Shown here: positions 1 through 16,241 of the stretch, in pieces
Layout: each line of letters opens with the position of its first letter
How positions within the stretch are numbered: the first letter of the stretch is position 1
Origin: a virus
Lineage: Duplodnaviria > Heunggongvirae > Uroviricota > Caudoviricetes
Strand: one strand, 5' to 3'
Virus record (IMG/VR): IMGVR_UViG_2778261537_000016
Span: 1-16,241 of that record
Length of the DNA stretch: 16,241 nucleotides
The notes under the pieces: model-generated
What the model was told of the DNA's origin: nothing
Seen by the model: the letters and a program-made list of their open reading frames with translations, nothing else
The model's database searches: none
Program-made: the position numbers and the translations under genes

Positions 1-1017
1 CTATGTTGCCATTGTAGCTAAGGGATTAAAGCGCAGGGCCGTTTCAAGGTGGTCAGGTGCTAAGTGCGCGTAGCGCATGGTCATTTTTATGTCGTGATGC
101 CCAAGGATTTTCTGCAGAGCCAAGATGTTTCCGCCTGACATCATAAAGTGTGCTGCGAACGTATGACGCAGAACGTGTGTTAGTTGACCGCGTGGAAGCA
201 CGATAGAAGTCTTATCCATTACAGATAAAAACTGGAAGTAGCAGTCGGTGAAGAACTTGAAACCGTCCAGGGCAATGATTTCTTCATACAGCTCTTTGCT
301 AATCGGAATGCTGCGGTTCTTTTTGCCTTTTGTCCTGACAAACGTGATCCGGTATTTCGTGACCTGAGAACGGGTCAGGTTCACAGCTTCGCGCCAGCGG
401 GCACCGGTACTCAGACAGATTTTGACAACTAGGGCGAGTAGGGGGCTTTGGCGTTTGCAGTCGCACAAAAGCTCAGTGATTTGTTCATGTGTCAGCCAGG
501 CCATCTCTTTTTCTGCGATGGTGAATTTGCGCATGTTCTCCAATGGGTTTGGCGCAGTCCATTCTCCAAGTCGTGCCAGCTCGCTAAACACTCCGCTCAT
601 ATAGCTTTGCTCAAGATTGATAGTTACCGGGCTGGCTCCTTTCTTCCATTTTTCGCTAAAGTAGATTTCACCCGTCAGGCGTTTATCGCGATAGTGCGCG
701 AACATTTTAGATGTTAAATCAGTGGCGAGGGGATTTCCGAGAGCATCGACCATCAGGATCAGCTTGTCGTGAACATGCTCGCCTGCGGTCAGAGATTTTC
801 CGTGCAGCTTGTACCAGAGTTCGACGATATCTTTTAGCGTCCGGCGGTCTACCGATTCGCCCAGCCAGGGTTTCGCCTCAGTCTCATCCATCATGTGCCG
901 TTCAAACGCTAACGCTTCACCTTTACTAGCGAACTGCCTACGCACGCGGCGTCCGCTACGACCTGCGGGATAGCATTCACAAATCCATTTTCCGGTGGTG
1001 AGTTTTCGTACTGACAT
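1..1017 (-). CDS. int: Tyrosine site-specific integrase, P2/186 type
   Basis: ORF 1..1071 (-). C-terminal R...HxxR...Y tyrosine-recombinase signature (LRHTFAAHF ... MTMRYAHL). The N-terminus MSVRKLTTGKW...RRQFASKGEALAFE resembles P2-family integrases. Start chosen at the internal ATG at 1017 because AAGGAGG lies about 9 nt upstream on the minus strand. Stop codon is at 1-3, so the attachment site lies outside the window. Confidence 0.9.
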   Translation of the reverse strand: MSVRKLTTGKWICECYPAGRSGRRVRRQFASKGEALAFERHMMDETEAKPWLGESVDRRTLKDIVELWYKLHGKSLTAGEHVHDKLILMVDALGNPLATDLTSKMFAHYRDKRLTGEIYFSEKWKKGASPVTINLEQSYMSGVFSELARLGEWTAPNPLENMRKFTIAEKEMAWLTHEQITELLCDCKRQSPLLALVVKICLSTGARWREAVNLTRSQVTKYRITFVRTKGKKNRSIPISKELYEEIIALDGFKFFTDCYFQFLSVMDKTSIVLPRGQLTHVLRHTFAAHFMMSGGNILALQKILGHHDIKMTMRYAHLAPDHLETALRFNPLATMAT

Positions 1018-1047
1018 AAAAAATGCCCTCCTTTTGGAGAGCATTTT

Positions 1048-1067
1048 TACTGTATGTATAAACAGTG
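1048..1067. promoter_or_regulatory. LexA-box-like palindrome TACTGTATGTATAAACAGTG in the ASCH-int intergenic region
   Basis: CTGT (1050-1053), an 8-nt AT-rich spacer, then ACAG (1062-1065). It sits in the 79-bp gap just upstream of the int RBS (AAGGAGG, about 1025-1031) and start (1017). Confidence 0.45.
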
Positions 1068-1096
1068 TCAATATATGATGTTAAGAACCTTATACA

Positions 1097-1468
1097 TCAT
1101 AGGTATCGGTATGACTGCGGTGCTGTTATGTTGTCACCTAATGAACTTAGCAAACGTGGTTGTTCATAGACTTTCAAATCACCGATCTTAATCGCAAAGG
1201 CTTTATCCCTGCTTTGAAAGTAAGAATCAAAAAATTGTTTACTGATACCCGCATAACGGCTGGTTTTTTTCCAGACATTGCTGGGTTTATCTTCAATAAC
1301 ATCAGCAATATCGAACTCAGCAACAATCATCCCTACAGGCATTGTTGAATAAATAACCACAGATTTAACATCTGGATTTTTGAAGATTCCTTTTCTGAAC
1401 TCAAACTTTTTTGTTCCATCAAGAATCTTTTCAACAAATTCAGGTTTAATTGACAATAATACTTTCAT
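1097..1468 (-). CDS. ASCH-domain (PUA-like fold) protein
   Basis: 123-aa ORF. N-terminus MKVLLSIKPEFVEKILDGTKKFEFRK matches the characteristic ASCH start (MKxLSIKPEY/W..KI..G.K..E.R). Its start overlaps the end of the upstream gene by about 23 nt, and it ends 79 nt before int. Fold assignment is by eye. Confidence 0.6.
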   Translation of the reverse strand: MKVLLSIKPEFVEKILDGTKKFEFRKGIFKNPDVKSVVIYSTMPVGMIVAEFDIADVIEDKPSNVWKKTSRYAGISKQFFDSYFQSRDKAFAIKIGDLKVYEQPRLLSSLGDNITAPQSYRYL

Positions 1469-2531
1469 CTACAGCACCAAGTTTAATAATGTTGTCAAAT
1501 TCTCTGTCGGTCAATTTTAATACACCCCAATATGCTTGTGGATTTAAACCAACGTCTTCTATTAGTTTAGCACGAGTGATTCTTTTCGGTAAAGCAAGAT
1601 TATATGTAAAACTTATAATATAGGGGTATTTCTTTGTTTTATAAAAACTTCTCAATTCTGTTTCGGTAAATACACTATACCGAGCACAATATTTAATAAA
1701 ATCTTGCTCTGTTGGGAATGAAAAAATATCTCTAACATCTTCTACGACACATAGAGATGTAGCAACAGAACGATAATGAGCTGGACCTTTTTTATCTGAA
1801 GTTCGATAAATTACGAGAATGTCATGCATTTTTATATTTGCTACATCTTGCATGGCGCAGATGTAAATTTTTCTTATACTGTTAGCGTGAGACACGTCAG
1901 TAATAATATCTGGAGATTCAGTTATAAGTTTTGAGTCTGGGAATAGACGAGTATGAAAATCTGGATAAATAGATAGTAAGTATTTGTTTTCTTTATGTCT
2001 GTTGTTGATGAAGGGATAGTCGGCAAGAAGGTCTCCAGTGAGATCATCGGTGCTCATTTCTCTTACTAAAACATTTTCAATACCATTTTCAGATTCTTTT
2101 TTTCCGTATTTTATAAACCCATAATTTAAAAAAAGTTTAATCAGGTAATCATGCTTATCAAAAACTGTTACATATATATCGTTCACTTTTTCACTTAATG
2201 CGTGGTCAAATATCTTTTTCAAAAAACGTTGACCTCGCAATGTACCTTTCGTATTAAACTTAAAGGTCCCTATTTTGAGATGTTTTAAATCAGCCAATGA
2301 AGGGTTAACATCAGTAACCTCGCCATCTTCAATTTTTAGATACATGAATCCATCAATTGAATCATCCTCATTGTAGAGCACGTATGCTTTTTCTCTTAGA
2401 TCTTTTGCTTTTTTGTGAAACCATTCTACAAAACCAGCTTTATAGTCAGCTTTCAATGAGTCAAAAAAAGCATCGTCAAAGTTTACTTCATTAAAACTAA
2501 TGTGCTTTAAATTTTCCATTTTAATCTCCAT
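1446..2531 (-). CDS. GNAT-like (acyltransferase-fold) N-terminal domain fused to an uncharacterised C-terminal domain, possibly PUA/ASCH-like
   Basis: 361-aa ORF. Residues about 50-160 show a GNAT-like pattern (...GTLRGQRFLKKIFDHAL... IYVTVFDKHDYLIKLFLNYGFIKYG) with a degenerate motif A. The C-terminal 200 aa are unassigned; their beta-rich pattern loosely resembles the adjacent ASCH protein. A GGAG RBS precedes the second ATG, so the true start is probably 2519 (MENLK...). Visibly AT-rich. Confidence 0.5.
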   Translation of the reverse strand: MEIKMENLKHISFNEVNFDDAFFDSLKADYKAGFVEWFHKKAKDLREKAYVLYNEDDSIDGFMYLKIEDGEVTDVNPSLADLKHLKIGTFKFNTKGTLRGQRFLKKIFDHALSEKVNDIYVTVFDKHDYLIKLFLNYGFIKYGKKESENGIENVLVREMSTDDLTGDLLADYPFINNRHKENKYLLSIYPDFHTRLFPDSKLITESPDIITDVSHANSIRKIYICAMQDVANIKMHDILVIYRTSDKKGPAHYRSVATSLCVVEDVRDIFSFPTEQDFIKYCARYSVFTETELRSFYKTKKYPYIISFTYNLALPKRITRAKLIEDVGLNPQAYWGVLKLTDREFDNIIKLGAVDESIIVN

Positions 2532-2545
2532 GTCTCATTGAAAAG

Positions 2546-3625
2546 TCATTTTCTAAATTTAATGAAATTTGCGATTATATATAATGCTATTAACGATAGT
2601 GAACCGTAAATAAATAGGTTTTTATCTAAGCTTTCTGTTGGTACAAATTTCATAACAAATGTTATTGCTGCGCCGTAGAAAATGTATGCAAATATTTTGC
2701 TTAGTTTAGATTTCGTGTTTTTAAATTTTACGACGACAGAAAAATCATTAAGTCTCGAATTTATATCATTTGATATTTTCCAATGATATATCATTGGATC
2801 ATGAGACCCGAAAGATACGCCTTTGCTAAAATATTTTGTCCATGTCTCAGACTCTAAAATTCTTGAACCTTTATAATTTGAACCGGATGCGGAACAGTCA
2901 TCAACCATATCGCGGATTATAAAAATATGGCATTTCAAAGGGGTACAAGCGGCGCTAGCAAGAGTTGTGGCTATTTCGGAGGGCAGGTTTCTTTGCTCAT
3001 TAACCCTAAAATCGATGATATCAGACCGCTCAATACTACTCTTAAGGAAGAGATCTTTGGGGTAAAATGTTTTCACTAAAAGACCGATATCTTCTTTATT
3101 AATTTGGACACGGAATCTTAAATAGTGATTACAAGCATCTTCGGAAGAGAGACAATCCTTGAGTTTAAAGGCTAGTAAGGTGCCATTGTGGATTTTTGTT
3201 ATCTTGACTCTATGATCAAGCTCGCCGCCGCTAAATGATAACTTAGTATTAACAACTAAGTCTCCTTTATTGGCGAGCACTAATTTTAAATGTCTACCAT
3301 CTACTGTTTTAGTGTCAATAAGGTATTCATTGAAAACTGCAGTTACGAGATCTCTGCTTGATTCAAGGTTTTCACTAAGATCAGAAAAAAAATTATTTTC
3401 TTTTTCGAATGGTAGGAATATACATATTGCCCCATGCTTAGCAATGGTTTCATCTTCAGGCTTTTTGAATGTGATGCCAAAATCTAAATAGCCAAATTTA
3501 TGAGCGCTTATGTTCCAAAAATTAATATGCAACTCTTCAATGAAATTCTTATGTTCAGAGTTGTAGGTCGAGCCTGAACTACTATGATAATCCCTACACC
3601 CCCAGACCGCAAAACTTCGTGACAT
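2546..3625 (-). CDS. Membrane-anchored hypothetical protein: large N-terminal soluble domain plus C-terminal 2-TM hairpin
   Basis: ORF 2546..3685 (-). Start set at the ATG at 3625 (MSRSFAVWG...), which has AAGGAA about 7 nt upstream and does not overlap the repressor gene. The C-terminus has two hydrophobic helices (IFAYIFYGAAITFVMKF and LFIYGSLSLIALYIIANFI) and ends KFRK. No recognisable catalytic motif. Visibly AT-rich. Confidence 0.55.
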   Translation of the reverse strand: MSRSFAVWGCRDYHSSSGSTYNSEHKNFIEELHINFWNISAHKFGYLDFGITFKKPEDETIAKHGAICIFLPFEKENNFFSDLSENLESSRDLVTAVFNEYLIDTKTVDGRHLKLVLANKGDLVVNTKLSFSGGELDHRVKITKIHNGTLLAFKLKDCLSSEDACNHYLRFRVQINKEDIGLLVKTFYPKDLFLKSSIERSDIIDFRVNEQRNLPSEIATTLASAACTPLKCHIFIIRDMVDDCSASGSNYKGSRILESETWTKYFSKGVSFGSHDPMIYHWKISNDINSRLNDFSVVVKFKNTKSKLSKIFAYIFYGAAITFVMKFVPTESLDKNLFIYGSLSLIALYIIANFIKFRK

Positions 3626-3651
3626 ATCGATTTCCTTTGTCAGTAACGGTT

Positions 3652-4263
3652 TTAATTCAAATTGACCAGTAAGTAAAAATGGCATCGTGCAATTGGGTTT
3701 AGTTCACTGATAAAGCACTCAAATGAATGGCATGGATTGGGTGCTCCAACCTTGACTCTTCCTACAGGTATTCTCGTAAGTTCTCTAATACTCACTTTCC
3801 CTTCTATCTCTACCACCCACTTACCATCGGTCACTTCGTGAAAATGTTGATCAGCTAAATAGAGCTGATCTGAATCCATGATTACGATAGGTTTTCGCAA
3901 AGAATCTGGCACCAACGCTTTGTCGAGTAGGTAAAAATTTGAATCTAATAATTTCCCATCTTTGATTTTTTTTCGAGGTACGGAAAACAAATCAGCAAGA
4001 ACATTTTCATTTGCTGATTGGATACCTAAAGATTTTTGGGGTGGCTTAGGACTCCCAGTTCCAAATGAAAGCCACTCAACTGGGACGCCGGTCTCAATTG
4101 AGCACTTTATTATCCAGTCAGCAGGGAACACGTCTCTCATCCATCTGGTGCTCATCGTGCTTGTTGAAATCCCAAGCCGCTCACAAAGAGCCTTACGAGT
4201 ACTTACTCCGTAGGCCTCAAGCATACGAAGAATAGCCTCACGGCCACCATTGTTAAAATCCAT
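3652..4263 (-). CDS. CI-like immunity repressor (N-terminal HTH)
   Basis: 203 aa. N-terminal HTH-like segment (STRKALCERLGISTSTMSTRWMRD). AAGGAG sits 7 nt upstream of the ATG at 4263. It is divergent from an Apl/Cro-like gene across a promoter/operator region, the same layout as the 186 cI position next to int. No S24 Ser-Lys peptidase motif was seen. Confidence 0.7.
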   Translation of the reverse strand: MDFNNGGREAILRMLEAYGVSTRKALCERLGISTSTMSTRWMRDVFPADWIIKCSIETGVPVEWLSFGTGSPKPPQKSLGIQSANENVLADLFSVPRKKIKDGKLLDSNFYLLDKALVPDSLRKPIVIMDSDQLYLADQHFHEVTDGKWVVEIEGKVSIRELTRIPVGRVKVGAPNPCHSFECFISELNPIARCHFYLLVNLN

Positions 4264-4288
4264 TAATGCTCCTTTGGAACCTTACATG

Positions 4289-4316
4289 TTGACAAACTCC
4301 AAATGAGACGTAATAT
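4289..4316 (+). promoter_or_regulatory. Sigma70-type early (pR-like) promoter, TTGACA-N16-TAATAT
   Basis: TTGACA at 4289-4294 and TAATAT at 4311-4316. It is oriented toward the Apl/Cro-like gene that starts at 4397. Confidence 0.55.
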
Positions 4317-4338
4317 TGCTACTGAAGCTCATTTGGAG
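4297..4338. promoter_or_regulatory. Candidate operator: perfect 11-bp inverted repeat CTCCAAATGAG-N20-CTCATTTGGAG
   Basis: Arms at 4297-4307 and 4328-4338 are exact reverse complements. They bracket the -10 element and the predicted transcription start of the early promoter. Confidence 0.55.
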
Positions 4339-4396
4339 TCTTCACTGTTGAACACCGCTAGACACGGTTTACTTACTTAAAAAGGAATCTTGCATC

Positions 4397-4618
4397 ATGA
4401 CTCCTCACATTTCAATCACGTTGACTGTTCCTTCCGTATCAATTGAAAAATATAGCGAACTTACTGGGCTATCAATTGACACAATCAATGACATGCTAGC
4501 GGATGGCCGCTTGATACGGCACCGCTTACGCAAAGATAAAAAGCGCGAAAAAGTTATGATCAACATTGCGGCTATGACTGTCGATGCGCTCTCAGATTGC
4601 AACGTGTCCATCAATTAG
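4397..4618 (+). CDS. Apl/Cro-like small HTH DNA-binding protein
   Basis: 73-aa ORF, first gene of the rightward operon and divergent from the repressor. HTH-like segment YSELTGLSIDTINDMLADGRL. GGAA lies upstream of the ATG. Confidence 0.6.
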   Translation: MTPHISITLTVPSVSIEKYSELTGLSIDTINDMLADGRLIRHRLRKDKKREKVMINIAAMTVDALSDCNVSIN

Positions 4619-4650
4619 TTCGATTTTGAGACCGACTGAGGGCAATGACT

Positions 4651-5154
4651 ATGTTTGATTATCAAACCTCCAAACATGCGCACTTTGATGCGGCTTGCCG
4701 AGCATTTGCGATTGAGCACAATCTGGAAGATGTGGCCGCTGCTGTTGGCATGAGGCCACAGATCCTGCGCAACAAATTGAATCCAGCACAGCCACACCGT
4801 TTAACCTGTGACGAGCTTTTAGCTATTACGGATTACACCGAAGATGCGCGTTTACTGGATGGAATGCTGGGGCAGATTAACTGCCTTCCATCCGTACCAG
4901 TGAACAATGCCACAGAAGGCAACATGCAGTTGTGCGCACTGAGTGCCACAGCCTGTGTGGGCGCAATTGCTGGGGAAGCCGTATCCACTGGTCATATGAC
5001 CGCCGCCCGCCGTACACAAATTCTGGATCGCGCTCGCGATGCAATCCGTAGCTTATCCGTGCTGGCTTATACCGTTGAAAGCCGTATCCAGTCTGCGCCT
5101 GTTCTGGCCGCAGCGGTGGATTTGGTGACGGCTAACGCCACCGGCTTGATGTGA
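4651..5154 (+). CDS. cII: CII-like lysogeny-establishment regulator (phage 186 CII family)
   Basis: ORF 4645..5154. The sequence MFDYQTSKHAHFDAACRAFA...LRNKLNPAQPH closely resembles my recollection of the 186 CII N-terminus, and the length (167-169 aa) matches. Start is at 4645 or 4651; GAGGG lies just upstream. Confidence 0.7.
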   Translation: MFDYQTSKHAHFDAACRAFAIEHNLEDVAAAVGMRPQILRNKLNPAQPHRLTCDELLAITDYTEDARLLDGMLGQINCLPSVPVNNATEGNMQLCALSATACVGAIAGEAVSTGHMTAARRTQILDRARDAIRSLSVLAYTVESRIQSAPVLAAAVDLVTANATGLM

Positions 5155-5163
5155 GGGAGCACC

Positions 5164-5391
5164 ATGAAAGCGTTTGTTACTTACCTCAAAAAAGAATCAC
5201 CAGCCATGCAACGGCCAAGCGGTTCAACGGGCTGGATAGAACTGCCGAACAGTCAGCGCTGGAATCCTAGCCACACGTATAAATTCAATGCGCATGAGTC
5301 TGTTCGAATGAAAGGCGGGGTGGTTTTACGTTTCTTGCCAACAAAAGTCCGTCGCCTGGTTAGGTGTATAGGGGGGCGCTATGGCAATTAG
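5164..5391 (+). CDS. Hypothetical early protein (75 aa)
   Basis: ORF with a GAGGGA RBS upstream, co-directional and closely spaced within the early operon. No recognisable domain. Confidence 0.4.
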   Translation: MKAFVTYLKKESPAMQRPSGSTGWIELPNSQRWNPSHTYKFNAHESVRMKGGVVLRFLPTKVRRLVRCIGGRYGN

Positions 5392-5809
5392 TCAGGAACA
5401 GCAACAGCGCGGACTGGATCAGATTAAAAAGATTCGCCGCAAATACTTCAATACCAGCAGTGAGGCTGCTGACTGGTGGGACAAATTAACACCGGAATGG
5501 CGCGGGGTAGTTCTCCATGCCGCCGCTGTTAATTCTGGCTTGAGTGTATTCAAAGCCCACTTAAGCAAATGCTGCTGGCGGGAACTGTTTGAGCGTCTGG
5601 ATTACCGGGCAATGATTCAGCTGCGCTGCGGCATTTCCCGTGCGCGTCTGACGATGAATGGATTCGGGTCATTGCGTGACAGTGATTTTTCTAAAAGTAC
5701 CGCGAACCGTCCAATAAAGCGGGCTTATCCAATCAATAACAATCGGGGTCCGCAGATGATTATCGCGCCTCATATCGTCCATAAGTTACAACAACAGGGG
5801 AATCTCTGA
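5381..5809 (+). CDS. Hypothetical early protein (142 aa)
   Basis: ORF with a G-rich RBS (AGGGGGG) upstream. It overlaps the upstream ORF by 11 nt and its stop overlaps the next start. No recognisable domain. Confidence 0.45.
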   Translation: MAISQEQQQRGLDQIKKIRRKYFNTSSEAADWWDKLTPEWRGVVLHAAAVNSGLSVFKAHLSKCCWRELFERLDYRAMIQLRCGISRARLTMNGFGSLRDSDFSKSTANRPIKRAYPINNNRGPQMIIAPHIVHKLQQQGNL

Positions 5810-6210
5810 TGGCCATTATTTCCGTTGAAGGTAAATCGTTAGGGGCTGAGCTGGCCGTGTGGGGCGTTCCACATAATTATGCCGTGGCGTTTGCAGAGAA
5901 AAGCACCAGCAAAAACGGTCGCATTGCGCTGCATCCGTTCTTCTTTAATGACACTGAGCACATGACTAATCCGCGTCACTGGCTGGCAATCAATGCCGCT
6001 TTCTGGTGCTGCGTGTACCGCGAGGCCGAAAGCAAAGAAGCACAGGTTGAAGCGCTGGCTGGGATCCGCGCAATTTTCTACACGGCCGGTGCGTTGGGTG
6101 TTGGCGAAATTAAAGCACTGATCCAGGAGTGGTGGCGGACAACGTACGAGCTGCACCTTATTCCTGCACCGAACCATTCCGCCGTCACTGTACAACCCGC
6201 TTTTCACTAA
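5809..6210 (+). CDS. Hypothetical early protein (133 aa)
   Basis: ORF with an AGGGGA RBS. Its start overlaps the stop of the upstream ORF. No recognisable domain. Confidence 0.45.
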   Translation: MAIISVEGKSLGAELAVWGVPHNYAVAFAEKSTSKNGRIALHPFFFNDTEHMTNPRHWLAINAAFWCCVYREAESKEAQVEALAGIRAIFYTAGALGVGEIKALIQEWWRTTYELHLIPAPNHSAVTVQPAFH

Positions 6211-6278
6211 TTAACAACATGATTTTTTTTGGCCACAGCTTAGGTGGCCGGGGATTCTTTTGCCTTAAGGAAACCAAA

Positions 6279-6512
6279 ATGCACATGACACGTCAGGATT
6301 TACCCGCAACAAAATCAGGCACTGACCTGCTGGCTATGCTCACCCAAGCCACTCAGGAAGGTAAAGCCGCTGCTGCTGATCTGTGTTCCACCCGTCTGGA
6401 TAAGCTGGCCACCCATGCAGCCAATGAAGGTTTAAGCGCAACGGAAATCATTGAGTTAATCCGCGAAGAAGCCGCAGCGATTTGCAGTAAAGGCGGTGCA
6501 GCATGGCAGTAA
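6279..6512 (+). CDS. Hypothetical small protein (about 77 aa)
   Basis: Internal ATG of ORF 6129..6512 with AAGGA 7 nt upstream (MHMTRQDLPATKSG...). The 5' extension to 6129 overlaps the preceding gene and is probably not translated. Its end overlaps the dam start by 10 nt. Confidence 0.45.
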   Translation: MHMTRQDLPATKSGTDLLAMLTQATQEGKAAAADLCSTRLDKLATHAANEGLSATEIIELIREEAAAICSKGGAAWQ

Positions 6513-7372
6513 AAACTCCGCTTAAGTGGGTGGGCAGCAAAGCCCGCCTTATGCCGCAGTTGCTTCCCCATCTGCCAGAGGGTAAGCGCCTGATAGAACC
6601 TTTTGCCGGTTCCTGTGCTGTCATGATGAATACGGATTATGACGAGTATCTGATAGCTGATGTGAATCCTGACCTTGTTAATCTGTATAAGACGATGGCT
6701 TATCACACTGATGCATTGCTCATTGAGCTGGAGGCTTTATTTTCTGCCGGTTCATTAGGTGATGAAGAAAACAGGGCAATTTTCTATTACGCGGTGCGTG
6801 ATGCCTTCAACCAGTCCGGCAAATCCTTTGGTTCTGAATCTGTGGAAGCTGCGGCGCGTTTTCTTTATCTGAATCGTCACTGCTTCAATGGCCTGTGCCG
6901 ATACAATCGCCGTGGTCAGTTCAATGTTCCGTTTGGTAAGTACAAAAAAACCTACTTTCCTGCTGATGAAATCCGCGCTTTTGCAGAAAAAGCGAAACGT
7001 GCAACGTTCATTACTGCCAACTATTCAGAAACGCTTGATTTGGTAAGGGACGGGCATGACGTTGTTTATTGTGATCCGCCTTACCTGACTGATACCGACA
7101 ATTTCACCGCTTACCATGAGCGCGGTTTTTCGCACATGGATCAGGGACGGCTGGCGCGTAAGCTGCGTCGCCTGGCTGAGCGCGGGATTAAGGTTGTCGC
7201 GTCAAACAGCGATCTGGAAATGGTGCATTACCTGTATTCAGGATTCGAAGCGGTTCGGGTCAATGCGCCACGCAGTGTGGGTGCAGCAGCTGCAAGCCAG
7301 AAAGTGGCCGCAGAGCTCATTCTGAAGTCACCTGCTAACCCGGCGATCGACGTTCGGGCGGTGGGGGCATGA
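6503..7372 (+). CDS. dam: DNA adenine N6-methyltransferase, Dam/D12 class
   Basis: 289 aa. Collinear with E. coli Dam motifs: LKWVGSKARL (cf. LKWAGGKYPL), EPFAGS (AdoMet binding), FLYLNRHCFNGLCRYNRRGQFNVPFGKYKK, and catalytic DPPY (VVYCDPPYL). No restriction endonuclease gene is adjacent. Confidence 0.9.
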   Translation: MAVKTPLKWVGSKARLMPQLLPHLPEGKRLIEPFAGSCAVMMNTDYDEYLIADVNPDLVNLYKTMAYHTDALLIELEALFSAGSLGDEENRAIFYYAVRDAFNQSGKSFGSESVEAAARFLYLNRHCFNGLCRYNRRGQFNVPFGKYKKTYFPADEIRAFAEKAKRATFITANYSETLDLVRDGHDVVYCDPPYLTDTDNFTAYHERGFSHMDQGRLARKLRRLAERGIKVVASNSDLEMVHYLYSGFEAVRVNAPRSVGAAAASQKVAAELILKSPANPAIDVRAVGA

Positions 7373-7581
7373 TGACGGAAATTATCACCGGCATTTATGC
7401 CTTGTTTGCCTGTATTACTTTCGCCTTTCTCTTATGGGACGAATGCCAGGACGAATTTGATCACGATGCTGAGGACTTAGGGTTAATCACTCTGAGTGCG
7501 GTTTTTTGGCTACCACTGGTAGCGGCTGTACTTGTGGCTTTCCTGATTGATTTCTGGCGTAAGTGGGTTAACCGTGGTTGA
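7369..7581 (+). CDS. Small predicted membrane protein (70 aa, two TM helices)
   Basis: The start overlaps the dam stop (ATGATGA). Two hydrophobic helices (IITGIYALFACITFAFLLW and LSAVFWLPLVAAVLVAFLIDFW). A GGGGG RBS lies upstream. Confidence 0.5.
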   Translation: MMTEIITGIYALFACITFAFLLWDECQDEFDHDAEDLGLITLSAVFWLPLVAAVLVAFLIDFWRKWVNRG

Positions 7582-7582
7582 T

Positions 7583-9598
7583 ATGCTGGAGCCTGGCCAA
7601 CACCAGACCGTCAATGCCTGGCGGCGTGAAACCTTTGCGCTTGGTACCCCGTCAGATGCAACGATCACAGAACGCCGTTTGTGGGCTGTAAACCCACAGG
7701 ATTATGAATGGCGTTCCCAGTACCTGCATGAAATACCCGACTGGTTAGCCGGGTATTTTGGCAACCGTTACGAAAAGCTGCTGGCTGGTCGTGACGGGCG
7801 TCGCCGTGCCAATACGTTCCTGCGCAAAACTATCGGCGGGAATGTATTGCCACGTCTGCGCAAAGTGGCTGCACGTTACAAACTGGCCGCTGATGCACTT
7901 GATCTTCCTTTCGGTAAGTCGCTGGAGCGACTGCCGTCACTTGACCGCCCGGAACTCAAAAAACTGGCTGGCCAGATATCTGGCTGGATCTCCCAGTCAC
8001 TGTATGACTTTACCGATCAGTTTGTGGGCAGCACTGACGATGCCGCAGAGCTGCGCCGCCGTACGCTGGAGTCTTACCGCCATTTATGCACGTGTTCCCT
8101 GATGCTGAACAATCAACCGCCGTACTGGGCTGAACATGAAGCTAATGGCGGGCAACTGGAAACGCGTAAGGCTGAATCCGGGATCCTCCGCATGATGGCA
8201 CCTGAATGGTGGTATCTGCGTCTTAAGCGGGCGCGGGATATGCAGCGTGAGCATATGGCCATTGCAGTGGGGCAAGTACAGAAAGCGGCCAGCGCTTATG
8301 TGTCCCGTAAAACCTTGGGCGAATGGATAGACCAGAAAAAGCGGAACCTTGAGTTCTTCAAAAAGTTTGACCTGCTGAATGATGAAGGGCTGCGTATTGC
8401 ACTGGACAGCATGGTGCATCGCAGCGTTGCTAATCCGGCGATCCGTCGCTGTGAGCTAATGGTAAGAATGAGAGGATTTGAAGATATGGCCAATGGAGAA
8501 GGACTGGCCGGTGAGTTTTACACCATCACCGCGCCATCGCGATTCCATGCGGTACACAGCAAAGGGGGCTTTGTTTCACAGTGGGATGGCTGCACTCCGC
8601 AGGATACCCAGCGCTACTTATGTGGTGTATGGGCGAAAGCCCGCGCCGCTATTTCCCGTGCAGGTATCCATGTTTTTGGTTTTCGTGTAGTAGAGCCTCA
8701 CCACGATGGCACACCGCACTGGCACATGCTGCTTTTTATGCGTCCTGGTGACGTGGATACCGTGCGCGATATTCTTTGTTATCACGCCAGAATTACTGAC
8801 TCCGAAGAACTGCAAACGCCAAACGCGCTAAAGGCACGTTTCCATGTTGAAGCCATCGATCCCGCTAAAGGCTCGGCTACGGGTTACATAGCCAAATATA
8901 TATCCAAAAACATTGATGGTTTTGCGCTGGATGGTGAACAGGACGACGAAACAGGGGAGAACCTACGGGACATGGCCAAGTCCGTTTCTGCATGGGCTTC
9001 ACGCTGGCGCATTCGCCAGTTTCAGCAGATTGGTGGTGCGCCGGTGACTGTCTGGCGCGAGTTGCGCCGGTTACGTGATCAGGTACTGACTGACCGAAGA
9101 ATGGATTCGGTTCTGGCTGCTGCGGATGTTGGTGACTGGGCGGCGTACACCCAGGCGCAGGGTGGCGCACTGGTTTCCCGCCGTGACCTGGTTGTTCGTC
9201 TGGCTTATGAAATCACGGAACAGGGTAATGAATACGCAGAGGACGTGCAGCGCGTTCAGGGTGTCTATTCTCCATTGGTTCCAGATTCAGCGGTATGTAC
9301 GCGCTTGGTGAAGTGGCAGAAGGTTGCGAAGTTGGCCGAAGCGCCAGCGGAGGCGGGTTTTTCTGGCGGCAGCGCCGCCCCTTGGAGTTCTGTCAATAAC
9401 TGTACGGAGGGTGGAACCCGCAGACGGTTAAAACTGGAATTGCGAAGCCGGGGTTTTGAAGGTTCTGACGATGAAATAGCCATTCTCATGCGGGGCAGTG
9501 GTTTGAGATTTGGCCAGGCGGCGTTGATTTACCGTAATGGCAGGTTACAGGAGACACGAAACGAGCCAATGCACGAGCTGTGGCCGGGGTGGTTGTAG
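7583..9598 (+). CDS. Rolling-circle replication initiator endonuclease (P2 gpA / 186 A family)
   Basis: The ORF tool starts at a TTG at 7547; the first ATG is 7583, directly after the upstream stop. HUH metal-binding motif HHDGTPHWHMLLF and twin active-site tyrosines in GSATGYIAKYISKNIDG, as in P2 A. Length about 670 aa. Confidence 0.85.
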   Translation: MLEPGQHQTVNAWRRETFALGTPSDATITERRLWAVNPQDYEWRSQYLHEIPDWLAGYFGNRYEKLLAGRDGRRRANTFLRKTIGGNVLPRLRKVAARYKLAADALDLPFGKSLERLPSLDRPELKKLAGQISGWISQSLYDFTDQFVGSTDDAAELRRRTLESYRHLCTCSLMLNNQPPYWAEHEANGGQLETRKAESGILRMMAPEWWYLRLKRARDMQREHMAIAVGQVQKAASAYVSRKTLGEWIDQKKRNLEFFKKFDLLNDEGLRIALDSMVHRSVANPAIRRCELMVRMRGFEDMANGEGLAGEFYTITAPSRFHAVHSKGGFVSQWDGCTPQDTQRYLCGVWAKARAAISRAGIHVFGFRVVEPHHDGTPHWHMLLFMRPGDVDTVRDILCYHARITDSEELQTPNALKARFHVEAIDPAKGSATGYIAKYISKNIDGFALDGEQDDETGENLRDMAKSVSAWASRWRIRQFQQIGGAPVTVWRELRRLRDQVLTDRRMDSVLAAADVGDWAAYTQAQGGALVSRRDLVVRLAYEITEQGNEYAEDVQRVQGVYSPLVPDSAVCTRLVKWQKVAKLAEAPAEAGFSGGSAAPWSSVNNCTEGGTRRRLKLELRSRGFEGSDDEIAILMRGSGLRFGQAALIYRNGRLQETRNEPMHELWPGWL

Positions 9599-9676
9599 CC
9601 TCGTAAGTCTGTGATACATCACTGTTTGTCAACGAATAGCAGCAAAAATCACTTTCACATTTTGTGCTTAAATGTA

Positions 9677-9696
9677 TACTGTATGAATATACAGTT
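9677..9696. promoter_or_regulatory. LexA (SOS) box, TACTGTATGAATATACAGTT
   Basis: CTGT-N8-ACAG with an AT-rich spacer, a near-perfect match to the LexA consensus TACTGTATATATATACAGTA. It lies about 20-40 nt upstream of the small ORF at 9714 and its AGGAGG RBS (9708-9713). Confidence 0.75.
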
Positions 9697-9713
9697 ATTC
9701 TGTTTTTAGGAGG

Positions 9714-9932
9714 ATGCTTGTGCAGGATTTGTTTATGGAAACTATCGCATTGCAGCGGATTGCGTTGTTTACCAGGTTGATCGCCAAAAGTAATTGCACT
9801 GGCTGTGAAAAGGACATTGCACTTGCCTGGCTAAGCGAGCTGACTTCAGATCTGGAAAGTAAACTTGATGAATATGAAAGTAAAAACCCCCGGGAAGGGG
9901 GCTTATCAGGCGGCGGGAGTCGCTTTCAGTAG
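9714..9932 (+). CDS. SOS-controlled small protein at the tum position (candidate Tum-like antirepressor)
   Basis: 72-aa ORF just downstream of the LexA box and a strong AGGAGG. That RBS abuts the ATG at 9714, so the GTG at 9720 may be the real start. In 186 the LexA-repressed tum gene sits downstream of A in the same place. No sequence homology to Tum was verified, and the ORF runs through the convergent terminator and overlaps the ogr-like 3' end. Confidence 0.4.
   Translation: MLVQDLFMETIALQRIALFTRLIAKSNCTGCEKDIALAWLSELTSDLESKLDEYESKNPREGGLSGGGSRFQ
9882..9902 (-). terminator. Rho-independent terminator for the ogr-like gene
   Basis: On the minus strand a GC hairpin (GCCCCC-TTCCC-GGGGG) is followed by TTTTT, immediately after the ogr-like stop at 9906-9908. 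Confidence 0.6.
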
Positions 9933-10175
9933 GTCTAATGCCATTTGACGCTGATCGGGTGACAGTGCATTCAGTATTTTCTGCACCATAGCATCACCCG
10001 TTTTCGCGCTGGGGCTGAGAGTGTGGGAGAACGTCAGATTCATCACAAACGTATGGCCACACTCAACATCTGAACAGGCGCAGTAAATATCCGCAATCTG
10101 CCGGTGCTTCCGGTTTGTGTTACGAATAACAGCCTTTGAGCCGCATTCCGGGCATTCGATTTTCAGAACTCGCAT
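9906..10175 (-). CDS. Ogr/Delta-family zinc-finger late-gene transcription activator
   Basis: ORF 9906..10229 (-). The internal ATG at 10175 gives MRVLKIECPECGSKAV...YCACSDVECGHTF, matching the Ogr pattern CxxC-x22-24-C-x4-C followed by TF (compare P2 Ogr CPLCQ...CQNVNCSATF). GGAG lies upstream. Confidence 0.75.
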   Translation of the reverse strand: MRVLKIECPECGSKAVIRNTNRKHRQIADIYCACSDVECGHTFVMNLTFSHTLSPSAKTGDAMVQKILNALSPDQRQMALDLLKATPAA

Positions 10176-10225
10176 ATTCCATGCTCCAGCTGTTAAATGA
10201 TGCCTGGATTTTAGCCTTTTTCGCC

Positions 10226-11287
10226 TCATGCCGCACCCTTATCCGTTGATTCTGTGTAACTTAAATCAAAGTTAAGGTGCAGCCTTTCCGGTATTTCGGG
10301 ATCGTTGTTCACCGCAGTCATAAACCGGCGCTGAATGGGTGCTATTTCGCTTTTCTTGTAAATCCTTTCCGCCTTTTCAACATCCCCCAGGCCGGCAGTG
10401 TTCTGCGGGACAATTCCGGCCAGCCCTGCGGGAAAGCGGTGTGCGTTGAGAATGTCCTGTGCGCTGATGTTTTTGATGTTGGCAAATTCATCTTTTGCAG
10501 AGATATCCCCCATTTCAATAAACTTGATCGCATCCCCATCCCCGCCTGGAATGTTCACCAGAATGGTGGAGAAGTTGCCGATACCTTTGCTGTCCCGCAG
10601 CTGCTGTTCAATCTCTTCTTCCATTTCATCCGTCATGCTGGGATCGCGCGTGTAGAGAATGCCGCCAGTATGGGCGCCGTTGTGGTAGTAACGGCGGCGA
10701 AAAATCACGGCTTCACTGTTAAGCAATGCCGAGTGTACGCCGCCGATATAGTCGGGCAGCCCGTAAATATGCTGCTGCGGGTCGTACATCTTGATAAAAA
10801 TGATATCTTCTTGCGGCCATACCTGCGGTTCACCGTCCTGCAATACCACATAATCGCCGGGCTGGTCTGCGGCGTTGTCCCTGACTTTACGGCGGCGAAT
10901 ATACAGGCCGGGTAAAGGTTCCAGGGCAATCACATCTCCCCATCCGTTGCGGATTTTGCCAATCGCAATATCCCCGAAGGTTGTATAGTCAAACGCTGCG
11001 GCTTCCAACTGGTCGTAAGTCAGGCCACCGCCCAGATAATCAGACACAATCATATTTTTCCGGGCGTGGATAATGCCGCCATGCTGACCGTTCAGATTGA
11101 TAAGCTGTGCCAGTGCCAGCCGGTCAATCGGCTGGGTAAAGTGATCGGCGGCATTGTCGTACCAGATGTCGCGGTAATCCGTGCCGGTGGTCAGGACGGG
11201 TTCCGGTTTGCCGAATGTGATGATGCTCATTTTTTTGGATTTATCGCCGCGCGGGTTGCGCTTAACGAAGCGGTTTTTTTTACTCAT
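10226..11287 (-). CDS. Portal protein (P2 gpQ family)
   Basis: 353 aa. Collinear with P2 Q as I recall it: MSKK..., ITFGKPEPVL (cf. FTFGEPVPVL), LNSEAVIFRRRYYHNGAHTG (cf. LNESATLFRRKYYENGAHAG), LRDSKGIGNF, KDEFANIKNISAQDILNAHRFP, GLGDVEKA. Its start overlaps the terminase stop by 4 nt. Confidence 0.9.
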   Translation of the reverse strand: MSKKNRFVKRNPRGDKSKKMSIITFGKPEPVLTTGTDYRDIWYDNAADHFTQPIDRLALAQLINLNGQHGGIIHARKNMIVSDYLGGGLTYDQLEAAAFDYTTFGDIAIGKIRNGWGDVIALEPLPGLYIRRRKVRDNAADQPGDYVVLQDGEPQVWPQEDIIFIKMYDPQQHIYGLPDYIGGVHSALLNSEAVIFRRRYYHNGAHTGGILYTRDPSMTDEMEEEIEQQLRDSKGIGNFSTILVNIPGGDGDAIKFIEMGDISAKDEFANIKNISAQDILNAHRFPAGLAGIVPQNTAGLGDVEKAERIYKKSEIAPIQRRFMTAVNNDPEIPERLHLNFDLSYTESTDKGAA

Positions 11288-12441
11288 GCAGCCTCTTTCC
11301 TTACACCCCAGCGGGATTTCGGTTTATTTTCGTAGTTGAGTGGTTCGTTATGCAGGGCGTGGGTAATTGCCCAGAACGCCTCTGCGTGGCCAGTGTCCTG
11401 GCTGCGGTCAGCGACAAATGTCATGGCGTTACCACTTTGCGTGGTGGTGCGGCGTACAGCCATAAAGCTGGCCGGGATCTCTTTCAGGTTCTTGTCCCAT
11501 TCAATACGCTGACTTTCCACCACGTCCGCCGCTTTCAGTACCAGCTGATTTTTCGTGTTCATGTCGTAACGAATGGCGACGGCCACGCGCATGGCAAAAT
11601 GCTGGATGTTGTCAAAAACACCCTGGCCAATACCGGTAACGTCCACTCCCAGATAGGTGAAGTTGTATTTTTTAAACAGGAGTTCGATCTGCCTGGCCTG
11701 ATAGCGGAAGTTCATGCCCTTCCAGTTAATGACCTTCAGAACGCGGAATTTCTCTGCGGCATACATCGGCGGGGCAATAATCACAAAACACGACAAATCG
11801 CCGCTACGTGCCGGGTCAAAGCCTCCCCATACTGGCCTGTCACCGAATGGCCGCGCAGCGTCCGGGTTGTGATCCTGCCAGGTGTCCACCTCCACGCCGC
11901 AGGCTTCCAGGTCTGAAAAGCTGAATACGGAATCCTTGCTGTCCACGAAGACGCACATATAGAGCATGTTGAAGGTGGCCGTGTTGTAGCGGTTGCGCAG
12001 CTTCTCGATGTTGGCCAGGTTGAAGCCACCTGCAATGGCATCCTCCATCGTGATGACATAGCGCCACTGCCCATCCGGGCAAAGCCGTCCGCCGTCGCGC
12101 ATGTCATCAAAAGACGGGAACTGGGCGGCCGCGCGTTTTTTGCTGCCCTGTTTCCATTCCTCACCCGTCCAGAACGGGTAAGCCTGGTGCGTTTTGGCCG
12201 ATGGTGTTGAAAAGTAGGTGGTGCGCCATTTGTCATGGGTGGCCATTGCGCTGGCCACTTCGTTAAGCCTGGCGAAGTTAGGCACCCAGAAATATTCGTC
12301 ACAGTACAGGTGGCCACTGTAGGACTGGGCTGTGTTCTTGTTGGTTGAGAGAAAACGCAGTTCAGCGCCGTTGCTGAGGCGGATCGGGTTGCCGGTCAGC
12401 GTTATGCCAAAATACTGTTCTGCAATGTTGACGATGTAAGA
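11284..12441 (-). pseudogene. Terminase large subunit (P2 gpP family), 5'-truncated; N-terminal region including the expected Walker A is absent
   Basis: ORF 11284..12285 plus an in-frame open extension upstream. The translation (...NGAELRFLSTNKNTAQSYSGHLYCDEYFWVPNFARLNEVASAMATHDKWRTTYFSTPS...) matches the central and C-terminal part of P2 P, including a Walker-B-like YCDEYFW. The frame hits a stop at about 12472-12474 with no ATG and no Walker A, and AT-rich non-coding DNA follows. Confidence 0.75.
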
Positions 12442-12517
12442 TAGGATGTACCGTTTTTTAAAAACAACTAGTTATACACTTTGTGGGAGCCTATTGGGAA
12501 CCTGAAGTTTTGCTCTT

Positions 12518-12537
12518 TCTATTCATATCTATTCATA
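12518..12537. repeat. Perfect tandem direct repeat TCTATTCATA x2
   Basis: Read directly at 12518-12527 and 12528-12537, in the AT-rich spacer between the truncated terminase and the next module. Confidence 0.6.
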
Positions 12538-12562
12538 AAGCACCATTTGCTGCCTTATCTGA

Positions 12563-12589
12563 TTGACCAAAAACAACCGCGGTTATAGA
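12563..12589 (+). promoter_or_regulatory. Candidate sigma70 promoter (TTGACC ... TATAGA) for the 12645 operon
   Basis: TTGACC at about 12563-12568 and a TATAGA-like -10 about 15-17 bp downstream. GAGG RBS lies 5 nt before the ATG at 12645. Weak call by eye. Confidence 0.3.
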
Positions 12590-12644
12590 CTTTGCTCCAA
12601 ATAGCTAAGGCTATTGCTTAGTAAGTAAAACAGTTGAGGTTGCC

Positions 12645-13184
12645 ATGAATCCGTTTAACGCCATTACTTTTGCTGCATTGTGCGGGCCTCTGGCTTGTCC
12701 TGCTGCTATGGCGCAGGAGTTCATCATCCAGCCAGCCCCTGTGATTGCTAAACCTTTTGAGTACTCTCCTTCTGTTGAGGAATTCTCACGCAGAATGGAA
12801 GAGGGTAAGGAGATCTTGCAAAAGTTAACAATTGCAGCAGATGACTACTATATCTGTTTGATTGATCTTAATAGCCAAGATGCTCGCGAGTTTGTTTCCA
12901 AAAACGGGACAGATACGACAGAGGCATGCGAAATGTTCCTGCGTGCTTTTGAAGAAGAAGTGAAGCGTACAATTGAATCGCCTCTGCCTGAATTTATCAG
13001 GTCAGAACTGAAGGTTTACTGGCGTCATATTGCTAAAGCTCGCTCATCTGTCACTCGCCTTAACAATTACATAAAGAGCATATTTAAAGAAACTGTTACG
13101 TTTAGCGGGCGCGCGGATCTTGCTGGAATTGCAGCACTAGCTAGTCACACATCAAATAAGCTAAAATCGATGCAATTTCACTAA
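12645..13184 (+). CDS. Hypothetical protein with signal-peptide-like N-terminus (179 aa); upstream partner of the YafO-like gene
   Basis: N-terminus MNPFNAITFAALCGPLACPAAMA/QE is hydrophobic with an AxA-type cleavage site but lacks a positively charged n-region. The rest is charged and helical with no recognisable domain. GAGG RBS. Stop is 16 nt before the next gene. Confidence 0.5.
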   Translation: MNPFNAITFAALCGPLACPAAMAQEFIIQPAPVIAKPFEYSPSVEEFSRRMEEGKEILQKLTIAADDYYICLIDLNSQDAREFVSKNGTDTTEACEMFLRAFEEEVKRTIESPLPEFIRSELKVYWRHIAKARSSVTRLNNYIKSIFKETVTFSGRADLAGIAALASHTSNKLKSMQFH

Positions 13185-13200
13185 CCGATAGCGGACGACC

Positions 13201-13635
13201 ATGCATCTAGAAGTCTCTATTAATCCAGAAACTAGAGCTGAATTTTTTGATGAAGTTTTTCTCAAATTCCCGGAGCTAGAGTCTTCTATCATTGATGATT
13301 TCAAGAGATACAAAGCAACCGGTGAGCTTCCGCATTATTTCGGTAGGGACGTTGCGTATACTCAGCCCTATGGTGCTTTTCGGGCTGGGTTGATGCATAT
13401 CCATCTTTGTCTACCGCCAAACAAGTTTCCCGAGAAACTTCCACAACCGGATAGGGTCTGCAAGAAAGGTGATCCTGATAATGATGCTTGTCTTGTGTAT
13501 GTCCAAGGTGAGCTTTATGAGAATAAATATTCACTCATTGCTATTATGTATCCCGATGCACATGAAAAAGCAAGAAAACATGATGTGATGAGCTATCTGG
13601 CGCGAATTGCCCAGAATTATAAAGATGAAAACTAA
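13201..13635 (+). CDS. YafO-family type II toxin-like protein (ribosome-dependent mRNA interferase family)
   Basis: 144 aa. Collinear with E. coli YafO as I recall it: YK..G.LP..FGRD..Y, HIHL, D.A(C/H)LVY.QG, LIAI..P..H..AR. The gene is followed immediately by a strong terminator. Confidence 0.6.
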   Translation: MHLEVSINPETRAEFFDEVFLKFPELESSIIDDFKRYKATGELPHYFGRDVAYTQPYGAFRAGLMHIHLCLPPNKFPEKLPQPDRVCKKGDPDNDACLVYVQGELYENKYSLIAIMYPDAHEKARKHDVMSYLARIAQNYKDEN

Positions 13636-13655
13636 CCCGCCGAAGCGGGTTTTTT
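13636..13655 (+). terminator. Rho-independent terminator (CCCGC-CGAA-GCGGG followed by TTTTTT)
   Basis: Perfect 5-bp GC stem with a tetraloop and a T6 run, directly after the stop at 13635. It lies between convergent genes and may also act on the minus strand. Confidence 0.8.
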
Positions 13656-13661
13656 GTGAGA

Positions 13662-13934
13662 TTAGTTATTTATTTTCCTATTTGTTCTTACCCTCTCCCA
13701 TTCAATTCTGCCTTCTTCACGCCGTTTATCTATATATTCAGCAAGATCCTGAATGTTGATGCAGCGCTTTGCTTTCTGTGATGTACCAACACGATAAGTC
13801 GGGATCGGCAATTGGCATGCATTTGCTTTCGCTTCTGCTGTGTTAGGGCTCATACCGAAATACTTTTGGCATACAGCTGACAGCTCAATGTTTGGGGTAT
13901 TGAATTCAGCCATCAGTAAAAACAAGGTGTTCAT
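13662..13934 (-). CDS. PrtN-family (pyocin activator-like) transcriptional regulator
   Basis: ORF 13662..13961 (GTG per the ORF tool); the ATG at 13934 has GGAG upstream. The sequence FGMSPNTAEAKANACQLPIPTYRVGTSQKAKRCINIQDLAEYID matches the conserved PrtN core as I recall it. Confidence 0.65.
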   Translation of the reverse strand: MNTLFLLMAEFNTPNIELSAVCQKYFGMSPNTAEAKANACQLPIPTYRVGTSQKAKRCINIQDLAEYIDKRREEGRIEWERVRTNRKINN

Positions 13935-13970
13935 AATTTTCTCCATCAAAACCGGCTGCACCCGGGAAAA

Positions 13971-14543
13971 TCATAATTCTGTGCTGGTGGCAGGAATTAG
14001 TTTCTGCCAGATAGCGGAAACATATTTTGCCTGATGACGGGCATCAGCCAGGGCGTTGTGCCGTTCGCCATCGAAAGGCATGTCCATTTTTGGGTCGAAT
14101 CCGATGGAACGCCCAAGCGTAACGATCGTGCGTACATCGTGGTCATTCCAGTACGCCCACGGGCAGATTTGTCCTGCTCGCTCGTAAGCTCCACGTAAAA
14201 TTACGTTGTCGAAGGTGGCCCCGTTACCCCAGACTTTTAAATATTTTGTATTGTCTGCATGCTGATTAATGAAATGGCTCAGTTCAGAGAGTGCATCGCT
14301 GATCGACAAAGTATCATCAATACAGATTGCAGCTCGTGCTTCAGAGCTCTGTTTCAACCACCACAGGATGGTATCGCCGTCAGGTGTAGCTCCTTGCTTC
14401 ATAGCACTGTCCAGGCTAACAACCGTATAGAATTCTTGTCCGATGTCTCCGGTTTCTGGAGTGAAGAACACCGCGCCAATGGAAACGATCGGTGCATCCT
14501 TATTTTTCCCCATCGTCTCAAGGTCGATCATTAAGTTGTTCAT
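13971..14543 (-). CDS. DnaQ-like 3'-5' exonuclease (DEDDh family)
   Basis: Exo I motif IDLETMG, Exo II WGNGATFD, Exo III HNALADA. The ATG at 14543 has a GAGGTGA RBS; the ORF tool's 14546 is a GTG. Its start overlaps the upstream stop by 1 nt. Confidence 0.8.
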   Translation of the reverse strand: MNNLMIDLETMGKNKDAPIVSIGAVFFTPETGDIGQEFYTVVSLDSAMKQGATPDGDTILWWLKQSSEARAAICIDDTLSISDALSELSHFINQHADNTKYLKVWGNGATFDNVILRGAYERAGQICPWAYWNDHDVRTIVTLGRSIGFDPKMDMPFDGERHNALADARHQAKYVSAIWQKLIPATSTEL

Positions 14544-15352
14544 CACTTCACCTCTTGTGATGGTTTTGCTGCAAAATACTCGATACCTTTATCCCAGATA
14601 GATTTTATGGTCGACCACGTGACTGGCACTTTAATTTCAATACGTCCGCTCCCGTCACAGGTATCGCAATCATCATCGCCAAAGCATTCCAGGCAGCTTA
14701 TAAACGTAGTTTCTGAAAATTCACCGGATAGCGCCCCCTTAGCGCCGTTCTCGGCTGTTAGTCTCTTCGGCACCATAACCCAACCATCCGGAGTTACCGG
14801 AGAGTTGCCAGACAGTGCGTTCTGCAATCGTTCCAGCTTAACGTATTCCTGAACCCTGTTTCCGTCGCACGCCTGAAGCCATTGCACAGCCTTTTGCGCA
14901 TCAGTGTGAAAGGCACAAGTGCGACCGTCATCAAATTGCATTTCGTAGAGGTCAGCAACCTGTTTAAACTGCGTTTGTGGCAACTTGTAAGCCTGGCTTG
15001 CAGGTACGGCACCATAGAGCATGGCAGCGCGGCAGGCGTTCCAGCCTTCATCAAAACCGACTATGCCATTATTTAAAGACGGACGAGCATCTGGCACCAC
15101 CGGCACTGGCTTGGCTATATATAGCGGCTGAACATACCAGCCCTTTGATAACCAACTGTCAGCAATGTTTTTACTCCTGGTTATTGCCGGAATACCTAAG
15201 CCATTGTCTGAATGCAGCCATGCCACCGGATCCTCTTCCAGCGATGCCAGAGCAATTTCATAAGCACGGCGCTCAACATTGTCTCGCACGTCCATGCTGC
15301 TGATTCGTTCTTTGATTTCTTTAATCAGTTCTTTATCGGTAAATGTGGTCAT
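14543..15352 (-). CDS. Hypothetical prophage early protein (269 aa) with a C-terminal Cys-rich motif
   Basis: Operon member with coupled start and stop. C-terminal CLECFGDDDCDTCDGSGRIE resembles a small zinc-ribbon (CxxC...CxxC). No other motif recognised. Confidence 0.55.
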   Translation of the reverse strand: MTTFTDKELIKEIKERISSMDVRDNVERRAYEIALASLEEDPVAWLHSDNGLGIPAITRSKNIADSWLSKGWYVQPLYIAKPVPVVPDARPSLNNGIVGFDEGWNACRAAMLYGAVPASQAYKLPQTQFKQVADLYEMQFDDGRTCAFHTDAQKAVQWLQACDGNRVQEYVKLERLQNALSGNSPVTPDGWVMVPKRLTAENGAKGALSGEFSETTFISCLECFGDDDCDTCDGSGRIEIKVPVTWSTIKSIWDKGIEYFAAKPSQEVK

Positions 15353-15714
15353 TATGCTCCAGCCTCCGGTGCTTTTGGCATTACTGCCCAGTGAGTGATG
15401 TTGACGTTTTCAAGGTCCCCGACCTGAAATGTCCACTGCCATTCTCCGGTTTCTTTTTGCCCCCATGTATACCAGAGAGAACGCCAGCCAATCAGCCAGC
15501 CTTCTCCATTAGCATCAAATAACAGAACACTTTCATTCGCTGGCGGCAGTTCAGCTGACACTGGTATTACTTTGTTTTCCAGTGCTGCACATTTAGCTTC
15601 AAGCGCATTAAATTTACGCACCAGGTATTCAGCATCCGTTTCATTCACTTTCAGATCTCGCGGTACACATTTCCCGCGAAGAAATCCTTCCATTTCGAAA
15701 ACATTCATGCGCAT
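15352..15714 (-). CDS. Hypothetical prophage early protein (120 aa)
   Basis: ORF with GGAG upstream of the ATG at 15714. Trp-rich C-terminal half (GWLIGWRSLWYTWGQKETGEWQW). It overlaps the upstream gene by 10 nt. Confidence 0.5.
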   Translation of the reverse strand: MRMNVFEMEGFLRGKCVPRDLKVNETDAEYLVRKFNALEAKCAALENKVIPVSAELPPANESVLLFDANGEGWLIGWRSLWYTWGQKETGEWQWTFQVGDLENVNITHWAVMPKAPEAGA

Positions 15715-16241
15715 TTGCGTAACTCCGATAATTCGTTAAAGCGTTCCATAAACATCCCGTAGGCATGGCCTGGAGCCAGTGGAATCACGTTGAACATCTC
15801 TGTTGCCGGGATACCTTCCAGTACAGGCCAGAAAGAGCCATCATCAAGCCCGAGATCGCGGCGTTCGGTTGCCAGCATGATGAGATCGGCATATTTCACG
15901 GGCGTACTCATAACCGGTGGTAACCCGTATTTCTCACGGATTACGGCGTCTATTTTTTCTTCCATCCGTTTATAGTCAGGAAGAAGGCGTTTCAGTGGTG
16001 CGGGAATGTCCTGGCAATACGCTTCTGTTGCATCATGCATTAACGCTTCAAAAGCAAATTCCTGCGGCACCAGCTGGCTGCAAAGAACCGCATGTTGGGC
16101 GACGCTGTAGAAGTGCGAAAGATGACCGGCAAAGCGACAGATATTTGAAAGGGAAACCGCGATATCGTTAATATCGATGTCGTCTTTATTTATCCTGTCA
16201 TAATAAAAATGCTTCCCGGAAAAAGTTTTAATAAATGACAT
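15705..16241 (-). CDS. HD-domain phosphohydrolase, YfdR-like 5'-deoxynucleotidase
   Basis: 178-aa ORF whose ATG is at the window edge (16239-16241). HD-domain signature (H...HD...D): SVAQHAVLCSQL, ALMHDATEAYCQDIP, ADLIMLATERRDLG. Length and N-terminus match my recollection of E. coli prophage YfdR. The upstream promoter is outside the window. Confidence 0.7.
   Translation of the reverse strand: MSFIKTFSGKHFYYDRINKDDIDINDIAVSLSNICRFAGHLSHFYSVAQHAVLCSQLVPQEFAFEALMHDATEAYCQDIPAPLKRLLPDYKRMEEKIDAVIREKYGLPPVMSTPVKYADLIMLATERRDLGLDDGSFWPVLEGIPATEMFNVIPLAPGHAYGMFMERFNELSELRKCA

Follow-up and report, generated by a model that had tools for sequence, protein, structure and literature searches.

A candidate defence cassette between cI and int of a 186-like prophage is probably read with the repressor and separated from an independently controlled int

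The sequence analyzed here, referred to as the window, is the whole 16,241-nt viral DNA stretch IMGVR_UViG_2778261537_000016:1-16241, best explained as the switch region of a 186-like (Peduoviridae) prophage. Gene calling identified five minus-strand genes, all co-oriented, namely cI, X, PDC-M11A, PDC-M11B (ASCH) and int. The leading gene of this leftward unit, cI (3652-4263), encodes an immunity repressor of 203 aa with the Pfam domains Phage_CI_repr (4.1e-25) and Phage_CI_C (1.5e-29), sharing 29% identity with 186 CI (E 3e-25). The int gene (1-1017) encodes a tyrosine integrase of 338 aa (Int_N, 3.8e-32; Phage_integrase, 6.4e-21), 55% identical to 186 Int; its stop codon occupies positions 1-3, the end of the window being the end of the gene, and its ATG at 1017 and Shine-Dalgarno sequence are kept in all relatives. 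The spacers measure 26 nt (cI to X), 14 nt (X to PDC-M11A), -23 nt (PDC-M11A to PDC-M11B) and 79 nt (PDC-M11B to int), which confirms the five co-oriented genes with short spacers described in an earlier note on this DNA. The cI stop codon is 2634 nt from the int ATG, and the two genes show neither the direct adjacency nor the overlap of the 186 type: in 186 they overlap by 1 nt, whereas in the window they are kept apart by 2.6 kb of cargo plus a regulatory module of 80 nt.

The first cargo gene, X (2546-3625, minus strand), has an AAGGA Shine-Dalgarno sequence and encodes 359 aa from its ATG, with a predicted beta-rich soluble domain followed by two predicted C-terminal transmembrane helices. 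PDC-M11A (1446-2531, minus strand; PADLOC PDLC04419, 6.9e-137) is a fusion of a GNAT acetyltransferase domain (residues ~1-160) with an ASCH/PUA-like domain (~180-361). Its sequence matches to PaiA are weak; Foldseek searches with its AlphaFold model (pLDDT 87.7) retrieved the GNATs PaiA, NatD and Naa50, as well as ZmASCH and the McrB N-terminal domain. It has 1843 homologues, and among the matches listed all are from Gammaproteobacteria. PDC-M11B (1097-1468, minus strand), whose start overlaps the end of PDC-M11A by 23 nt, encodes a stand-alone ASCH protein of 123 aa (PADLOC PDLC04425, 1.4e-48; Pfam ASCH, 1.1e-6) resembling Zymomonas ZmASCH (5GUQ/5GUS, E 1e-9). Both proteins are full-length matches to the PADLOC PDC-M11 models, and their genes are adjacent; PADLOC defines the system as two genes, whereas the window adds X in front as a third. 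The same three-gene arrangement occurs in Dickeya, in Serratia and on one non-prophage contig, and elsewhere the place of X is taken by a multi-transmembrane protein of 202 aa or a protein of 260 aa. A literature search found no experimental validation of PDC-M11, which is listed only as a candidate in the one paper found, and the cassette is accordingly regarded here as a candidate anti-phage defence locus.

Upstream of cI, the pR-equivalent early lytic promoter (4289-4316, plus strand; TTGACA-16-TAATAT; promoter scan 10/12) aligns with 186 pR and is flanked by a perfect 12-nt inverted repeat (4296-4307 and 4328-4339), a candidate CI operator pair. The pL-equivalent maintenance promoter (4387-4415, minus strand) combines a -35 TTGAAA (4415-4410) with a -10 CAAGAT (4392-4387) across a 17-nt spacer. 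It scores under the consensus promoter-scan threshold; its position in the alignment is homologous to that of annotated 186 pL (TTGCGA-17-CATGAT), its -35 is common to E. coli MB20 and phage 813R9, and it is predicted to be active. The pL- and pR-equivalents face each other between cI and apl. The predicted CII site of the establishment promoter pE (4651-4677), ATGTTTG-N13-CAAACAT, overlaps the cII start codon; the motif has no other exact copy in the window, against an expectation of 0. The site matches the annotated 186 CII protein_bind site (L004 4436-4463) in sequence and spacing, and its columns are invariant across a four-phage alignment. A pE -10, CAAAAT, is predicted at ~4629-4624 on the minus strand, and the CII gene itself is present (Pfam Phage_CP76, 1e-46). 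The window resembles 186 in its face-to-face pR and pL, two CI Pfam domains, Apl/Cox and CII genes, pE half-sites, and leftward order of cI then int.

The cassette has a GC content of ~31%, against ~50% in the flanks, with 27-35% across 1200-3400. It is best explained as an AT-rich three-gene cassette acquired horizontally and inserted where cI and int overlap in 186. A tool-based scan found no terminators at the cI-X, X-A and A-B junctions, our own terminator scan returned only weak AT-rich candidates within coding sequence, and folding at these junctions was no better than in shuffled sequences, cI-X and X-A being unstructured. Promoter-like sites were not enriched either (14 observed, 14.7 in shuffles), and the best internal one, upstream of PDC-M11A (2603-2574, minus strand; 10/12), was not conserved in the six relatives compared. 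On the best explanation, the cassette brings neither a conserved promoter nor a conserved terminator with it. At 31% GC the cargo is also a plausible H-NS target, and silencing or premature Rho termination could occur.

Conservation of motifs and layout was followed across ~160 loci overall and, more closely, in a set of 84 loci with integrases at least 91% identical. All 84 have the layout cII-apl | cI-[cargo]-int, with cI-int intervals of 393-2964 nt and a single one of 6452 nt containing intron inserts. About 36 protein clusters occupy this slot, so that unrelated cargo is found at the same place in related elements, as in a hotspot. Known defence systems are among them, namely PD-Lambda-1 (7e-117), Old (8e-231) and PDC-S20 (2e-80), together with PDC-M18A/B, PDC-S31 and an OLD/AriA-like ATPase. 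In 39 of 41 cargo patterns all genes are co-oriented with cI, and intergenic terminators within the cargo were limited to a single convergent gene pair. Because of this near-universal co-orientation and lack of internal terminators, the proposal that the cassette lies in the cI lysogenic unit and is co-expressed with the repressor is well supported by anatomy and comparison. The related suggestion of a defence or conversion locus in the lysogenic regime gains from the known systems among the cargo, PDC-M11 itself being a candidate. The 84 close loci share a recent common ancestry of the int block, and their conservation is partly inherited rather than selected.

The same orientation pattern bears on whether the cassette might be silent in the lysogen through H-NS or Rho-dependent polarity and expressed under particular conditions only. 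Xenogeneic silencing of AT-rich DNA is well established in Enterobacterales, and the low GC across 1200-3400 would suit it. The tight translational coupling of cI, X, PDC-M11A and PDC-M11B, however, limits Rho access, and that ~40 cargo patterns strictly follow the orientation of cI speaks for a role of read-through from this gene. [quoted passage not shown]

Directly in front of int lies a terminator-like, anti-Shine-Dalgarno hairpin (1018-1048, minus strand). Its GC-rich core of 7 bp pairs GCUCUCC (1042-1036) with GGAGGGC (1031-1025) around an AAAA loop, and A/U pairs lengthen the stem to 1048/1019, giving 13 bp in total; the minus strand from 1048 to 1019 reads AAAAAUGCUCUCC-AAAA-GGAGGGCAUUUUU, with a U6 run at 1023-1018 and the int AUG at 1017. 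The int Shine-Dalgarno sequence (GGAGG) is the 3' arm of the hairpin. With a folding energy of -17.5 kcal/mol (z = -6.2; 0 of 200 shuffles folded equally well), a G+C-rich stem, a short loop and a 3' U-tract, it has the features of an intrinsic terminator and is the top minus-strand terminator candidate within 1-4700. The consensus terminator scan gave no call here, probably because pairing of the A-run with the U-run consumes the T tail. The earlier statement that no terminator hairpin can be seen between the genes consequently stands for the cI-X, X-A and A-B junctions and fails for the PDC-M11B-int gap.

Equivalent hairpins right next to the int start codon were seen in 66 of 71 distinct intervals, with 97% of pair cells kept; covariation was seen at one pair only, changed on both sides in 16 sequences, and two sequence variants share identical geometry. 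Since it accompanies unrelated cargos, the hairpin belongs to the int block, not to the cassette, and the 79-nt gap likewise goes with int. This is difficult to reconcile with a cassette that acts as an autonomous moron, transcribed from its own promoter(s) independently of cI and ended by the hairpin. Such a cassette would fit AT-rich foreign DNA with several minus-strand promoter-like hexamer pairs, of which 2603-2574 is an example, and the classic P2 conversion genes old, tin and fun are independent units. Yet X starts only 26 nt past the cI stop, the promoter-like sites do not exceed shuffles, and the copies of the same cassette in Dickeya and Serratia end with a different terminator; an autonomous moron is accordingly held to be very unlikely.

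The gap also contains a predicted int-proximal promoter (1043-1071, minus strand; scan 10/12), with a -35 TTGACA (1071-1066) and a -10 TAAAAA(T) (1049-1043), the hexamer pair also being readable as TTGACA 1071-1066 / AAAAAT 1048-1043. The 5' arm of the hairpin begins 0-2 nt past the -10 in every lineage examined. The promoter spacer is a predicted LexA SOS box, CACTGTTTATACATACAGTA (1067-1048), with the core CTGT-N8-ACAG at 1050-1065; it has an AT-rich centre, overlaps the promoter elements and, by inspection, differs from TACTG(TA)5CAGTA at three positions. The int box, TACTGTATGTATAAACAGTG, resembles the LexA site of 186 p95 (TACTGTATGTTTATACAGTA). Two copies of the CTGT-N8-ACAG pattern are present in the window, where 0.18 would be expected; the second box lies at the tum position, and the ORF behind it showed no homology to Tum. 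The CTG and ACAGT columns of the int box are invariant across 62 distinct sequences, and CTGK-N8-MCAG is kept in 61/62 distinct relatives. In 23 of 82 genome-derived loci, representing many species, int is preceded by a LexA box, and none of these has cI and int abutting. Counted by layout, a LexA box precedes int at 13/37 cargo loci and 0/31 loci with abutting genes (Fisher p = 1.2e-4).

Two CII-type half-sites precede this promoter (1071-1097, minus strand), ATGTATA (1097-1091) and CATATAT (1077-1071), separated by 13 nt. The proximal one adjoins the -35 hexamer, and both the spacing and the position relative to the -35 are as in the 186 pE CII site, although the half-sites are degenerate in the window (ATGTATA/CATATAT versus ATGTTTG/CAAACAT). 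An exact ATGTWTG-N12/13-CAWACAT is found before int in 15 of 62 distinct relatives and a relaxed form in 37 of 62; the half-sites are conserved although 32 different spacers lie between them, and the site is kept in lineages with only 52-56% integrase identity. These patterns suggest that CII may bind in front of int. The module as a whole is kept in Dickeya, Serratia, Rahnella, Buttiauxella and other lineages, often with canonical terminators just upstream and with the anti-Shine-Dalgarno hairpin directly after the -10.

The explanation we consider probable overall is that the cargo is read with cI and that this unit stops or is attenuated before a separately controlled int. Given the conserved hairpin and the promoter of its own before int, the unit is more likely cI-X-A-B, and a single lysogenic operon of these four genes with an insulated int is the most likely arrangement; the promoter, terminator, LexA and CII activities involved are all predicted from sequence. 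The cassette would form the distal part of the cI transcript, read from pL in the lysogen and from CII-dependent pE at establishment, and would therefore be made whenever repressor is made. Just before int, transcription would stop or be strongly attenuated by the 80-nt module of CII-type half-sites, sigma-70 promoter, LexA box and 13-bp hairpin with U6, which accompanies int irrespective of the cargo. Transcripts coming in from cI and the cassette would fold the hairpin and either terminate or stay untranslatable, and RNA from the int promoter (predicted +1 at ~1037-1035) would start inside the 5' arm and leave the Shine-Dalgarno sequence free. Under this scheme SOS induction, and perhaps CII action as well, would switch on Int synthesis, which would not accompany the cargo constitutively. 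If this is correct, candidate defence cargo is made together with the repressor, and int is cut off from that transcript.

The principal competitor is a single unbroken lysogenic transcript from pL through cI, the cassette and int, as in 186, where the hairpin would be ribosome-binding-site context or a leaky pause. The 186 lysogenic operon runs from pL/pE through cI, int and orf69 to an annotated terminator beyond int/orf69; in the record annotation, cI and int both belong to the leftward unit transcribed from pL and pE, and the reporter used for leftward expression was an int-lacZ fusion. The five co-oriented genes with short spacers point the same way, as do the distant lineages in which the anti-Shine-Dalgarno hairpin is retained without the U-run, a run that could serve merely as a spacer between Shine-Dalgarno and AUG. 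Moreover, a promoter/terminator module of this kind before int is missing from 24 of 37 cargo-bearing loci in other int lineages, so that cargo embedded in a unit reading through to int is a workable design too. Unlike the window, however, 186 has no promoter, LexA box or hairpin before int. No other terminator-like site on the strand is as strong as the hairpin, which recurs in nearly all distinct intervals, relatives have canonical terminators at this boundary, a conserved LexA-box promoter would be pointless if pL served int, and the Shine-Dalgarno sequence would be buried even on read-through RNA. An unbroken transcript is for these reasons judged unlikely, and the single unpunctuated transcript from 4263 to 1 expected from the earlier note was not supported. 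Because intrinsic terminators are leaky, some RNA spanning cI to int is nevertheless likely under the preferred arrangement of a cI-X-A-B operon with insulated int.

Defence hotspots have been described between cI and int of K139-like P2-related Vibrio prophages (Rousset et al., 2022, PMC9122126) and as the 'integrase-primase' hotspot of P2-like prophages (PMC13586616). The accessible parts of these two articles deal with location and content only, and mention no transcriptional wiring, co-orientation rule or int-proximal LexA/CII/hairpin module; the hotspot considered here is in enterobacterial 186-type phages and holds PD-Lambda-1, Old, PDC-S20, PDC-M18, PDC-S31 and PDC-M11. In lambda, CII activates int expression (PMC7708051), and lambda PI, like the window, is a separate int promoter with a site for the establishment factor CII, the window site being a predicted one. 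Lambda CII is unrelated to 186-type CII, however, and the window promoter combines a LexA box with a -35 close to consensus. The proposed hairpin mechanism also has a parallel in IS10/Tn10, in which fold-back inhibition, reportedly described by Davis, Simons and Kleckner in 1985, shields transposase from outside transcription. In IS10/Tn10, an upstream segment of read-through RNA pairs with the ribosome-binding site, and RNA from the element's own promoter starts inside that segment and escapes. The same pairing is proposed for read-through RNA in the window, whereas here the hairpin would also be terminator-like (U6) and the protected gene would be a phage integrase. Induction of 186 is known to be under the control of LexA (PMC7708051). 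A CTGT-N8-ACAG box overlaps the promoter both at 186 p95-tum and at the int of the window; the LexA target in 186 is the antirepressor, not int. SOS-controlled recombinase genes do exist, integron intI being one example.

The cassette formed by X, the first cargo gene, A (PDC-M11A) and B (PDC-M11B) is very probably lysogen-expressed cargo of a cI-led operon located in a defence hotspot, a known kind of arrangement. An earlier note on this DNA had placed the cassette inside an unpunctuated lysogenic transcription unit extending from cI to int (1017-4330); the part of this claim that couples the cassette to cI is retained here, but int, with its own conserved promoter and hairpin, most likely lies outside the operon. 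The list of five minus-strand genes within 1-4330 and their spacers had been correctly given: int (1-1017, stop codon at 1-3; Pfam Int_N and Phage_integrase), B (1097-1468; ASCH domain, PADLOC PDC-M11B, 1.4e-48), A (1446-2531; PADLOC PDC-M11A, 6.9e-137), X (2546-3625; 359 aa from an ATG with an AAGGA Shine-Dalgarno sequence) and cI (3652-4263; Pfam Phage_CI_repr and Phage_CI_C). The spacers measure 26 nt between cI and X, 14 nt between X and A, and 79 nt between B and int, while A and B overlap by 23 nt. The GC content of the cassette is 27-35%, versus about 50% on either flank. The plus strand carries an Apl/Cox-like gene (4397-4618) and cII (4645-5154; Phage_CP76, 1e-46), followed by genes for a Dam methylase and gpA.

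Alignment with coliphage 186, combined with direct reading, matched the 186-type elements of the switch region and thus placed the cassette precisely at the point of the leftward unit where cI formerly met int. In the annotated record of 186, cI and int overlap by 1 nt, pR and pL are arranged face-to-face, the CII site of the CII-activated pE lies inside the start of cII, and the predicted terminator of the lysogenic operon is found beyond int/orf69. The location of int downstream of cI has been put to experimental use in this phage, with an int-lacZ fusion as leftward reporter (PMC7708051). In the window, the predicted pR equivalent (TTGACA-16-TAATAT, 4289-4316) was supported by a promoter scan (10/12) and by the alignment with 186, and the pL equivalent (TTGAAA-17-CAAGAT, 4415-4387) aligns with TTGCGA-17-CATGAT of 186, its -35 hexamer being common to two aligned relatives. 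The CII half-site pair ATGTTTG-N13-CAAACAT (4651-4677) occurs once in the window, against an expectation of 0. The pR -10 is bracketed by a perfect inverted repeat of 12 nt, ACTCCAAATGAG / CTCATTTGGAGT (4296-4307 and 4328-4339), a plausible candidate for the CI operator pair, with a sequence unlike that of 186. At the predicted pL start, the minus strand also contains a weak hairpin, AGGAGUCAUGAUGCAAGAUUCCU (4383-4405, -7.6 kcal/mol), followed by UUUU, which pE transcripts have to cross.

The absence of a terminator hairpin, as claimed in the earlier note, was borne out at the cI/X, X/A and A/B junctions, but not in the 79-nt B-int gap. At the three former junctions, no convincing terminator was detected by either a consensus terminator scan or our own hairpin-plus-T scan, and both intergenic junctions within the cassette unit fold no better than shuffled sequences. 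The minus-strand hairpin-plus-T candidates (tails at 4071, 3989, 1726 and others) were rejected as located in coding sequence and irregular, AT-rich or weak-tailed; a promoter candidate at 2603-2574, internal to the cassette and ahead of A, was likewise discarded, as it is not conserved in six relatives. Among 71 distinct related intervals, just one intergenic terminator within cargo is clear, and it separates a convergent gene pair; the remaining intergenic hits, in 4 loci, correspond to an AT-rich inverted repeat bordering the int module. H-NS or Rho could influence the AT-rich cargo. The B-int gap, in contrast, harbours the hairpin AAAAAUGCUCUCC-AAAA-GGAGGGCAUUUUU (1048-1019; -17.5 kcal/mol, z = -6.2) with a U6 run (1023-1018) and, at once, the int AUG; its 3' arm is the int Shine-Dalgarno sequence. 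In our scan it was the top terminator-like site of the same strand over positions 1-4700. The consensus scan had reported none on the minus strand of 1017-4330, a result overturned by folding of the gap together with our hairpin scan; the hairpin was probably overlooked owing to pairing between the U-run and the A-run upstream of it. A plus-strand terminator role was considered, since the symmetric structure reaches -11.3 kcal/mol on that strand, but no plus-strand gene ends there. An Rfam search of the entire window returned no known RNA family.

Judging from sequence comparison, the 79-nt gap is a composite regulatory module and a property of int rather than of the cargo; DNA similarity to phages with other cargo continues for 60-70 nt ahead of the int ATG. 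Its conservation was read from an alignment of 62 distinct int-upstream sequences, with the caveat that close loci share ancestry. The half-sites ATGTWTG / CAWACAT are conserved (exact form in 15/62, relaxed form in 37/62) and enclose 12-13 variable bases, represented by 32 different spacers, and the -35 element TTGAC(A/C) abuts the proximal half-site. The spacer of the promoter consists of a LexA box, CTGT-N8-ACAG, with invariant CTG and ACAGT columns (exact in 46/62, CTGK/MCAG form in 61/62), followed by a TAAAAA or TTAAAT -10 hexamer. The hairpin begins 0-2 nt past the -10, occurs in two sequence variants, GCUCUCC/GGAGGGC and AGCCCUCA/UGAGGGCU, and is followed by a run of 5-7 U and then ATG. 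Pairing is kept in 97% of hairpin pair cells, and one pair is altered on both sides in 16 sequences, the scarcity of covariation being due to the 3' arm serving as Shine-Dalgarno sequence. The module half-sites and the CII site of 186 pE share sequence, spacing and position relative to the -35 (proximal half-site at about -41 to -35); the int-upstream half-sites of the window itself are degenerate (ATGTATA/CATATAT).

Only two LexA boxes were found in the window, with 0.18 expected in total. The int box (plus strand TACTGTATGTATAAACAGTG) is a near match to the 186 p95 box TACTGTATGTTTATACAGTA, and the second, TACTGTATGAATATACAGTT (9679-9694), follows gpA, the position of p95-tum in 186, where LexA control of induction via p95-tum is established (PMC7708051). 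Within the same region (9677-9932), the second box is followed by an AGGAGG Shine-Dalgarno sequence and a 72-aa ORF (9714-9932; phrog_698), whose identification as Tum was rejected, no similarity to Tum being detectable; it may encode a non-homologous SOS-induced antirepressor. The literature library searched yielded no account of int being under LexA control in P2/186-like phages, and the conserved int promoter with LexA box, CII site and fold-back terminator is apparently undescribed.

From the observed anatomy and conservation of these elements, we infer all promoter, terminator, LexA and CII activities, in the following arrangement. cI-X-A-B would constitute a single lysogenic operon, with pL as its promoter in the lysogen and pE at establishment, so that cassette and repressor would be co-produced. 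Transcripts that extend to the end of B would fold into the hairpin and either terminate at U6 or, as terminators leak, continue as read-through RNA with a buried Shine-Dalgarno sequence. The predicted start of the int promoter, at about 1037-1035 (6-8 nt past the -10), falls within the 5' arm, and RNA from this promoter should therefore be unable to form the hairpin; a 25-nt leader from 1036 folds at just -3.8 kcal/mol with the Shine-Dalgarno sequence free. IS10 fold-back inhibition is the nearest known mechanistic analogue of the hairpin. LexA would hold the int promoter off in the lysogen and SOS induction would release it, when excision requires Int and Apl, while CII may activate the promoter at establishment, by analogy with lambda CII at PI.

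The gene order cII-apl / cI-[variable]-int was found in all 84 loci compared, namely 80 IMG/VR loci with at least 92% identical Int, three annotated records (91-92%) and the window, and an empty slot was never seen among these 84 members of the int clade. Intervals between cI and int measure 393-2964 nt, with one outlier of 6452 nt, owing to the insertion of two group II introns. Cargo ORFs, called on both strands, form 36 clusters, and 39 of the 41 size/orientation patterns are wholly co-oriented with cI and int (binomial p = 4e-10, a rough value because the patterns are not fully independent); cI-int cargo is thus nearly always co-oriented with cI and terminator-free. PADLOC identified among the cargo PD-Lambda-1, Old, PDC-S20 (KAP NTPase), PDC-M18A/B, PDC-S31 and an OLD/AriA-like ATPase. 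The location in itself is not new, in view of the published hotspots: a cI-int hotspot is on record for K139-like Vibrio phages (PMC9122126), as is an integrase-primase hotspot accounting for 8% of P2 systems (PMC13586616). The smallest cargo, in an interval of about 393 nt, is a cysteine-rich 63-aa protein with a signal-peptide-like N-terminus (MLGKVFFVVLSCSLLL...), present in 11 loci, including L016, L033 and L061. Locus L006 (5134-8950) carries the identical cassette and two tandem group II introns on the opposite strand (Rfam RF02005, 186.6 bits each, with reverse-transcriptase ORFs of 495 aa), inserted at a distance of about 24 nt from the hairpin, exactly where the int-promoter -35 (TTGAC) gives way to the LexA box.

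A scan of species-representative genomes yielded 80 further loci with Int identities of 50-98%, analysed together with the previously found Dickeya L085 and Serratia L087 loci (82 in total), a LexA box being counted when located ≤130 nt upstream of int. Such a box was present in 13 of 37 loci with cargo versus none of 31 loci of the 186 type, with the cI stop ≤60 nt from the int ATG (Fisher's exact p = 1.2e-4), and in 10 of 14 loci in which cI was undetected by the queries used. At Int identities of just 52-56%, the module was recognized in Rahnella, Buttiauxella, Acerihabitans, Winslowiella and others, with CAAACAT next to the -35, a LexA-box spacer and, directly past the -10, a hairpin pairing with the Shine-Dalgarno sequence; a U-run is missing in some of these lineages. 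Several more distant int lineages, exemplified by loci L104, L123, L124, L085 (8530-8552) and L087 (8543-8570), possess a canonical intrinsic terminator directly upstream of the half-sites, for example AGCCTGCAAAAGCAGG+T7 or GGTGGCCTCGGCCACC, and L085 and L087 carry the same X-A-B cassette. In these lineages the anti-Shine-Dalgarno hairpin past the -10 is retained besides the upstream terminator. The recurrent order is cargo, stop, int promoter with LexA box, and int; 24 cargo-bearing loci of other lineages have no stop or module, so a simple read-through design also exists.

Taken jointly, these data allow a tentative reading, to which we give somewhat less than an even chance: in this lineage of 186-like prophages, a compact 80-nt insulator-promoter would uncouple int from the immunity operon, with CII-type half-sites (establishment) and a LexA box (SOS) as inputs and a hairpin directly past the -10 that terminates or translationally silences cI-cargo RNA and is absent from int-promoter RNA. 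Such wiring, evolved together with the cI-int hotspot, would permit the repressor transcript to take up arbitrary, always co-oriented defence cargo without deregulating integration or excision. The conserved promoter and fold-back hairpin appear to shield int from the cargo transcript and, if confirmed, would represent a new regulatory layout for the well-studied 186/P2 switch, explain how a hotspot resides within an essential operon, and provide both a natural insulator part and, as int plus module, a marker of lysogen-expressed cargo in enterobacterial genomes. Prophage defence genes are expected to be expressed together with the repressor, which makes the window a concrete testable case: the candidate X and PDC-M11A/B should be 'on' in every lysogen.

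Concerning the cassette proteins, the model of A is confident (pLDDT 87.7); its N-terminal part has a GNAT fold, as in PaiA, NatD and Naa50, and its C-terminal part an ASCH/PUA-like fold matching ZmASCH and the N-terminal domain of McrB. A has 1843 homologues, those among the matches listed being from Gammaproteobacteria, and its residues R99, G100 and R102 are invariant. B is similar to ZmASCH (E 1e-9), and the activities published for ASCH proteins comprise those of ssRNA ribonuclease (PMC5615036), N4-acetylcytidine amidohydrolase (PMC6972931) and tRNA ac4C eraser (bioRxiv 10.64898/2026.02.27.708502). X is beta-rich with two C-terminal transmembrane helices and gave no informative fold match; a Klebsiella 4LV2017 cargo protein considered as its homologue proved not homologous. 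The triad occupies the same slot in the Dickeya and Serratia prophages, and outside prophages X (29% identity), an A-like protein (499 aa) and an ASCH protein lie on a contig beside kinase, DUF4007 and PIN (PIN_8) genes. In other prophages, X is swapped for a 202-aa multi-TM protein or a 260-aa DUF3644-like protein (loci examined for both situations: L086 6001-8961, L017 5183-7221 and L075 6718-8922). PDC-M11 may accordingly comprise three parts, the first of them exchangeable. No validation of PDC-M11, a candidate system, was found in the literature library searched. A low-confidence guess is an abortive-infection-type defence pairing RNA-directed acetylation (GNAT) with de-acetylation or RNA-binding (ASCH), with a membrane partner.

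The 186-like element itself seems to be truncated within its terminase gene and joined to another prophage of lambdoid type, and is thus possibly a defective remnant, of which nothing but immunity and cargo would still matter. The terminase-like ORF (11284-12285) is devoid of its N-terminal part, and the GC content falls from 0.60 to 0.42 (region ~12200-16241). From ~12440 onwards the window is 99.9-100% identical to E. coli chromosomes, with genes encoding a phrog_8416 protein, a YafO toxin, an excisionase, a 3'-5' exonuclease and a yfdR-like 5'-deoxynucleotidase.

Follow-up and report, generated by a model that had tools for sequence, protein, structure and literature searches.

A probable LexA operator in the predicted integrase promoter of a 186-like prophage lineage

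Introduction

Phage 186 is the model of its family, and in this phage the integrase gene int is co-transcribed with the repressor gene. To our knowledge, 186 has one known entry point for the SOS response, the LexA-controlled antirepressor Tum. At SOS promoters, the ordinary mode of repression is a LexA dimer that lies over the core promoter and excludes RNA polymerase. This mode of control also operates on recombinase genes, namely, at the intI promoters of integrons, where a LexA box overlapping the promoter represses a tyrosine recombinase gene and couples recombination to SOS. In phage lambda, int is served by a dedicated CII-activated promoter, pI, and the fate of the int mRNA is set by the promoter from which it originates, through the sib hairpin, which is present in read-through RNA only.

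Activation of int by the CII protein of lambda is documented (PMC7708051), and the interval between cI and int is a hotspot for cargo and defence genes in P2-related phages (PMC9122126, PMC13586616). Neither the word LexA nor the word SOS occurs in the two papers on this hotspot. In the literature, of which our coverage was incomplete, we found no int promoter of P2/186-like phages described as controlled by LexA or CII, and an earlier description is thus possible.

Here, we analyze a stretch of viral DNA of 16,241 nucleotides (IMG/VR record IMGVR_UViG_2778261537_000016), hereafter the window, in which a LexA-box-like palindrome had been noticed immediately upstream of int. Judging from the sequences of the window and its relatives, the palindrome is very probably a real LexA binding site inside the int promoter of a 186-like prophage lineage. 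The lineage that carries this box appears to control int differently from textbook phage 186.

Results

Gene layout of the window prophage

The window covers the left part of a 186-type prophage, with int on the minus strand. The int gene (1-1017; ATG at 1017-1015, stop codon at 3-1) encodes a tyrosine integrase of 338 aa with the Pfam domains Int_N and Phage_integrase, which is 55% identical to the Int protein of 186. Three cargo genes, all on the minus strand, are located between cI and int: the ASCH/PDC-M11B gene (1097-1468), the PDC-M11A gene (1446-2531), and an open reading frame (ORF) of 379 aa with unknown function (2546-3685). The cI gene itself (3652-4263, minus strand) encodes a 186-type CI repressor with the Pfam domains Phage_CI_repr and Phage_CI_C. 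On the plus strand, apl/cox (4397-4618, PHROG 575) is followed by cII (4645-5154), which belongs to the CP76 family (Pfam CP76) and encodes the presumed activator, and then by fil, a D12 methylase gene, and replication gene A (7547-9598). After gene A, the plus strand carries a 72-aa ORF (9714-9932), ogr, the portal gene, and a terminase gene that is cut at about position 12285. The DNA beyond this point contains genes unexpected in a P2-type phage and the structural genes are lost; by its gene content, the window prophage is a remnant.

A high-scoring LexA box upstream of int

The palindrome occupies positions 1048-1067 (20-mer TACTGTATGTATAAACAGTG; no strand assigned), with an exact CTGT-N8-ACAG core at 1050-1065. 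It is located, as originally described, between the ASCH stop codon (TGA, 1099-1097, minus strand) and the int Shine-Dalgarno (SD) sequence, and both its coordinates and its description proved correct. The box agrees with the published LexA consensus, TACTG(TA)5CAGTA, at 17 of 20 positions (PMC6590174), and 17 of its 20 positions are identical to the operator of the 186 promoter p95.

The exact core is found twice in the window against 0.18 expected occurrences, a count that 2 of 200 dinucleotide shuffles reach, but the core with one mismatch shows no enrichment in the window. [quoted passage not shown] With this check, which had been proposed along with the palindrome, the box obtained a low HI of 3.34. 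The same matrix gave 5.16 for recA, 5.64 for sulA, 2.2 for umuDC, and 2.0 for the annotated 186 p95 LexA site; on this scale, the box is thus better than those of recA or sulA. Among 300 simulated Markov-1 windows, the best HI had a mean of 13.9 and a minimum of 5.67, so that none reached the score of the box. A chance palindrome is ruled out by the 20-mer score, the simulations, and the conservation described below.

Only one other 20-mer in the window scores comparably, namely, a second LexA box at 9677-9696 (TACTGTATGAATATACAGTT; HI 2.36; no strand assigned), whereas the third best 20-mer has an HI of 12.5. This second box lies upstream of the 72-aa ORF, at the position of p95-tum in 186. 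In a BLASTP comparison, the 72-aa product did not match 186 Tum; it matches only PHROG 698, a family of unknown function, and its likeness to the N-terminus of Tum is apparent by eye only. The product encoded at the tum position is, on its sequence, not demonstrably Tum.

Two other roles for the DNA around the box were considered and rejected. A part in attP or an Int arm site is ruled out, given that att is located 3' of int in this family (annotation of 186; attL of 4LV2017) whereas the box is found at the opposite, 5' end of the gene, at a distance of 1 kb. Control of a plus-strand ORF of 45 hydrophobic aa (1054-1191) was likewise dismissed; this ORF was not taken as a gene, as it overlaps the ASCH gene in antisense and most of its length falls in DNA without conservation across loci.

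A predicted promoter, Pint, around the box

A promoter scan of the int strand detected the hexamers TTGACA (-35; 1066-1071, minus strand) and AAAAAT (-10; 1043-1048, minus strand) separated by 17 nt, with 10 of 12 matches to the consensus. The LexA box occupies the 17-nt spacer of this promoter, denoted Pint, which is identified by consensus match only, 50 nt before the int ATG. The transcription start of Pint, at about 1036-1035, is predicted from the hexamer geometry only. The -35 hexamer is supported by conservation as well as by the scan: in the TTGAC sequence, T is present in 89 of 89 relatives, G in 87 of 89, A in 89 of 89, and C in 72 of 89. The -10 hexamer is TTAAAT in most relatives.

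Read along the int strand, the module comprises a CII-type operator, a near-consensus -35, the LexA box, a weak -10, a hairpin that includes the SD sequence, and the ATG; in the window, these elements follow each other as ATGTATA-N13-CATATAT, TGACA, CTGTTTATACATACAG, T, AAAAAT, GCTCTCC, AAAA, GGAGGGC, A, TTTTTT, ATG. The whole module is housed in the gap of 80 nt between the ASCH gene and int.

Conservation of the box and its absence from textbook phages

Int protein searches yielded 47 loci from species-representative genomes and, from IMG/VR, the best 80 of 464 confirmed stretches, and several isolated phages are also part of this sample. The 120 loci with a full-length int start gave 97 distinct 130-nt upstream sequences, and 93 of these 97 contain the box (counted in relatives at an HI up to about 10, with a median of 5.8), with the 20-mer starting at -49 to -52 from the ATG. 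The CTG and ACAGT motifs are invariant in all 93 boxes, several central positions are two-state, and the DNA 5' of the module is unrelated between loci. In most of the 120 loci, Int is at least 92% identical, and the conservation partly reflects shared ancestry. The box is also kept in relatives from Serratia, Yersinia, Hafnia, Pantoea, Erwinia, and Winslowiella with 52-72% Int identity, and in a Vibrio phage with 50% Int identity, in which the upstream genes are reversed and a box with an HI of 2.6 is located 35 nt before int. Invariant triplets combined with a variable centre and scrambled flanks make up the pattern that is predicted for a protein-binding site.

Two explanations other than LexA binding bear on these data. 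The box could be a functionless chance or relic palindrome that is conserved through recent common ancestry of the int 5' region, as the high Int identity in most sampled loci and the lack of one-mismatch cores in excess would allow. However, the score of the full 20-mer lies well beyond the range of the simulations, relatives with 50-70% Int identity retain the box although their adjacent hairpin and all upstream DNA have been exchanged, and CTG and CAG stay constant against a varying spacer; we regard this explanation as close to refuted and the least probable of those considered. Scarcely more credible is the possibility that one of the phage proteins CI, Apl/Cox, or Int, and not LexA, recognizes the palindrome, whose likeness to an SOS box would then be superficial. 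Palindromes are indeed common among the sites of phage regulators, but the conserved letters are exactly the LexA contact triplets around an AT-rich, variable centre, the same motif is present at the position of the LexA-controlled p95 of 186, and the box is kept across loci that differ in neighbouring regulatory DNA and cargo. As to CI in particular, the operators of the switch region in the window (ACTCCAAATGAG / CTCATTTGGAGT) are repeats unrelated to the box, and a CI operator is ruled out. Binding by LexA, by comparison, is supported at the sequence level by the low HI, the position in the promoter spacer, and the conserved contact triplets CTG/CAG, in line with the original prediction.

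On a neighbour-joining tree of Int, the box-bearing members form a large clade, a clade of Pantoea and Erwinia, and the Vibrio phage, with boxless phages between them. The interspersed boxless phages imply a history of gains, losses, or recombination. In 103 of 113 loci, cI is located upstream of int on the same strand, with a gap of 426-2994 nt and variable cargo. In ESSI2_ev129, the complete module is present without cargo, in a gap of 77 nt straight after cI, and the module is therefore independent of the presence of cargo.

The arrangement in the window had also been predicted not to be the textbook one for P2/186-type int. This view is borne out, given that int of the window is preceded by an 80-nt gap with its own predicted promoter module, unlike in 186 and P2. 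The LexA box is absent upstream of int (best HI >15) in 186, SEN8 (Fels-2 type), Cartapus, SI22, P2, ST512phi13.6, ESSI2_ev015, YenM_324, and YenM_201.16. In 186, the stop codon of cI overlaps the int ATG, and in SEN8, Cartapus, ST512phi13.6, ESSI2_ev015, and YenM_324, the upstream gene is 0-3 nt from int. Short gaps precede int in YenM_201.16 and SI22, and a gap of 69 nt in P2. The upstream gene overlaps int by 1-4 nt in K139/Kappa, Aeromonas LPM4, and HP2, and Vibrio PE001 has a gap of 16 nt. The module as a whole, that is, box, CII-type repeat, and hairpin, is missing at int of 186, the Fels-2-type phages, P2, K139, and HP2.

The box-bearing lineage is widespread. A 141-nt query comprising the module and the 5' end of int matched about 1,100 of 5,426 complete E. 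coli genomes (about a fifth), and in about 1,000 E. coli genomes the match covers at least 80% of the query. The lineage is also represented in many genomes of Klebsiella, Enterobacter, Citrobacter, Serratia, Yersinia, and Pantoea.

A CII-type operator abutting the -35 hexamer

At the left edge of the conserved region, the related loci carry an inverted repeat, ATGTWTG-N12/13-CAWACAT, the right half of which abuts the -35 hexamer. The 186 CII site that activates pE, taken from the GenBank annotation of 186, is GATGTTTGGAAACCTGAAAATCAAACAT, that is, ATGTTTG-N13-CAAACAT ending at -35. At Pint, none of the 91 sequences has more than one mismatch in the right half-site, and 76 of 91 stay within this limit in the left half-site, with a spacer of 12 nt (42 sequences) or 13 nt (33 sequences); perfect half-sites are present, for example, in the versions of E. 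coli MB20 and ESSI2_ev129; a spacing of 12 is thus found in about half of the loci, versus 13 in 186. In a control, the same test shifted by 35-65 nt upstream succeeded in 3 of 364 cases, versus 76 of 91 for the left half-site. The spacers between the half-sites are unrelated among loci. Across 660 kb of related loci, the motif was detected 174 times, in 82 loci just upstream of int, in 90 loci at the far-upstream position of pE, and only twice elsewhere. The distance from the half-site to the -10 is 21 nt at 186 pE and 21-22 nt at Pint, the start of which is predicted.

In the window, the left half-site, ATGTATA (family consensus ATGTWTG; 1091-1097, minus strand), overlaps the ASCH stop codon by 1 nt, and the right half-site, CATATAT (consensus CAWACAT; 1071-1077, minus strand), abuts the -35. 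The right half-site has a T where 89 of 89 anchored relatives have a C. As a whole, ATGTATA-N13-CATATAT has two mismatches to the W-degenerate pattern, a level that is equalled at another place in the window, and this copy is not significant alone. The remnant state of the prophage may explain the decayed site. The pE-type CII operator of the window prophage itself, ATGTTTG-N13-CAAACAT at the start of cII (4651-4677; no strand assigned), matches the 186 half-sites exactly.

The CII protein encoded in the window is 45% identical to 186 CII (E 4e-53), and the recognition-helix motif Q-x-LRNKLNP is conserved between the two. The published cII- mutations V36/Q37 of 186 fall in the helix that is conserved as Q-x-LRNKLNP (PMC7708051). 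Taken from these sequence comparisons, Pint very probably binds CII, and SOS would then probably not be the sole input of Pint, with a probable CII operator on the same promoter. In the window copy, with its degenerate CII half-sites and its truncated prophage, LexA control is the better supported input.

The poor -35 that is typical of pE is absent at Pint, which has TTGACA or TTGACC. For this reason, we do not class Pint as a pE-type promoter, but only as probably also responsive to CII. A LexA dimer in the spacer should stop RNA polymerase even when CII is bound, which weighs against an action of CII at Pint when an undamaged cell is infected. Pint could integrate the two inputs as an OR, given its good -35, or as an AND, in which case full activity would require damage.

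An alternative reading is that Pint is essentially a CII-dependent establishment promoter, the counterpart of lambda pI in the 186 family, and that the LexA box does no more than silence basal transcription in the lysogen. The contribution of SOS would in that case be small, and Int for excision would be produced via CII after derepression by Tum. The CII-type operator is conserved as well as the box and has the geometry of pE, and after SOS the lytic promoter yields CII anyway in the biology of 186 (PMC7708051). However, the consensus -35 should fire without an activator once LexA is gone, the box equals those of recA and sulA in strength and has invariant contact triplets, and int of Vibrio PE002 has the box with no CII repeat recognisable by eye. 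We therefore consider an essentially CII-dependent Pint to be distinctly unlikely and favour a promoter that LexA represses and to which CII probably contributes.

A hairpin over the int Shine-Dalgarno sequence

Between the -10 and the int ATG, the RNA of the window can form a hairpin, AAAAAUGCUCUCC-AAAA-GGAGGGCAUUUUU, followed by further U (1019-1048, minus strand). Its GC core pairs positions 1042-1036 with 1031-1025, and the 3' arm contains the int SD sequence GGAGGG (1031-1026, minus strand). The predicted fold has an energy of -17.1 kcal/mol (z -6.2), and none of 200 shuffles folds as well. The hairpin has the form of an intrinsic terminator, GCUCUCC-AAAA-GGAGGGC followed by A and U6. A simple terminator scan did not list it, which we attribute to an A/U extension of the stem that absorbs the U-tract.

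Such a stem-loop is present between the -10 and the ATG in every lineage, with the SD sequence in its 3' arm. The hairpins were assessed by folding each sequence separately, as a MAFFT alignment puts the sequence classes out of structural register. Among 50 distinct box-to-ATG segments, at least 8 unrelated classes of arm sequences were distinguished, with arm pairs such as GCUCUCC/GGAGGGC, AGCCCUCA/UGAGGGCU, CUCUCCUAAA/UUUAGGAGAG, CCCCCUU/AAGGGGG, GUAGCCC/GGGCUAC, and AUACCCU/AGGGGUAU; in a few of the classes, the stem is weak, with z values of about -1 to -2. Most changes within the main class produce wobble pairs or weaken the stem instead of compensating, and the support for the hairpin therefore comes from the wholesale replacement of arms between classes.

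In the window and most relatives from Enterobacteriaceae, 5-8 U follow the stem, as in a terminator. Yersinia, Serratia, Pantoea, and ESSI2_ev129 have no U-tract, but their hairpin still pairs the SD sequence. What the lineages share is therefore the masked ribosome site. The 5' arm falls, in each class, within the short stretch that separates the -10 from the predicted start. For the window, the SD sequence has a probability of being unpaired of 0.00 in read-through RNA versus 0.56 in RNA from the predicted start, and in 11 of 12 classes, clearly in about 10, this probability is greater in the transcript of Pint itself. From these models we infer promoter-specific masking of the SD sequence, which rests on the predicted start; a start a few nucleotides further upstream would bring part of the hairpin into the transcripts of Pint as well.

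A simpler reading holds that the hairpin is a plain intrinsic terminator of the cI-cargo operon, without a role in int translation, and that Pint is adjacent to it by chance. The 5-8 U after the stem in the window and most Enterobacteriaceae relatives are what this reading expects. It is at odds with the lineages that lack the U-tract while keeping the SD sequence paired, and with the position of the 5' arm between the -10 and the predicted start in every class, and it appears to us possible but rather doubtful. A terminator-like, SD-sequestering structure just upstream of the int ATG fits the original proposal that int expression is independent of read-through from the repressor operon.

Discussion

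We consider it likely that the palindrome is the LexA operator of an autonomous int promoter, Pint, of one 186-like (Peduoviridae) prophage lineage, which would be repressed by LexA, probably activated by CII, and would insulate int from the cI-cargo operon. In the lysogen, LexA bound between the -35 and the -10 would hold Pint off, and transcripts of the cI-cargo operon that reach int would fold the hairpin and either terminate at the U-tract or carry a masked ribosome site, so that little Int would be made. DNA damage would lead to cleavage of LexA, and Pint and the second LexA-controlled promoter, located before the ORF at the tum position, would open together. The transcripts born at Pint are predicted to start within or after the 5' arm, such that the hairpin would be lost and the RNA would be translatable. 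CII made from the lytic promoter, both in infection and after derepression, would probably boost Pint as it does pE, and a CII-boosted Pint would supply Int for integration, as pI does in lambda.

As far as the sequences tell, the feature comprises more than an isolated SOS box, namely, also a CII-type repeat and an SD hairpin, and is a variation on known kinds of control. In its fullest form, the model is a three-layer gate, in which a CII-activated and LexA-repressed promoter is nested in a terminator/anti-SD hairpin, making int independent of the cargo between cI and int, with only the transcripts of Pint translatable and read-through silenced. The module would then be a 5'-end counterpart of lambda pI and sib that evolved independently in the 186 family, and prophage excision would be a direct output of SOS in roughly one in five complete E. 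coli genomes. We put forward this extended version tentatively, with clearly less confidence than the LexA-controlled promoter itself.

If the model is correct, a large sister lineage of 186 possesses a private, damage-inducible int promoter that also answers to a phage activator. Int would be synthesized at other times, which would affect when the prophage excises and how often it is cured spontaneously. The cI-int defence hotspot could take up arbitrary cargo with integration and excision undisturbed. Excision under antibiotic-induced SOS might still be possible for remnants such as the window prophage, even with its structural genes gone. As a natural promoter, the module would be compact, with one input each for an activator and a repressor and a translation switch that is specific to the promoter.

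The closest known relative of the LexA part of the module is p95 of 186, the LexA-repressed promoter that drives Tum. It belongs to the same phage family, its operator (TACTGTATGTTTATACAGTA) is identical to the window box at all but 3 of 20 positions, and the operator overlaps the promoter core, as at Pint; an equivalent site is present in the window at 9677-9696. However, p95 controls an antirepressor whereas Pint would control int, and int of 186 has neither a box nor intergenic space. With respect to CII, the counterpart is 186 pE: in both promoters, inverted 7-mers (ATGTTTG/CAAACAT in 186) are located about two helical turns apart, the right half ends at the -35, and the distances to the -10 differ by no more than 1 nt. 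The two promoters differ in the -35, which is poor at pE and matches the consensus at Pint, in the LexA operator, which Pint carries in its spacer and pE lacks, and in their transcripts, with pE transcribing cI, and int behind it, and Pint predicted to transcribe int only; in addition, the half-site spacing at Pint is 12 in about half of the loci. As in the cI-int hotspot of P2-related phages, variable cargo lies between the repressor gene and int, here over 426-2994 nt; in K139/Kappa, by contrast, int overlaps the upstream gene glo, which leaves no room for a promoter of its own.

Beyond the 186 family, Pint shares with the intI promoters of integrons a LexA box over the promoter of a tyrosine recombinase gene. 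The integron recombinase belongs to another family and another element and serves cassette shuffling, and its promoter has neither a phage activator site nor an SD hairpin. With pI and sib of lambda, the module shares the combination of a private, activator-dependent int promoter and a promoter-specific fate of the mRNA, assembled from unrelated parts: the CII proteins of lambda and 186 are unrelated, a LexA site is missing from pI, and the sib hairpin is located 3' of int and acts through RNase III, whereas the hairpin in the window precedes int and would, by prediction, affect termination and ribosome binding.

Cargo genes and the int promoter module

In this 186-like prophage, the cargo between cI and int (window 1097-3685) carries PDC-M11A and PDC-M11B, a candidate defence pair according to PADLOC, which encode, respectively, a 361-aa acetyltransferase-like protein (PHROG) and a 123-aa ASCH protein. 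This pair is also found in lambdoid coliphages, where it is labelled GevA|GevT in one record. For the 379-aa ORF in the same cargo (2546-3685), no match was identified in Pfam, PADLOC or PHROGs. The final cargo gene ends in a stop codon (window 1097-1099) that shares 1 nt with the left half-site of the predicted CII site, an inverted repeat abutting the -35 element of the predicted int promoter, Pint, and this half-site is the exact start of sequence homology across the related loci. Thus, the junction with the cargo in the cI-int hotspot falls at the edge of the promoter module.

In distant relatives from Pantoea and Winslowiella (loci L029-L031), an additional GC-rich hairpin followed by a T-tract (for example, GCCCGC-TCA-GCGGGC TTTTT) lies directly upstream of the left CII half-site, approximately 95-110 nt upstream of int, and the ATG-adjacent hairpin lacks a T-tract. 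The two structures seem to divide termination and SD masking between them.

Pint itself is interrupted in a related locus with a 98% identical Int (IMG/VR contig IMGVR_UViG_2588253736_000002; L059, 130-3950), where two tandem copies of an approximately 1.9-kb element are inserted, on the opposite strand, exactly between TTGAC and ACTGT, splitting the predicted LexA box off from the -35 element and the predicted CII site. Each copy encodes a 495-aa reverse transcriptase (PF00078), which suggests a group II intron.

On the plus strand, a 45-aa hydrophobic ORF (window 1054-1191; MYKQCQYMMLRTLYIIGIGMTAVLLCCHLMNL...) has its start within the predicted LexA box and lies antisense to the 3' end of the ASCH gene. 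The product superficially resembles SOS-controlled type I toxins, but this stretch of DNA is not conserved across the related loci.

State of the prophage

The prophage is truncated in the 11284-16241 region. The terminase large-subunit ORF (11284-12285, minus strand) lacks roughly the first 100 profile positions, and from approximately 12645 onward the expected P2-type genes are absent and the window encodes a YafO-family toxin (13201-13635), an Rv2179c-like exonuclease (13971-14546) and a DUF551 protein (15352-15714), so that the element is a remnant adjoining other mobile DNA. The early lytic operon includes a D12-class N6-adenine DNA methyltransferase gene (6503-7372, plus strand), lying after the cII/fil region and before replication gene A.

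Other predicted LexA boxes

In the P2-related Vibrio phage 10N.286.45.F8_PE002 (L142, 1090-1200; Int 50% identical), int is a stand-alone unit, with divergent genes upstream, and is preceded by a near-consensus predicted LexA box (TACTGTTTTTATATACAGTT) 35 nt ahead of the int ATG; no clear 186-type CII repeat was identified there by eye. Because this stand-alone int has a LexA box, LexA control of int, as predicted from sequence, may appear repeatedly, wherever the repressor operon and int are not coupled.

The window contains a second, strong predicted LexA box, TACTGTATGAATATACAGTT (heterology index 2.36), 17 nt downstream of which begins a 72-aa ORF (box and ORF, 9677-9932). The sole match of this ORF is to PHROG 698, of unknown function, and a BLASTP comparison with the Tum antirepressor of phage 186 yielded no match. 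Judged by eye, the ORF resembles the N-terminal part of Tum, without the DinI-like C-terminal part. The map position of the box and the ORF, past gene A and beside ogr, is that of p95-tum, the LexA-repressed promoter and tum gene of phage 186.

Follow-up and report, generated by a model that had tools for sequence, protein, structure and literature searches.

A GNAT-PUA/ASCH gene pair with a putative membrane-anchored third partner between cI and int of a 186-type prophage

What are the three genes that separate the repressor gene cI from the integrase gene int in a truncated, defective 186-type prophage, and do they form a unit? The window, i.e., the whole 16,241-nucleotide stretch of DNA that we analyzed, contains at this position three closely spaced ORFs, all on the minus strand (Table 1). 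An original prediction, made from the DNA letters, had described about 2.5 kb of AT-rich DNA between repressor and integrase, with same-strand genes that are separated by small gaps or overlap, and our measurements agree with this description. The cI stop codon at 3652 lies 26 nt from the orf1 start, orf1 and orf2 are 14 nt apart, and orf2 and orf3 share 23 nt, which makes translational coupling of the latter two probable. The GC content is 0.275–0.385 over positions 1201–3600 compared with 0.50–0.59 over 4601–9400, i.e., a region of 28–38% GC in a 186-like backbone of roughly 52% GC.

Table 1. Positions of the cassette genes, their domains and the flanking phage genes in the window.
Feature	Position	Strand	Size or extent	Description
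int, tyrosine integrase	1..1017	(-)		Downstream boundary; Pfam Int_N 4e-32, Phage_integrase 7e-21
orf3	1097-1468	(-)	123 aa	Standalone ASCH protein; PDC-M11B; 'GevA'-like
orf2 3' end / orf3 5' end overlap	1446..1468	(-)	23 nt	
orf2	1446-2531	(-)	361 aa	PDC-M11A; GNAT-EVE / 'GevT'-like protein
orf2 C-terminal PUA-like (EVE/ASCH-type) domain	1446..2024	(-)	residues ~170-361	
orf2 N-terminal GNAT acetyltransferase domain	2037..2531	(-)	residues ~1-165	
orf1	2546-3625	(-)	359 aa	Predicted beta-sandwich and C-terminal two-helix membrane hairpin; large unannotated family
cI-orf1 spacer	3626..3651	(-)	26 nt	Contains the orf1 Shine-Dalgarno sequence AAGGAA
cI, 186-type repressor	3652..4263	(-)		Boundary; Pfam Phage_CI_repr 4e-25, Phage_CI_C 1.5e-29

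The Shine-Dalgarno sequence of orf1 is placed 7 nt upstream of its start codon, and homologues begin with MS[RK]SF. A longer version of orf1 starting at ATG 3685 was unsupported and would run into cI. The int start, ATG 1017, is preceded by a Shine-Dalgarno sequence AAGGAGG, and the gap between orf3 and int is therefore 79 nt and not about 25 nt. We found no minus-strand terminator-like sites between 900 and 4700, and an internal promoter search of the cassette region returned no more promoter-like matches than expected by chance. The spacer between cI and orf1 is too short for a promoter and lacks a terminator. We propose that transcription starting at the cI promoters covers not only cI but continues through orf1, orf2 and orf3 into int; by such read-through, the cassette would be made in the lysogen. 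Because the host element is truncated, expression may differ from that in an intact 186-type lysogen.

The adjacency of cI and int that had been predicted for 186-type phages is found in the prophage of E. coli SC477, where the two genes abut and the slot is empty. Other sibling 186-like E. coli prophages have different defence cargo at this position: in strain 300709 the cI-int slot holds HEC-01A/B (2e-154 and 6e-63), a pair of a PARIS-like ATPase and a DUF4276 protein, and in MFDS1019527 it holds PDC-S49 (3e-106). A defence hotspot between cI and int has also been reported in K139-like P2 relatives (Rousset 2022). The cI-int junction of 186-like prophages is thus a site at which defence cargo is swapped, being either empty or filled with HEC-01, PDC-S49 or one of two forms of the present cassette. 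The AT-rich DNA inserted into this slot fits the earlier proposal of horizontally acquired cargo. The same element also encodes a D12 Dam-type methylase.

The second and third genes belong to a catalogued pair. Over their full length, orf2 matches the PADLOC PDC-M11A model PDLC04419 (6.9e-137, residues 2–361 on profile positions 6–357 of 357) and orf3 the PDC-M11B model PDLC04425 (1.4e-48), and the two genes are adjacent on the same strand. In orf2, a GNAT acetyltransferase domain carries an EVE (PUA-like) domain fused C-terminally, and orf3 scores above the gathering threshold of Pfam ASCH (29.7 bits versus 21.2; 1e-6), so that the GNAT-like fusion and the ASCH protein had both been named correctly. 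The accompanying claim that the trio matches no named system was right only in part: orf2 and orf3 are PDC-M11A/B and correspond to published GNAT-EVE/ASCH operons, whereas orf1 and its combination with the pair appear to be undescribed. The present locus has a third gene, orf1, for which PADLOC has no model; PDC-M11, in contrast, comprises two genes by definition. It is one of 145 PDC systems, all of them untested candidates (Payne et al. 2024, bioRxiv 10.1101/2024.01.29.577857). PDC systems were picked because they occur within BREX, DISARM or type I RM loci; with two other PADLOC PDC candidates, deletion in the native host showed no defence.

Operons of the type (PIN)-GNAT-EVE + ASCH (+ AAA_17) have been predicted to function in toxin-antitoxin or conflict systems (Bell et al. 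2020, PMC7641849, who credit Iyer et al. 2013 for them). According to Bell et al. 2020 (PMC7641849), the PIN domain and the AAA_17 ATPase are optional parts, GNAT-EVE proteins are common in gamma-proteobacterial prophages, and aminoacyl-tRNA may be the target, by analogy with GNAT toxins of toxin-antitoxin systems. Our locus shares with these operons the N-terminal GNAT domain, the C-terminal PUA-like domain and the ASCH gene immediately downstream. Moreover, it agrees with their description of a PIN-less GNAT-EVE form in a gamma-proteobacterial prophage. It differs in that the window has neither a PIN domain nor an AAA_17 gene, and in its membrane partner, of which Bell et al. make no mention. 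Among the relatives that we recovered, some have an AAA_17 gene and others an N-terminal extension of about 150 residues, which is probably a PIN domain and had no Pfam match in the one that was scanned.

Phage PhiR47_2 (GenBank PV340567.1) encodes a GevT/GevA pair with 58% identity to orf2 and 63% to orf3. As in the window, the two genes overlap and stand immediately downstream of cI; the PhiR47_2 backbone is lambdoid, however, not 186-like, and the pair is a two-gene form without orf1. In lambda, rexAB is located directly downstream of cI. Unannotated twins of the PhiR47_2 pair are present in the lambdoid phages 4A7, D2, 1W, 3W and Lambda_4C10. The label 'GevT toxin / GevA antitoxin' is a depositor's annotation in one 2025 phage GenBank record; we found no paper behind these names, and a literature search returned no experimental paper on PDC-M11, GNAT-EVE, GevT or PhiR47.

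Of about 100,000 species representatives, 406 have the pair, and clustering at 90% identity gives more than 1,800 clusters. ASCH genes accompanied GNAT-EVE in 78 of 80 species-representative loci and mostly overlapped the 3' end of the orf2 homologue. SopEPhi carries the pair between gpA and the portal gene, i.e., in the classic P2 defence hotspot. With little better than even confidence, we take as the most likely explanation that the three genes are acquired cargo in the cI-int hotspot and would act as a lysogen-expressed anti-phage cassette of the toxin/antitoxin, abortive-infection type. The pair might instead be a pure addiction module that stabilizes a prophage remnant by post-segregational killing and has no role against other phages. 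Such a role would suit the depositor's toxin and antitoxin labels, the overlap of orf2 and orf3 in the usual toxin-antitoxin manner, the retention of a prophage that is truncated, and the classification of these operons as putative toxin-antitoxin systems by Bell et al. We consider it rather unlikely, since the pair is found in three different known phage defence hotspots, shares the cI-int slot with HEC-01 and PDC-S49, and has PIN-bearing versions inside or beside RM systems. As many toxin-antitoxin systems also serve in abortive infection, the two explanations overlap.

In the GNAT-type type II toxin-antitoxin systems TacAT, AtaRT, ItaRT and KacAT, as in the present pair, the gene of a GNAT enzyme overlaps that of a small partner. 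Compared with TacAT, AtaRT and KacAT, however, orf2 is twice the toxin size (361 aa versus about 170 aa) and has an extra PUA-like domain, and its partner is a downstream ASCH protein and not an upstream RHH/DUF1778 protein. No RHH/DUF1778-type antitoxin domain was found in orf1 or orf3. In a search of PDB sequences, the matches of the orf2 GNAT domain to solved GNATs were limited to PaiA and 8osp; solved structures of TacT/AtaT/KacT-type toxins acting on aminoacyl-tRNA are present in the PDB, but were not among the matches. An origin of the orf2 C-terminal domain and orf3 by duplication is unproven on sequence grounds, as hhalign of the C-terminal domain against the orf3 family gave an E value of 0.0015 at 17% probability.

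Among solved structures, orf3 had a single match at E<=1, a full-length one (1e-9) to the ASCH protein of Zymomonas mobilis, ZmASCH (PDB 5guq). ZmASCH acts on single-stranded RNA and, as seen for ZmASCH only, has RNase activity in vitro (PMC5615036). To bind and cleave RNA, it needs its residues Tyr47, Lys53 and Ser128 (Kim et al. 2017, PMC5615036). In the phmmer alignment, orf3 retains Tyr47 (Y40) and Ser128 (S119), and Lys53 aligns with Gly46.

This relationship bears on two further explanations. Following Iyer 2013 and Bell 2020, the system could serve nucleic-acid modification or counter-defence to the advantage of the phage: the GNAT-PUA protein would acetylate a (modified) base of DNA or RNA as a protection from host restriction, and the ASCH protein would read or regulate this mark. 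Two PUA-like reader domains in one system and a D12 Dam-type methylase on the same element are compatible with such a function. Yet ZmASCH, the closest characterized ASCH protein, works on single-stranded RNA, the position just after cI favours lysogenic over lytic expression, the same pair is found in chromosomal defence islands without a phage, and a membrane-anchored partner fits DNA modification poorly. We therefore regard a modification role as improbable.

Some ASCH proteins, e.g., E. coli YqfB, hydrolyze N4-acetylcytidine (ac4C), and some GNATs write this modification. From this, orf2 and orf3 might be housekeeping RNA-modification enzymes, e.g., an ac4C writer and eraser, that travel as passive passengers of the prophage. 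With a patchy, mobile distribution (36 of 5,426 E. coli genomes), AT-rich cargo DNA, the occurrence of the pair in defence islands and hotspots, and ZmASCH as the lone match of orf3 among solved structures, this is very improbable. A related candidate, orf3 as a YqfB-type N4-acetylcytidine amidohydrolase that reverses the GNAT reaction, was rejected, since the canonical GxKxxExR motif of ASCH proteins is present in orf3 and ZmASCH is its only match among solved structures.

orf1 is the part of the cassette that databases do not cover. The protein of the window had no significant match in Pfam, PADLOC, PHROGs or NCBIfam; among 48 diverse members of its family none matched Pfam and one matched PADLOC, weakly, and a profile of these 48 members found nothing in Pfam, PADLOC or PDB sequences. 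The family comprises about 1,300 clusters at 50% identity. An AlphaFold model of orf1 (pLDDT 83, pTM 0.78) has a beta-rich domain of residues 1–305 followed by C-terminal helices at 308–327 and 335–358, and the two top hydropathy peaks, at residues 311 and 337, coincide with these helices, in agreement with the two-TM architecture suggested earlier. According to the model, orf1 consists of a beta-sandwich in the cytoplasm and a membrane hairpin of two helices at the C-terminus. The beta-sandwich bears an invariant site rich in Arg, Asp, Asn, His and Glu. A Foldseek search against viral structures returned only beta-sandwiches of giant-virus ITIH and M1-aminopeptidase-like proteins, which are uninformative; as the fold likeness is limited to non-catalytic beta-sandwiches, it gives no hint of activity.

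Genes of the orf1 family adjoin a GNAT(-EVE) gene in all 12 protein look-ups, which cover Serratia, Yersinia, Vibrio, Bacteroides and metagenomes at 22–67% identity, with four gene orders and in prophage, non-prophage and RM-adjacent settings. All contigs of sufficient length had an ASCH gene as well, which was missing from a single contig of 3 kb. The full trio is found in 10 of 12 viral contigs, the remaining two being interrupted by contig ends. orf1 lies nearly always directly upstream of the GNAT gene, and in its relatives a 4-nt overlap or a gap of 3–14 nt leads to the following GNAT gene. The linkage spans Proteobacteria, Campylobacterota and Bacteroidota. The GNAT to which orf1 is coupled is a small standalone protein in Vibrio, Methylophilus and Sulfuricurvum. 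Pairwise identities of orf1 and orf2 are correlated (r = 0.875; none of 2000 Mantel permutations reached this value). The trio, which had been put forward as a unit, thus recurs in other genomes, at the same prophage position as well as away from prophages.

Seen from the pair, the association is looser. An orf1-like gene occurs in 16 of 80 GNAT-EVE loci, i.e., about 80% are without it, and 29 E. coli genomes match a shorter span, so that the core can do without orf1. In the one of these genomes that was inspected, an unrelated 260-aa gene replaces orf1; its sole match is a weak one to DUF3644, and it was absent from the other collected loci. These numbers, together with the sequenced phages that carry the pair and all lack orf1, could mean that two unrelated cargoes merely became neighbours, a GevTA-like pair and an independent membrane 'moron', e.g., a superinfection-exclusion protein that works by itself at the inner membrane. 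Small prophage-expressed membrane proteins are a common exclusion device. We nevertheless find two independent cargoes unlikely: orf1 sat beside a GNAT(-EVE) gene in all 12 look-ups and in all 10 evaluable viral contigs, this linkage holds across three phyla, several gene orders and non-prophage settings, orf1 co-diverges with orf2, and the short overlaps and gaps to the next GNAT gene suggest coupling. Judged from gene neighbourhoods, the orf1 family appears to be a dedicated third partner of the GNAT-EVE/ASCH module.

Membrane-anchored abortive-infection effectors, e.g., the two-TM effectors of CBASS or Pycsar and RexB, resemble orf1 in their general architecture, which combines a soluble domain with TM helices, in being encoded in phage-conflict operons and in expression from a prophage beside cI. 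In contrast to effectors of these types, orf1 would carry its hairpin at the C-terminus and a large beta-sandwich as soluble domain, and neither its sequence nor its fold resembles a PADLOC model or a solved effector. An abortive-infection effector role of orf1, at which the original prediction had hinted, is putative.

For the anti-phage cassette that we favour, we envisage the following course of events. The orf3 ASCH protein would restrain or regulate the orf2 GNAT-PUA protein, whose PUA-like domain may be a reader of nucleic acids or modified bases. Upon infection by another phage, the GNAT would be released, or targeted via the PUA-like pocket, and would acetylate an amine on a nucleic-acid-linked substrate, which might be aminoacyl-tRNA or an RNA or DNA base, and this acetylation would halt translation or replication. 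As an accessory of the module, tethered to the inner membrane by its C-terminal hairpin, orf1 might either bring the module to the site of phage DNA entry at the membrane or activate it there, or else it might be a second, membrane-acting effector. A more far-reaching proposal, which we put forward tentatively and as possible rather than probable, is that the orf1 family is an unrecognized, widespread third component of GNAT-PUA/ASCH systems in which the invariant site of the beta-sandwich would bind a ligand and thereby couple acetyltransferase signalling to the inner membrane. orf1 could then sense the entry of phage genomes, or it could act at the membrane as an effector that is gated by acetylation or by a ligand.

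The GNAT-PUA + ASCH pair is among the more widespread candidate conflict systems without a published mechanism. Its presence in an enterobacterial, 186-type and putatively lysogen-expressed slot means that it can easily be cloned and challenged with standard coliphage panels. If orf1 is indeed a sensor or effector, the cassette would have a three-component architecture that is new to phage defence, and orf1 would stand for a new fold-function class of proteins. The link of its family to the module across phyla could moreover reveal how infection is sensed or how cells are killed.

Three genes separate the repressor gene cI from the integrase gene int, all on the minus strand and tightly packed: orf1, encoding a membrane hairpin protein, follows cI after 26 nt, orf2, a GNAT-PUA fusion gene, follows after a further 14 nt, and orf3, encoding an ASCH protein, overlaps orf2 by 23 nt. 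GC content of the insert is about 0.28-0.38, compared with 0.50-0.59 for the phage backbone. The AT-rich, same-strand cassette of the original prediction was therefore real, and only the spacing towards int had to be corrected, as orf3 lies 79 nt from the real int start (1017). The window starts at the int stop codon, and beyond the cassette lies a 186-type early region with cI, an apl-like ORF, cII, a Dam-type methylase, replication protein A, ogr, portal and a partial large terminase. We set the orf1 start at ATG 3625, which has an AAGGAA Shine-Dalgarno sequence 7 nt upstream; all orf1 homologues begin with MS[RK]SF. A longer start at ATG 3685 falls within cI and is not supported.

Features of the window in and around the cassette and the adjoining prophage fragments
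Feature	Position	Strand	Remark
int, tyrosine integrase	1-1017	minus	
sigma-70-like match (predicted)	1043-1071	int strand	orf3-int spacer
orf3	1097-1468	minus	123 aa, ASCH
orf2	1446-2531	minus	361 aa, GNAT-PUA
orf1	2546-3625	minus	359 aa, membrane hairpin
cI	3652-4263	minus	
D12-class N6-adenine (Dam-type) methyltransferase	6503-7372		
large terminase, partial	11284-12320		333 aa
ORF without Pfam match	12645-13184	plus	179 aa
YafO-family toxin gene	13201-13635		PF13957, 2e-21
lambdoid-type genes	13971-16241	minus	

Between 900 and 4700 we found no minus-strand terminator-like site, and promoter-like matches were not more frequent than in shuffled sequence. One good sigma-70-like match in the orf3-int spacer (TTGACA, 17 nt, AAAAAT; 10/12 positions), of a kind occurring region-wide at chance frequency, could give int a promoter of its own, either newly formed or kept, on the downstream side of the insert.

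The cassette had been taken for an undescribed system. For its core, this did not hold: in PADLOC, orf2 matched PDC-M11A (7e-137) and orf3 PDC-M11B (1e-48), i.e., the pair is a known, named candidate system, listed as cassette CAS_00069 (Payne et al. 2024, bioRxiv 10.1101/2024.01.29.577857). The 145 PDC systems are phage defence candidates chosen for their occurrence embedded in BREX, DISARM or type I RM loci, and for two others of them deletion in the native host revealed no defence. Bell et al. 2020 (PMC7641849), crediting Iyer et al. 2013, described GNAT proteins with a C-terminal EVE (PUA-like) domain and often an N-terminal PIN domain. An ASCH gene 'almost always' goes with them, and an AAA_17 ATPase often does; according to these authors, none of these modules had been experimentally characterized. 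We also recovered orf2 relatives of about 500 aa with an N-terminal extension of about 150 residues, which is probably the published PIN domain; the one scanned gave no Pfam match. AAA_17 genes of about 170 aa were likewise found as neighbors of orf2 relatives. What is new is the three-gene form with its large, previously unannotated membrane-protein family, and it is this variant that is worth testing.

Relatives of orf2 formed more than 1,800 clusters at 90% identity and occurred in 406 species representatives from Proteobacteria, Bacteroidota, Firmicutes and others. An ASCH gene was present in 78 of the 80 best loci, usually sharing 20-30 nt with the 3' end of the GNAT-PUA gene, and both exceptions end at contig edges. 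A tblastn search of sequenced phages placed the pair, at 58% identity, in seven lambdoid E. coli phages. The record of one, PhiR47_2 (PV340567.1), labels the genes 'GevT toxin' and 'GevA antitoxin', and orf3 shares 63% identity with GevA. A literature search for these names returned no paper, they hence carry the weight of a depositor's annotation only.

Pfam gave no match for orf2. Its structure model was confident (pLDDT 89, pTM 0.87), and the family profile matched PaiA (1tiq) at 3e-4. For orf3, the Pfam ASCH profile scored 29.7 bits (cut-off 21.2), and the nearest solved relative was ZmASCH (5guq; E 1e-9, full length). ZmASCH is an Mg-dependent RNase that in vitro acts specifically on single-stranded RNA and requires Tyr47, Lys53 and Ser128 (PMC5615036). 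Of these residues orf3 retains the tyrosine (Y40) and the serine (S119) but has glycine at the lysine position.

No match to orf1 was found in Pfam, PHROGs, NCBIfam or PADLOC. Its model (pLDDT 83, pTM 0.78) shows a beta-rich domain followed by two helices (308-327 and 335-358), which fall on the only strong hydropathy peaks. As an N-terminal signal sequence is absent and the hairpin has basic residues on either side (KFKNTKSKLSK preceding, KFRK following), the beta-domain is predicted to be cytoplasmic. A word-index search yielded 31 clusters of the family and a cross-phylum profile 88, and an exhaustive HMMER scan of 1.84 billion representatives returned 1,311 matches at E<=1e-3 (538 at E<=1e-30), full-length and with a median of about 370 aa. 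Among 48 diverse members none matched Pfam and one matched PADLOC, weakly. At least one hydrophobic segment lies within the last 110 residues in 144 of the 146 top representatives. Invariant or nearly invariant across phyla are H33, N35, W37, D48, G50, P72, F98, N99, Y168, R170, R172, D205, R207, N209, R212, H233, R255, E258, W262, Y265, H281 and W282; such conservation points to a ligand-binding or catalytic site and not just to an anchoring function.

We looked up twelve orf1-family proteins (Serratia, Yersinia, Vibrio, Bacteroides and several metagenomes; 22-67% identity to orf1), and the module was present in all twelve, with ASCH seen in each except a 3-kb contig too short to judge. On viral contigs carrying an orf1-family gene it was found in 10/12, the other two being cut by contig ends. 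Conversely, 16 of the 80 GNAT-PUA loci had an orf1-like gene, none was found among the 50,697 sequenced phages of our collection, and Bell et al. 2020 (PMC7641849) make no mention of one. We infer that orf1 is dispensable for the core module yet strictly dependent on it. Gene order varied (orf1-A-B and A-B-orf1, where A is the GNAT-PUA and B the ASCH gene; orf1-small GNAT-GNAT-PUA; ASCH-AAA_17-orf1-small GNAT with GNAT-PUA convergent), and a GNAT-encoding gene nearly always lay directly downstream of orf1, often overlapping it by 4 nt. Pairwise identities of orf1 and orf2 correlated (r 0.875; Mantel 0/2000), in part through shared host phylogeny, with orf1 diverging much faster (19-27% identity where orf2 retains 41-58%). 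Very likely, orf1 is functionally part of this putative conflict system.

In Vibrio, Sulfuricurvum and Methylophilus (loci L010 7179-7646, L110 6173-6640, L061 1701-2186 and L036 7455-7952), the orf1-like gene and a small standalone GNAT (155-165 aa) are coupled, and both a complete GNAT-PUA gene and ASCH lie nearby as well. The Vibrio operon ASCH-AAA_17-orf1-GNAT adjoins TrbL within a conjugative element. In E. coli WP5-W18-ESBL-11 (L002 6519-7301), orf1 is replaced by an unrelated 260-aa protein, so that the slot upstream of the GNAT gene is itself variable. This protein lacks a TM segment, carries a C-terminal CxxC...CxxC and has a weak DUF3644 match as its only hit. The DNA match to this strain ends inside orf2, and 28 further E. 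coli genomes that match over this shorter span probably share the 260-aa gene; beside the pair, it was found in none of the other collected loci.

The pair occupies three different recognized phage hotspots. In lambdoid phages it lies directly downstream of cI, where lambda has rexAB. In SopEPhi, a P2-like Salmonella phage, a GNAT-PUA/ASCH pair annotated 'unknown' (L122 3944-5408, orf12/orf13) occupies the main P2 defence hotspot, which extends from gpA to the portal gene; in this well-studied SopE-converting phage, the two-gene form is readily accessible to experiment. The third is the cI-int slot of our window, which in sibling 186-like E. coli prophages (L095 4596-6329, L097 4178-5961, L096 4987-6625) was filled in strain 300709 by HEC-01A/B, i.e., an AriA-like (PARIS-like) ATPase and a DUF4276 protein, and in MFDS1019527 by a split gene with a P-loop fragment and PDC-S49, and was empty in SC477. 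HEC-01 is among the systems described in the preprint 10.1101/2024.01.29.577857. WP5-W18-ESBL-11 carries the 260-aa protein and the pair, and MB20 orf1 and the pair. From this differing cargo we conclude that the cI-int junction is a swap site for defence cargo in 186-like prophages; a cI-int defence hotspot was earlier noted in Vibrio K139-like P2 relatives (Rousset et al. 2022). Other neighbors of the pair or trio were RM genes, a PIN_8 protein, HNH nucleases, PDC-S14 and a Pkinase/DUF4007 cluster. It is likely that the cassette is a conflict system, either defence or toxin-antitoxin.

Trios with a probable PIN domain (L009 1-5936; the P0194 locus; the P0162 locus, L118 8779-11029) lay in defence islands, one after a Pkinase/DUF4007/1070-aa/366-aa cluster and before a PIN_8 protein, the others upstream of a DNA methylase with RE_HaeIII or of a methylase with an AAA_5 protein.

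In phage 186, the lysogenic and establishment promoters drive joint transcription of cI and int. With its tiny spacers and lack of a terminator, the cassette would be inserted within this leftward unit and hence be made in the lysogen, in the manner of rexAB, which follows cI in lambda. GNAT-PUA and ASCH, whose genes overlap, would be a toxin and its regulator or antitoxin, in line with both the depositor's labels and Bell et al. 2020. RNA or modified bases are the probable ligands of the PUA-like domains, and the GNAT would acetylate an amine on a nucleic-acid-linked substrate, for which the aminoacyl-tRNA alpha-amine is the best precedent and an RNA or DNA base the alternative. The outcome would be growth arrest of the infected cell. 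The orf1 protein could anchor the module to the inner membrane or activate it there, or be an additional membrane effector; any single specific role is at best a tentative assignment.

Regulation may differ from that in an intact lysogen, since the host element is truncated. The large terminase lacks the N-terminal ~260 residues of its ~591-aa relatives, its Terminase_6N match begins at position 108/215, and no capsid, tail or lysis genes follow. We therefore regard the 186-like element as a defective remnant of ~12.3 kb that retains int, the cassette, cI and the early region. Its Dam-type methyltransferase gene, between the early genes and replication gene A, is also present in the E. coli siblings. 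Just beyond the prophage break, in an AT-richer stretch, the YafO-family gene follows the 179-aa ORF after 16 nt, and the two are probably a yafNO-like toxin-antitoxin pair, located where two elements meet. The last genes encode an Rv2179c-like 3'-5' exoribonuclease, a 269-aa protein of unknown type, a DUF551 protein and a YfbR-like protein; they are typical of a different, lambdoid-type prophage, and hence two prophage fragments abut in the window.

Follow-up and report, generated by a model that had tools for sequence, protein, structure and literature searches.

Organisation of the locus

The locus studied here raises the question of what a putative acyltransferase gene, overlapped by a gene for a small ASCH protein, does between the repressor and the integrase genes of a prophage. 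Both genes lie on the minus strand of the window, by which we mean the whole stretch of 16,241 nt that was analysed. The longest open reading frame of the upstream gene encodes a 361-aa protein (1446..2531), in which a GNAT domain is fused to a PUA-like domain of the EVE type (GNAT-EVE), and the downstream gene encodes a 123-aa ASCH protein (1097..1468). The two overlapping minus-strand frames reported in the original prediction were recovered at these positions. Their dual-coding junction, read directly from the sequence, spans 23 nt (1446..1468, minus strand), within which the end of GNAT-EVE (DESIIVN and the stop, i.e., seven codons plus the stop codon) overlaps the beginning of the ASCH protein (MKVLLSIK). 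Among the 78 loci in which both genes run in one direction, drawn from different phyla, the overlap was exactly 23 nt in 68 and 29 nt in 8, with 76/78 having either length. The 23-nt overlap suggests that the two genes are translationally coupled. The true start of GNAT-EVE is likely M5 at position 2519, giving 357 rather than 361 aa, since a GGAG lies 6 nt before this ATG and most homologues are 356-357 aa long.

The GNAT-EVE protein

Residues ~5-160 of the 361-aa protein (2052..2519, minus strand) have the alpha/beta fold of GNAT acyl-CoA N-acyltransferases, and residues 166-361 (1449..2036, minus strand) have the beta-barrel fold of PUA-like (ASCH/EVE/YTH-type) domains. The earlier call of an N-terminal GNAT domain was right, as was the PUA-like character of the C-terminal half, which had been noted by eye. 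The best structural neighbours of the GNAT domain were N-alpha-acetyltransferases. At the sequence level, the N-terminus matched phrog_13728 'acetyltransferase' (E 3.7e-25) and NCBIfam PaiA (E 2.8e-4, far under the curated cut-off), and the family profile matched PaiA in the PDB (1tiq, E 2e-4). The protein also matched phrog_6345 (E 5e-155), and its 1843 homologues were named N-acetyltransferase by NCBI wherever a source name was given. The Pfam search of the 361-aa protein returned no match at E<=1, GNAT models included; the gathering score of Acetyltransf_1 was passed by the homologues P0123, P0142 and P0193. When motif A (Q/R-x-x-G-x-G/A) was aligned to PaiA, G100 corresponded to the first glycine, and the last position was held by an invariant Arg102, not Gly/Ala; R99 and G100 lie in the motif-A loop. 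A motif-B-like Y137-G138-F139 is conserved, with a near-invariant Tyr137. The non-canonical Arg102 and the failure of the protein in all Pfam GNAT models speak against an acylation model.

The EVE model PF01878 was likewise not matched (Pfam, E<=1), and the C-terminal domain was assigned to EVE from its fold and from a CLANS cluster reported by Bell et al. (PMC7641849). After ASCH, the best-characterised structural neighbours of this domain were the DNA readers THYN1 (5mC DNA), VcaM4I (EVE-HNH) and McrB-N. The loop at residues 203-216 is highly conserved and predicted to be disordered. Where the ligand of an EVE domain is known, it is mostly modified DNA (THYN1, VcaM4I), an observation that runs against an RNA target. 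A recent duplication linking the C-terminal domain to its ASCH partner was ruled out by their weak hhalign match (E 0.0018 over just 29 columns), and the kinship of the two is at the level of the fold.

The ASCH protein

The assignment of the 123-aa protein to the ASCH domain, also made in the original prediction, was confirmed by Pfam PF04266 (E 1.1e-6; the score of 29.7 bits exceeds the cut-off of 21.2, and positions 1-99 of the 103 in the profile are covered) and by the match of the ASCH family profile to the Zymomonas protein ZmASCH (PDB 5guq/5gus; E 6e-15, residues 4-122). The protein also matched phrog_3136 (E 1.9e-51), and no RHH or HTH domain was detected in it with Pfam or NCBIfam. 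It carries the signature G18-T-K20-K-F-E23-F-R25, and G18, K20, E23, R25, Y40 and P117-Q118-S119 were invariant in 28 diverse homologues. A GxKxxExR signature near the N-terminus of ASCH domains was reportedly described by Iyer et al. in 2006. ZmASCH is a full-length sequence homologue that has the GxKxxExR motif in common with the 123-aa protein; its cleft residues Tyr47 and Ser128 correspond to Y40 and to S119 of the C-terminal PQS motif, both invariant in the family. The two proteins differ at the remaining cleft residue, Lys53 of ZmASCH, which aligns with the invariant G46; the next residue is M47 in the 123-aa protein and Lys in most relatives. ZmASCH binds nucleic acids and in vitro cleaves only ssRNA, not DNA (Kim et al. 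2017, PMC5615036); this RNase activity was described as weak, the assay containing a 100-fold excess of protein (PMC5615036). The C-terminal half of NF008917, an L22 ribosomal-protein fusion model, matched the same ASCH subfamily (E 2e-13).

The original prediction had combined an acylating writer with an ASCH partner that would reverse or sense the mark, citing the E. coli N4-acetylcytidine amidohydrolase YqfB. This enzyme needs a Lys21/Thr24/Glu74 triad and Arg26, and its T24A mutant is inactive (PMC6972931). YqfB belongs to the same ASCH superfamily, and K20 and R25 of the 123-aa protein match its K21 and R26; the position of its nucleophile Thr24, in contrast, is occupied in the 123-aa family by an invariant Glu (E23). 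The alignment was short and weak (hhalign E 0.015, 27 columns), with an unambiguous motif register. YqfB is 103 aa long compared to the 123 aa found here, and the extra C-terminal elements are common to ZmASCH. No PDB sequence match between YqfB and the ASCH family profile was obtained at E<=10. The domain calls behind the original idea held. Erasure of the YqfB type is disfavoured, given an invariant Glu in place of the nucleophilic Thr and a family that is far closer to ZmASCH.

Distribution, pairing and fusions

Homologues of the 361-aa protein were located in 82 loci from many phyla, 80 of them detected by scanning genomes and two being E. coli prophage loci. The ASCH gene lay next to the homologue in 81, and the lone exception ends at a contig edge; such adjacency argues that the pairing is not due to chance. 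For each partner, ~1,800-2,100 protein clusters were counted. They are spread patchily over a wide range of bacterial phyla, with an identity of 47-55% across phyla, and are carried by temperate phages and plasmids. The pair was present on 34 plasmid records and sits where accessory genes are common in four different types of temperate phage: it lies between int and cI here and in E. coli, directly follows cI in the lambdoid PhiR47_2, is flanked by gene A and the portal gene in SopEPhi and precedes the terminase in Lj965.

Plain GNAT-EVE was the architecture of 91 of the 150 best representative clusters. Natural fusions among distant relatives included ASCH-GNAT-EVE (P0240), ASCH-x-GNAT-EVE (P0191, P0193 and P0233) and PIN-like-GNAT-EVE-ASCH (P0188), as well as a weak PIN_4 fusion and a TIR domain attached N-terminally to GNAT-EVE (P0123; TIR_2 E 1.7e-13). 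The covalent fusion of a toxin to its antitoxin would be unusual for classical type II TA, which weighs against a TA model. Judged from these architectures, an ASCH protein acting as a cooperating substrate-recognition subunit would fit the fusions equally well.

No tightly linked co-directional upstream gene was found in ~60/78 loci. An AAA_17/ADK-like P-loop protein occurred in 13/82, and the immediate neighbours included GajB, ThsA/SIR2, DRT, type I/III/IV restriction genes, integrases and S24 repressors. In the surveyed loci, no nuclease or other restriction effector was consistently linked to the pair. Known defence models were matched by only a minority of 150 immediate neighbours, and many neighbours were metabolic. 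This minority counts against a conflict reading, and the defence-island argument is not relied on here.

Prophage setting and the accessory gene

The pair is carried by a degraded 186-like prophage (closest: Raoultella terrigena). A single same-strand run, with cI first, comprises a 186-type CI repressor (3652..4263, minus strand; Pfam Phage_CI_repr E 4e-25, Phage_CI_C E 1.5e-29), the gene that we call P379 (2546..3625, minus strand), GNAT-EVE, ASCH and a P2/186-type tyrosine integrase at the left end of the prophage (1..1071, minus strand; NCBIfam tyrosine recombinase matches). The pair sits in a low-GC insert (32-35% GC versus ~50% in the flanks). The gap between cI and P379 is 26 nt, and no terminator-like sites were found on the minus strand from cI to int. 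Promoter-like sites in 900-4700 numbered 14 versus 13.1 in shuffles, hence no internal promoter is claimed. Spacing and the absence of terminator-like sites point to co-transcription of the cassette with cI. No tRNA genes were found within the window. A DNA-level search of phage genomes returned nothing. E. coli genomes contained only relatives of ~77% identity, and the window therefore does not stem from E. coli. The E. coli relatives have the order int (annotated 'phage integrase'), ASCH, acetyltransferase, X and cI. In these relatives, the third gene in the slot differs from P379 and encodes 260 aa with an RNKVIH motif. A HEPN reading of this gene was backed by neither the Pfam nor the PDB searches and remains only a hint.

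The longest frame of P379 reaches 3685; an AAGGA precedes the ATG at 3625, where M21 is the probable start of a 359-aa protein. It consists of a ~310-aa soluble domain followed by two C-terminal TM helices (encoded at ~2555-2695), and it gave no Pfam, PADLOC, NCBIfam or PDB sequence match and only PHROGs matches of E>0.02. The family is small (31 clusters, mostly 355-363 aa), and the two hydrophobic C-terminal segments are conserved in it, being replaced by a single broad one in the members that diverge most. P379 homologues adjoined the GNAT-EVE/ASCH pair in seven of the loci (L001, L003, L004, L006, L022, L050 and L074), and when contexts of P379 were found independently (L083, L084 and L085), the pair adjoined in 3/3. 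Judged by these neighbourhoods, P379 belongs with the pair in this lineage, as a predicted membrane-anchored gene that is absent from the published descriptions and from PADLOC.

Relation to previously described modules

By sequence, the pair is a new instance of the computationally described GNAT-EVE + ASCH module and of the PADLOC candidate PDC-M11, both models of which matched in adjacent genes: PDC-M11A the 361-aa protein (E 6.9e-137, residues 2-361) and PDC-M11B the 123-aa protein (E 1.4e-48, residues 1-123). The 145 PADLOC PDC systems are described as untested candidates. Bell et al. (2020, BMC Biol, PMC7641849) predicted that (PIN)-GNAT-EVE + ASCH operons are TA-like, with aminoacyl-tRNA as a possible target, and stated that the modules were all uncharacterised. 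As cited there, Iyer et al. (2013, NAR) had proposed DNA base acetylation. Bell et al. also reported that PIN-GNAT-EVE adjoins type I R-M systems and that ASCH is fused to HsdS or XRE-HTH domains; in contrast to the PIN form, GNAT-EVE was reported not to associate with R-M systems (PMC7641849). The locus resembles their modules in the fusion of GNAT to a C-terminal EVE/PUA-like domain with ASCH adjacent, in the AAA_17 accessory that occurs in relatives of the pair and, as for their PIN-less form, in a prophage location in beta/gamma-proteobacteria, the host here being a gamma-proteobacterium. In the Escherichia phage PhiR47_2 (PV340567.1), a pair 58% identical to ours is annotated as 'GevT toxin / GevA antitoxin', GevT being the homologue of GNAT-EVE and GevA that of the ASCH protein. 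No publication behind this annotation was found, the only mention of PDC-M11 found in the literature was one genome inventory, and no experimental study of PDC-M11, GNAT-EVE, GevT or an ASCH + GNAT defence was found there. The idea of an acylation toxin with a cognate partner, reached from the sequence in the original prediction, matches both the prediction in PMC7641849 and the GevT/GevA annotation. That prediction had not recognised the catalogued system PDC-M11, the position in a prophage immunity operon or the third gene, P379.

Proposed function and alternative explanations

We put a probability of roughly 45% on the pair acting in TA-like abortive infection or exclusion by RNA-directed acetylation, as a mobile conflict module within the lysogenic run from cI to int. 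Its conserved core is the obligate pair, in which a GNAT domain is rigidly fused to a PUA-like EVE/ASCH domain and accompanied by an ASCH protein whose gene is probably translationally coupled. The PUA-like domain would bring the enzyme to a conserved nucleic acid of the host, most probably an RNA of translation ((aminoacyl-)tRNA or rRNA), and the GNAT domain would then acylate an amine on it, leading to growth arrest of the infected cell. The ASCH protein may bind the enzyme or the same RNA and thereby hold the enzyme in check until infection, and the two-TM protein would be an accessory added in this lineage, possibly as a membrane effector or anchor. The folds, the constant pairing, the conserved overlap, the fusions and the mobility of the module in prophage, plasmid and defence-gene settings are what the analysis shows; that the enzyme is toxic and transfers acyl groups, that RNA is its target, that ASCH acts as antitoxin and what the TM protein does are inferred. 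A target in RNA or translation is favoured by the homology to the ssRNA-cleaving ZmASCH, the L22-ASCH model, the PIN fusions (PMC7641849) and the N-alpha-acetyltransferase neighbours, and the identity kept across phyla points to a conserved cellular target and not to a fast-evolving phage protein. A conflict role is supported by PDC-M11, the TIR fusion and the weak PIN_4 fusion, the defence neighbours, the accessory-gene slots, the plasmids and the low-GC insert.

The pair could instead be a sensor core, in which GNAT-EVE and ASCH sense phage-induced or phage-borne modified nucleic acid, acetylation serves as a signal or switch, and a variable third module kills, e.g., the two-TM protein here and fused TIR or PIN domains or the AAA_17 kinase-like protein elsewhere. 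A constant core with variable add-ons is indeed what was observed: the P379 TM family stood beside the pair in every context examined, the P-loop protein recurred, TIR and PIN-like domains were fused N-terminally, and the E. coli relatives filled the same slot with a different gene. Nonetheless, the scarcity of linked upstream genes and the predominance of plain GNAT-EVE indicate a pair that is usually autonomous and needs an output of its own, and we regard a sensor core as unlikely. We hold a quite low expectation for a DNA-based version, where EVE and ASCH would read a (modified) DNA base and GNAT would acetylate one, the mark shielding the prophage or host from restriction or crippling phage DNA. 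The DNA-reading neighbours of the C-terminal domain, the restriction-modification genes near the pair, the type I R-M and HsdS or XRE-HTH links of related modules (PMC7641849) and the DNA base acetylation that, according to that paper, Iyer et al. (2013) put forward argue for it. Against it stand the ssRNA specificity of the only characterised homologue of the ASCH partner, the L22-ASCH and PIN fusions, which point to RNA, the lack of a consistently linked restriction effector and the reported absence of an R-M association for the PIN-less form (PMC7641849). To our knowledge, there is also no DNA-acetylating GNAT domain of the GNAT-EVE type. It is rather improbable that GNAT-EVE acetylates a nucleobase or amine in DNA or in RNA other than aminoacyl-tRNA, with two PUA-like modules reading the mark and coupled to a membrane effector. 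Were it so, immunity through nucleic-acid acetylation would have no characterised precedent, and P379 would be a previously undescribed, dedicated effector family.

Removal of the mark by the partner fared worse. If GNAT-EVE wrote an N-acyl mark such as ac4C and the ASCH protein erased it as YqfB does, the natural one-chain fusions of both proteins would make a futile cycle; with E23 in place of the nucleophile, and with the profile match in the PDB falling on ZmASCH and not on YqfB, such a writer and eraser are very unlikely. The least credible reading, to which we give hardly any weight, takes the genes as passengers outside conflict, i.e., a housekeeping acetyltransferase for small molecules or proteins beside an unrelated neighbour. 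The NCBI name is simply 'N-acetyltransferase', the enzyme weakly resembles the spermidine acetyltransferase PaiA, and metabolic neighbours are many. However, an obligate pairing with a conserved dual-coding overlap, the fusion of the enzyme to nucleic-acid reader folds and to TIR/PIN domains, a patchy cross-phylum distribution at ~50% identity, and a position in the accessory-gene slots of temperate phages, on plasmids and in a low-GC island do not suit passengers.

Comparison with other known systems

The toxins AtaT (with AtaR), TacT (with TacA), ItaT and KacT of the GNAT/RHH type II TA systems acetylate aminoacyl-tRNA. They share with the present pair a putative toxin of the GNAT fold, a small cognate partner in one operon and a mobile element, and aminoacyl-tRNA was also suggested as a possible target of GNAT-EVE (PMC7641849). 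The two groups differ in that the RHH/HTH antitoxin lies upstream there and the ASCH partner downstream here, and in that GNAT is here fused to a ~195-aa PUA-like domain; none of these toxins was matched at the sequence level in the Pfam, NCBIfam or PDB searches. The pair departs from known GNAT TA systems in having the enzyme gene ahead of the partner gene and in having no RHH/HTH antitoxin, which speaks against a TA model. Type IV restriction systems (EVE-HNH VcaM4I, McrB-N and SRA/ASCH-REase fusions) similarly serve in defence with a PUA-like reader joined to a catalytic module, but the module is a nuclease there and a predicted acyltransferase here.

Comparative genomics has drawn attention to GNAT-EVE/ASCH modules since 2013, and no published mechanism was found. 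In itself, the present locus is a catalogued candidate system re-identified where such systems are expected. Should the enzyme, controlled by two modified-base readers, prove to acylate tRNA, aminoacyl-tRNA or a nucleobase, this would represent a chemically new effector logic in prophage immunity, and a large ASCH subfamily would gain a function. The locus offers a compact natural three-gene cassette inside a repressor operon, with a membrane-anchored accessory gene. Phage lambda carries rexAB directly after cI. The genes of the present cassette likewise come after the repressor gene, in the same orientation and closely spaced, and the position is mirrored in the lambdoid relative PhiR47_2; the likeness to rexAB and other lysogen-expressed exclusion genes is one of position only, as the proteins are unrelated.

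Domain composition of the two proteins

The 123-aa protein (ORF 1097-1468, minus strand) exceeded the Pfam cut-off for ASCH (PF04266) and carried the canonical GxKxxExR motif, which was invariant across 28 diverse homologues. The ASCH family profile also matched the crystal-structure sequences of Zymomonas mobilis ASCH (ZmASCH) over residues 4-122 (E = 6e-15), in agreement with the original prediction of an ASCH/PUA-like protein. The Pfam search returned no match for the 361-aa protein (GNAT-EVE; ORF 1446-2531, minus strand), and the claim of a GNAT-like N-terminal half was thus examined by structure. The AlphaFold2 model from 39 homologues (pLDDT 87.5, pTM 0.85) showed a predicted GNAT-fold enzyme packed against a PUA-like reader fold within a single chain, upholding that claim. 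Profile searches additionally identified phrog_13728 'acetyltransferase' (3.7e-25) and PaiA (~2e-4), and some homologues exceeded the Pfam Acetyltransf_1 cut-off. The ASCH-like character of the C-terminal half, initially noted by eye, was borne out as a PUA-like fold, with sequence likeness to the ASCH partner recognisable only in the first strand-helix (KYLLSIYPDFHTRLF versus KVLLSIKPEFVEKIL). Residues 203-216 form a loop (ITESPDIITDVSHA) with pLDDT below 50 in both models; it contains or abuts the invariant D212, S214, N217, S218 and K221 and may become ordered only upon substrate or partner binding.

Pairing of the GNAT-EVE and ASCH genes

The genome scan, in which each species was represented by a single genome, yielded 80 loci, spread over Proteobacteria, Bacteroidota, Firmicutes, Verrucomicrobiota, Acidobacteriota, Myxococcota, Campylobacterota and further groups. 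Across these phyla the homologues were 47-75% identical to the 361-aa query. When two E. coli loci were included, the ASCH gene was adjacent in 81 of 82 loci, the sole exception stopping at a contig edge. With the conserved MKVLLS start as anchor, the two genes overlapped by 23 nt in 68 of the 78 co-directional loci and by 29 nt in a further 8, and the shared segment is dual-coding (...ESIIVN-stop and MKVLLSI). The homologue clusters were similar in number (1843 for the 361-aa protein versus 2124 for the ASCH partner), and the partner is probably stoichiometric with GNAT-EVE. Together, the two genes constitute an obligate mobile unit. Among the best 150 representative clusters, the plain GNAT-EVE architecture was found in 91, while N-terminal extensions measured ~150 aa in 22, 200-250 aa or more in ~15 and ~100 aa in 5. 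Among the extensions sampled, Pfam recognised TIR in cluster P0123 (1.7e-13), PIN_4 (a weak match) in P0188, which also has a C-terminal ASCH domain, and ASCH in P0240, P0191 and P0193. That ASCH occurs fused at either end of the enzyme strongly indicates that both proteins work together physically. In an Arcobacteraceae locus (L063:6001-7053), the GNAT-EVE gene was broken into two fragments next to an intact ASCH gene, which may represent decay of a putative toxin gene.

Genomic context and accessory genes

The window covers the left portion of a P2/186-type prophage, with a tyrosine integrase (1-1071, minus strand; NCBIfam tyrosine recombinase matches), a 186-type CI repressor (3652-4263, minus strand; Pfam Phage_CI_repr 4e-25, Phage_CI_C 1.5e-29), CII/CP76 (4645-5154), a Dam methylase (6503-7372), replication protein A (7547-9598), a portal gene (10226-11287, minus strand) and a P2-type large terminase gene (11284-12285, minus strand). 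The terminase N-terminus is missing (the Terminase_6N match covers the profile only from position 108 onwards), and further right the window contains neither capsid nor tail genes. What is left is therefore a prophage remnant of ~12 kb, which retains the immunity region and the GNAT-EVE/ASCH cassette. The genome scan placed the closest locus in Raoultella terrigena NBRC 14941 (361-aa protein 99% identical), and the E. coli relatives were only ~77% identical in DNA. The int-cI interval is a 2.6-kb island of 32-35% GC against a background of ~50%, holding three minus-strand genes (379-, 361- and 123-aa ORFs). The first of them, P379, encodes a two-TM protein and probably starts at M21 (position 3625; 359 aa), while the probable start of the GNAT-EVE gene is M5 (position 2519). 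Gaps of 26 nt separate cI from P379 and P379 from the 361-aa gene, which overlaps the 123-aa gene by 23 nt. This tight spacing, and a scan finding no terminator-like site on the minus strand between cI and int, suggest that the cassette is co-transcribed with cI.

In sequenced temperate phages, the pair is located at sites where accessory genes are common. In lambdoid coliphages it directly follows cI, in P2-like SopEPhi it is flanked by replication gene A and the portal gene, and in Lactobacillus prophage Lj965 it lies between a tRNA cluster and the terminase. In lambda, rexAB is located directly after cI. The pair was also present on 34 plasmid records.

The flanking genes were very diverse (474 clusters among 575 neighbours) and approximately 60 of 78 loci had no tightly linked upstream gene, which indicates that GNAT-EVE and ASCH form an autonomous core. 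An AAA_17/adenylate-kinase-like P-loop protein of ~176 aa recurred in 13 loci. A minority of the immediate neighbours were known defence genes (GajB, ThsA, DRT, Mad2, type I/III/IV restriction), integrases or S24 repressors. The P379 family is small (31 clusters) and combines a ~310-aa soluble domain, for which no relatives were detectable, with two C-terminal hydrophobic helices. It adjoined the pair in all contexts examined, namely seven scanned loci and three independent ones reached from distant family members (28-45% identical). In E. coli relatives of the 186-like prophage, the P379 slot held either P379 or an unrelated 260-aa gene. The soluble product of the latter, seen in E. coli (L002:6522-7301, minus strand) and Enterobacter (L005:5216-5998, plus strand) relatives, carries the HEPN-like (Rx4H) motif R-N-K-V-I-H and, towards its C-terminus, a CxxC...CxxC motif; the former is only a hint of a HEPN RNase, a reading that neither Pfam nor PDB searches supported.

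In several loci of Vibrio, Photobacterium and Methylophilus (L022, L014, L029, L050, L084), the ASCH, AAA_17 P-loop and two-TM genes formed their own operon, convergent or divergent to GNAT-EVE and without overlap, so the module can rearrange yet stay linked. In another locus (L083:1-4936), a GNAT-EVE variant of PIN length (499 aa) was accompanied by P379-like and ASCH genes, downstream of two large unannotated genes and DUF4007, which has been described as a component of HerA/FtsK-centred BREX-related systems (PMC12839542).

Two further features lie to the right in the window. The first is a gene pair of lower GC (~43%; 12645-13635, plus strand). One product is a 179-aa protein that has a signal-peptide-like N-terminus but matched nothing in Pfam; the other is a type II toxin of the YafO family (PF13957, E = 1.9e-21), beside which no YafN-like antitoxin was recognised. 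The minus-strand block at 13971-16241 contains early-region-type prophage genes, including an Rv2179c-like 3'-5' exoribonuclease (E = 7.6e-76) and, judged by eye, an HD-domain-like protein (15705-16241, minus strand), suggesting a second prophage fragment adjoining the 186-like remnant.

Relation to known systems and proposed function

This kind of system is already known from PADLOC models, published predictions and a GenBank annotation. The 361-aa and 123-aa proteins matched PDC-M11A (6.9e-137) and PDC-M11B (1.4e-48); the 145 PDC systems are candidates that come from a 'guilt by embedding' prediction (10.1101/2024.01.29.577857), and other authors left them out as unvalidated. [quoted passage not shown] In Escherichia phage PhiR47_2 (PV340567.1; L086:3243-5429), a 58%-identical pair directly after cI is annotated 'GevT toxin' and 'GevA antitoxin'; a literature search found no paper under these names. 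The locus studied here is typical of this kind, both in its make-up and in where it lies. The increments from the present analysis are a two-TM accessory family dedicated to the system, fusion to TIR, conservation of the 23-nt dual-coding junction, the partner's homology to ZmASCH and the position within the cI-int gene run.

The GNAT-EVE/ASCH pair is probably a conflict module. A number of independent clues favour RNA of the translation apparatus over DNA as the target, among them the PIN fusions and the best GNAT structural neighbours, which acetylate alpha-amino groups; conservation across phyla is also unusually high, which suggests that the cellular target is universal. ZmASCH, the only characterised homologue of the partner, showed nucleic-acid binding in vitro and a weak cleavage activity confined to ssRNA (PMC5615036); of its three functional residues, Tyr47 and Ser128 are invariant in the partner family, whereas Lys53 is not conserved. 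The partner's ASCH subfamily also makes up the C-terminal half of NF008917, a model for an L22 ribosomal-protein fusion (2e-13). We therefore favour, with a probability of approximately 45%, a TA-like module for abortive infection or exclusion: GNAT-EVE would acylate (aminoacyl-)tRNA or other RNA, and the ASCH protein would restrain or guide it. Neutralisation of a toxic GNAT-EVE enzyme by ASCH is somewhat favoured, and RNA as the target is held tentatively.

The original prediction of an acylation toxin with a reversing or sensing partner matches the published predictions as regards toxin and partner; its amidohydrolase eraser does not fit the residues. The essential nucleophile of YqfB, the ASCH-fold ac4C amidohydrolase (PMC6972931), is Thr24, which aligns with an invariant Glu in the ASCH family, and GNAT-EVE and ASCH are sometimes fused in a single chain, so that removal of the GNAT-EVE mark by ASCH is improbable. 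Acetylation of DNA bases, an alternative that Bell et al. (PMC7641849) credit to Iyer et al. 2013, agrees with EVE structural neighbours that read DNA and with the association of the PIN form with R-M; set against the clues for RNA, it appears unlikely. A model in which the sensor core is constant and the effectors, the two-TM protein among them, are exchangeable is doubtful, and carriage as ordinary passenger genes is highly improbable. Should nucleic-acid acylation be demonstrated, the significance of the system would rise sharply. In Lj965 (L088:2825-4920), four phage tRNA genes (Ser, Glu, Tyr, Phe) immediately precede the pair, a single case that is suggestive if the system targets tRNA.

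Follow-up and report, generated by a model that had tools for sequence, protein, structure and literature searches.

An SOS box and a short tum-like gene at the tum position of a 186-like prophage

In a 16,241-nucleotide stretch of viral DNA (IMG/VR record IMGVR_UViG_2778261537_000016, positions 1 to 16,241; hereafter the window), an SOS box and a short tum-like gene lie directly behind the replication gene of a 186-like prophage. Together they probably form an SOS induction module, in which a LexA-repressed promoter would drive a short, stand-alone Tum antirepressor; we put the probability of this reading, its mechanism included, at about 0.8. A first-pass annotation, made from the letters of the window and its reading frames, had guessed at an SOS-controlled antirepressor in the position of 186 tum, and Tum homology, the promoter, and synteny now support that guess well, such that the conserved small gene is most likely an antirepressor. 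A DNA damage switch is expected of 186-like phages, and this one is of a published kind (PSP3 TumA and Fels-2) that introduces no new principle; particular to the window lineage are the absence of a DinI partner and the overlap with the terminator of ogr.

The features on which the argument draws are as follows.

about 1-1017, minus strand: int
between int and cI, minus strand: three cargo ORFs
3652-4263, minus strand: immunity repressor CI of the 186 type, on which the antirepressor presumably acts (Pfam Phage_CI_repr, 4.1e-25; Phage_CI_C, 1.5e-29)
plus strand: an Apl/Cox-like gene, CII (Phage_CP76), and several small genes
7547-9598, plus strand: replication gene A (Phage_GPA)
9654-9659, plus strand: putative -35 hexamer TTCACA (invariant in a five-way alignment; identical to the annotated -35 of 186 p95)
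9677-9696, plus strand: LexA box TACTGTATGAATATACAGTT, whose first six bases, TACTGT (9677-9682), are the putative -10 (conserved in relatives; layout as in 186 p95)
9708-9713, plus strand: Shine-Dalgarno sequence AGGAGG, 6 nt before GTG 9720 (read from the sequence; a GGAGG-type motif also precedes the homologous start in relatives)
9720-9932, plus strand: tum-like gene (TumA type, probable short antirepressor), GTG start, 70 codons plus stop (PHROG, BLASTP, hhalign, dN/dS)
9720-9884, plus strand: predicted helical-hairpin domain, residues 1-55, common to Tum, TumA, and the Fels-2 and DuoHS proteins (AlphaFold2 model, family hits)
9884-9904, minus strand: intrinsic ogr terminator, with the hairpin AAGCCCCC-TTCCC-GGGGGTTT ahead of a run of T residues (terminator scan; fold of -12.9 kcal/mol)
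9885-9929, plus strand: C-terminal tail, residues 56-70, NPREGGLSGGGSRFQ (dN/dS, pLDDT, frameshift variant)
9906-10229, minus strand: ogr/Delta-type zinc-finger late-gene activator (Pfam Ogr_Delta, 8.6e-20; phrog_603, 3.5e-44)
10226-11287, minus strand: portal gene

Genomic setting and coding evidence

The window covers the early region of a 186-like (Peduoviridae) prophage. The small ORF sits between gene A and the portal gene, with ogr in between, which agrees with its earlier placement between the replication and packaging genes; Pfam matches and synteny put it directly 3' of gene A in a prophage with CI, Apl, and CII of the 186 type, and the order of the locus is shared with ESSI2_ev040, 186, PSP3, and Fels-2. 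The closest phage records are those of Escherichia phages ESSI2_ev040, ev015, and ev129 (Quadragintavirus), which are about 90% identical to the window over positions 9500-10300. Between int and cI, the cargo differs among relatives. Homology to P2-like relatives ends at about position 12450, inside the gene for the large terminase subunit; starting at about 12440, the window instead shows 99-100% identity to the end of lambdoid prophages such as PhiR40_1. This junction means that the prophage has been interrupted or truncated, and its induction may yield no phage.

The first-pass annotation had described a strong AGGAGG followed by an ORF of 70 to 72 codons, and both lengths can be read, depending on the start. 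Three in-frame starts share the stop codon TAG at 9930-9932: ATG 9714 (72 amino acids [aa], without spacing from the Shine-Dalgarno sequence), GTG 9720 (70 aa, 6-nt spacing), and ATG 9735 (65 aa). We read GTG 9720 as the homologous start of the tum-like gene: it aligns with the starts of the Siccibacter, SC477, and Fels-2 genes (all ATG) and with those of the Cronobacter ESSI-2 and 186 genes (both GTG). ATG 9714 was rejected as it abuts the Shine-Dalgarno sequence, and ATG 9735 was rejected as it would drop conserved residues 1-5, which align with Fels-2, Siccibacter, and 186. Start calls in databases disagree (86 aa in ESSI2_ev040, with the start inside the SOS box; 72 aa; and 65 aa in EcPF15), and the gene is uncalled in several genomes and in the Cronobacter ESSI-2 record; elsewhere, in RefSeq Escherichia coli genomes and phage records, it is a "hypothetical protein."

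The ORF is conserved in relatives and bears a strong coding signature, the two properties whose absence the first-pass annotation had said would count against it. Over codons 2-53, the window and ESSI2_ev040 differ by 14 substitutions, 12 of them at third positions; 12 are synonymous and 2 nonsynonymous (dN of 0.016 and dS of 0.50, for a dN/dS of about 0.03). The body of the ORF in a second pair, SC477 and JNE25, gives a dN of 0.055 and a dS of 0.59 (dN/dS of 0.09). These values indicate a real gene whose domain appears to be under strong purifying selection. A minus-strand ORF at 9695-9817 (40 aa) was considered and found to lack support, the substitution pattern fitting the plus-strand frame.

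Constraint is confined to the body of the protein. The AlphaFold2 model (mean pLDDT of 78 overall and of 80-92 over residues 1-50) predicts helices at residues 2-22 and 28-55 and disorder in the tail, where pLDDT falls below 50 at residues 60-67. From codon 54 to the end, dN/dS is about 0.5 (window versus ESSI2_ev040) and about 2.6 (SC477 versus JNE25), compared with 0.03 to 0.09 in the body, and a natural variant, P0010, carries a frameshift in the tail. The tail residues "KNPREGG..." arise by translation of AAAAACCCCC...GGGGG: the terminator of ogr is embedded in the tum-like ORF, whose last 27 nt overlap the convergent ogr gene itself, and ESSI2_ev040 keeps the stem of this terminator with a different loop. 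In SC477, near-identical flanking DNA surrounds an ORF body that is 46% identical to that of the window, a pattern suggesting that the body behaves as an exchangeable cassette and that the tail is fixed by ogr. The last ~15 to 17 residues are not a functional part of the protein but a tolerated consequence of translation that continues across the ogr terminator into the 3' end of ogr. No convincing plus-strand terminator was detected 3' of the ORF; CTTATC comes after the hairpin at 9887-9901 on that strand, and this hairpin folds no better than shuffled sequences (z of -0.31) and is a terminator for the minus strand only.

Homology to the N-terminal half of Tum

The homology search against Tum that the first-pass annotation had proposed links the ORF to the N-terminal half of 186 Tum. 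Pfam and NCBIfam hold no family model for the ORF (the sole Pfam hit, MYRF_ICA, is irrelevant, with 16.4 bits against a cutoff of 24.1), but the protein matches two PHROG profiles, phrog_698 (E value of 1.8e-17) and phrog_8554 (E value of 1.3e-7), both labeled "unknown function," and residues 1-70 of 186 Tum match the same two profiles (E values of 5.9e-6 and 3.4e-12, respectively). When the family of the window protein (alignment A3) was compared by hhalign with the 186-type Tum N-terminal family (alignment A4), residues 5-44 aligned with residues 5-44 at 91.5% probability (E value of 8.8e-7), in a register that runs from the same start. BLASTP against the 62-aa Fels-2 ORF STM2728 gives 49% identity over residues 1-53 (53 aa; E value of 4e-18), and pairwise BLASTP against 186 Tum and PSP3 TumA gives no alignment, so the link to 186 Tum rests on profiles and on the Fels-2 bridge. 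Solved structures related to the N-terminal domain were sought by sequence in the PDB and none was found; the sole match was that of the 186 Tum DinI half to 1ghh.

By these comparisons, the ORF is a homologue of the N-terminal (antirepressor) half of 186 Tum, that is, a TumA-type short Tum, which is tied to the family by 186 Tum as well as by the short Fels-2/DuoHS form. The first-pass suggestion that it might be a distinct small antirepressor does not survive the hhalign match, the shared PHROGs, and the 49% identity to Fels-2. Its companion remark, that the product is much shorter than 186 Tum and not demonstrably similar to it, stands as to length (70 versus 146 aa) and falls as to similarity, which is visible to profiles and was missed earlier because pairwise BLASTP to 186 Tum finds nothing. 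The difference in size carries no weight because 186 Tum is a fusion whose halves are separate genes in PSP3 and Fels-2. Antirepressors of the large Ant, KilAC, or Bro type were also considered, and a Pfam scan found no ANT, KilA-C, or Bro-N domain in the ORF.

The family extends well beyond these phages. Among 1.84 billion representatives searched, the profile retrieved 103 cluster representatives at an E value of ≤1e-3, by which we count the family as at least 103 clusters at 50% identity; with the window's own cluster excluded, 94 of 102 hits are 90 aa or shorter, and the match mostly spans residues 1 to about 53. Family members conserve the pattern M.D...E...L.RI.L.ARL.....C...(D/E)K..AL.WI.EL...L., and a search with the N-terminal half of 186 Tum likewise recovers many proteins of 60-90 aa, some of them named "Tum protein" by NCBI. 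Several overextended gene calls open with peptides such as MYTV.IYS or MILY.YTV, which may be translations of an SOS box; if so, boxes precede these genes widely. A contig scan with alignment A1 returned only 2 loci because it relied on a single peptide pattern, and phage records and E. coli genomes were used in its place.

The comparison with characterized systems hinges on the distribution of DinI. Tum of 186 looks like an antirepressor-DinI fusion, the two halves being split by a stop codon in Fels-2 and PSP3 (Lemire et al. 2011, PMC3121763); in the split tum of PSP3, it is the upstream half that encodes the antirepressor (PMC3121763). In the PSP3 record, the products are called TumA ("UV induction of prophage") and TumB, and the 186 record describes Tum as LexA repressed and as inhibiting DNA binding by CI. 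In 186 Tum, Pfam DinI covers only residues 87-145, so the label "DinI," which databases give to 186 Tum and its PHROG, is not valid for the part that is homologous to the ORF. The ORF itself has neither a DinI fold nor a Pfam DinI (PF06183) hit, tblastn of the DinI half of 186 Tum against the whole window reaches a best E value of 0.79, and the gene that follows is the convergent ogr rather than a dinI. No dinI follows tum in the window, ESSI2_ev040, EcPF15, 300709, SC477, JNE25-001, or Cronobacter ESSI-2; a dinI gene follows it in PSP3, Fels-2, DuoHS, the Klebsiella phage, and 813R9, and in 186 the DinI half is fused to Tum.

Genetic evidence for the short form comes from DuoHS, a prophage of E. 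coli HS, in which a 62-aa ORF (ECHS_RS04495, "hypothetical protein") stands behind an SOS box and ahead of a dinI-like gene and differs from the Fels-2 ORF at 2 of 62 residues. Deletion of tum in DuoHS abolishes induction by mitomycin C (Phollow study; PMC12055606). The published deletion primers fuse exactly the ATG and TGA of this 62-aa ORF, and because the tum that was deleted is that ORF, the short form is genetically validated in a protein 49% identical to that of the window.

Individual systems compare with the window as follows. The Fels-2 STM2728 and DuoHS genes share with it the 49% identity, the start register (MQD...), an upstream SOS box with a strong Shine-Dalgarno sequence, and a position directly after gene A in a 186-type immunity region; they differ in that tum is followed, after 10 nt, by a separate dinI-like gene and that ogr is located at the opposite prophage end, whereas the window lacks dinI and has ogr convergent with the ORF and overlapping it, an arrangement that appends 15 unconstrained residues to the protein. 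With 186 Tum (146 aa), the window protein shares a homologous N terminus of ~45 residues, a GTG start, a location behind gene A, and a cognate CI with an identical arrangement of Pfam domains, but 186 Tum carries its fused C-terminal DinI domain, is followed by orf97, and is only about 22% identical. PSP3 likewise has a short (60-aa) upstream antirepressor gene behind a near-consensus SOS box, TACTGTATAAATATACAGTA, but its TumA is about 11% identical to the window protein, gives no BLASTP hit, and is accompanied by TumB (DinI). In the Gifsy GfoA/GftA and N15 AntC systems, LexA represses a small antirepressor that inactivates a noncleavable phage repressor (PMC3121763), the same logic as that proposed for the window; we found no sign of relatedness, judged from a Pfam scan in which the window protein has no match above threshold.

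Promoter and SOS boxes

The element at 9677-9696 reads as an SOS box and lies where a 186-type prophage has its tum. It matches the consensus TACTGTATATATATACAGTA at 17 of 20 positions, and both half-sites (CTGT...ACAG) are perfect, in keeping with its first description as a near-consensus LexA box; 11 bp separate it from AGGAGG. The core CTGT-N8-ACAG occurs twice in the window against an expectation of 0.18 (2 of 200 shuffles reach two).

The box overlaps the -10 of a predicted promoter, whose hexamers the first-pass annotation had not pointed out, in which TTCACA and TACTGT are separated by a 17-bp spacer. This layout closely follows that of p95, the SOS promoter of 186, for which the annotated -35 is TTCACA, the -10 is TACTGT, the spacer is 18 bp, and the LexA site starts at the -10; both hexamers are identical and the box is placed alike, the spacers differing by one base pair. 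At the level of sequence, then, the locus has the promoter of the Tum/TumA family, with a LexA box over the -10. An alignment of the window, EcPF15, ESSI2_ev040, SC477, and 186 shows no variation in the -35 hexamer or in either half-site of the box; the center of the box and its flanks vary. A generic sigma-70 scan of positions 9400-10400 called no promoter, as TACTGT agrees with TATAAT in just 3 of 6 bases, and we do not count this against the promoter since the validated p95 has the same weak -10.

Conservation of the box extends to further relatives. We compared 13 related loci from Escherichia, Salmonella, Klebsiella, Cronobacter, Siccibacter, and one MAG contig (186, PSP3, Fels-2, and E. 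coli HS among them), and 12 have a strong LexA box at the equivalent place 5' of the homologous ORF; in the exception, Klebsiella phage ST15-OXA48phi14.1, one half-site is mutated. Boxes near int aside, the box 5' of tum is the sole strong box in these stretches of 8-33 kb.

The other box in the window lies at int. It spans positions 1048-1067, matches the consensus at 17 of 20 positions, and falls within the spacer of a strong minus-strand promoter (TTGACA-17-AAAAAT, 10 of 12 matches; 1043-1071) just upstream of the Shine-Dalgarno sequence and ATG of int. Boxes directly 5' of int also occur in EcPF15, 300709, and ESSI2_ev040, and 813R9 has a weaker one (16 of 20) at the edge of the locus, about 30 nt from the end of int that is its putative start. 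Within the region of the 186 record that was retrieved, no SOS site is annotated at int, and a literature search on SOS boxes in int promoters returned nothing.

Proposed mechanism and alternative readings

In an undamaged cell, LexA would sit on the box, over the -10 and the transcription start, and keep the gene silent, as suggested by the sequence and by the identical layout of 186 p95. DNA damage would lead to RecA-stimulated cleavage of LexA and to transcription of the gene that starts at GTG 9720, whose two-helix domain of ~55 residues would, by analogy with its homologues, bind the 186-type CI and stop it from binding its operators, after which the early lytic promoter would be derepressed. 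The CI-binding step is proposed because 186 Tum biochemically blocks DNA binding by CI and the short tum of DuoHS is genetically needed for induction. The CI of the window has no hit to any self-cleavage (peptidase) domain in Pfam, so SOS induction would need an antirepressor.

Comparison among 11 phages gives a lead, albeit a weak one, as to the contact on CI. Phages with more similar Tum domains also have more similar CI N-terminal domains (Mantel rho of 0.75; P of about 2e-4), and no such correlation holds for the C-terminal domain (rho of 0.04; P of 0.40), which serves as an internal control for simple linkage, in a sample that is small and whose 11 taxa are not phylogenetically independent. 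Because of this difference, Tum likely contacts the N-terminal, DNA-binding domain of CI. The Tum proteins of the window and EcPF15 are identical, and their CIs share 51% identity in the N-terminal domain and 38% in the C-terminal domain; specificity is therefore either broad or not set by what was measured.

The same pair of prophages bears on the alternative that deserves most attention, namely, that the gene encodes a LexA-controlled Tum relative that no longer acts on its own CI and instead modulates the SOS response, serves as a trans-acting antirepressor of other 186-like prophages (crosstalk), or persists as a remnant within a defective prophage. One protein beside two such dissimilar CIs would fit this reading, as would the interruption of the terminase gene by the end of a lambdoid prophage, and trans-acting antirepressors are documented for Gifsy prophages (PMC3121763). 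However, the same type of Tum accompanies the same type of CI in ESSI2_ev040, the record of a complete phage genome, the domain is under strong purifying selection, and a DinI-like SOS-modulating role lacks a basis in the sequence because there is no DinI domain; we regard this alternative as improbable, though it is the most credible of the rival readings.

Considerably less plausible are two readings in which the resemblance to tum misleads. The gene might encode a small SOS-induced protein with an unrelated role (an inhibitor of cell division or replication, or a superinfection exclusion factor) that shares with Tum a helical hairpin and nothing else. Short helical proteins can indeed yield spurious profile matches, no Pfam or NCBIfam family lends a name, and the matching PHROGs are of "unknown function"; but the alignment with 186 Tum keeps its register from a shared start codon, the two genes have promoter, box, and genomic position in common, and an identity of 49% to Tum of the DuoHS/Fels-2 type, which is genetically validated, greatly exceeds chance expectation, so that we think this quite unlikely. 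Least probable of all, and very nearly dismissed, is that the ORF is untranslated and that the SOS box is a chance match or drives a transcript that enters the convergent ogr and portal genes and acts there as antisense RNA or as a roadblock. With no convincing plus-strand terminator 3' of the ORF, SOS transcripts should run antisense into ogr, but such an effect could add to coding without replacing it, and the third-position bias, the dN/dS of about 0.03, the conserved Shine-Dalgarno sequence and start codon, and the 103 protein clusters of matching length all argue for translation.

The preferred reading therefore remains that of a LexA-repressed promoter and a short Tum antirepressor. As a speculative extension of it, which we consider unlikely but slightly less so than the loss of action on its own CI, the SOS input could be wired differently from that of 186: a Tum hairpin without DinI would act on a conserved DNA-binding surface of CI, would be active across heteroimmune 186-like prophages, and would be joined by direct gating of int by LexA through the promoter at 1043-1071. 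Were this true, induction and excision would be two separately LexA-controlled arms, and a defective prophage like that of the window could still be an SOS-triggered inducer of related prophages in trans.

The main value of the finding lies in annotation, as the gene is unnamed or uncalled in databases and, where called, is given three different start codons. Variation in its tail and partner (with or without DinI and with or without overlap with ogr) provides naturally occurring variants with which the contribution of DinI to induction can be examined. The gene probably decides whether widespread 186-like prophages respond to DNA damage, and its recognition would make the SOS inducibility of P2/186-like prophages predictable from sequence.

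A candidate LexA-controlled promoter for int

A second near-consensus SOS box, TACTGTATGTATAAACAGTG, matches the LexA consensus at 17 of 20 positions and sits in the spacer (17 bp) of what looks like a strong promoter (TTGACA ... AAAAAT, 10 of 12 hexamer positions), directly downstream of which are the integrase Shine-Dalgarno sequence (AAGGAGGG) and ATG (1017):

1043-1071, minus strand: promoter-like site
1048-1067, minus strand: SOS box

SOS boxes also directly precede int in the relatives EcPF15 (locus L004, 2755), 300709 (L013, 663), and ESSI2_ev040 (L012, 1171), and 813R9 has a weaker one (16/20; L011, 90) close to the int end, at the edge of that locus. No LexA site is annotated upstream of int in the portion of the 186 record examined, and a literature search turned up none. 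Given the boxes in the window and its relatives, int seems, on sequence grounds, to be under its own LexA-controlled promoter in these phages.

Cargo genes and a lambdoid junction

Three cargo ORFs occupy the interval between int and cI, and the window ends in lambdoid sequence:

1097-3685, minus strand: three cargo ORFs
1097-1468, minus strand: cargo ORF for an ASCH-domain protein
12450-16241: lambdoid part, with genes for YafO toxin, a 3'-5' exonuclease, YfdR, and Ea22

Neither of the other cargo proteins (361 and 379 aa) has a Pfam match. In relatives, the same slot holds a TPR protein, an AAA ATPase with DUF4276, or a P-loop NTPase; it looks like a variable hotspot, probably defense related.

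Homology to the P2/186-like relatives stops at ~12450, within the terminase large-subunit gene (junction at 12440-12450), whose remaining ORF (11284-12285) encodes 333 aa, compared with about 591 aa in relatives. From ~12440 on, the window is 99 to 100% identical to the end of lambdoid prophages such as PhiR40_1 (from its position 17). The 186-like prophage is thus bordered or broken into by a lambdoid prophage end, which leaves it defective or split here.

Annotation of the tum-like gene and transcription beyond it

Calls of the tum-like gene are inconsistent across records (L001, 6173-6433; L004, 10436-10633; L009, 7971-8192; L014, 8414-8617): it is called as 86 aa in ESSI2_ev040 (L001), with a start that falls within the SOS box, and as 65 aa in EcPF15 (L004); Cronobacter phage ESSI-2 and E. 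coli JNE25-001 have no call for it. In databases, 186 Tum goes under the label "RecA filament binding protein DinI," as does its PHROG (phrog_189), a name that masks the antirepressor half. A contig labeled "MAG: Bacillota bacterium" (JAEWTL010000126.1; L006, 318-563) combines a Tum-like ORF (38% identity) with an SOS box of the enterobacterial type (TACTGTATGTATATCCAGTT); it probably derives from an enterobacterial prophage and was binned wrongly.

Because no convincing plus-strand terminator was found 3' of the tum-like ORF (region considered, 9884-10229), SOS-induced transcripts should read through, antisense to the convergent late activator gene ogr and the portal gene.

What the first reader, a model, noticed from the sequence alone, without database searches (positions are those of the whole stretch)
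12645..13655. YafO-like toxin with a non-canonical upstream partner
The second gene looks like a YafO-family ribosome-dependent mRNA interferase, but the gene 16 nt upstream is not a YafN/RelB-type antitoxin. It is twice as long, has no recognisable DNA-binding fold by eye, and begins with a hydrophobic signal-peptide-like segment. The pair has its own candidate promoter and a strong terminator, and sits exactly at the junction of two prophage remnants. It could be a new antitoxin class, a periplasmic immunity protein, or a two-component abortive-infection module.
Basis: partly seen in the sequence, partly recalled or inferred. Interest (0 to 1): 0.7.

Follow-up and report, generated by a model that had tools for sequence, protein, structure and literature searches.

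The report
Phage YafO toxin, signal-peptide-bearing partner
A prophage carries a two-gene cassette in which a YafO-type RNA-cutting toxin is always preceded by an uncharacterised helical protein that begins like an exported protein, which is odd for an antidote to a toxin that works inside the cell.

Summary
Window 12645..13184 (179 aa) and 13201..13635 (144 aa) are real genes 16 nt apart, with a conserved promoter-like site and a strong terminator.

- **Toxin.** The second product is a YafO-family toxin: Pfam PF13957, 76.5 bits, 36% identical to E. coli K-12 YafO. It is a family member, not an orthologue.
- **Partner.** The first product is unrelated to YafN and matches no Pfam, NCBIfam, PADLOC or PDB entry. 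It belongs to a tiny family, 23 clusters among 1.84 billion representative proteins.
- **Linkage.** Every locus examined (50 of 50) has the partner 3-20 nt upstream of this YafO subfamily. The hosts are Escherichia, Enterobacter, Phytobacter, Pantoea, Yersinia, Providencia, Photorhabdus, Gilliamella and Pseudomonas phages. Nearly all loci are accessory ("moron") insertions in prophages.
- **Signal-like N-terminus.** It is family-wide (46 of 49 members) and, unusually, is the best-conserved part of the protein.
- **Promoter region.** It carries clade-specific palindromes.

Best reading (0.55): a type II-like toxin-antitoxin module with a new antitoxin family, in which the N-terminal peptide controls the antitoxin's fate. 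Main rival (0.25): an exported or envelope-located partner acting with a cytoplasmic RNase as a defence pair. I found no published characterisation. This is a new variant of a known kind and directly testable.

The parts
12441..12644 (+). Cassette leader: left end of the lambdoid prophage up to the partner start codon, holding the promoter and the palindromes
   Evidence: Similarity to the dusA-linked E. coli prophages and to phages PhiR40_1 and PhiR55_1 begins at 12440. The promoter-proximal part aligns with Phytobacter, Enterobacter and Pantoea cassettes.
12563..12591 (+). Sigma-70-like promoter, TTGACC-17-TAGACT
   Evidence: Consensus scan, 9 of 12 matches, not above shuffles on its own. 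The same -35/-10 block (TTGCTC ... TATTAAACT or TATTAGACT) is conserved in other genera and in phage HK639.
12573..12586 (.). Palindrome 1, ACAAC-CGCG-GTTAT, lying between the -35 and -10 hexamers (candidate operator)
   Evidence: ACAAC-N4-GTTGT recurs upstream of the Yersinia and Providencia cassettes, which sit in unrelated flanking DNA. The pattern AYARC-N4-GYTRT occurs 9 times in 2.05 kb of upstream sequence against 2 times in 93.8 kb elsewhere; the pattern was chosen after seeing the data.
12601..12614 (.). Palindrome 2, ATAGC-TAAG-GCTAT, just downstream of the -10 hexamer (operator or 5'-terminal RNA hairpin)
   Evidence: It sits at the same position in Phytobacter and Gilliamella and in viral contig L047. 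Pantoea-type cassettes carry the symmetric variant ATAAC-N4-GTTAT.
12636..12639 (+). Shine-Dalgarno GAGG of the partner gene
   Evidence: Read directly from the sequence. GAGGTTG is conserved ahead of the ATG in related loci.
12645..13184 (+). Partner gene, 179 aa: founding member of an uncharacterised helical protein family (PHROG 8416) and candidate antitoxin
   Evidence: ORF. PHROG 8416, E 5e-86, function unknown. No Pfam, NCBIfam or PADLOC match. 22 clusters at 90% identity and 23 clusters at 50% identity among 1.84e9 proteins. AlphaFold2 pLDDT 79.9, all-alpha.
12645..12716 (+). Codons 1-24 of the partner: signal-peptide-like segment MNPFNAITFAALCGPLACPAAMAQ
   Evidence: It is the most conserved part of the protein: identity 0.85 against 0.55 for the helical domain in the close family. 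Differences between species are mostly synonymous. A signal-like N-terminus is family-wide, 46 of 49 by a crude rule against 17% of control ORFs.
13201..13635 (+). YafO-family toxin gene, 144 aa
   Evidence: PF13957, 76.5 bits. NCBIfam YafO equivalog 75.8 bits, below its cut-off of 153. 36% identity to K-12 YafO. The FGRD, HIHL, Q..R, LVY and P..H motifs are conserved. AlphaFold2 pLDDT 95.1; best fold matches are HigB2, YoeB, HigB1 and RelE, all weak.
13634..13657 (.). Bidirectional intrinsic terminator, AACCCGCCGAAGCGGGTT plus a T-run, overlapping the toxin stop codon
   Evidence: Terminator scan on both strands. The convergent excisionase gene 13662..13961 ends on the other side.

Best explanation
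The pair is a self-contained, mobile, bicistronic toxin-antitoxin-type module carried as a moron by temperate phages.

**Toxin.** The downstream gene makes a YafO-family endoribonuclease of the RelE/ParE superfamily. When free, it is expected to cut mRNA and stop translation.

**Partner.** The upstream gene makes the only other protein of the cassette. I take it to be the cognate antidote and the founding member of a new antitoxin family. It has a roughly 135-residue helical bundle that would bind and neutralise the toxin, possibly also acting with the toxin at the promoter palindromes to repress the operon. A conserved N-terminal hydrophobic peptide is joined to the bundle by a variable linker.

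**N-terminal peptide (inferred).** I think this peptide decides what happens to antitoxin that is not bound to toxin. That could be removal from the cytoplasm by Sec export, membrane association, or recognition by a protease or chaperone. Any of these would supply the instability that a toxin-antitoxin module needs. When synthesis stops, for example on phage takeover or loss of the prophage, newly made or released toxin would then act.

**Likely benefit (inferred).** Defence of the lysogen against other phages by abortive infection, and/or stabilisation of the prophage.

**What is shown and what is inferred.** Shown: the gene structure, family membership of the toxin, the strict linkage, the signal-like peptide and the palindromes. 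Inferred: binding, neutralisation, autoregulation, and the roles of the peptide and of the module.
For: **An intact toxin needs an antidote.** PF13957 scores above its threshold. All motifs shared with K-12 YafO are kept across 12 diverse loci. The model is confident and RelE-like.

**The cassette holds only two genes, and the pairing is absolute.**
- The partner is followed 3-20 nt later by a YafO toxin in 16 of 16 genome and phage loci. These span partner identities down to 16% (Gilliamella; profile E-values to 3.5e-4) and nine genera.
- The same holds in 34 of 34 IMG/VR loci.
- The flanking contexts are unrelated: a prophage end next to dusA, tail-gene morons, the P22 immI region, and a chromosomal gntP-marC site.

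**The two genes evolve as a toxin-antitoxin pair would.**
- Partner and toxin distance matrices correlate (Mantel r 0.67, p 2e-4).
- The partner evolves faster, mean distance 0.73 against 0.48, as antitoxins typically do.
- Gene order is antitoxin then toxin. Several toxins use GTG or TTG starts with weak ribosome-binding sites.

**Regulation looks cassette-specific.** The cassette has its own conserved promoter and clade-specific palindromes that travel with it.

**Erosion pattern.** Truncated toxin genes occur in this subfamily, and one orphan, truncated partner lacks a toxin. Both fit the usual decay of toxin-antitoxin modules.

**Literature.** Surveys report YafO toxins paired with unknown partners (PMC3141249, PMC10790755).
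Against: **The signal-like N-terminus argues for export.**
- It is present in 46 of 49 family members.
- It typically has Pro at -5 or -6 and small residues at -3 and -1: AMA|Q, ALA|E, TLA|Q, VLA|R.
- Pseudomonas and Providencia members carry clearly canonical versions.
- If the protein is efficiently exported and cleaved, it cannot sequester a cytoplasmic RNase.

**Missing positive evidence.**
- No DNA-binding domain is recognisable.
- No similarity to any known antitoxin was found.
- The toxins are not markedly basic, nor the partners strongly acidic.
- The palindromes could be RNA hairpins or sites for host or phage factors.
Confidence: 0.55

Rival explanations
1. The partner is a genuine Sec-exported periplasmic or envelope-associated protein that does not neutralise the toxin by stable binding. 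The pair would be a two-component defence or exclusion module. One version has an envelope sensor and a cytoplasmic RNase effector. Another is an export-failure switch, in which unexported precursor accumulating after membrane or Sec perturbation by an infecting phage changes the RNase's activity.
For: - The n/h/c architecture with signal-peptidase-type small-x-small sites is family-wide, including canonical cases: MARTKVPFSKVAMLSLALSVSTSCA|Q, MKTTLSICAAALSMALSSPNVLA|R and MKAIKMILAALATGVATVPS.
- The location is always a phage moron slot, where superinfection-exclusion and defence genes sit: the P22 sieA slot (L019), beside ParDE in Yersinia, and the prophage end here.
- The partner has no antitoxin-like or DNA-binding domain.
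- The strict linkage fits any two-part machine equally well.
Against: - An intact YafO RNase would then have no antidote in the cassette, although the cassette moves between hosts that lack yafN.
- A soluble periplasmic protein has no obvious route to signal to the cytoplasm.
- The hydrophobic core (9-12 residues, with Gly and Pro) is too short for a stable membrane anchor.
- The peptide is more conserved than the mature part, which is atypical for signal peptides.
- The window's clade has no basic residue ahead of the core.
- The promoter palindromes suggest a cassette-encoded cytoplasmic DNA binder.
- No PADLOC model matches either protein.
Confidence: 0.25
2. The real antidote is something else: a small unannotated ORF or an RNA within 12441..13660, or a host factor. 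The partner would then have an unrelated role.
For: - The leader is 205 nt long and contains repeats and palindromes.
- Antisense ORFs exist inside the toxin gene.
Against: - No small ORF or leader sequence is conserved across the divergent cassettes apart from the promoter block and short palindromes.
- No Rfam family matches. The only hit, isrK at 19.6 bits against a threshold of 50, lies over the terminator.
- The hosts are too diverse to share one factor.
- The 47-aa ORF annotated upstream in phage PhiR40_1 crosses the junction and is disrupted in this window.
Confidence: 0.07
3. The toxin is a domesticated or inactive YafO-like protein that needs no antidote. The pair would be co-expressed phage accessory proteins with a non-toxic role.
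For: - The score is only half the NCBIfam equivalog cut-off.
- The toxin's pI is near neutral or acidic in many members.
- The toxin has an extra N-terminal insertion of about 12 residues relative to K-12 YafO.
Against: - Every motif shared with K-12 YafO is invariant or nearly so across 39 sequences.
- Natural truncations of the toxin gene in this subfamily suggest that it is costly.
Confidence: 0.08
4. The two genes are unrelated neighbours brought together by the prophage junction.
For: The pair lies 205 nt from a junction between two different prophages.
Against: The pair is conserved as a unit in 50 of 50 other loci in many contexts, and in 48 E. coli genomes that lack this junction.
Confidence: 0.01

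Closest known systems
E. coli K-12 yafN-yafO type II toxin-antitoxin module (dinB operon)
   Same: - The toxin belongs to the same Pfam family (PF13957), with 36% identity and shared FGRD, HIHL, Q..R and P..H motifs.
- Gene order is the same, with the upstream partner a few nucleotides away.
   Different: - The partner is unrelated to YafN (Phd/YefM, PF02604): BLASTP E 0.24, hhalign probability 3.5%.
- It is 179 aa against 97 aa, all-helical, and has a signal-like N-terminus.
- The module is phage-borne with its own promoter, whereas K-12 yafNO sits immediately downstream of dinB in an SOS-regulated operon (from my own knowledge).
- The toxin fails the NCBIfam equivalog cut-off, 75.8 against 153.
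RelE/ParE-superfamily (BECR-fold) type II modules such as higBA2, yefM-yoeB and relBE
   Same: - The toxin model's best structural matches are HigB2, YoeB, HigB1, RelE and ParE.
- Pfam-based reviews place YafO in this superfamily (PMC11980606).
- The operon is small and bicistronic.
   Different: - The fold matches are weak: best E 4.6e-3, TM about 0.4-0.5.
- No antitoxin of those systems resembles the partner.
- I found no report of a signal-like presequence on an antitoxin in the searched literature.
Toxin-antitoxin-chaperone (TAC) modules, in which a hydrophobic extension makes the antitoxin dependent on a SecB-like chaperone
   Same: Concept only: the putative antitoxin carries a conserved hydrophobic appendage that could tie its stability to the host secretion or chaperone machinery (from my knowledge of TAC systems; TAC is mentioned in PMC11980606).
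   Different: - The cassette has no third, SecB-like gene.
- The appendage is N-terminal and looks like a cleavable presequence, not a C-terminal chaperone-addiction segment.
Phage moron-encoded envelope proteins for superinfection exclusion (P22 SieA, HK97 gp15, Cor-type lipoproteins)
   Same: - The genomic niche is the same: moron slots with their own promoter and terminator.
- In L019 the cassette lies between P22-type gene 16 and the arc/ant genes, which is the sieA slot by my knowledge of P22 gene order.
- The predicted N-terminus is export-type.
   Different: - Those are single envelope proteins with no RNase partner.
- The partner shows no sequence or fold similarity to them: PHROG 8416 has no assigned function, and no PDB match was found.

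Membership tests
YafO toxin family (Pfam PF13957) | Match to the family HMM above the curated gathering score | tested here: met
   76.5 bits against a cut-off of 25, E 1.9e-21, covering profile positions 1-100 of 101.
YafO toxin family (Pfam PF13957) | Orthology to E. coli YafO (NCBIfam equivalog NF007377) | tested here: not met
   75.8 bits against a cut-off of 153, with 36% identity to K-12 YafO. It is a separate subfamily (PHROG 1651).
YafO toxin family (Pfam PF13957) | Conservation of the residues shared across the family | tested here: met
   DF..YK, FG.D, H.H, Q..R, L.Y, P..H and M are identical in 12 diverse toxins and K-12 YafO. There are 21 invariant columns in 39 sequences.
YafO toxin family (Pfam PF13957) | Growth inhibition and mRNA cleavage | not testable with these tools
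   Needs expression and RNA end-mapping experiments.
RelE/ParE (BECR-fold) superfamily | RelE-like alpha/beta fold | tested here: inconclusive
   The AlphaFold2 model is confident (pLDDT 95.1, pTM 0.90). The top Foldseek PDB hits are all RelE/ParE-type toxins but weak: HigB2 E 4.6e-3, probability 0.97, TM 0.40-0.52. The PDB sequence search found no solved YafO-family structure.
Type II toxin-antitoxin module | Two adjacent co-directional genes in one operon, conserved as a mobile unit | tested here: met
   Spacers are 3-20 nt. The pair is kept in 50 of 50 loci in unrelated contexts. Mantel r is 0.67.
Type II toxin-antitoxin module | The antitoxin protein binds and neutralises the toxin | not testable with these tools
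This needs kill-rescue and pull-down experiments.
Type II toxin-antitoxin module | Autoregulation through operator palindromes at the promoter | tested here: inconclusive
   Palindromes at or near the promoter recur in 7 of 14 loci and vary symmetrically between clades. No DNA-binding domain is recognisable in either protein, and the pattern was defined after seeing the data.
YafN / Phd-YefM antitoxins (PF02604) | Sequence or profile similarity of the upstream protein to YafN | tested here: not met
   No PF02604 hit. BLASTP E 0.24 over 22 residues. hhalign of the 47-member partner family against 47 YafN homologues gives probability 3.5%.
Sec-type cleavable signal peptide (signal peptidase I substrate) | Tripartite n/h/c organisation with small residues at -3 and -1 | tested here: met
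   A crude rule (uncharged 9-residue window with mean hydropathy of at least 1.5, followed by a small-x-small site) is passed by 46 of 49 family members against 17% of control ORFs. Sites include AMA|Q, ALA|E, TLA|Q and VLA|R. SignalP was not available.
Sec-type cleavable signal peptide (signal peptidase I substrate) | Positively charged n-region | tested here: not met
   Net charge ahead of the core is 0 in the window protein and in 27 of 49 members. It is +1 to +3 in the others, including the Providencia, Pseudomonas-phage and HK639 branches.
Sec-type cleavable signal peptide (signal peptidase I substrate) | Export and cleavage in vivo | not testable with these tools
   Needs PhoA or Bla fusions, cell fractionation and N-terminal mass spectrometry.
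Toxin-antitoxin-chaperone (TAC) system | A third gene encoding a SecB-like chaperone | tested here: not met
   No third conserved gene appears in any locus.
Polymorphic toxin / immunity pair (CDI, T6SS, bacteriocin) | The toxin domain is fused to a delivery or secretion domain, and the immunity gene lies downstream | tested here: not met
   The toxin is a single 144-aa domain with no presequence. The partner lies upstream.
Catalogued anti-phage defence systems (PADLOC-DB v2) | Match of either protein to a defence-system model | tested here: not met
   No families matched either protein at E up to 0.1.

The most novel reading that the evidence does not exclude
The partner is an antitoxin whose instability comes from protein export rather than proteolysis, or equivalently a precursor whose cytoplasmic level reports on Sec or membrane function. 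Toxin-bound partner would stay in the cytoplasm and repress the operon. Free partner would be removed through the Sec pathway by its unusually conserved presequence. A block of synthesis, or of the envelope, during phage attack would then tip the balance and release a YafO RNase. That would couple a cytoplasmic toxin-antitoxin switch to the secretion machinery without a dedicated chaperone gene.
Probability: 0.2. Interest if true: 0.85.

Novelty: new variant of a known kind. Interest (0 to 1): 0.6.

Why it matters
**A new partner family for a poorly understood toxin.** YafO is one of the least understood RelE/ParE-type toxins. The PDB sequence search found no solved structure for the family, and its ribosome dependence is disputed (PMC11980606). 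Prophage-borne copies are currently reported as "toxin alone" (PMC10449497). This analysis shows that a whole phage-borne YafO subfamily always travels with one specific, unnamed partner family. That gives those orphan toxins a candidate antidote and defines a compact cassette of about 1.2 kb that can be cloned and tested directly.

**The presequence is the interesting part.** If the partner is the antitoxin, its conserved export-type presequence would be a new way to control antitoxin level or location. If instead it is truly periplasmic, the pair would be an unusual envelope-plus-RNase defence module.

**It is experimentally tractable.** The cassette occurs in cultured phages (HK639, PhiR40_1, Pseudomonas phage YMC11/02/R656), so experiments are straightforward.

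Tried and rejected
- **Hidden YafN-like motif.** BLASTP aligned partner residues 32-53 with the YafN C-terminal region (VEEFSRRMEE against LEEITRRAEQ). A family-to-family hhalign gave probability 3.5%, so I rejected it as chance.
- **RNA antitoxin or known sRNA.** Rfam gave only a sub-threshold isrK-like hit over the terminator.
- **Lipoprotein reading.** Cysteines near the end of the hydrophobic segment (VPSIDC, SIGC, STSC, VFSC) do not fit a lipobox consistently.
- **Internal start at Met22.** This would give a cytoplasmic isoform, but there is no Shine-Dalgarno sequence and Met22 is not conserved outside the close clade.
- **Int or Xis arm sites at attL as the explanation for the palindromes.** Rejected for the promoter-proximal palindromes, because they recur in cassettes inserted in tail-gene regions of unrelated prophages.
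- **Experimental data from the Photorhabdus TA screen (PMC13617665).** YafO is listed as a toxin class, but no supplement was held, so I could not see whether that pair was validated.
- **Natural knock-outs.** L028 has both genes riddled with frameshifts in a noisy assembly and is uninformative.
- **Broad alignment for locus scans.** The wide family alignment A5 was too diverged to seed a scan.
Full report
**1. The observation**

- The partner is 12645..13184 (+, 179 aa), with a GAGG Shine-Dalgarno sequence 5 nt before the ATG.
- The toxin is 13201..13635 (+, 144 aa), 16 nt after the partner's stop codon.
- A hairpin, AACCCGCCGAAGCGGGTT, overlaps the toxin stop codon and is followed by a T-run. 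It works on both strands and separates the pair from a convergent excisionase/PrtN-type gene at 13662..13961.
- A sigma-70-like site, TTGACC-17-TAGACT, lies at 12563..12591. The scan alone is no better than shuffled sequence. However, the same block is conserved upstream of orthologous cassettes in Phytobacter, Enterobacter, Pantoea, phage HK639 and several viral contigs.

**2. The toxin**

The 144-aa product is a member of the YafO family but not an orthologue of E. coli YafO.
- It matches Pfam PF13957 end to end: 76.5 bits against a gathering score of 25, E 1.9e-21.
- It reaches only half the NCBIfam equivalog cut-off, 75.8 against 153.
- It is 36% identical to K-12 YafO over 117 residues.
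- The residues common to K-12 YafO and 12 diverse relatives are all present: DF..YK, FG.D, H.H, Q..R, L.Y, P..H. A 39-sequence alignment has 21 invariant columns.
- AlphaFold2 gives a confident model, pLDDT 95.1 and pTM 0.90.
- Its best PDB matches are HigB2, YoeB, HigB1, RelE and ParE. They are weak (best E 4.6e-3) but all belong to the RelE/ParE superfamily. This agrees with the published placement of YafO among BECR-fold toxins (PMC11980606).
- That review also notes that ribosome dependence is unsettled even for K-12 YafO, so "ribosome-dependent" should not be assumed here.
- No YafO-family member has a solved structure detectable by sequence.

**3. The partner**

The 179-aa protein belongs to a very small, uncharacterised family.
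- It has no significant hit in Pfam, NCBIfam or PADLOC. It falls in PHROG 8416, whose function is unknown.
- It is unrelated to YafN: BLASTP E 0.24 over 22 residues, and a profile-profile comparison with 47 YafN homologues gives probability 3.5%.
- A word-indexed search of 5.8 billion proteins found 22 clusters, all in Enterobacterales.
- An exhaustive profile search of 1.84 billion representatives found only 23 clusters at E up to 1e-3, mostly 155-205 aa apart from a few fragments and one over-extended call.
- AlphaFold2 (pLDDT 79.9) predicts three parts: an N-terminal helix (residues 6-24), a low-confidence linker (25-43), and a bundle of five helices (44-175).

**4. Linkage**

This is the strongest result. 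Every locus I could examine has the partner directly upstream of a PF13957 toxin.

| Locus or host | Context |
|---|---|
| Phytobacter, Enterobacter, two Pantoea | genome contigs |
| Photorhabdus | between tail and baseplate genes |
| Gilliamella | between tail-fibre and lysis genes |
| Yersinia | next to a ParDE module in a P2-like tail region |
| Providencia | prophage |
| Unidentified host | chromosomal site between gntP and marC |
| P22-like prophage | between gene 16 and arc/ant |
| Another prophage | near the cI repressor and ant genes |
| Two short metagenomic contigs | no flanking context |
| Phage HK639 gp17-gp18 | cultured phage |
| Pseudomonas phage YMC11/02/R656 gp093-gp092 | cultured phage; partner profile E 8.9e-16 |

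- In addition, 34 of 34 IMG/VR viral contigs that carry the partner also carry the toxin 13-18 nt downstream.
- Spacers across all loci are 3-20 nt, and several toxins start with GTG or TTG.
- Partner and toxin distance matrices are correlated (Mantel r 0.67, p 2e-4). The partner diverges faster, 0.73 against 0.48.
- The pair is therefore one mobile functional unit, not a product of the local junction.

**5. The signal-like N-terminus**

It is present across the whole family.
- Typical members have a hydrophobic core of 9-12 residues, then Pro at about -5 or -6, then small residues at -3 and -1. Examples are AMA|Q, ALA|E, TLA|Q, VLA|R, ASA|Q and GMA|Q.
- The Providencia, Photorhabdus and Pseudomonas-phage members have canonical basic n-regions.
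- A crude rule is passed by 46 of 49 members against 17% of control ORFs.

Two features are unusual for a plain signal peptide.
- The window's clade has no basic residue ahead of the core.
- The peptide is the most conserved part of the protein: pairwise identity 0.85 against 0.55 for the helical domain in the close family, and 0.35 against 0.30 family-wide, with the linker at 0.15.
- The DNA alignment shows many synonymous changes in codons 1-24, so the constraint acts on the protein, not on the DNA.

**6. Promoter-region palindromes**

- In the window, ACAAC-CGCG-GTTAT lies between the -35 and -10 hexamers (12573..12586). ATAGC-TAAG-GCTAT lies just after the -10 hexamer (12601..12614).
- Exact ACAAC-N4-GTTGT occurs upstream of the Yersinia and Providencia cassettes.
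- ATAGC-N4-GCTAT occurs at the same distance from the start codon in Gilliamella, Phytobacter and contig L047.
- Pantoea-type cassettes carry the symmetric variant ATAAC-N4-GTTAT. Serratia-like cassettes carry TTCAAC..GTTGAA instead.
- The degenerate pattern occurs 9 times in 2.05 kb of upstream sequence against 2 times in 93.8 kb elsewhere. I chose the pattern after seeing the data, so this number overstates significance.
- Because the palindromes travel with the cassette into unrelated contexts, they point to a cassette-encoded DNA-binding activity. For the second palindrome, a 5'-terminal RNA hairpin is an alternative.
- This evidence sits uneasily with complete export of the partner.

**7. 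Interpretation**

An intact YafO RNase moving between hosts needs an antidote, and the only other conserved gene is the partner.
- My best explanation (0.55) is therefore a type II-like toxin-antitoxin module with a new antitoxin family. The helical domain would neutralise the toxin, and the conserved N-terminal peptide would control the fate of free antitoxin by export, membrane association, or recognition by a protease or chaperone.
- The main rival (0.25) takes the presequence at face value. The partner would work in the envelope, and the pair would be a sensor/effector or export-failure defence module.
- The smaller rivals are a hidden antidote, an inert toxin, or unrelated neighbours. The evidence is weak for the first two, and the third is refuted.
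- The most novel reading not excluded (about 0.2) is an antitoxin whose lability is provided by Sec export.

**8. Context**

- Similarity to 48 complete E. coli genomes and to phages PhiR40_1 and PhiR55_1 starts at 12440. In those genomes the cassette lies between a dusA 5' fragment and the excisionase, at the attL end of a lambdoid prophage.
- In the window, the sequence to the left (4341..12440) is an ESSI-2/P2-like prophage at about 86% identity, ending inside its large terminase gene.
- None of the 5,426 complete E. coli genomes has this junction.
- The junction is incidental to the cassette's function.

**9. Novelty**

- Surveys have noted YafO toxins with unknown partners (PMC3141249, PMC10790755).
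- Pseudomonas prophage papers list YafO as a lone toxin.
- GenBank records for PhiR40_1 and PhiR55_1 label the partner "YafM antitoxin" without evidence.
- I found no paper that characterises this partner, and none on exported antitoxins.
- I rate it a new variant of a known kind, with interest 0.6.

Noticed in passing
window 12440/12441 (context 4341..12440 and 12441..16241): There is a clean junction between an ESSI-2/P2-like prophage, cut inside its large terminase gene, and the attL end of a lambdoid prophage that normally abuts dusA. None of the 5,426 complete E. coli genomes contains this junction. It looks like a prophage inserted into, or recombined with, another prophage.
   Followed up: partly
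window 12441..12505: A 65-nt segment is about 97% identical to segments in otherwise unrelated phages (Lys8385Vzw, SKA5, 1720a-02), one of which annotates it as tRNA-dihydrouridine synthase. It is probably the conserved att-proximal arm of dusA-integrating phages.
   Followed up: no
window 12460..12479, 12518..12537 and 12570..12591: AAAAACAAC(N2-4)GTTATA(C/G)AC occurs twice, 111 nt apart. A perfect tandem TCTATTCATA x2 lies between the two copies. The distal copy and the tandem repeat are shared only with the Phytobacter locus, so they may be integrase, Xis or IHF sites of attL rather than cassette operators.
   Followed up: partly
window 13662..13961 (-) and 13634..13651: A convergent excisionase/PrtN-family gene (PHROG 1300) shares the bidirectional terminator with the toxin gene. 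The only Rfam hit in the region, isrK at 19.6 bits against a threshold of 50, is just this terminator.
   Followed up: yes
PV340560.1 222..761 (L002) and PV340571.1: The partner is annotated "YafM antitoxin" in phages PhiR40_1 and PhiR55_1. No evidence supports the name. From my own knowledge, E. coli K-12 yafM is an unrelated gene, so the label is likely to mislead.
   Followed up: partly
L013 1328..3438 (Yersinia mollaretii): The cassette sits immediately after a ParD-ParE module and a second ParD fragment, between the tail tube and tape-measure genes of a P2-like prophage. This looks like a toxin-antitoxin hot spot inside the tail operon.
   Followed up: no
L027 2501..2914: This is an orphan partner homologue lacking residues 1-47, with no toxin downstream, in a chromosomal context (HxlR, hydrolase, AlkZ-like genes). 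It may be an eroded module that kept part of the partner.
   Followed up: partly
P0001 (E. coli-type partner variant, 136 member sequences): Residues 38-51 read PLSTLLLLRNSSRK instead of PFEYSPSVEEFSRR, with the length unchanged. This is consistent with a compensated double frameshift in the linker, and suggests that the segment tolerates drastic change.
   Followed up: no
L025 1920..2938 (phage HK639 gp17-gp18) and L026 1950..2941 (Pseudomonas phage YMC11/02/R656 gp093-gp092): Cultured phages carry the same cassette type. The partners are annotated only as hypothetical proteins and were missed by tblastn, but a family profile detects them (E 1.8e-48 and 8.9e-16). Papers list the Pseudomonas prophage YafO as a lone toxin.
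   Followed up: yes
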